From Candidatus Sumerlaeales bacterium (GTDB lineage: Bacteria > Sumerlaeota > Sumerlaeia > Sumerlaeales > Sumerlaeaceae), in contig JBBSQY010000045.1 of the NCBI GenBank assembly GCA_038243585.1, forward strand, positions 1-26,302: DNA of 26,302 nucleotides, given 5' to 3'. Under the pieces are notes generated by a model. It did not search any database. It was not told the DNA's origin and worked only from the letters and a program-made list of their open reading frames with translations. Within the stretch, counting starts at the first letter, position 1; every line of letters begins with the position of its first letter. Both the position numbers and the translations under genes were made by a program. Of the stretch, positions 1-26,302 are shown one piece after another.

Positions 1-195
1 CTTTGCTTATCGTTTTGGCGGTTCCTATTCCCCGGCAGGTCCAGCGGTGGCACGTGAATGGAATCGAATCTGTGGAAGCGCCCATGTTAACCTGGCTATC
101 CAGGGCAATCGGTATATCCCTTTTTATACTGGGACTTGTGACGCTGGCAAACCCGGTGTAAGAGGTTGCGTTAGTAGTCTCAGTATTTCCAGAAT

Positions 196-1161
196 TTAAG
201 GCGCCGGCAACACTGGCGTTCGCTGCGCGAAATAAATTGGATCAGCCAGTACGGCCTCCACATTAACCATCGTAGAAACCGTAACCGTTTCAATTTCCCG
301 ATTCCCCGGTAACTCTTCAAGAGAAAGGGGCGTTCCGGAATACACGCTTATTTGCAGATAAACGCTGCTTGGCGCTACGGTAGTAATCGAAGCGCTGGCC
401 GATGGCCAAATGGTTTCCCACGGATTTGCCGACGCGGTTTTAGCGTTGGCCTGGTTCCAGAAAAGCATTCCAAAAGAAACGACGTTATAGCAAACCGGTC
501 CGCTGGTAATAACAGTGGCGCTGGTTACAGGATCGGTGCCTCTGATCTCGCGCATAAGCGTATTTTGCTGACCATCTGCATCGGCGCCCACGTAAAAGCG
601 AACGCGGCGATCCAGAGGCTCTCCCGGCACATCAAAAGTGTCAAATACGACGGAAGCCGATGTCTCGCCAAGATCCTCGTCGATATCGGTGTCATCCAGG
701 TCAAGTTTCTGGTAAAAAACAGGGCGTTCTGCATATTGCACTCCCCCGGCGGGGATAAGCGCGTGGCGGTCGCTGGTAGCTAAAGCCCAGTCGCCGTCAT
801 TGTCCGTACCATCAAACAGTTCCTCGTCCGTGGCGGTGTCCTGGTCATTATTAACCCTGTCGCCGCCGCCAACGCTAGACACTGTTTCGCCCTGGAATGC
901 AAGCCCAAGGGTGCCTGTGGTGTTCTTGGCCCGCTTTACTTCCGCGGAAAGCATCTCCATGGCCGCGCGGGCATTGGCAGTAGCATCCATGCGAGCGCGA
1001 GACTTGTCGTGGCTTTCCAGCAGTTCCACAAACGACCAGACAACGCCGCTCATAATAATAAGGACAATGGTTATGGCCACAACCAGTTCCAGCAATGTGA
1101 GACCACGGCGGCGGTTAAGCGCCAGTTTCGGATGCTTTTGATGGCGAGAGAAGGTTATCAT
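196..1161 (-). CDS. Prepilin-type N-terminal cleavage/methylation protein (PilW/GspJ-like minor pilin)
   Basis: Class III signal RRRG|LTLLELVVAITIVLIIMSG with E at +5; ATGA overlap with the upstream pilin gene; Asp-rich internal segment. Confidence 0.85.
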   Translation of the reverse strand: MITFSRHQKHPKLALNRRRGLTLLELVVAITIVLIIMSGVVWSFVELLESHDKSRARMDATANARAAMEMLSAEVKRAKNTTGTLGLAFQGETVSSVGGGDRVNNDQDTATDEELFDGTDNDGDWALATSDRHALIPAGGVQYAERPVFYQKLDLDDTDIDEDLGETSASVVFDTFDVPGEPLDRRVRFYVGADADGQQNTLMREIRGTDPVTSATVITSGPVCYNVVSFGMLFWNQANAKTASANPWETIWPSASASITTVAPSSVYLQISVYSGTPLSLEELPGNREIETVTVSTMVNVEAVLADPIYFAQRTPVLPAP

Positions 1162-1625
1162 GGGCCAAACCTCAGCTCGTACAAAATATCGGTATTAGGC
1201 CTCAGGCTTTGACGAAACTCCGGAGCATAGCGGACAATGACCCGGGCAACTCCAGGGTCTCCGTCTGGGGTCGTTCCTGCATACAGCAGCGATGTGCCGC
1301 TGAACTGGTAGGCCAGGAGCGGCTCCTGTCCAAAGGTTACCGGAGCTGTGGGGGCTGGAAGATTGCGAATGGCGCTGATAAGAGTGCCGCTGGTGTCGTC
1401 GTCCCGTCGGATTTCCTCAGCCTTCATCTGCGCCAGCATCACCGCCTTGGTCTCCAGTTCCGCTTCTCGAGCGGACACGAGGAAGCCGGGAAACAGCAGC
1501 AGGATCATCACAATGCCCACCAGCAGGATACTGAGAGATACGATAGCCTCAAGAAGACTGAAGCCTCGTTTGCGTCCGCTGCCGGTGGCAGAAAGAGTTT
1601 GGCGTTGCCTGTTTAAAATCGACAT
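1158..1625 (-). CDS. Prepilin-type protein (PilV/GspI-like minor pilin)
   Basis: RKRG|FSLLEAIVSLSILLVGI followed by the AVMLAQMKAEEIR helix typical of GspI/PilV; TAATG overlap with the upstream gene. Confidence 0.85.
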   Translation of the reverse strand: MSILNRQRQTLSATGSGRKRGFSLLEAIVSLSILLVGIVMILLLFPGFLVSAREAELETKAVMLAQMKAEEIRRDDDTSGTLISAIRNLPAPTAPVTFGQEPLLAYQFSGTSLLYAGTTPDGDPGVARVIVRYAPEFRQSLRPNTDILYELRFGP

Positions 1626-2203
1626 TATGGCTTTACCGCCACTATCTTCGGCTTGGCCGTCGCGGAGAACAGACGAACTTCGCTGGTAAGGCGGCCACCG
1701 GGAGAAACAAAAGTATCTTCCAAAAGTCGGATATTGGCTTCATCCGAGGAGCCGTTTGGCCTGAACCTGAGTACCAGGTAGGGATTGGCCGTTGTCACGG
1801 TGTAAGATGTCCCCTTAATCCGGGCATCCAGAATCTGCACAGACGGAGGAAACGTCTGCCACGGAACCACCAAAGCCCGCGTTGCGGGTTCCAGGGTGGC
1901 CGGATTCGCGTCAGTGCTGGTTCCCGGATCGATTTCATCAATCCAGAAGCCAAATTTTACGGCGCCGCTGACAGGATCCTTAGTTTGAATCACCACCCGG
2001 TGCCATGCATTTCGGCTGACGGCCAGGCTGCGGGCGTTCATAAGAACATCCCGCACGGATTCCGCTCCGCTGCGCAGGCTGCGCCGCTGCTGCATCGAGC
2101 TATAGGAGTTGACCGCCACAATGGTGAGGATCATGGCAATTGCCACCACCGCCATCAGCTCCAGGAGCGAAAAGCCTCTATGTTTTTTTATAGTAATTCG
2201 CAT
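1625..2203 (-). CDS. Prepilin-type protein (FimT/GspH-like minor pilin)
   Basis: KKHRG|FSLLELMAVVAIAMIL; LMNARSLAVSRN and LRFRPNGS motifs characteristic of FimT/GspH; ATG at 2203 (alternative TTG at 2212). Confidence 0.85.
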   Translation of the reverse strand: MRITIKKHRGFSLLELMAVVAIAMILTIVAVNSYSSMQQRRSLRSGAESVRDVLMNARSLAVSRNAWHRVVIQTKDPVSGAVKFGFWIDEIDPGTSTDANPATLEPATRALVVPWQTFPPSVQILDARIKGTSYTVTTANPYLVLRFRPNGSSDEANIRLLEDTFVSPGGRLTSEVRLFSATAKPKIVAVKP

Positions 2204-2413
2204 GAAATTCAAAGGTTTATCATCAGCCTGTTCATGTATATGGCAGGGCAGTCGGGAGCGTCAACCCTGTATAGGTAGCATTTACTGGCATAAGAAGGAT
2301 AGATGGGTGAGCATCAACCGCTTGCAAACTCAAAGCGATGAGTGAGCGATTTTTTTCTGACAGGTCGATCATGGGGCGAAACCCTGTAAAATGAAGGTTG
2401 GCCTTCCCAAAAC

Positions 2414-3841
2414 CTATGGCTTTTTCGGCTCCACCTTCAGCGGTCCCGTCATCTCTTCCGGCTTGACCCACGCGTCGAATTCCTCGCTGGTCACGTGGCC
2501 CAGCTCCAGGGCGCTGTCTTTCAGGCTCAGGCCTTTGCGGTGGGCATTCAGGGCAATCTTCGCAGATTTATCATAGCCGATGTGAGGGTTCAGGGCTGTC
2601 ACGGTCATCAGGCTGCTATCCAGGTTCTGCTTAATTTTTTCGAGATTGGGCTCAATGCCCACGGCACAATGGTCATTAAACATCCGGCAACCGTCGGCCA
2701 GCAGCGTAATGGATTCCAGCACATTGTGAAGCATGACCGGCTTATACACGTTAAGCTGAAAATTCCCCTGGCTGCCCGCGAAGGCGACAGCGGTGTCGTT
2801 TCCGAACACCTGGCAGACAACCATGGTGAGAGCTTCGGCCTGGGTTGGGTTGATCTTTCCGGGCATAATGGATGAACCGGGTTCATTCTCGGGGATTGTC
2901 AGTTCCGCGAAACCGGCGCGGGGGCCACAGGCATACCAGCGCACGTCGTTGGCGATCTTCATAAGTGCCCCGGCCAATGTGCGGAGGGCCGCGCTGACGT
3001 TGACCATGGCATCATGGGCGGAGAGGGCGGCAAATTTGTTGGGCGCGTCCACAAATGGGCAACCGGTTTCTTCTGCGATTAACCGGGCGCAGACCTCGCC
3101 GAAGCGCGGGTGGGCGTTCAGACCCGTACCGACGGCCGTGCCGCCAATGGCCAGCTCGCATACGCCGGGGATGGACCGGCGTACGGTGTCGATACCCTGG
3201 TCGATCTGGGCTACCCAGCTACCGATCACCTGCCCCAGCGTGACGGGCGTAGCATCTTGCAGATGAGTGCGACCCACCATTACGACCCCATCAAACTGCT
3301 TTGCCTTTGCGTCCAGCGTATCGCGGAGTTCTGTCAGGGCGGGGATAAGCACCTGCTCAAGCTGCTCCACGGTTGCGATGTGCATGGCTGTGGGAAAAGT
3401 GTCGTTCGACGATTGCCCTTTATTGACGTCGTCGTTGGGGTTGACGGGATCTTTACTTCCGACGACTCCGCCAGCGATCTGGATGGCGCGGTTGGCGATG
3501 ACTTCATTAGAGTTCATGTTGCTCTGGGTGCCGCTGCCGGTCTGGAACACGACCAGGGGGAACTCAGCGTCAAGGGCGCCGGAGATGACTTCGTCGGCGG
3601 CCTGCACAATCAAATCGGTCTTGTTTTTCGGAAGCAGTTCCAGTTCGTGGTTGGCGAGAGCGGCGCATTTTTTTAAGACGCCAAGGGCCCGGATGACAGG
3701 GCGCCCCCATTGAAATCGATCCACGCCGATTTTAAAATTGATAGTAGAGCGCTGGGTTTGCGCGCCCCATAGCTTGTCTGCGGGCACCTGGACGTCGCCA
3801 AGGCTGTCTTTTTCCGTGCGAAATTGCGGGGTAGAGGTCAT
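2414..3841 (-). CDS. fumC: Class II fumarate hydratase
   Basis: Signature [15 protein letters not shown], plus [22 protein letters not shown] and N-terminal FRTEKDSLG. Confidence 0.97.
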
Positions 3842-4062
3842 GGTAAAAGCTATATTTCGCGGGGCGCGGGGTTATGCGTCTCAGCAGGAGGAATTGCAGA
3901 TAATTTGCCACGAAGGCGCGGAGGGAAAAGCAAAAGAAGGATAAGCGATGCAAAAAGCATTTTTTTTACCAGGCTCTCAGCGCTATCCCGTTTTTGCGTT
4001 AAATCTTTTTAACTTGTCAACTTTGCGTCGTGGGTCTCCGTCTTAGTCGGAAAGGTAATTGG

Positions 4063-5358
4063 ATGAACGCGTTGGAATCTGTAAATTTAGGATCAGACAG
4101 CATCGGTGCAGTTCCCGTCGATGATCTGCAGACGCAGCTTGATGCGGTCGCGGCGGGACCAAACTGGGGCGTCGACGCTGTGGATGCGCTTTTGCGGCAC
4201 GGGGACGCCCTGGGCTGCTCAGACCTTCATGTGGCGTGTCTTCGCGATAGGCTCGTGGTGCGGGGGCGGCTGCATGGTTCGCTTTTCCCCCTGGCATCCA
4301 TAGCTGGAGACCAGCGCGACCTGATTATTTCCCGCCTGAAAATTTTAGCGCGTCTGCCCGCCTTTCAAAAATCGGAACCCCAGGATGGGCGGCTGGAGTT
4401 TACGCCGGTCGTGGGCGCTGCCCGGCTGTTGCGCGTTTCTTTTCTGCCCACGATTCATGGCGAGAACGTGGTTATTCGATTTCCCCAGGATGAGGAATCT
4501 CAGGCGCTCTCCCTGGACGGGCTCGGGATGTCTCCGGAAACCTTTGAGGCGGTGCGCGATCTTTTGCACCGTCAGGAGGGGACCGTGCTGCTGACCGGCC
4601 CCAGCAGCAGCGGCAAGACGACGACCATGTACGCGATGCTGCGCTGGCTAAACCAGCACCACGGCGACCGCATGAACATCCTGACCATCGAAGACCCGGT
4701 GGAGCGCGATCTGGGTTTCGCCGGACAGGTGCAGGTGAACACGGCCCAGGGGCTGACGTTTGAGCGGGCGCTTCGTTCTGCGCTCCGCCAGGATCCTAAT
4801 GTGTTGATGCTCGGTGAAATCCGGGACACGGAAACGGCCCGCGTGACTATGCAGGCGGGAATGTCCGGCCACTTGGTCATCAGCACCCTTCACGCGGGGA
4901 GGGCGAGTCTCGTGTTCAGCCGGCTGCTATCCATGGGGATAGAGCCATACCTGGTGGCATCAGCCATCAGCGGAGCCATAGCCCAGCGGCTCGCGCGAGC
5001 GATTTGCAAGGCCTGCGCTTCCGGTAGGGATAGCTCGCCGAGCCGTCCGCAATCCTCCGCTTCCGGTAGGGATGGCTCGCCGAGCCGTCCGCAATCGCCG
5101 AACCGTCCACACGCAGTCTGCTCTGAATGCGCTGGCGCCGGATGCGCGGGTCGCATCGGCCTGTTTGAGTGCTGCCGCGTCACCGAAACCCTTCGCGAGC
5201 TTATCCTGGCGTCCGCAGCTCCGGGCCGCGTGGCGGAAGAGGCGGCGCGGTCCCAGACAGCCAGCCTGCGAGACGAAGCCGCCCGCTGTGTAACCAGCGG
5301 CTTGATCGCCCGAAGTGAAATGGAATTTATCTTTGCGGGAGAGGAAGAGCCGGCATGA
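4063..5358 (+). CDS. GspE/PilB-family secretion/pilus assembly ATPase, short form lacking the N1 domain
   Basis: SDLH, PQDGR, Walker A GPSSSGKTTT, TIEDPVE, LRQDPNVLMLGEIRD, GHLVISTLH, CxxC...CxxC; AAAGGT 6 nt before ATG 4063 (ORF track starts at GTG 4030). Confidence 0.92.
   Translation: MNALESVNLGSDSIGAVPVDDLQTQLDAVAAGPNWGVDAVDALLRHGDALGCSDLHVACLRDRLVVRGRLHGSLFPLASIAGDQRDLIISRLKILARLPAFQKSEPQDGRLEFTPVVGAARLLRVSFLPTIHGENVVIRFPQDEESQALSLDGLGMSPETFEAVRDLLHRQEGTVLLTGPSSSGKTTTMYAMLRWLNQHHGDRMNILTIEDPVERDLGFAGQVQVNTAQGLTFERALRSALRQDPNVLMLGEIRDTETARVTMQAGMSGHLVISTLHAGRASLVFSRLLSMGIEPYLVASAISGAIAQRLARAICKACASGRDSSPSRPQSSASGRDGSPSRPQSPNRPHAVCSECAGAGCAGRIGLFECCRVTETLRELILASAAPGRVAEEAARSQTASLRDEAARCVTSGLIARSEMEFIFAGEEEPA
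5016..5110 (+). repeat. Tandem GTAG-type REP palindromes (42-nt period, two copies plus a partial third) inside the ATPase CDS
   Basis: GTAG-GGAT(A/G)GCTCG-C-CGAGCCGTCC-GCAA at 5024 and 5066; 5065-5094 is identical to 21205-21234. Confidence 0.85.
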
Positions 5359-6875
5359 GTGACGATGTTGTAAACGATCCAGGCAACCCAGTCATCGCGG
5401 ACAGAGGCGTCGCAAAGCCGCCCCCGTTGCCGATCCGGAACAAAAAAACGCGACGCGGCCAGTGGAAGCTTTTTGCTTTCGCCAATTCCGCAACCCGCCC
5501 GGAGGCCAAGGCTATTCTCTTTCAGGAGCTGTCCGTCGCCACCGCCAATGGGATGCCCTTGGATGAAGCCCTTGAGATGGCGGTGCGAAGCGAACGAGAC
5601 CGCGTGGGCGGCGCTAAAACGGCGGATGAAGGCGGCCCGTGGAGTATTATCCAGACACTTGTGGCGCTAATCTATATTTTTTTCTCGTCGATTGGCGTGC
5701 TATTGCTTCTTCTGCTGACCAGCGTGTGGGCCACGGATGTCGAGCGAGTCGCGCGGGTGTTGGCCATGCGCCTTCTGCCGTTTATACGGGCGGGGCATTC
5801 TCTCTCTTCCGCCATGGCAATGCTGCGTTCGGATTACAGCCCCCAGGAAGTCAGCATCATCCGCGCCGGAGAAAGCTGGAACAACCTGCCGACTGCGCTG
5901 GAAAAGCTGGGACAATTTCAGTATTATGAGCGGGAGCTGCAGCGTCACTGGGCTCGCATGATGTATCCATTATGGCTGTTCTTAGTGATGGGAACCATCA
6001 TGACGTTCTCAGCTGTCTTTATCCTGCCTAAGTTTAAGGATATTTATGATCAACTGGGCGCTGAACTCCCAGGCATCACGCAGCTTATAGTTGATGTTGC
6101 TGCATGGGCAACTTCGGCGGGTATGCCTTTCCTATTTCTTCTGCTGGGACTGATCTCATTCATAATGACCATCCGATTGCTCATGGTCGGCAACCGCACC
6201 CTGCGGGACATCGCTGCAGGGGGACTGTTTATTTTGGGGATTGTGGGGATAAACGTCGCCATGTTTGCGTTTAGCGATGCAGCTGTGGATACCATCGGAT
6301 CTATTGGTGTTTTTATTGTAGTGATACTCTCCGCAATCCTTCCTGCCATGGTTCTCATGGCGGTTCTTAGTGAGTCGGAAAAACTTGTGCTGTGGCTGGA
6401 GCGCACGGCGAGCCGGTGGTTTGGAAATATTCCCGTCATTGGTGCTCCGCGCCGTACGGAAATGGAATCGCGCTGGCTGGCTGCGCTTTCTCTTGGATTG
6501 AGCAGCGGCATTGAAGCTCCTGTGGCCATTGAGGCGGCGGGCGACATCTGCGGCGGCTCTCTCGCCAGGAGTTCGCGCCGCGCCGCCGAACTGGCCGGAC
6601 AGGGGCATTCCATTGGCGAGGCCGTGGTCAAAGCCCGGGTGTTGCGCCCGCGTTACGCGAACCGGCTGCGACTGCTGGACGGTCGCCCCGGCTATCTTGC
6701 GGATCTTGCGGATATTTCAGAAGACGCCGCCCGGGACTCTTTTCACACGTTGAACCGCGCCAGCCGAATCGCTGAGGTGGCGACGGTTTGCGTCATAGGC
6801 GTCAGTGTTGCGATCTTCGCTATCGCCATGTATGTGCCGCTTTTTCAGATTCCCCAGGTCGTGGGCCATTATTAA
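5355..6875 (+). CDS. GspF/PilC-family inner-membrane platform protein, long paralogue with extra hydrophobic segments
   Basis: QELSVATANGMPLDEAL, IIRAGESWNNLPTAL, MYP...ILPKFKDIYDQLGAELPGITQ, C-terminal AMYVPLF; ATGA overlap with the ATPase. Confidence 0.85.
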   Translation: MSDDVVNDPGNPVIADRGVAKPPPLPIRNKKTRRGQWKLFAFANSATRPEAKAILFQELSVATANGMPLDEALEMAVRSERDRVGGAKTADEGGPWSIIQTLVALIYIFFSSIGVLLLLLLTSVWATDVERVARVLAMRLLPFIRAGHSLSSAMAMLRSDYSPQEVSIIRAGESWNNLPTALEKLGQFQYYERELQRHWARMMYPLWLFLVMGTIMTFSAVFILPKFKDIYDQLGAELPGITQLIVDVAAWATSAGMPFLFLLLGLISFIMTIRLLMVGNRTLRDIAAGGLFILGIVGINVAMFAFSDAAVDTIGSIGVFIVVILSAILPAMVLMAVLSESEKLVLWLERTASRWFGNIPVIGAPRRTEMESRWLAALSLGLSSGIEAPVAIEAAGDICGGSLARSSRRAAELAGQGHSIGEAVVKARVLRPRYANRLRLLDGRPGYLADLADISEDAARDSFHTLNRASRIAEVATVCVIGVSVAIFAIAMYVPLFQIPQVVGHY

Positions 6876-6890
6876 ACGGAGACTATTTTG

Positions 6891-7922
6891 ATGAGCACAA
6901 TAGACATAAATGAATTGGACCGCCTGACCAGTGAACTGGCTAGCTTCGCCCGAAGCGGCGTGCCGCTGCCGGAAGGTCTGGCGCAGCTCCACTCCAGCCT
7001 GCCCGGCGGAAAATTGAAAAGCTTGTCAGGAGAGCTTTCCGCCGCCACGGCGCAAGGGCAGCCGCTGTCCGAGGCCCTAAAAAACAGCAGCATCACGGTG
7101 CCAGCTTCATTTGCTGCCCTGGTGCGGTGCGGCGAAATCAGCGGAGACTTGAGTGGCGTGCTTGACTTTGCCCTCAAGCACGGCCGCCGATTGAAAAACC
7201 ACAGAGCTTCAATGATGACAATCCTGATCTATCCGTTGCTGGTCTTAGTTGTCATGGTTGTTATTCTCGCCTTTACCATGATGGTCATTATGCCGCGTTT
7301 TACGGACATTTACGAGCAGCTCGGCGCGCAGCTCCCCGGACCCACGCAGCTGTTAGTCGATGTTTCCGATATGTTTTCACAAGGTTTTGGAATCCTTGTC
7401 GTTCTGGCGTTGCTGGCCGTTGGCGGCTACCTTTTGATCGCCGCAGCTTCCGAGCGGCTGCCGTCGCGGCTTATGGCGTTTCTACCGGGGGTTCGCAGTC
7501 TCGTGTATCTCAGCGACACTTCCATAATGACGGAGTTCGTCGGCCACCTGTTAGGCCGGGGCGTGCCGCTGCCAGAGGCTTGTCGCGCTGCGTCTCTGGT
7601 GGTATATAATGAAGATATGCGGCGGTCGCTGGAGAAAATGGCTGTCGCCTCTGAACAGGGCGGAACCTCTGGAGATGAACTAAACAGCGGGATTCCGGCC
7701 ACAGCGGCCTGGCTTTACCGTCAGGGCGAGGCGCGGGGGACGCTGGCGGACAGCTGCGCCGGCATCGCCCGCTACTGCGAAAATCGGTTTGAGATTGTCA
7801 GCCGACGCACCCTCCATCTGATGGAGCCGATGTTCATTCTTATCATATCGGTATTTTGCGGAGCAATGGTGATAGCGCTCTATTTGCCATTGTTTAATAT
7901 ACCAAAAATCATGGGCCATTGA
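6891..7922 (+). CDS. GspF/PilC-family inner-membrane platform protein, second paralogue
   Basis: LASFARSGVPLPEGL, LVRCGEISGDL, LIYP...MPRFTDIYEQLGAQLPGPTQ, LMEP...ALYLPLF; GGAG upstream (TTG 6888 is an alternative start). Confidence 0.9.
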   Translation: MSTIDINELDRLTSELASFARSGVPLPEGLAQLHSSLPGGKLKSLSGELSAATAQGQPLSEALKNSSITVPASFAALVRCGEISGDLSGVLDFALKHGRRLKNHRASMMTILIYPLLVLVVMVVILAFTMMVIMPRFTDIYEQLGAQLPGPTQLLVDVSDMFSQGFGILVVLALLAVGGYLLIAAASERLPSRLMAFLPGVRSLVYLSDTSIMTEFVGHLLGRGVPLPEACRAASLVVYNEDMRRSLEKMAVASEQGGTSGDELNSGIPATAAWLYRQGEARGTLADSCAGIARYCENRFEIVSRRTLHLMEPMFILIISVFCGAMVIALYLPLFNIPKIMGH

Positions 7923-7923
7923 C

Positions 7924-8544
7924 ATGATTAACCACACAGATAAGAAAGCCAAACCAGCATTCGTAGTCACCTATAAGAACGTAGGATGGGCATTCCTGCC
8001 CGTCTCGCAAATCTGCTTCTCAAGAGCAGGACACACGACAACCCAAACGTTAATGCCGGAAAAGCGGGCATGTATAAATCAAGATCGCCTTCACAGGTTT
8101 AGCGGGCTAAGTAATTTAAGATATTCCAATCAGATCCTGAGTCCATCTAGACGGGCAGGAATGCCCATCCTACGCTCACGGAGCAGGGGTTTGACCCTGG
8201 TAGAGTGCCTCGTGTTTGTAGTTATCTGGAGCAGTGTGAGCATCGCCAGCCTGTGGGCGATTCAGGAAGCGAGCCTGATGCGCGGCAAGGCGAGCCAGCG
8301 GGCGGAGCTAGCGGCTGTGGCGCAGTCGGAGCTGGAACAGGCGCGAGCCCTCCCCGCGGCGGACCTGCGACCCGGGCCGCAGATTCGACCGGCGGCGGAC
8401 TGGTGGCCTGCGGGAACCAGTTGCACGGTTACGCTGACGCCGCAATCACCGGCGGCATGGCTGGTGGACGTGCAAGTGGATCGGGCTACGACGCGCGGGC
8501 TTCGTCCGGTGCGCCTGACTTCGGTACGGAGGGCTGGATTATGA
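7924..8544 (+). CDS. Prepilin-type protein (GspI/PilV-like) with a REP pair in its leader region
   Basis: RSRG|LTLVECLVFVVIW, AVAQSELEQAR; ATG 1 nt after the upstream stop; alternative start ATG 8161 lies inside the right-hand REP. Confidence 0.75.
   Translation: MINHTDKKAKPAFVVTYKNVGWAFLPVSQICFSRAGHTTTQTLMPEKRACINQDRLHRFSGLSNLRYSNQILSPSRRAGMPILRSRSRGLTLVECLVFVVIWSSVSIASLWAIQEASLMRGKASQRAELAAVAQSELEQARALPAADLRPGPQIRPAADWWPAGTSCTVTLTPQSPAAWLVDVQVDRATTRGLRPVRLTSVRRAGL
7980..8174. repeat. Inverted pair of GTAG-type REPs (REPIN-like), 26-bp perfect inverted repeat with 143-bp spacer
   Basis: CGTAGGATGGGCATTCCTGCCCGTCT at 7980-8005 and its exact reverse complement at 8149-8174; each arm is itself a hairpin with a TTCC/GGAA loop. 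Confidence 0.9.
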
Positions 8545-9062
8545 AAACGCGCATCGCTCAGATAAATATCAAATTGGGCTGCCGGGGATTTACCCTGATA
8601 GAGCTCCTCATCGTGGTTGCAATTATCGCCGTTGTCGCCTCCGGAAGTATGGCCGTGATAACGGGTCCCATGTTTGAGCGGGTTCGCGCGGAAGACCAGG
8701 AGGCCTTTGAAGCAGGCGCCGGGGTATTCTTTGCGACGCTCGTGCAGGACGCCCACCGGGCGAAATCCATGGATGTGGATGCCACGGGGACGATAACACT
8801 CGCGGGCGCGCCTGCCACTGCGGGCGGGATCGTCTACGCGGTAAACGACCAGGGGACGTTGACCCGCACCGTCGGCGATAAGCCGGGGGCGAAGCTTGTG
8901 CCTGGCGTGCGAGCTCTGAGGGCGGAAAAACTTTCGACCGGCTCGCTCTGGTCGGTTGGCCTGACGGCAAACATTCGCGGTTACGATGGCAAACCTACGA
9001 CCGTTACCCGGCGCATGGACATACTTGCGGGCGCCAACGCCTGGACCGGAGGCCCCTCATGA
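8541..9062 (+). CDS. Prepilin-type protein (GspJ/PilW-like)
   Basis: Likely start ATG 8541 (GGAGG upstream, ATGA overlap): MKTRIAQINIKLGCRG|FTLIELLIVVAIIAVVASG. Confidence 0.85.
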   Translation: MKTRIAQINIKLGCRGFTLIELLIVVAIIAVVASGSMAVITGPMFERVRAEDQEAFEAGAGVFFATLVQDAHRAKSMDVDATGTITLAGAPATAGGIVYAVNDQGTLTRTVGDKPGAKLVPGVRALRAEKLSTGSLWSVGLTANIRGYDGKPTTVTRRMDILAGANAWTGGPS

Positions 9063-9598
9063 AAACCTGTTGGACAGACATTCCTGTCTGTCACTGTCGT
9101 CGAAGATCTTTTCGTTCGTCAAGTCTTGTAGTATGGGGTGTTGGGACAGACAGGAATGTCCATCCTACTGGGACACGAATTGGATTTTCGTGCAGCCAAA
9201 AGCGCGGGTTTGGCATGTTGGGTCTTTTGTCGCTTATTGCCCTGCTGGCGACGCTTTGCGCTGCGGTATCTATCAGCTCAATGCGGAGCGCCACCGGTAG
9301 CCTGAGGGGGCTGCAACGCCTGCAAACCCAGGCGGCGGCGGAAGGGGCGGCAGTGCTCTTGGCCACGGGAGATGCAGCTTCTTCGGGTACCATAAAGGTG
9401 GGCGACGTTCATGTGTTGATCACGCCGGAAACGACCACCGGCGCCGTTGAGACAACAACCTCACAATCCGTCACCAGCGCAACTGTCAGCCGTCTGGCGG
9501 TTAGCCTCAGGGCCGGCGAGCGGGTGACTTATTCCCGAAATTTCCTGGTACGCTTTGCCCCCGATTCCGGCGCCATCTCCGTGGAGGCTCTCCCATGA
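9059..9598 (+). CDS. Pilin-like protein lacking Glu5 (GspK/PilX-like, small) with a REP pair in its leader
   Basis: GGAGG plus ATGA-coupled start; QKRG|FGMLGLLSLIALLATLCAAV, then LQTQAAAEGA as in PilX/GspK N-terminal helices. Confidence 0.7.
   Translation: MKTCWTDIPVCHCRRRSFRSSSLVVWGVGTDRNVHPTGTRIGFSCSQKRGFGMLGLLSLIALLATLCAAVSISSMRSATGSLRGLQRLQTQAAAEGAAVLLATGDAASSGTIKVGDVHVLITPETTTGAVETTTSQSVTSATVSRLAVSLRAGERVTYSRNFLVRFAPDSGAISVEALP
9069..9168. repeat. Inverted pair of GTAG-type REPs (REPIN-like)
   Basis: GTTGGACAGACATTCCTGTCTGTC (9069-9092) and GACAGACAGGAATGTCCATCCTAC (9145-9168); arms 21/24 complementary; right arm matches the 7981 REP at 21/24. Confidence 0.85.
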
Positions 9599-10425
9599 CC
9601 AGACGTAGGTTTTCTGCATTTACTTTGATCGAGCTGCTCTTCGTGGTAGCGATTATGGCCGTTCTGGCCGCCATCGCCGTACCCAATTTTCTGGAAGCGC
9701 AAACGCGGGTAAAAGTAGCGCGGGTGCATACTGACATGGCTGCCACAACCTTGGCGCTGAATCGCTATTACGCGGATAAGGGCGCTTACCCGCCCAACAC
9801 CACTGAAGCGCGGCGGTACCTCGAAGCCGCCATGCAGAATCCCGTAATGGATTCCGCCCACACCAGCGTGCCGGTTGACGTAAAAATCCCTTGGTGGATA
9901 GCCGACTCAAATATCCTTGAACCAGAAATTGAAGGCATGGGGATGGATTTTACCCCGTCCACTCAAACAGATACCCTGGACGCCCATTTTTTTAAAAGTC
10001 CGGTGATGGACTTTAATTCGGGTCAATTGTCCTTACTCACGACGCCGATCAACTATATTGGCACAGCCGTCTCTCGGGACATATATGCCAGCTCTTACGC
10101 CCGACGCGACAACAGGAGTTTGAACGCCACCGGCTGGTTTGGCTATGTAAACTCCGCAGAACTGTTTGATGACGACTCATTAACAACCGCCTCCCCGGGC
10201 TTGTGGGGCGATCATCTTACCAGCGGAACCTATTTCTATCTGGCTTCGAGCGGCCCTGATACAAGCTATGAAATCTGGCACCCTCTAAGCGGTCCCTTTA
10301 CAGCTTATGACCCCACCAACGGGAGCGTTTCCGGTGGGGATATTTTCCACTTTGAAGGCCGCAGCCCCCGCCTCCAATCCGCCCCGCAAGAAATGCGTCC
10401 AGGTCACCAACGGGAGCACTATTGA
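9595..10425 (+). CDS. GspG-like major (pseudo)pilin-type protein
   Basis: RFSA|FTLIELLFVVAIMAVLAAIAVPNFLEAQTR...ALNRYYADKGAYPP, LTTPINY, SSGPD, YDPTNGSVSGGDI. Confidence 0.88.
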   Translation: MTRRRFSAFTLIELLFVVAIMAVLAAIAVPNFLEAQTRVKVARVHTDMAATTLALNRYYADKGAYPPNTTEARRYLEAAMQNPVMDSAHTSVPVDVKIPWWIADSNILEPEIEGMGMDFTPSTQTDTLDAHFFKSPVMDFNSGQLSLLTTPINYIGTAVSRDIYASSYARRDNRSLNATGWFGYVNSAELFDDDSLTTASPGLWGDHLTSGTYFYLASSGPDTSYEIWHPLSGPFTAYDPTNGSVSGGDIFHFEGRSPRLQSAPQEMRPGHQREHY

Positions 10426-10492
10426 TCCAGGCAAACCACGCTGATCGTGTTTCGACTGCTTTCCCTTAGTTCTCCGCGGTAGTGCGTGGAGT

Positions 10493-11491
10493 TTACCCGT
10501 TATCCCGTGCCCAGGCGAAGGCCCGTTTCACCGTGGCCCATGCCTTTTCCGGGTCGTCCGGTGCGATGTAAGACATATGGCCGCAGCTATGGAACCCCCA
10601 TACGGCGATATCCCGCTGACCTTTTTCCACCATCAGCTTCACCGCGTCCATCATCTCCTCTTCGCGGCCCCCCGGCACCTTGTAGCCTTGCAGCCACATC
10701 TGCGCGGCCAGGCCGTGCTGCTCGGTTACGGTATTGATCAGATCGCAAGCCTCGCCAACAAATTCCGCCATGTCTTTTTTGAAGGCGTACCAGTACGGGT
10801 CGGTGCCAAAAATCTCCAGGTGCGGCACGCCAGCGAGGCGGTCCCAGTTGGCGGTGCTGTGGTCGGCACCCCGCAGCGGCAACACGCACAGGCTGTTGCG
10901 CTTTCCGAGGCTGTGGGCATGGGTGGTCAGGTCGCTCAGAAAGCTGATGATCGACTTCTCTTTAAACTCCCGCACCTCGTCCGTCTCGTCCTGCGGCAAA
11001 GGATTGCCATATTTCGCCTCGAACTGCTCCATACAACACGCGCAACGGCAACCCCAGGTGTCCGGCCTCCCGCCCATCCAGCCGGCCAAGTAAAAGTGCG
11101 GTTCATCCCAGAACATGACGTCCGCGCCGGTCTTTGCGGCGGCGTCTGTCCATTCTTTCATGAACTGGCGGAACGTCGGATTATTTGGGCAGGCCGAGCC
11201 GACCGGCTTGCCGTCGCTCACCATCTGCATGGCGTCCACGTTTTGCATAACAAAATTTGAAAAACTTTCGCCGCCGAAAACCTTGCCTACGCCCCAGGGG
11301 TCAATATGCGCTTCCATCCCGGTGTCATGGGTGATCTGCACCAGTTCGCCGATGGTGTCGTGATAAAACATCCAGTCGTTCTCGTTGAACGTATGGACGA
11401 CATAGGTGCAGCCCATATCCGCCAGCTCCTTCATATCGGTGCGAGCATGGCGGAGAATGCGGTTTCCGAAATATGAACATCCAAGTTTCAT
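10493..11491 (-). CDS. Putative glycoside-hydrolase-like TIM-barrel protein (cytoplasmic)
   Basis: ATG 11491 with GGAG 5 nt upstream; DMKELADMGCTYVV, CPNNPTFR, MFWDEPH, CRCACC...F, GTDPYW resemble clan GH-A/GH42-like barrels; no signal peptide. Confidence 0.6.
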   Translation of the reverse strand: MKLGCSYFGNRILRHARTDMKELADMGCTYVVHTFNENDWMFYHDTIGELVQITHDTGMEAHIDPWGVGKVFGGESFSNFVMQNVDAMQMVSDGKPVGSACPNNPTFRQFMKEWTDAAAKTGADVMFWDEPHFYLAGWMGGRPDTWGCRCACCMEQFEAKYGNPLPQDETDEVREFKEKSIISFLSDLTTHAHSLGKRNSLCVLPLRGADHSTANWDRLAGVPHLEIFGTDPYWYAFKKDMAEFVGEACDLINTVTEQHGLAAQMWLQGYKVPGGREEEMMDAVKLMVEKGQRDIAVWGFHSCGHMSYIAPDDPEKAWATVKRAFAWARDNG

Positions 11492-11628
11492 GAGGGCTCC
11501 GTGGCGATTAGGCTTTGGTGATAGACACAAACAAATGGTTGCAGACCCCCGCACAGGCAAATCAAGAGGAAACCACGCAGGCGAATAATTGCAACCGGGA
11601 AACCGTAATTCGCCGTGTTAGCACGGGC

Positions 11629-11705
11629 GGGCGATTAGCTCAGCTGGTTAGAGTGCCGGCCTCACATGCCGGAGGTCCGCGGTTCGATCCCGCGATCGCC
11701 CACCA
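11629..11705 (+). tRNA. tRNA-Val (anticodon CAC)
   Basis: Acceptor stem GGGCGAT/ATCGCCC plus ACCA; D arm AGCTCAGCTGGTTAGAGT; anticodon arm CCGGC-CTCACAT-GCCGG; T arm CGCGG-TTCGATC-CCGCG. Confidence 0.97.
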
Positions 11706-11712
11706 TTAAAAA

Positions 11713-11739
11713 TCACCGTTCCATTGCGCAATGACGTGA
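11713..11739. terminator. Imperfect hairpin between the convergent tRNA and secretin genes (possible terminator or collapsed palindromic repeat)
   Basis: TCAC..CGT..CATTGC/GCAATG.ACG.TGA; no U-tract. Confidence 0.25.
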
Positions 11740-14250
11740 CTATTGTTTGATTGGTGCCCCTGGCGCGGATGGAGGGGCTGCGGCAGGCGGTGCTGCTGCT
11801 GCCGCTTTGGCTGCCGCTTTGGCTGCCGCTGCGGCTTGTGCTGCTTGTGCCGCGGCTGCTTGTGCTGCTGCCGCAGCTGCTGGGGTGTTGTTTGCTCCCG
11901 GCGGAGATTTTAGATTCCTGCTTCCGGTACTTAACATTCCACTAGGGCCAGACGTACCAACCAGGGAGGCCAGCGTGTCAGTGGATGCTTCTTCTTTCAG
12001 CGTGACCCTCGGTAACGCCCTCATGCCAGCGGACGGAACAGCGGAAATCGGCTGATACGAATCTACGTCTCCAACCGTTGAGTCATCGATGTTGACGGTA
12101 GCGTTGATGCCGCCGAGAGATGGCGTGTTGGCGTCGGAATCGCGCATGGGAGAAAGTAAAACACTGCCGTCTTCAGCCGTGGTACGGCTCATGGAGGAAA
12201 AATCCGGGGCGGGCGGAGGAGTGTAGGAGAGATAGTCTCCCTTTTCCAGCTGCGGCAAATTGCTCAAGCCGTCGCTGCGCGTTGGAAGGTCCGTCAGGGT
12301 TGCGGTAGGCGTCGTCAGAGGCTCCTGGGGCAGGTCGGCCATCAGGGCGCCTTTATATTTGATTGTGTCGCTAGGATTCTCTTCTACGATCGTCGGAGTC
12401 ACGAAAATCAGGAGATTGCGACGGCGGTTATCTTCCGGGGCTTTTGTATAGCCGCCAAACAGAGCGGGGCCGATGATCGGGATCTTCATCAGGCCGGGGA
12501 TTCCGGTTTTAGTTTCCGATTTACTGTCGGCGACGAGGCCGCCGATAACCCGCGTTGATCCGCTGGGCACCCACATGGTCGTGTTCAGTTCCTGGTTGGT
12601 TTTACCCACGCCGGTATAAGCAAGGCCACCGAAGGTCTGCTCCACGCGGAGCGGGGAACTGTTCTCCACTGTTATCTCAAGTTCCACCATTCCGTTGCCG
12701 GATATAATGGGAACAACTTCAAGAAACAGACCGACCTGCAGAAGCTGCTGCACAGGCTGAGAAGGCGTCAGGTTGTTCTGATTTCCGTTTTGGCTGACAC
12801 CGATAGAGCCACCGGTAAAAAACGGCACGCTCTGCCCAACGTCGAAAGTGGCCGTCTTTTGATTTTCCACCAGCAGACGAGGCTGTTGCAACACCCGCGT
12901 TCGCGAGTCGCTCATGGCCGTAGACAGTTTGACGAAAGCGTGACGCGACAGCATACTTGCGTTGAGGCCTCTTGACCCTGCCTCCACCACGGGGAATTCT
13001 TTCCGGAAATTGATGAAGCCTTCCGAACCTTCGGTTACGCCGCCATCAGCTCCAGTGGCATTTCCGGTTGGAATGCCGCTCACCAGGCCGTCTGTGACTG
13101 CGCTGAGAAGATCTCCGGAAAAGGCATAATCTATCTGCCAGTTAAATCCTTCGGTAAACTCGGTTTCGATGATTTCAAGCTGGAGAAGAATCTGGCGCAC
13201 GGGAGCGTCAAACGCGGCAAGCACCTGTTCCACGCGCTCGTGGACTTCCGGCAGATCTCGCACGATGAGCTTGCCCTGCCGAATGTTGAAGTGGAAATAG
13301 GCCTCCGGGGTCAGAATCTCCTCGATAGCGATTTCCAGCTCTTCCAGTTCTTCGCCCTCCACGCCCAGGTTGTTGATCGTATAGACGCGCATTTCCGGGC
13401 CAATATCCAGGGTTTCGACCAGTTGCTCCATCTTCTGGAGCACGTCGATACGGTCGGATACGATGATCTGGCGCGTGCGCTCATCAACCTGCACATCGGG
13501 GGACGCAGGACTTTTCAGAGCCGACAGCTTTTCCGCCACTTCGTTCACGTCGGCGTGTTCAATGTAATAGACGCGGGTCAGGAATTTGACGTCGATGGTT
13601 TCGAGAAGACGCTGGGCCAGTTCAAGAACCGGCACAAGGTCGGTCATGATGACTTTATTAGAGCGCTGATCCGCCGCGACCCGTCCGATGCCGGGTGTCA
13701 TTATGCCTTCAAGGGCCTTCGCGGCTTCTTCGGCGGTGATTTCCTTAGGCAGGAACACTTTTGGCCGGACCAGGCGCGGCAACACTTCGGCCTTATAGGT
13801 TTCCTGATCCCAGATTTCATAAGTCCCTGGACGATCTGGTGGAGGATACAGAATCCAGTTCGGCTGGCTGTTGACAATTTTGTTTAGAACATCGGCCAAA
13901 GGCTCTGGCTGGGGCGATATCAAAGTAATTTTAGTGCCGACGGTTTTACCCCGGGCCGAAATGACTGTTTTCGCCTGATCGCTGAGCTGACCCAATACGC
14001 GCTCGATAGGTAGATTGCTGGCGACAACGCTGACGTTTCCCGGAGTGCCAGGCGTCGTCGTAGCCGACGCGCTGGTGGTAGCGCTTGCAGTGGCTGGGGC
14101 GTCATCCTGCGCATAGCCGGCACAGCTCATGGCCGCCAGCGCAAGAATGGCAAATGCTCGGGCAGAATAGCCAAACGGGCTACGGGACGCCGAGCTAAAG
14201 CTGAAGGGGAGGACGCCTACGCGTCTGACATATAGCAAAGTTCTCTTCAT
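11740..14250 (-). CDS. gspD: Outer-membrane secretin (GspD/PilQ family) with a long low-complexity C-terminal tail
   Basis: Sec signal ending AGYA|QDD; N-domain repeats (DQRSNKVIMTD, DERTRQIIVSD); DAPVRQILLQLEIIE, QPRLLVENQKTATFDVG, VIGGL...GIPGLMKIPIIG, LLIFVTPTIV; AGAGGAG RBS. Confidence 0.92.
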   Translation of the reverse strand: MKRTLLYVRRVGVLPFSFSSASRSPFGYSARAFAILALAAMSCAGYAQDDAPATASATTSASATTTPGTPGNVSVVASNLPIERVLGQLSDQAKTVISARGKTVGTKITLISPQPEPLADVLNKIVNSQPNWILYPPPDRPGTYEIWDQETYKAEVLPRLVRPKVFLPKEITAEEAAKALEGIMTPGIGRVAADQRSNKVIMTDLVPVLELAQRLLETIDVKFLTRVYYIEHADVNEVAEKLSALKSPASPDVQVDERTRQIIVSDRIDVLQKMEQLVETLDIGPEMRVYTINNLGVEGEELEELEIAIEEILTPEAYFHFNIRQGKLIVRDLPEVHERVEQVLAAFDAPVRQILLQLEIIETEFTEGFNWQIDYAFSGDLLSAVTDGLVSGIPTGNATGADGGVTEGSEGFINFRKEFPVVEAGSRGLNASMLSRHAFVKLSTAMSDSRTRVLQQPRLLVENQKTATFDVGQSVPFFTGGSIGVSQNGNQNNLTPSQPVQQLLQVGLFLEVVPIISGNGMVELEITVENSSPLRVEQTFGGLAYTGVGKTNQELNTTMWVPSGSTRVIGGLVADSKSETKTGIPGLMKIPIIGPALFGGYTKAPEDNRRRNLLIFVTPTIVEENPSDTIKYKGALMADLPQEPLTTPTATLTDLPTRSDGLSNLPQLEKGDYLSYTPPPAPDFSSMSRTTAEDGSVLLSPMRDSDANTPSLGGINATVNIDDSTVGDVDSYQPISAVPSAGMRALPRVTLKEEASTDTLASLVGTSGPSGMLSTGSRNLKSPPGANNTPAAAAAAQAAAAQAAQAAAAAKAAAKAAAAAPPAAAPPSAPGAPIKQ

Positions 14251-14327
14251 TTCTCCTCTAGTGCCCCTTTGCTGCGATATGCGGGAACCTGTTGTCCAGC
14301 AATTTTGTCAGTCATTGTCGGATTTCC

Positions 14328-14996
14328 TTATTTCTTAGGCGCTGGGGCCGGAGCGGCAGTGGCGGGTTCAGTGTCCAGGTTAATATTTCGTTCCGCGGTA
14401 GTGTCTTCCATGCCCAGGGTTATTTCCGGGCTGTAAGGGTTCTCGTTGTTAATGGTCTTTAGAGAAACGGTTTTCATGATGCCATTGCCGACATCCACCT
14501 GTTTGGTGTCTCCAACGGCCATTTCCCAGATGGCACCTTCGGCACCCTGCTGAGACAGCTGCACATCCTCAAGCATCGCCTTGCCCTGGTATACGCTCAA
14601 CAGCTTCCATCCGCCAAGGGATTTCCCTATGTCAGGGGTCGGCGGCGGCGGCGGAGGGGTAGGCGTTGGGGTCGGCGTAGGGGTGAGCAGTGCGCGAAAA
14701 ATGCTTTTCTTACCAAAATCTCCGCCACGGGAAGAGCCTGCCGAGGCATACTGGGTTTCAGTTCCGGGCATGCTTATGGTGCTGGTGGTATCAGACGAGT
14801 CTGAGATTTCAGAACCGTCGAACTGTTCAGATGGGTCAGACTTATCGGACCTGTTCGAACCTGCAGGGCTAATCGCCGCTGGCACTTCAAGTTCGTCCAG
14901 CCCTCGCGGCAGATCGCGAGATTCATAAATCAGGAAAACCAGAACCCCAATAATGACCAGCAGCGTAAGATTAAGTAGAAATTCCTGTCGTTTCAT
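14328..14996 (-). CDS. Bitopic membrane protein with Ser-rich and Pro/Thr linker; positional GspC/PilP analogue
   Basis: N-terminal TM helix, PTPTPTPTPPPPPPTP linker, small beta domain (WKLLSVYQGKAMLED) resembling GspC-HR/PilP; TGATG coupling; lies between the M-like gene and the secretin. Confidence 0.65.
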   Translation of the reverse strand: MKRQEFLLNLTLLVIIGVLVFLIYESRDLPRGLDELEVPAAISPAGSNRSDKSDPSEQFDGSEISDSSDTTSTISMPGTETQYASAGSSRGGDFGKKSIFRALLTPTPTPTPTPPPPPPTPDIGKSLGGWKLLSVYQGKAMLEDVQLSQQGAEGAIWEMAVGDTKQVDVGNGIMKTVSLKTINNENPYSPEITLGMEDTTAERNINLDTEPATAAPAPAPKK

Positions 14997-15595
14997 CAGC
15001 GTGCGCCTCCTCTGTTCAGCTTGAGCGAACCTGCTTCAGGCGCCGCATCTTCTGATTCTTCTTCGGGGATCTTCACGATGCGTCCAAGGTTCAGTTCCAC
15101 CGTCAGTTCGTTTTTGTCCAGGTCGGAATCTCGCGTAATGGTTGCCGTCTGGGTAAGGTAGCCTTTGCTGTCAAATTCCTTGAGCAGCGCTGCCACCTTT
15201 TCCAGGTTGGACTTTACTGTGAGAGGTAGAATCAGAAACTCATAACCAGTCGCACCTTTAATTTCGGCGGTGATGGGCGGCGAATAGCTGGGAACGGTGC
15301 CGACAGTATCAACTACAAGGTCCACTACCTCTTCGTTAAAGACTTCGCTGGGATCGCGATCCGGGTCGTCCTGCGGGAATTGCGCTTCTACCCGGGCATA
15401 GCCCTGGTCGATGGACTTGGCCTCAGCCAGGGTCTCCTGGTTTTCCAAATATTTTTCCCGCTCGCTGATCAGAGTCGCGTTCAGGTCCTCGTAGCTCTGC
15501 CATACCGGCTCAATTCCGAAGCTCCATACGACAAACGCGAGCACCAGGCCGAGCGTTATTGTGAGGGTGCGCTGGTCGCGCTTATTCAATGCCAT
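14996..15595 (-). CDS. PilO/GspM-like assembly platform protein
   Basis: LNKRDQR + TM helix + EP + coiled coil, then ferredoxin-like LPLTVKSNLEKVAALLKEFD. Confidence 0.8.
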   Translation of the reverse strand: MALNKRDQRTLTITLGLVLAFVVWSFGIEPVWQSYEDLNATLISEREKYLENQETLAEAKSIDQGYARVEAQFPQDDPDRDPSEVFNEEVVDLVVDTVGTVPSYSPPITAEIKGATGYEFLILPLTVKSNLEKVAALLKEFDSKGYLTQTATITRDSDLDKNELTVELNLGRIVKIPEEESEDAAPEAGSLKLNRGGAR

Positions 15596-17381
15596 CTAGA
15601 TCGCCCTCTTTCTGCTTGCTACCCGGGGCGGGGCGCGAGGATTTTGGTTTTGGTTTTACTGGCTTGGGGAAGGTGAAAGTTGCGGCCCATCCCAACACTG
15701 GAATCTGCGGACGCCCACGCAACTGCTTGTTCGGCACCGTGTTATCCAGCCTGGCATCTTCAAAAAATCCGGTATTGCGCAGATCATTGACCAGCTGATT
15801 GGCCGTCTGCAAGTCCGTCGCGTCCCCTTGCAGCTTAACAAAATCGCCTCGTTTGTAATCGAAGCTGGTCAGAGCCACCTGATCCGGAAAGTAATCTTTC
15901 TCGCTAAGGATCCGCAGCACATCAATGGCACCGCGGTCATCCTGAACATTGTCCCGGATAATGCGCAGACGATCCTTCTTTGTGCGAAGGTCCTTCACCC
16001 TGCCTTGGTCCGCGCGGTTTTGGATCTCAATTTGATCCAACAGTGCCCGTTTTCTGGAGAAAGCATCGGACAAAAACATATAACCAGCGACCAGGGCCGC
16101 GAGGGCCAGAACGCCGGTAACTACGTAAGAAACCTGCTGGCGCTTGGCCGACCGTGCCTCCGTGTAGCTTCCCGGCAGCAGATTAATGTGGATCGTGTGC
16201 GGACGGCGACCAACCGCGCCGCCTATGGCCACTGCATACTGCTGTCCCGGTGCCTCGCTGTTCTTCAGCACCTTGCGAGCAACTTCCGCCCCGCTCAGCG
16301 GATCAAATACCGCAGCGGTCACATGAAAGTTGGCTTCAAAATAATCCGCCACGCGTTTGATCACAGCCCCTTCACCGCACAAATAGATGTGGTTGATCAT
16401 AGGGCAGTTAAACTCGCGGCTGGCGAACTCATAGGTCCGGCGAACTTCCTGCAAAAGCTTGTTGAGCCAGTCGCTGAAAATCACTGCCGGCTTGTTTTCC
16501 GGCGCTGCGGCCGCGGACGGCGCTGGCACCGCTTCAAAGATGAGAGGAGGCGCGGGGCGGGCGTAGCGAGCGTCTAGTGCAGCCTGCTCATCCTCCTGGC
16601 CCGGCAGCTCGTCATAGATTCCCGGGGCCACAGACGGCGGCTCCGGGGTTTCGCCTTTAAAGTAAAGCTGCGGCTCCAGCGCGTCCATTTCCGACAGGTC
16701 GCTGATCGTTACCGGCTGGCCCATGGCTTCCGTCAGATCAGTCATGAGGCGAGAGACCCCGGTGGTGCTGCCGCGGGTGAAGTTTACGTTGCCGTTGGTC
16801 GCGATAACCAGGTCCGTTGCGTTTTTACCGATGTTCAGCACCAATACGGTGCGGTCGGCCAGGGCAGTTTTCTCCGTGGCGGCAAACGCGTTGAACATGG
16901 CAATGCTTGAGACAGTGATCGACGTGACGGTTAGCCCCGCCTTAACGCATATATCCAGGTATTCCTTTGCGATGGGCTGGTCCACTGCGGCCAAAAGCAC
17001 ATCGCTGCCCTGCATCCCCTGCCGCGCGAGCACGTGGTACGATACAATATGACGATCGGCATTGAACGGAATGTGGCGGTCCGCCTCAAACCTTGCCATT
17101 CCGGCAATTTCATCGTCAACCGTGCTGGGAAGCGTTACGCTTCGCGCCATGACATAGCTTTTAGGAATGACTACGACGGCGGTTTTAATGGCAATGCGCT
17201 GCGACCTCAGGTGGTCGCGAAGGGCCTGCGTACGTTCAGCGGCGCGGACGACAAGATCTTCCGGACGGGGGAGCACAAAGCTCGAAACGGATTTGACGGC
17301 GATGCGTCCGTTTTTCGCTGGCTCGGCAACGATCACCTTGCATTCGAGATCGGTAAATTCAATGGAGAGATGTGCGGCCAT
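15582..17381 (-). CDS. PilM-PilN fusion (GspL-equivalent)
   Basis: Actin-like PilM motifs (EADRHIPF, DVLLAAV, VLNIGKNATDL, IYLCGEGA, AVAIGGA), then the PilN motif INLLP, TM helix, coiled coil and periplasmic domain. Confidence 0.85.
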   Translation of the reverse strand: MAAHLSIEFTDLECKVIVAEPAKNGRIAVKSVSSFVLPRPEDLVVRAAERTQALRDHLRSQRIAIKTAVVVIPKSYVMARSVTLPSTVDDEIAGMARFEADRHIPFNADRHIVSYHVLARQGMQGSDVLLAAVDQPIAKEYLDICVKAGLTVTSITVSSIAMFNAFAATEKTALADRTVLVLNIGKNATDLVIATNGNVNFTRGSTTGVSRLMTDLTEAMGQPVTISDLSEMDALEPQLYFKGETPEPPSVAPGIYDELPGQEDEQAALDARYARPAPPLIFEAVPAPSAAAAPENKPAVIFSDWLNKLLQEVRRTYEFASREFNCPMINHIYLCGEGAVIKRVADYFEANFHVTAAVFDPLSGAEVARKVLKNSEAPGQQYAVAIGGAVGRRPHTIHINLLPGSYTEARSAKRQQVSYVVTGVLALAALVAGYMFLSDAFSRKRALLDQIEIQNRADQGRVKDLRTKKDRLRIIRDNVQDDRGAIDVLRILSEKDYFPDQVALTSFDYKRGDFVKLQGDATDLQTANQLVNDLRNTGFFEDARLDNTVPNKQLRGRPQIPVLGWAATFTFPKPVKPKPKSSRPAPGSKQKEGDLDGIE

Positions 17382-17578
17382 TATAGAGACTTCTCACTGG
17401 GAAAACTTTTTACAGGCATAATATCCTCTGGGATGCACCGGTTGTCTAACCGTAGGCGAAACAATGCCGTGGTACCGATACGGGTTTTGGCGGAAAACTG
17501 CCTGGAGCCGCGCGTTTTGATTTTGTCTGCTTTAACTCTTAATCTGTCGTTCATATTTTTTGATTCAATCATAGTCAT
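17381..17578 (-). CDS. Candidate small basic protein (65 aa), translationally coupled at both ends
   Basis: ATG overlaps the gspK stop (ATGA) and its TAA overlaps the pilMN start (TAATG); exactly fills the gap; no recognisable homology. Confidence 0.35.
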   Translation of the reverse strand: MTMIESKNMNDRLRVKADKIKTRGSRQFSAKTRIGTTALFRLRLDNRCIPEDIMPVKSFPSEKSL

Positions 17579-19002
17579 TCTATCCATTGGAGAACCCGTA
17601 TGGCTGGTATTCTAATGTAATTATCGTCCGGACGTCCAGTGTCATTGCCCTTGCTACGGCTACGGCTACGGCTTTTCGGTTCTCTGCGCTTGTTGTCAAG
17701 GCCTCTTCCTTTGTTCGACGCCAGCGCGGCGTCATCCGGGTTATACACTTCCAGTTGCCGCACCACCACGGCTTCCACCGTCTGCTCTGCTCTTCGGGTG
17801 GTGCCAATGCCGATAATGCGAAAAGTTTTCGAGCTAAACGTGGGCTGAATCCCGAGAGACGCCAACTGACCCAGTGCGGCTGTATCCACTCCCGGAACCT
17901 GCGCAATATCTTTCATGCTTTTAAACGCTGTTTCCGGGTCCGGAGCCCGGTTGTCATTGTCTCCGCGGAAGTCCGCAATAGATTCCGCTGCGGCCTTTGC
18001 CTGTTCAATGGAAGCAAAATCCGTCGCCGCGTGGATCAGGATGGTAAGCACCTCAATGGGTGCCGTGTTTAGGTTAATGCGTCCGTTTCCGCCTTCCGGC
18101 GATACGGTTATGATATCCTTCATGGGGAGAGCTTCGCTTTTCCGGCCACGCGTCCGCTCCCGCTTGGCCCGAACCCGCCTCCCGGATGCTATGGCGTCCC
18201 GAACCGACATCTCGTCTTTTTCCTTCTTCTCCGGATCATAACCCAGAAAGAGTTCTGGGAACTGCGAAACGCCATAGACGTCAAGCAGTTGATCAGTCGT
18301 CAAAAATTGTTCGTTGGGGGTTCGATACATTAACTGATCCGCGGCCATATCCGGCTTCACACGTTGACCGAGCTCGGCGCTGTAGTACTCGTTTTCATAA
18401 GCGCCCGGCTCTCCGCCGGCCATGTCATCCTGGTCTCGATAATCAACAACGGCATAGGCTATGTCATCGGAATCCGGAGCTTCAAATCCGTAATACTCCA
18501 TCATTGCCTTGATGACTTTAAAATTGGCGTGGTTGAGGGGGATTTTGCTTTCTTCATCAACAATCTTCACTTCATAGGTGCGGTCCGGATGAAGCTTCTT
18601 ATCCGGCTGCACCACCCGTTCTTTGTCAGAAAGATCCCGCATGGCCCACACGTCACTGAAAGCGTCATAGGGCTGGTTCGGGTTCTCTTCATAGTCGATA
18701 ATCATGTCGTTTTGCAGGTGTGTGATTCCAACCGATACGGCGCTCTTGGCCAGGTTATATGCATTAAACTGCTCTTTTTGAAGCAGCGCCAGTTTCGAGC
18801 TGACCTGCACGTCAAACGCCAGCGACGAGGCGATTATCCCCAACACAACGACAATCCAGAGGGTCAACACCAGCACCACGGCGCGGCGGCGCTGGGGATA
18901 GCGAGTCTGCCCTCCGCGCATCCATCTGCCCACGCCCGCCAGCAACCGCACGGTAGCCGCGTCCGCTGCACTGCGAGCTCTCATTTTCCGATGTGCTTTC
19001 AT
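17575..19002 (-). CDS. gspK: Type II secretion minor pseudopilin GspK
   Basis: RRRA|VVLVLTLWIVVVLGIIA (no E5), IVDEESKIPLN, AVVDYRDQDD, PNEQFLTTDQLLDVYG, GRINLNTAPIEVL, FSSKTFRIIGIG. Confidence 0.9.
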   Translation of the reverse strand: MKAHRKMRARSAADAATVRLLAGVGRWMRGGQTRYPQRRRAVVLVLTLWIVVVLGIIASSLAFDVQVSSKLALLQKEQFNAYNLAKSAVSVGITHLQNDMIIDYEENPNQPYDAFSDVWAMRDLSDKERVVQPDKKLHPDRTYEVKIVDEESKIPLNHANFKVIKAMMEYYGFEAPDSDDIAYAVVDYRDQDDMAGGEPGAYENEYYSAELGQRVKPDMAADQLMYRTPNEQFLTTDQLLDVYGVSQFPELFLGYDPEKKEKDEMSVRDAIASGRRVRAKRERTRGRKSEALPMKDIITVSPEGGNGRINLNTAPIEVLTILIHAATDFASIEQAKAAAESIADFRGDNDNRAPDPETAFKSMKDIAQVPGVDTAALGQLASLGIQPTFSSKTFRIIGIGTTRRAEQTVEAVVVRQLEVYNPDDAALASNKGRGLDNKRREPKSRSRSRSKGNDTGRPDDNYIRIPAIRVLQWIE

Positions 19003-20060
19003 CGGTTGCCTCCAGTCGAACTGCCGGCGGAGCTTTTGGAACTCTTGCCGGAAGACCCGCCCTTGTCGCGATTTTTACGACGGGAATTAGCGCGAGCCCC
19101 CTTCAGTTCGTCGTCCTCGTCGTTCGGCACATAAGTTTCCATGGCGTATTTATTGTTCATGACAATGGTCTGGCGATAGATTTGCGCGCCGTCGGGATTA
19201 TCCATGTCGGTGGCGAATTTAAACGTAACCTCGAGCCAGCCCGGCAGATTATCAGCCCGGCTTTGCTGCGCCTGCTGCTGCACCTGACCAGAAAGCGAGG
19301 CCGCCGCGCCAGTGTTAACGACATCCTGCGACGCGTTCTCACCCATCGTGCCGACGATATCGTCATCCTCTTCCTCTGGGGGATTGCGATATTCTGAAGC
19401 GTTGCTGTCCCAAGATTCTGCCAGCAGCCAGTCCTCTTCAAAATAATATCCATACTTCACGTCGAAACCAACGCAGTTTTCCGCCAGTTTGTCAATAGTC
19501 GGCAGCGTTGTTTTGGGAATCACGTTCCCATCTTCGTCGGTTTCCGGCTTTGTAATGTCGTCCACGGCACGGTACAGACTGTTATCTACCACATAATAGG
19601 TGATACGGCCAAGGCCCCAAAGCGGGCGCGACTCATCCAGTGAGAAACCCATATAGCGCACAAACGAAAGCTGATCAGTTCCTGAATTGTCCTCACCAGA
19701 AAAGGAAAGATCAATGGGCGGCCCGAGATCAGGCAGGTTTTCGTCGACAACGTCCCGGCCAGACGCCGTTTGTAGATTTGTCTCATTCGCGCTCGTCTCG
19801 GCTTCCTGCTGACGCCGCGCTACGTTGTACTCCGATTCCGGCTTGTAGTAAATATTATGGAGGTCTTGAGCCAGCTTATTGACCGCGAACCGGCCCAGCT
19901 GCTGCTGCGAAGCGTGCTCTGTGCCCATGGTGTAGGCCTTCATGCCGGTACGAAAGGCCGCGAACAGCGCCGTCATCATAATGGAAAAGATGACCATAGC
20001 CACCATGATTTCGATAAGGGTGAAGGCGCGCGTAGTCCGCGACGGATGAAGGCGCTCCAT
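18999..20060 (-). CDS. GspJ-like minor pseudopilin
   Basis: TRA|FTLIEIMVAMVIFSIMM, LAQDLHN, ITYYV...LYR, LPGWLEVTF; lies directly before gspK. Confidence 0.85.
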   Translation of the reverse strand: MERLHPSRTTRAFTLIEIMVAMVIFSIMMTALFAAFRTGMKAYTMGTEHASQQQLGRFAVNKLAQDLHNIYYKPESEYNVARRQQEAETSANETNLQTASGRDVVDENLPDLGPPIDLSFSGEDNSGTDQLSFVRYMGFSLDESRPLWGLGRITYYVVDNSLYRAVDDITKPETDEDGNVIPKTTLPTIDKLAENCVGFDVKYGYYFEEDWLLAESWDSNASEYRNPPEEEDDDIVGTMGENASQDVVNTGAAASLSGQVQQQAQQSRADNLPGWLEVTFKFATDMDNPDGAQIYRQTIVMNNKYAMETYVPNDEDDELKGARANSRRKNRDKGGSSGKSSKSSAGSSTGGNR

Positions 20061-20572
20061 CAGATCCCCTCCTCTTCGCTGAACAATTCGTTTCGGAGCT
20101 TCGATTCATAGCTGAACCGCTCCAGCGGGGCGAGGATCAGAAAGGCGTCAGCGGGGTGCGTAACCCGGCCGCGCGGATCGTTATAGGTTATGGACAGGTT
20201 CACAGCCTGTAATTCGCGCAGATTCTGCGGACGCGTCTCTGTTTTTAAGCGATATTTCAGTTTCTCTTTGCTGCTTACCACGTCGTACGAGTAGCGAGGG
20301 AAGCCATCGCTTTCGAAATCACCGCTGGACTTGCCCTTGCCCGGAGGCTCAGCCTCCATTGACTGGAGCGCCGTCTCCGCCAGCACAGTCGCGACGGTAG
20401 TAGAGTCGTTCTTTCGGATGGCAGACAGCGACAGCGTAAATGAGCGCATCATGGTTGCGATGGATATCCCCAGAATAACCATGGCGACAATTACCTCAAG
20501 CAGCACAAACCCGGACGCGGGGGAGCGTCGGGGTGGGAGCACCCTGAATTTTGTCATCCCGGAGCCCGCCAT
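20060..20572 (-). CDS. GspI-like minor pseudopilin
   Basis: ASG|FVLLEVIVAMVILGISI, ATVLAETAL, SGDF...PRYSY; lies between the H- and J-like genes. Confidence 0.85.
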   Translation of the reverse strand: MAGSGMTKFRVLPPRRSPASGFVLLEVIVAMVILGISIATMMRSFTLSLSAIRKNDSTTVATVLAETALQSMEAEPPGKGKSSGDFESDGFPRYSYDVVSSKEKLKYRLKTETRPQNLRELQAVNLSITYNDPRGRVTHPADAFLILAPLERFSYESKLRNELFSEEEGI

Positions 20573-21285
20573 TACCTGTCCGCCTCTGCGGCTACGTAGG
20601 CGTTGTTATAATTCGGTGGGAGGGGATAGTTGACCGATCCACGTTCCGCCGCTACGGTTTCCAGATCACCTTTATTAAGTTCCACCATCCCCGTAGACTT
20701 CAATACTTCCAGCGTAAACACCGACGGGGTGCCGTTAGTAAACGAAATAAAGCCCGGCGACGCAGTCCCGTCGGGATAAAAGTCAAACGCGATTATGCCG
20801 TTTTTGAGGATGTTGTCCTCCAGCGCGTTCACTTCCATAAATTCCACCCGCGTATCCAGGTCCCGCTTACGCTCCATATTGGTTTTTGGCTTTTTAGGAT
20901 CATAACGCCCGGTTTTTTCATCCGGCGTACGCAGGTCCATCCAGAACTGGTGCTTCTTCGTATCCAGAAAGAGCTGGGTGGTGCGGCCATTAAAAACCGC
21001 TTCCGTGCGGGCATACTTCATTAACGTCGTCACCTGGCGTACCGATGAACGCAACCGGTTACCTTCCGCCGTGGAACGCATTGACGGAATCATAACCGTA
21101 AACATAATGGCCACAATGATTACCACGACAATGATCTCAATCATCGTGAACCCGCGATTCCCAGCCAGTGTAGGAACGGCTCGCCGAGCCGTCCGCAAAC
21201 TCCGGGTAGGGATGGCTCGCCGAGCCGTCCGCAAACTGCTCCCAGACGTTAAACCGTATCCGCTATGGCGATGATTAAAAAACAA
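20572..21285 (-). CDS. GspH/FimT-like minor pseudopilin with REP-derived leader
   Basis: NRG|FTMIEIIVVVIIVAIM, LMKYARTEAV, FDFYPDGTA; TTG start 3 nt after the gspF stop. Confidence 0.85.
   Translation of the reverse strand: MFFNHRHSGYGLTSGSSLRTARRAIPTRSLRTARRAVPTLAGNRGFTMIEIIVVVIIVAIMFTVMIPSMRSTAEGNRLRSSVRQVTTLMKYARTEAVFNGRTTQLFLDTKKHQFWMDLRTPDEKTGRYDPKKPKTNMERKRDLDTRVEFMEVNALEDNILKNGIIAFDFYPDGTASPGFISFTNGTPSVFTLEVLKSTGMVELNKGDLETVAAERGSVNYPLPPNYNNAYVAAEADR
21170..21237 (+). repeat. Tandem GTAG-type REP palindromes (36-nt period) inside the GspH-like leader
   Basis: GTAGGAACGGCTCGCCGAGCCGTCCGCAAACT at 21170 and GTAGGGATGGCTCGCCGAGCCGTCCGCAAACT at 21206; same family as 5024/5066. Confidence 0.88.
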
Positions 21286-21288
21286 GCG

Positions 21289-22500
21289 TTACGCGCCCGG
21301 ATCGATAGAGAAAATGGGAAGCAGCATACTAATGACGATAAAGCCTACCACAAGACCCATAAACAGGATGATGAGTGGCTCCAGCAGGCTGGTGAGGGTC
21401 TTCACATCGCGGTCGACTTCGGTGTCGAAACTCTTCGCGACCTTTGACAAGACGTTGTCAAGGCGTCCAGTCTCTTCGCCAATAGCCATCATGTTGACAA
21501 CAATCGGCGGGAAAACCTTGCTGTTGCGCAGCGGAGCCGCGACGCCCTCGCCCTGGGTCACGTTTTCCGGTATGCGGGCGACTTCATCCGCGACGATCTG
21601 GTTGTTCAAAACACCATGGGTTATGTCAAGGGCTGGCAGGATGGAGACGCCGTTGTGCAGGAGGCTGCCCAGCGTACGGGCGAAATTGGCGATCTCCTTC
21701 TTGATGATCATGGGGCCCAAAATCGGAATTTTGAGGATGAACGTGTCAATGGCACGCCGGCCTTCTTTGGTGTTTTTCATCCGCATTAAAATGAAAACGA
21801 GGGCGACGATAGAGCCGATGACCATATACCAGTACGATTGCAGGAACTTGCTGACGCTGATAAGGATGACGGTCGTCGCAGGAAGTTGCTGGTCCAGATC
21901 CTCATAAATTTTCATGATCTTCGGCATAACCACAGTCAAAAGCACCATGATGGCGCCCGCCCCCGCCAGCACCATGACTATGGGATAAGCCAGGGCGCTT
22001 TTGACTTTAGAGCGAGTCTCGGCTTCGTTTTCTGAGAAATCAGCCAGCCGCTGGAGCACCTGGTCGAGAAGTCCGCCAGCCTCGCCGGCCTTTACCATGG
22101 CGATGAACAGCTTGTTAAAAACCTTGGGATGGCGAGACATAGCCCCAGCCAGTGAGTCACCCCCGGATACATCCTGGGTTACCTGTTGGATAATCTGGCG
22201 AAGGGTTGGATTTGGGGTTTGATTCTGGAGCACGGACAGCGCCTTGACCAGCGGAATACCCGAGCTGAGAAGATCCGCGAGCTGGCGATTGAAGCTGGCC
22301 ATATCGTTGATCTTGACGCGCTTCTGTCGTCCCTGGCTGGCAGAGGCCACCGCGGCGCTGGACTTTGAGTCCTGCACCGAGACCGGAAAGTAACCCATCG
22401 CCTGCAAACGCGTAATCACGTTGGCTGGACTTTCCGCCTCAAGCGTGCCGGAAACCAGTTGTCCGCTGTTGTCTTTAGCTTTATAAGTAAACTGTGGCAC
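21289..22500 (-). CDS. gspF: Type II secretion/type IV pilus platform protein GspF/PilC
   Basis: MPQFTYKAKDNSG, RQLADLLSSGIPL, MVKAGEAGGLL, SALAYP, GEETGRLD, LLEP...LLPIF. Confidence 0.95.
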   Translation of the reverse strand: MPQFTYKAKDNSGQLVSGTLEAESPANVITRLQAMGYFPVSVQDSKSSAAVASASQGRQKRVKINDMASFNRQLADLLSSGIPLVKALSVLQNQTPNPTLRQIIQQVTQDVSGGDSLAGAMSRHPKVFNKLFIAMVKAGEAGGLLDQVLQRLADFSENEAETRSKVKSALAYPIVMVLAGAGAIMVLLTVVMPKIMKIYEDLDQQLPATTVILISVSKFLQSYWYMVIGSIVALVFILMRMKNTKEGRRAIDTFILKIPILGPMIIKKEIANFARTLGSLLHNGVSILPALDITHGVLNNQIVADEVARIPENVTQGEGVAAPLRNSKVFPPIVVNMMAIGEETGRLDNVLSKVAKSFDTEVDRDVKTLTSLLEPLIILFMGLVVGFIVISMLLPIFSIDPGA

Positions 22501-22565
22501 TATAAATCACACATTCTATAAATTTTGCAGTAAAAACTAAAACCCCGGTGGGCAAGCCGGCATCA

Positions 22566-22589
22566 TGGAGTGCGGCGACCTGTCGCCGC
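22566..22589 (+). repeat. REP-like palindrome TGGAGT-GCGGCGAC-CT-GTCGCCGC in the gspE-gspF spacer
   Basis: 8-bp perfect inverted repeat preceded by TGGAGT; single copy in the window. Confidence 0.45.
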
Positions 22590-22657
22590 CCTGGCTGTGC
22601 GCGGAGCGTACCCGGTGATCCCGCAGGAAACATAGGGGCGATGACTCCCAACCCCTG

Positions 22658-24382
22658 TTACACCGGATCATTAAACTCTTCTTCCATCGTCACGCGCATC
22701 ACCTCGTCGATCGTCGTGACGCCCGCCCGAACCTTAATAAAACCATCCTCGCGGATCGTTCGCAGATGATCTGCGATGGCCTGTCTCTTCAATATGTTGG
22801 CTGGTTTCCGATCCACGATCAGCGCCTTGAAGCCCTCCGTAATCTTTACGATCTCATAGATGGCGGTCCGGCCCCGGAAGCCGGTAAACCGGCATTTTTC
22901 GCAGCCAACCTGCTTCATGAACGTCGCGTTGCTGGTGTCGATCCGCTGAGAATGGAGGCGTGAGATAACCTCTTCGCCCGGCTCATAGCCCTGCTTGCAG
23001 TGGACGCACAGCATCCGCACGAGGCGCTGGGCGATAAGCCCCTCCACCGACGATGCGATCAGAAATGGCTCGATACCCATATCCAGCAGACGGCTGACCG
23101 CGCCGCAGGCATCATTCGTATGCAACGTCGAAAACACCATATGGCCCGTCAGCGCCGCCTGGATCGCCGTTTGAGCGGTCTCAGCGTCACGAGTCTCACC
23201 CACCATGGTCACGTCCGGATCCTGACGAAGAAAGCTACGCAGTACGTTTTTAAAAGTCAGATCGATATGTTCCTGCACCTGGACCTGCGTCACCCCGGGC
23301 ATACGGTATTCGATTGGATCTTCCACCGTCAGGATTTTCTTATCCGTCTTATTGATGGTCGAAAGCGATGCGTAAAGAGTCGTCGATTTTCCGGAACCAG
23401 TAGGGCCGGTAACGAAAAGAATGCCGTGAGGTTTCTCGATCATTGCGCTTAAAAGAGTTAAGTTGTGAGAATCAAGACCCAGGCGCTCTAGGCTGACAAG
23501 CTCAGACTCCCGGCTGAGAATACGAATGGCGATCGACTCGCCATAGGGCGTCGGCACCGTGCTCACACGAAGATCGTATTCCTTTTCCCCCGCCTTAATT
23601 TTAATCTTACCATCCTGTGGCAGACGGCGTTCGGCGATGTTCAGATCCGCCATGATCTTCAGACGGGAGATAATCGCGCTCTGAAACCGCTTAATGCTGG
23701 GCGGAATGGCCGCCTCGTACAGCAAGCCATCGATGCGATACCGCACCCGAAGCTCCTGTTCCAGTGGCTCCACATGGATATCCGTTGCCCGGTCGTTCAT
23801 GGCCTCATTAATGATCTGGTTCACGAATCGGACGATTGAGGCGTCTTCCGCCATCTCGTCGATATTTTCAATGCCGCGCTCCGCATCCACCGGGTTGCCG
23901 TCGTCGCGCTGATCCTCGATCAGGCCTTCAACCGTCGCCGCGCCGATGCCGTAATAACGCTTGATCGCGTCGTCGATCTCTTTCTTCGTAGAGACGACCG
24001 GTTCAATATCCATTTTCAGCAGGAATCGCAGATCGTCCAGCATATGGATGTTCAGGGGATCGACCACCGCCACCCGCAGGCTGCCGTTGTGCTGCTCAAG
24101 GGGCACCAGGTTGTAGTGATTCACCAGCTTGGCGGGAATCTTTTCGACGACATCCTTCGGAATAGTCCGCTCGCTGATCTTGACAAAAGGCATCTGGAGC
24201 TGTTCCGCCAAGGCCCGCTGCACGTCCTCATCGCTGGCCAAGCCAAGCCGCACCAGCACGCTGGCGATGCGGTCGCCCGTCTTGTTATGTTCCAGGATAG
24301 CCTCGTCCAGGCCGTCCATGTCAAGCTTCCCCTGGCTTACCAGCACCTGGCCAAGCTGCTGCTCCTGCGTAAACATCATCAT
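22658..24382 (-). CDS. gspE: Type II secretion/type IV pilus assembly ATPase GspE/PilB, full length
   Basis: N1 domain, ATDIHVEP, RLPQDG, GPTGSGKSTTLY, TVEDPIE, LRQDPD, GHMVFSTLHTND, CVHC...CEKC, GRTAIYE; GGGGAG RBS. Confidence 0.96.
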   Translation of the reverse strand: MMMFTQEQQLGQVLVSQGKLDMDGLDEAILEHNKTGDRIASVLVRLGLASDEDVQRALAEQLQMPFVKISERTIPKDVVEKIPAKLVNHYNLVPLEQHNGSLRVAVVDPLNIHMLDDLRFLLKMDIEPVVSTKKEIDDAIKRYYGIGAATVEGLIEDQRDDGNPVDAERGIENIDEMAEDASIVRFVNQIINEAMNDRATDIHVEPLEQELRVRYRIDGLLYEAAIPPSIKRFQSAIISRLKIMADLNIAERRLPQDGKIKIKAGEKEYDLRVSTVPTPYGESIAIRILSRESELVSLERLGLDSHNLTLLSAMIEKPHGILFVTGPTGSGKSTTLYASLSTINKTDKKILTVEDPIEYRMPGVTQVQVQEHIDLTFKNVLRSFLRQDPDVTMVGETRDAETAQTAIQAALTGHMVFSTLHTNDACGAVSRLLDMGIEPFLIASSVEGLIAQRLVRMLCVHCKQGYEPGEEVISRLHSQRIDTSNATFMKQVGCEKCRFTGFRGRTAIYEIVKITEGFKALIVDRKPANILKRQAIADHLRTIREDGFIKVRAGVTTIDEVMRVTMEEEFNDPV

Positions 24383-24509
24383 AATCTAAAGCTCCCCAAC
24401 CGTCATTACTTGCCGCGCGATACAAAACGTTCCATGCAAGGGATCAAGAGTCATACCATGATAAATCAGATGCGGGTATTGCAAGAACGGAATAAGAAAA
24501 ACCAAAGAA

Positions 24510-24556
24510 GCGCCATATATGGGGCTGTCAATTGAGAAAACGCCAAGATATGGTAC
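24510..24556. promoter_or_regulatory. Tandem NrdR-box-like operators (24510-24525 and 24541-24556) flanking a TTGACA hexamer on the minus strand
   Basis: gcgCcAtATaTgGggc and cgcCaAgATaTgGtac versus consensus acaCwAtATaTwGtgt; starts are 31 bp apart; TTGACA (minus strand) at 24531-24526. Confidence 0.5.
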
Positions 24557-24598
24557 CAATGGCACCCCATCTCCGCAAAAATCTCATCACCTCAAGCC

Positions 24599-24629
24599 GT
24601 AGCTTTAACCGAAAAACCACGGTTAAAGC
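24599..24629. repeat. Intergenic hairpin GCTTTAACCG-AAAAACCA-CGGTTAAAGC (REP-like or regulatory)
   Basis: Perfect 10-bp stem 24602-24611/24620-24629, with GTAG at 24599 overlapping its first base. Confidence 0.4.
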
Positions 24630-24657
24630 GGATTATCACGGCCAGCTAAGCAATGAA

Positions 24658-24680
24658 GTCGCATAGGCGTCCCGCCTGAG
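24658..24680 (+). repeat. Degenerate REP-like palindrome GTCG-CATAGGC-GTCCC-GCCTGAG
   Basis: Same layout as the other REPs (tetranucleotide, stem, pyrimidine-rich loop) but imperfect. Confidence 0.3.
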
Positions 24681-25170
24681 TAATCCAATCAGTTGGCCAC
24701 AAAAATCCACATCAGCACACGACAAAATCCAACCCCCAAACTCCAGGTCACAAATTAACACACCCATGAAGCATCATAAACCACCCAAGCATCACAAAAT
24801 AACAGTGCATCCACTAGATCCAGCCTCCTCTTTCGTACCACTATAGCCAGACATCGCACAGCCCATAGCATGTCGGTCCCAATGCAGGCACAACTGCTTG
24901 TACGCACAAAGAAAAACGACATAACTTTCACTTTTTTCTTGCGGGAAGCACAAAGGTTGGGCAGGTTAACGCTCAAATTGGGTCATAATACGTTTAAAAA
25001 ACGGTCAGATCGTCTCCATTAGACGACGTAAACGGGCCAAGAGGAACTGAAAAAGAATGAACACCACAGGCAGCAGGGACATCTTGGAAACGACATCAGG
25101 CGGCGCGGCGAACGCGACGGACGTTGCAAAAATTTATGGGGCGCAAAGCCCCGAACTAGGGGGCAACACA

Positions 25171-26302
25171 ATGTTTAAACCAGGTAATGGCGGCTCGTGG
25201 TTGAAAAAAATTGTAGGCGCTGCTGTGCTGTTTCTTGCGGTGGCGGGCTCAGGCTCAAAGGCTACTGCTCAGGTAAACGATAACTTGGCGGGGCGGATCG
25301 TAATCACGAATCCTTCCGGCTCTATTAGCGGCAGCAATGCGGGGGCTACTGTAGAGCCTATGGAGCCTGATGCGAGTGGATTCTTTACCTCATATAATTC
25401 GAGTGTCTGGTACCAGTGGACAGCGCCGGCCAGCGGGTCTTCTGTCTTTACTGTAACCAGCGCCGGTGATCCTGTTCTCGGGGTTTATGCAGATCCTGTT
25501 CCGGATTTCCCCTTGGACACGACATTGGGCGAGAACGATGATTTCTCTGGGTTGAATAGTCAGGTTTCGTTTACCGCCAGCGCCGGAGTCACTTATTATA
25601 TAATGGTAGGAAGCTGGGGTGGTGGTTCTGGAACTAATTTCACCCTCGCGTGGAGTACGGTGGTGGCCAATAGTGCCCCAGTCGCTGTTGTTGACCCGAC
25701 TAATCCTGCCACTGAAGATACAGCCGTTGCGATCGATGTCTTGGGTAACGACACGGACCCTGAAGGGGACACGTTGACAGCAACAAATTTGACTATTAAC
25801 CCTATGTATGGTACAGTCAGCTTTGATGGCACGAACGTAATTTACACGCCGGCGCTTAATTTCAACGGCACGGCAACGTTCACATACACGGCCAATGACG
25901 GCGCACTTGATTCTGCTTCGCCTGCCACGGTAACTGTGCAAGTTGCTGCCGTCAATGATCCGCCAGTCGCGGTAAATGATCCAGGCCAGTCAACCAATGA
26001 AGATACCGCAGTATCAATTGATGTAAATGCGAATGATACGGACGTTGATTTGCCTGCGCAGGATCTGGTTGTAACAAACCTTGTGATTAACCCCATGTTT
26101 GGTACGGTCAGCTTTGATGGCACGAACGTAATTTACACGCCGGCACTTAACTTCAACGGACCAGCAACCTTCACGTACACGGCCAATGACGGGACACTTG
26201 ATTCTGCTTTAGCTGCCACGGTTACTGTTCAAGTTGCTGCCGTCAACGACGCACCGGTCGCCAACAACGACACGTATGCGACGGACGAAGACACATCAAT
26301 AA
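25171..26302 (+). CDS. Large secreted adhesin-like protein, 5' part: signal peptide, PPC-like beta domain, tandem ~95-aa Ig/cadherin-like (Big_9-type) repeats; truncated by window end
   Basis: Hand translation: MFKPGNGGSWLKKIVGAAVLFLAVAGSGSKATA|QVNDN...SVWYQWTAPASG...ENDD...TYYIMVG, then NSAPVAV...EDTAVAIDVLGNDTDPEGD...YTPALNFNG...FTYTANDG...VNDPPVA repeats; no stop before 26302; in-frame upstream ATG at 25057 is an alternative start. Confidence 0.9.
   Translation, partial: MFKPGNGGSWLKKIVGAAVLFLAVAGSGSKATAQVNDNLAGRIVITNPSGSISGSNAGATVEPMEPDASGFFTSYNSSVWYQWTAPASGSSVFTVTSAGDPVLGVYADPVPDFPLDTTLGENDDFSGLNSQVSFTASAGVTYYIMVGSWGGGSGTNFTLAWSTVVANSAPVAVVDPTNPATEDTAVAIDVLGNDTDPEGDTLTATNLTINPMYGTVSFDGTNVIYTPALNFNGTATFTYTANDGALDSASPATVTVQVAAVNDPPVAVNDPGQSTNEDTAVSIDVNANDTDVDLPAQDLVVTNLVINPMFGTVSFDGTNVIYTPALNFNGPATFTYTANDGTLDSALAATVTVQVAAVNDAPVANNDTYATDEDTSI
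25669..26302 (+). repeat. Intragenic tandem repeats (units start at 25669, 25954 and 26245; 285 and 291 nt)
   Basis: About 25795-25958 and 26086-26249 are near-identical at DNA level, e.g. shared GTCAGCTTTGATGGCACGAACGTAATTTACACGCCGGC. Confidence 0.9.

What the first reader, a model, noticed from the sequence alone, without database searches (positions are those of the whole stretch)
7924..21285. REP palindromes repeatedly sit in frame inside the disposable leader peptides of prepilins
Seen: three prepilin genes (7924-8544, 9059-9598, 20572-21285) carry GTAG-type palindromes of two sequence families between the start codon and the G|F/L cleavage site. The frame stays open, giving leaders of about 89, 50 and 44 aa. 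I found no such element in any mature pilin domain. Established: REPs are normally extragenic, and class III leaders are cytoplasmic, variable and removed by prepilin peptidase; translated palindromic inserts are known from Rickettsia RPEs. Inference: in these gap-free, translationally coupled operons the cleaved leader acts as a safe harbour for REPs. The hairpins just downstream of coupled starts could also tune minor-pilin stoichiometry or mRNA stability.
Basis: partly seen in the sequence, partly recalled or inferred. Interest (0 to 1): 0.8.

Follow-up and report, generated by a model that had tools for sequence, protein, structure and literature searches.

The report
REP repeats inside pilin leader peptides
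Small palindromic repeats have landed, in frame, in the removable front ends of three pilin-like genes of one bacterium; such repeats are already known to survive inside genes, and this is a new setting for that habit.

Summary
Two GTAG-type REP families (about 46 and 85 copies genome-wide) lie at the stated coordinates. They sit between the first in-frame start and the Gly(-1) cleavage site of three pilin-like genes, and the frames stay open for 89, 50 and 45 codons.

Relatives show that the REPs lie inside the ancestral leader-coding sequence, not upstream of it. They keep the same coupled start positions and have REP-free leaders of 6-38 residues. In genes 2 and 3, ancestral leader residues still flank the inserts in frame.

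The leader is not a special refuge. The same REPs sit in frame in DnaE, MutS, CysRS, ArgRS and a sugar epimerase.

In-frame intragenic GTAG REPs, most numerous in a verrucomicrobium, were described by Di Nocera et al. in 2013. That paper also warns about N-terminal cases.

Enrichment in pilin leaders is suggestive: 3 of 45 against 8 of 2538. All three cases lie on one contig, though.

Translation of the long leaders is inferred, not shown. No REP-flanked RAYT was found. A regulatory role is untested.

The parts
7924..8544 (+). Gene 1, a GspI-like minor pilin-like gene. Leader codons 1-89 (7924-8190), then a Gly(-1)/Leu(+1)...Glu(+5) site.
   Evidence: ORF. Mature part aligns with orthologues in G008 and G005 (A1) and with P0003-P0006 (A3). 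No Pfam or NCBIfam hit.
7974..8009 (+). F1 REP, left arm of the inverted pair in gene 1's leader.
   Evidence: E 6.8e-11. Core 7981-8004 matches the family consensus exactly.
8144..8179 (-). F1 REP, right arm. It contains an in-frame ATG at 8161, an alternative start that would give a 10-residue leader.
   Evidence: The ATG is buried in the predicted 29-bp helix. SD score -6.0 at spacing 0.
9059..9598 (+). Gene 2, a pilin-like gene without Glu(+5). Leader codons 1-50 (9059-9208). The start overlaps the upstream stop.
   Evidence: The SD plus overlapping start is conserved in G008 and G005. 11 homologues are aligned in A4.
9066..9094 (+). F1-variant REP, left arm, beginning 7 nt after the start codon of gene 2.
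   Evidence: E 0.013, 3 mismatches.
9141..9171 (-). F1-variant REP, right arm, in gene 2's leader.
   Evidence: E 1.9e-7.
20572..21285 (-). Gene 3, a GspH-like minor pseudopilin. Leader codons 1-45 (21285-21151) from a TTG 3 nt after the GspF stop.
   Evidence: PF12019 and PF07963. TIGR02532 and GspH models. Alignment A5.
21168..21237 (+). Two tandem F2 REPs with a 36-nt period, antisense to gene 3 and read in an Arg-rich frame.
5018..5098 (+). Two tandem F2 REPs with a 42-nt period, in frame inside the T2SS/T4P ATPase (4030-5358), between the two CxxC pairs.
   Evidence: Orthologues in G008 and G005 have a loop 17-20 residues shorter.
8541..9062 (+). Neighbouring prepilin without a REP (16-residue leader). 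It serves as an internal control for coupled starts.
   Evidence: N_methyl hit. SD -10.0.
21289..22500 (-). GspF-like gene whose stop lies 3 nt before gene 3's first in-frame start.
6888..7922 (+). GspF-like gene whose stop lies 1 nt before gene 1's first in-frame start.

Best explanation
Recent insertions of two GTAG-type REP families landed within the first codons of three pilin-like genes that sit in gap-free secretion and pilus operons. Each gene keeps its ancestral start, which is coupled to the stop of the gene before it. The inserts are in phase and free of stops. Each gene therefore now encodes a pre-protein whose cytoplasmic N-terminal leader is lengthened from roughly 10-25 residues to 45-89 by REP-derived residues.

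The leader lies on the cytoplasmic side. In genes 1 and 3 it is presumably cut off by the prepilin peptidase, so the extra residues cost little and the insertions were not purged.

This is one local outcome of a genome-wide filter. REPs that hit coding DNA survive only in phase, in stop-free frames and at permissive sites such as loops, linkers, tails and signal sequences.

Shown: positions, frames, repeat families, REP-free orthologous sites and conserved start contexts. Inferred: translation from the upstream starts, cleavage, and neutrality.
For: Gene 2. (1) An SD (-9.5 kcal/mol) plus a start codon overlapping the upstream stop is conserved in G008 and G005. (2) Nine of 11 homologues have called leaders of 6-17 residues, and none of the 11 carries the insert. 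(3) In alignment A4 the window's leader equals such a leader split by two in-phase inserts of 11 and 23 codons.

Gene 3. (1) The residues encoded upstream of the REPs align with an N-terminal motif shared by P0021, P0026, P0029 and P0034. (2) The REP tandem fills a gap in the alignment (A5). (3) Nine orthologous loci start 0-60 nt after the GspF stop, with leaders of 12-19 residues and no REP.

Gene 1. (1) In G008 the start lies 2 nt after the GspF-like stop, against 1 nt here, with an 11-residue leader. (2) Between the REP and Gly(-1) there is no ATG, GTG or TTG in genes 1 and 3, so REP-derived codons are translated under any canonical start. (3) The alternative ATG at 8161 is buried in a 29-bp helix.

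Chance. All inserts are in phase and open: 0.047 x 0.36 x 0.46 for openness, and 1/81 to 1/243 for phase over 4-5 events.

In-frame survival elsewhere. MutS and the ATPase carry the REP as extra residues absent from orthologues. Pfam domains flank copies in DnaE, ArgRS, CysRS and the epimerase.

A prepilin peptidase gene is present.
Against: No expression data exist.

F2 was not found in any of 40 relatives, including two of the same genus. The inserts are therefore young, and an upstream frame could still be open simply for lack of time to decay.

The starts at 7924 and 21285 have no SD (-2.4 and -2.5). The REPs themselves offer in-frame starts (ATG 8161; TTGs at 21234 and 21198, scoring -6.5 and -6.1) that would give leaders of normal length: 10, 28 or 16 residues.

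The other pilin-like genes of this genome have short upstream regions, mostly 8-30 codons.

The collection's own gene call for gene 3 is 190 residues, starting at a Met inside the mature N-terminus (P0020).

F2 tandem spacings are multiples of three in 15 of 21 cases, also outside long ORFs. This weakens the phase argument for tandem copies.

The origin of the 135-nt spacer in gene 1 is unexplained. The DNA of the closest homologues (P0003, P0004) could not be obtained.
Confidence: 0.65

Rival explanations
1. The REPs now lie in untranslated 5' regions. The insertions cut off the old starts, and translation begins at codons supplied by the REP (ATG 8161 in gene 1; a TTG in gene 3) or downstream of it (ATG 9215 in gene 2). 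The upstream open frames are leftovers.
For: In-REP starts give leaders of 10 and 16-28 residues, like those of relatives. There is no SD at 7924 or 21285. The inserts are young. Di Nocera et al. 2013 (passages read) judged many N-terminal REPs extragenic for this reason. Two of 11 gene 2 homologues and the own call of gene 3 were called from downstream Mets.
Against: Gene 2's ATG 9215 has no SD (-3.3). Starting there would remove Gly(-1) and all positive charges ahead of the membrane segment, while 9059 keeps a conserved SD and the stop overlap. ATG 8161 lies in a 29-bp helix with its SD-like bases directly abutting it. This reading does not explain why every insert is in phase and stop-free. 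Even so, REP-derived codons would still encode part of the leader in genes 1 and 3.
Confidence: 0.25
2. The REP hairpins are kept by selection as RNA elements. They would act as attenuators of coupled translation, processing sites or stabilisers that set the dose of minor pilins. Being translated would be a side effect of gap-free operons.
For: Gene 1's pair is predicted to form a 29-bp helix (-92.4 kcal/mol, z -5.3, 0 of 200 shuffles as stable). The contig holds 8 of 131 copies against 1.0 expected. REPs are known RNA-level modulators in other bacteria (abstract and passages of PMC3733652).
Against: The folds of genes 2 and 3 are no better than shuffles (z 0.05 and -1.15). The inserts are absent from all relatives examined, so there is no conservation to show selection. 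A scan of one genome per 185,579 species for the F2 core 5-35 nt before a canonical prepilin site gave 4 hits; the one I read (L197) was no REP, and none came from the groups that carry F2. Counted as 4 loci, the local excess has P about 0.008 per window, which is expected about once per genome.
Confidence: 0.1
3. The insertions disabled the genes, and the operons are decaying.
For: The leaders are abnormally long. The plus-strand operon was not found in the two same-genus genomes.
Against: All ORFs of both operons are intact and tightly coupled. The mature parts are 77-83% identical to the closest homologues, with no frameshifts.
Confidence: 0.05

Closest known systems
Intragenic GTAG-tagged REPs (Di Nocera, De Gregorio and Rocco 2013, BMC Genomics 14:522, PMC3733652; abstract, passages and a term search of supplements read)
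   Same: Short GTAG-headed palindromes. They are mostly extragenic, but some sit in frame inside genes for replication, repair and tRNA synthetases, often as dimers or tandems, and are most numerous in a verrucomicrobium. N-terminal cases are noted as frequent and ambiguous.
   Different: The paper's list of decorated ORFs holds no pilin, pilus or methylation-motif protein (term search). Here orthologues place the inserts between a conserved coupled start and a class III cleavage site.
Rickettsia palindromic elements (RPEs)
   Same: Palindromic repeats inserted in frame into functional genes at permissive sites. According to PMC3733652 (passage), N-terminally decorated proteins are expressed in vivo.
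   Different: Different repeat families and hosts. RPEs are CGTC-type or longer. No link to cleaved signal sequences has been described (recalled; the searches found none).
REPINs and REPtrons (REP doublets mobilised by RAYT transposases)
   Same: F1 occurs as 12 head-out inverted pairs (24 of 46 copies). The genome has four Y1-transposase genes.
   Different: Spacers vary from 45 to 135 nt and are not conserved between pairs. No Y1 gene has F1 or F2 copies within 3 kb, apart from one with an F1 pair about 2 kb away.
Long-leader (type IVb-like) prepilins
   Same: A class III signal with a leader longer than the usual 6-8 residues, still processed by the same peptidase family (recalled knowledge).
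   Different: Recalled type IVb leaders are about 15-30 residues and are not repeat-derived. Here the leaders are 45-89 codons, of which 20-24 are REP-derived.

Membership tests
GTAG-type REP | Short (20-40 nt) imperfect palindrome able to form a stem-loop | tested here: met
   The copies contain a stem and loop.
GTAG-type REP | Conserved terminal GTAG tetranucleotide | tested here: met
   Nearly all of the 88 hits start with it.
GTAG-type REP | Many dispersed copies, mostly extragenic | tested here: met
   46 F1 plus 85 F2 copies on many contigs. 95 of 131 lie outside ORFs of 150 aa or more, although such ORFs cover 88% of the genome.
GTAG-type REP | Cognate RAYT gene flanked by the REPs (REPtron) | tested here: inconclusive
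   Four PF01797/IS200-type genes. None has F1 or F2 within 3 kb except one F1 pair about 2 kb away. The assembly is a 99-contig draft that breaks at repeats.
REPIN | Two inverted REPs with a short conserved spacer, replicated as a unit | tested here: not met
   12 inverted pairs, but spacers are 45-135 nt and only the arms are conserved. One pair shares 54 nt.
RPE-like translated palindromic insert | Lies in frame in an intact ORF of a recognisable protein family | tested here: met
   DnaE, MutS, ArgRS, CysRS, epimerase, GT2 and the T2SS ATPase.
RPE-like translated palindromic insert | Orthologues lack the insert (empty site) | tested here: met
   MutS and the ATPase are longer than their orthologues. 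The leaders of genes 1-3 are longer. In CysRS the REP replaces a linker of equal length rather than adding to it.
RPE-like translated palindromic insert | Insert present in the protein | not testable with these tools
   Needs proteomics or ribosome profiling.
Class III (prepilin) signal peptide | Gly or Ala at -1, hydrophobic segment, Glu at +5 | tested here: met
   Genes 1 and 3 have them. Gene 2 and all 11 of its homologues lack Glu(+5), so this feature is not met for gene 2.
Class III (prepilin) signal peptide | Match to the N-terminal methylation motif models | tested here: inconclusive
   Gene 3: PF07963 at 21.7 bits (cut-off 21.2) and TIGR02532 at 24.6 bits (cut-off 16.3). Genes 1 and 2: no hit.
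Class III (prepilin) signal peptide | Short basic leader | tested here: not met
   45-89 codons from the first start, against 6-38 in homologues. Basic residues precede Gly(-1) in all three.
Class III (prepilin) signal peptide | Prepilin peptidase in the genome, and cleavage | tested here: inconclusive
   A PF01478 gene lies on contig C5 (44.9 bits). Cleavage itself is not testable here.

The most novel reading that the evidence does not exclude
Cleaved or cytoplasmic N-terminal signal segments may be preferred refuges for REPs in operons with no intergenic space. These segments include class III leaders and perhaps lipoprotein and Sec signal n-regions. This would yield the longest prepilin leaders yet seen (up to 89 residues). 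The reading frame of the REP would be sorted by context: Arg-rich frames in signal n-regions and Gly/Ser/Pro-rich frames in protein loops. The hairpins just after coupled starts may additionally throttle reinitiation and so set minor-pilin dose.
Probability: 0.2. Interest if true: 0.65.

Novelty: new variant of a known kind. Interest (0 to 1): 0.45.

Why it matters
If the long leaders are made and removed, prepilin peptidases accept leaders far longer than those studied, and signal sequences act as buffers that absorb mobile-element insertions.

There is also a practical lesson for annotation. Start calls at REP-bearing 5' ends are unreliable. The collection's own call for gene 3 begins inside the mature N-terminus.

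For REP biology the genome is a clean young case. One family is absent from 40 relatives, yet its core is shared with distant PVC-group genomes, and it already sits in frame in essential genes.

Tried and rejected
1. REP-flanked RAYT: not found.

2. Conserved MITE-like interior of F1 pairs: rejected, because only the arms are shared.

3. A wider rule. I scanned one genome per 185,579 species for the F2 core 5-35 nt before a canonical prepilin site. It gave 4 hits; the one I read (L197) is not a REP, and none is from the PVC groups that carry F2. Longer distances and F1 were not scanned.

4. Naming the organism from relatives of CysRS: uninformative. I call it PVC-like only by inference, from Verru_Chthon-type hits and from where the F2 core occurs.

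5. DNA of the closest gene 1 homologues (P0003, P0004), wanted for a synonymous/non-synonymous test: not obtained.

The leader similarities therefore rest on MAFFT alignments A3-A5, without a significance figure.

7. Earlier notes of this scan: none fitted.

8. Structure, complex and atlas tools: not used, because they do not bear on start-site choice.

9. The local excess of REPs on this contig: judged compatible with chance when counted as 4 loci.
Full report
WHAT THE WINDOW HOLDS

The window is a whole 26.3-kb contig of a 3.43-Mb draft genome in 99 contigs. It carries two secretion or pilus operons.

The plus-strand operon (4030-10425) has an ATPase, two GspF-like genes and four pilin-like genes.

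The minus-strand operon is T2SS-like (24382 down to 11740). It has GspE, GspF, GspH-, I-, J- and K-like genes, a PilM/N fusion, an M-like gene and a secretin.

THE OBSERVATION

It is correct. One repeat family, which I call F1 (24-nt core at 7981-8004), forms an inverted pair at 7974-8009 and 8144-8179. A variant pair lies at 9066-9094 and 9141-9171. A second family, F2 (29-nt core at 21206-21234), forms a 36-nt-period tandem at 21168-21237.

All copies lie between the first in-frame start and the Gly(-1) codon of genes 7924-8544, 9059-9598 and 20572-21285. No stop intervenes. The nominal leaders are 89, 50 and 45 codons.

Both families are real repeats:
- 88 hits at up to 4 mismatches.
- 46 F1 and 85 F2 copies by nhmmer at E<=0.1.
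- Zero hits for reversed-pattern controls.

They behave as REPs:
- They are GTAG-headed.
- They are palindromic.
- They are strongly depleted from coding DNA. Only 36 of 131 lie inside ORFs of 150 aa or more, although such ORFs cover 88% of the genome.
- F1 occurs as 12 head-out inverted pairs and 22 singles. Spacers are 45-135 nt and unrelated to each other.

ARE THE REPS INSIDE THE LEADER OR UPSTREAM OF THE TRUE START?

Relatives answer this better than the sequence alone.

Gene 2. The start codon overlaps the stop of the preceding pilin gene and is preceded by a strong Shine-Dalgarno site (-9.5 kcal/mol). The same arrangement is present in the orthologous operons of G008 and G005. Eleven homologues at 49-69% identity were found. 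Nine have called leaders of 6-17 residues ending in Gly, and two were called from a downstream Met. In alignment A4 the window's leader is such a leader interrupted by two inserts of 11 and 23 codons. Ancestral residues are retained in frame before, between and after them. The only downstream alternative, ATG 9215, has no SD. It would also delete Gly(-1) and every positive charge ahead of the membrane segment.

Gene 3. Nine orthologous loci start 0-60 nt after the GspF stop, with leaders of 12-19 residues and no REP. At least 15 of the 23 database homologues have called leaders of 11-23 residues. In alignment A5 the residues encoded upstream of the REP tandem align with an N-terminal motif shared by several homologues, and the tandem occupies a gap.

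Gene 1. In G008 the orthologue starts 2 nt after the GspF-like stop, against 1 nt here, and has an 11-residue leader. Two closer homologues at 82-83% identity are called with 38-residue leaders.

In genes 1 and 3 there is no ATG, GTG or TTG between the last REP and Gly(-1). REP-derived codons are therefore translated whichever canonical start is used.

STATISTICS AND THEIR LIMITS

With the non-REP parts shuffled, the three frames stay open with probability 0.047, 0.36 and 0.46. Four to five independent in-phase inserts have a chance of 1/81 to 1/243.

Three things weaken this:
- The finding was selected because the frames are open.
- F2 is absent from all 40 relatives searched, including two of the same genus, so the inserts are young and decay may simply not have begun.
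- F2 tandem spacings are multiples of three in 15 of 21 cases, even outside long ORFs.

Also on the contrary side:
- The starts at 7924 and 21285 lack an SD.
- The REPs offer in-frame starts that would give leaders of ordinary length.
- The collection's own gene call for gene 3 begins at a Met inside the mature N-terminus.

Against the in-REP start of gene 1, the ATG at 8161 lies within a predicted 29-bp helix (-92.4 kcal/mol, z -5.3).

THE WIDER PICTURE CHANGES THE INTERPRETATION

The same REPs sit in frame in ordinary genes:
- DnaE, twice.
- MutS.
- ArgRS and CysRS.
- A UDP-GlcNAc 2-epimerase.
- A glycosyltransferase.
- The ATPase of the plus-strand operon in this window. Two F2 copies lie at 5018-5098 between the two CxxC pairs, making the loop 17-20 residues longer than in G008 and G005.

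MutS likewise carries extra residues relative to same-genus orthologues. In CysRS the REP occupies a linker of unchanged length.

By my count, 15 copies lie deep in ORFs. All use three Gly/Ser/Pro-rich frames. The two Arg-rich frames occur only at N-termini, including gene 3's leader. The chance of this is below 0.001 (one search gives 7.8e-4 for 14 copies).

The leader is therefore one permissive site among several, not a unique harbour.

ENRICHMENT

Three of 45 pilin-like genes carry a REP in the first 100 codons, against 8 of 2538 other gene proxies (odds ratio 22.6, p 7e-4). Gene 1 had to be added by hand, because the greedy proxy set dropped it.

The three lie on one contig. Counted as four loci, the contig's excess has P about 0.008, which is roughly what one window per genome would show by chance.

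A scan of one genome per 185,579 species for the F2 core 5-35 nt before a canonical prepilin site found 4 hits. The one I read (L197) is not a REP, and none is from the groups that carry F2.

WHAT IS KNOWN

Di Nocera et al. 2013 (PMC3733652) describe GTAG REPs located inside genes. I read the abstract and passages and ran a term search of the supplements. According to the paper:
- They are most numerous in Opitutus terrae.
- They are often in replication and repair genes and in tRNA synthetases.
- They are often dimers or tandems encoding 20-30 residues.
- Many N-terminal cases may be extragenic.

Its supplementary list returned no hit for pilin, pilus or methylation. Two full-text searches found nothing on REPs in prepilin leaders or signal peptides.

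The general phenomenon is thus known. The setting inside class III leaders, backed by orthologous empty sites, appears to be new.

OTHER CHECKS

Four IS200/Y1-type transposase genes exist, but none is flanked by F1 or F2. The draft state of the assembly leaves this open.

A prepilin peptidase gene is present.

The exact 22-nt F2 core occurs in many Verrucomicrobiota, Kiritimatiellales/Pontiellaceae and Lentisphaerae assemblies, although the nearest relatives lack it. This points to horizontal spread or rapid turnover.

VERDICT

The 'in frame inside the leader-coding segment' reading is well supported for gene 2, and supported for genes 3 and 1. Translation of the full long leaders is probable but unproven (0.65). 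The 'safe harbour' idea is only partly supported. The regulatory idea is untested. The finding is a new variant of a known kind and of moderate interest.

Noticed in passing
window 5018-5098 (in ATPase gene 4030-5358): Two F2 REPs with a 42-nt period lie in frame between the two CxxC pairs of the T2SS/T4P ATPase. The loop is 17-20 residues longer than in the G008 and G005 orthologues.
   Followed up: yes
genome-wide, e.g. G000:C26:3853-3976, C28:12855-12962, C20:9345-9461: Spacing of same-strand F2 neighbours is a multiple of three in 15 of 21 cases (binomial P 4e-4), including arrays outside any long ORF. No explanation yet.
   Followed up: partly
genome-wide F2 copies: By my count, 15 copies deep inside ORFs use only the three Gly/Ser/Pro-rich frames. 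The two Arg-rich frames appear only at N-termini: gene 3's leader, an unnamed ORF on C3, and a weak copy in a signal-peptide n-region on C8.
   Followed up: partly
public genomes, loci L088-L167: The exact 22-nt F2 core is present in many Verrucomicrobiota, Kiritimatiellales/Pontiellaceae and Lentisphaerae assemblies. At up to 2 mismatches it is absent from all 40 nearest relatives, while F1 is found only in G002. This suggests horizontal spread or fast turnover.
   Followed up: partly
G000:C60:8341-8370 (ORF 7267-8484, minus strand; locus L045): An F1 REP lies in the predicted lipoprotein-type signal sequence of an NMT1-like binding protein. Its internal ATG is a possible start, which parallels gene 1.
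   Followed up: partly
window 20572-21141: The protein collection's own call for gene 3 is 190 aa, starting at a Met two residues into the mature pilin N-terminus. Automated start calls at REP-bearing 5' ends are unreliable.
   Followed up: yes
window 8010-8143: The 135-nt spacer between gene 1's REP arms is AT-richer than its surroundings and has no counterpart in other F1 pairs. It contains what look by eye like promoter hexamers. Its origin is unexplained.
   Followed up: no
window 11629-11705: A tRNA-Val (anticodon CAC) lies between the two operons.
   Followed up: yes
window 25782-25970 and 26073-26261: A 189-nt direct repeat (85% identical) lies inside the open-ended ORF 25057-26301. It is probably a repeated protein domain.
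   Followed up: no
G000:C39:9991-10022 (CysRS, locus L041): Here the REP-encoded stretch replaces a linker of the same length as in orthologues rather than adding residues. Either an insertion was accompanied by a deletion, or the linker was converted.
   Followed up: partly
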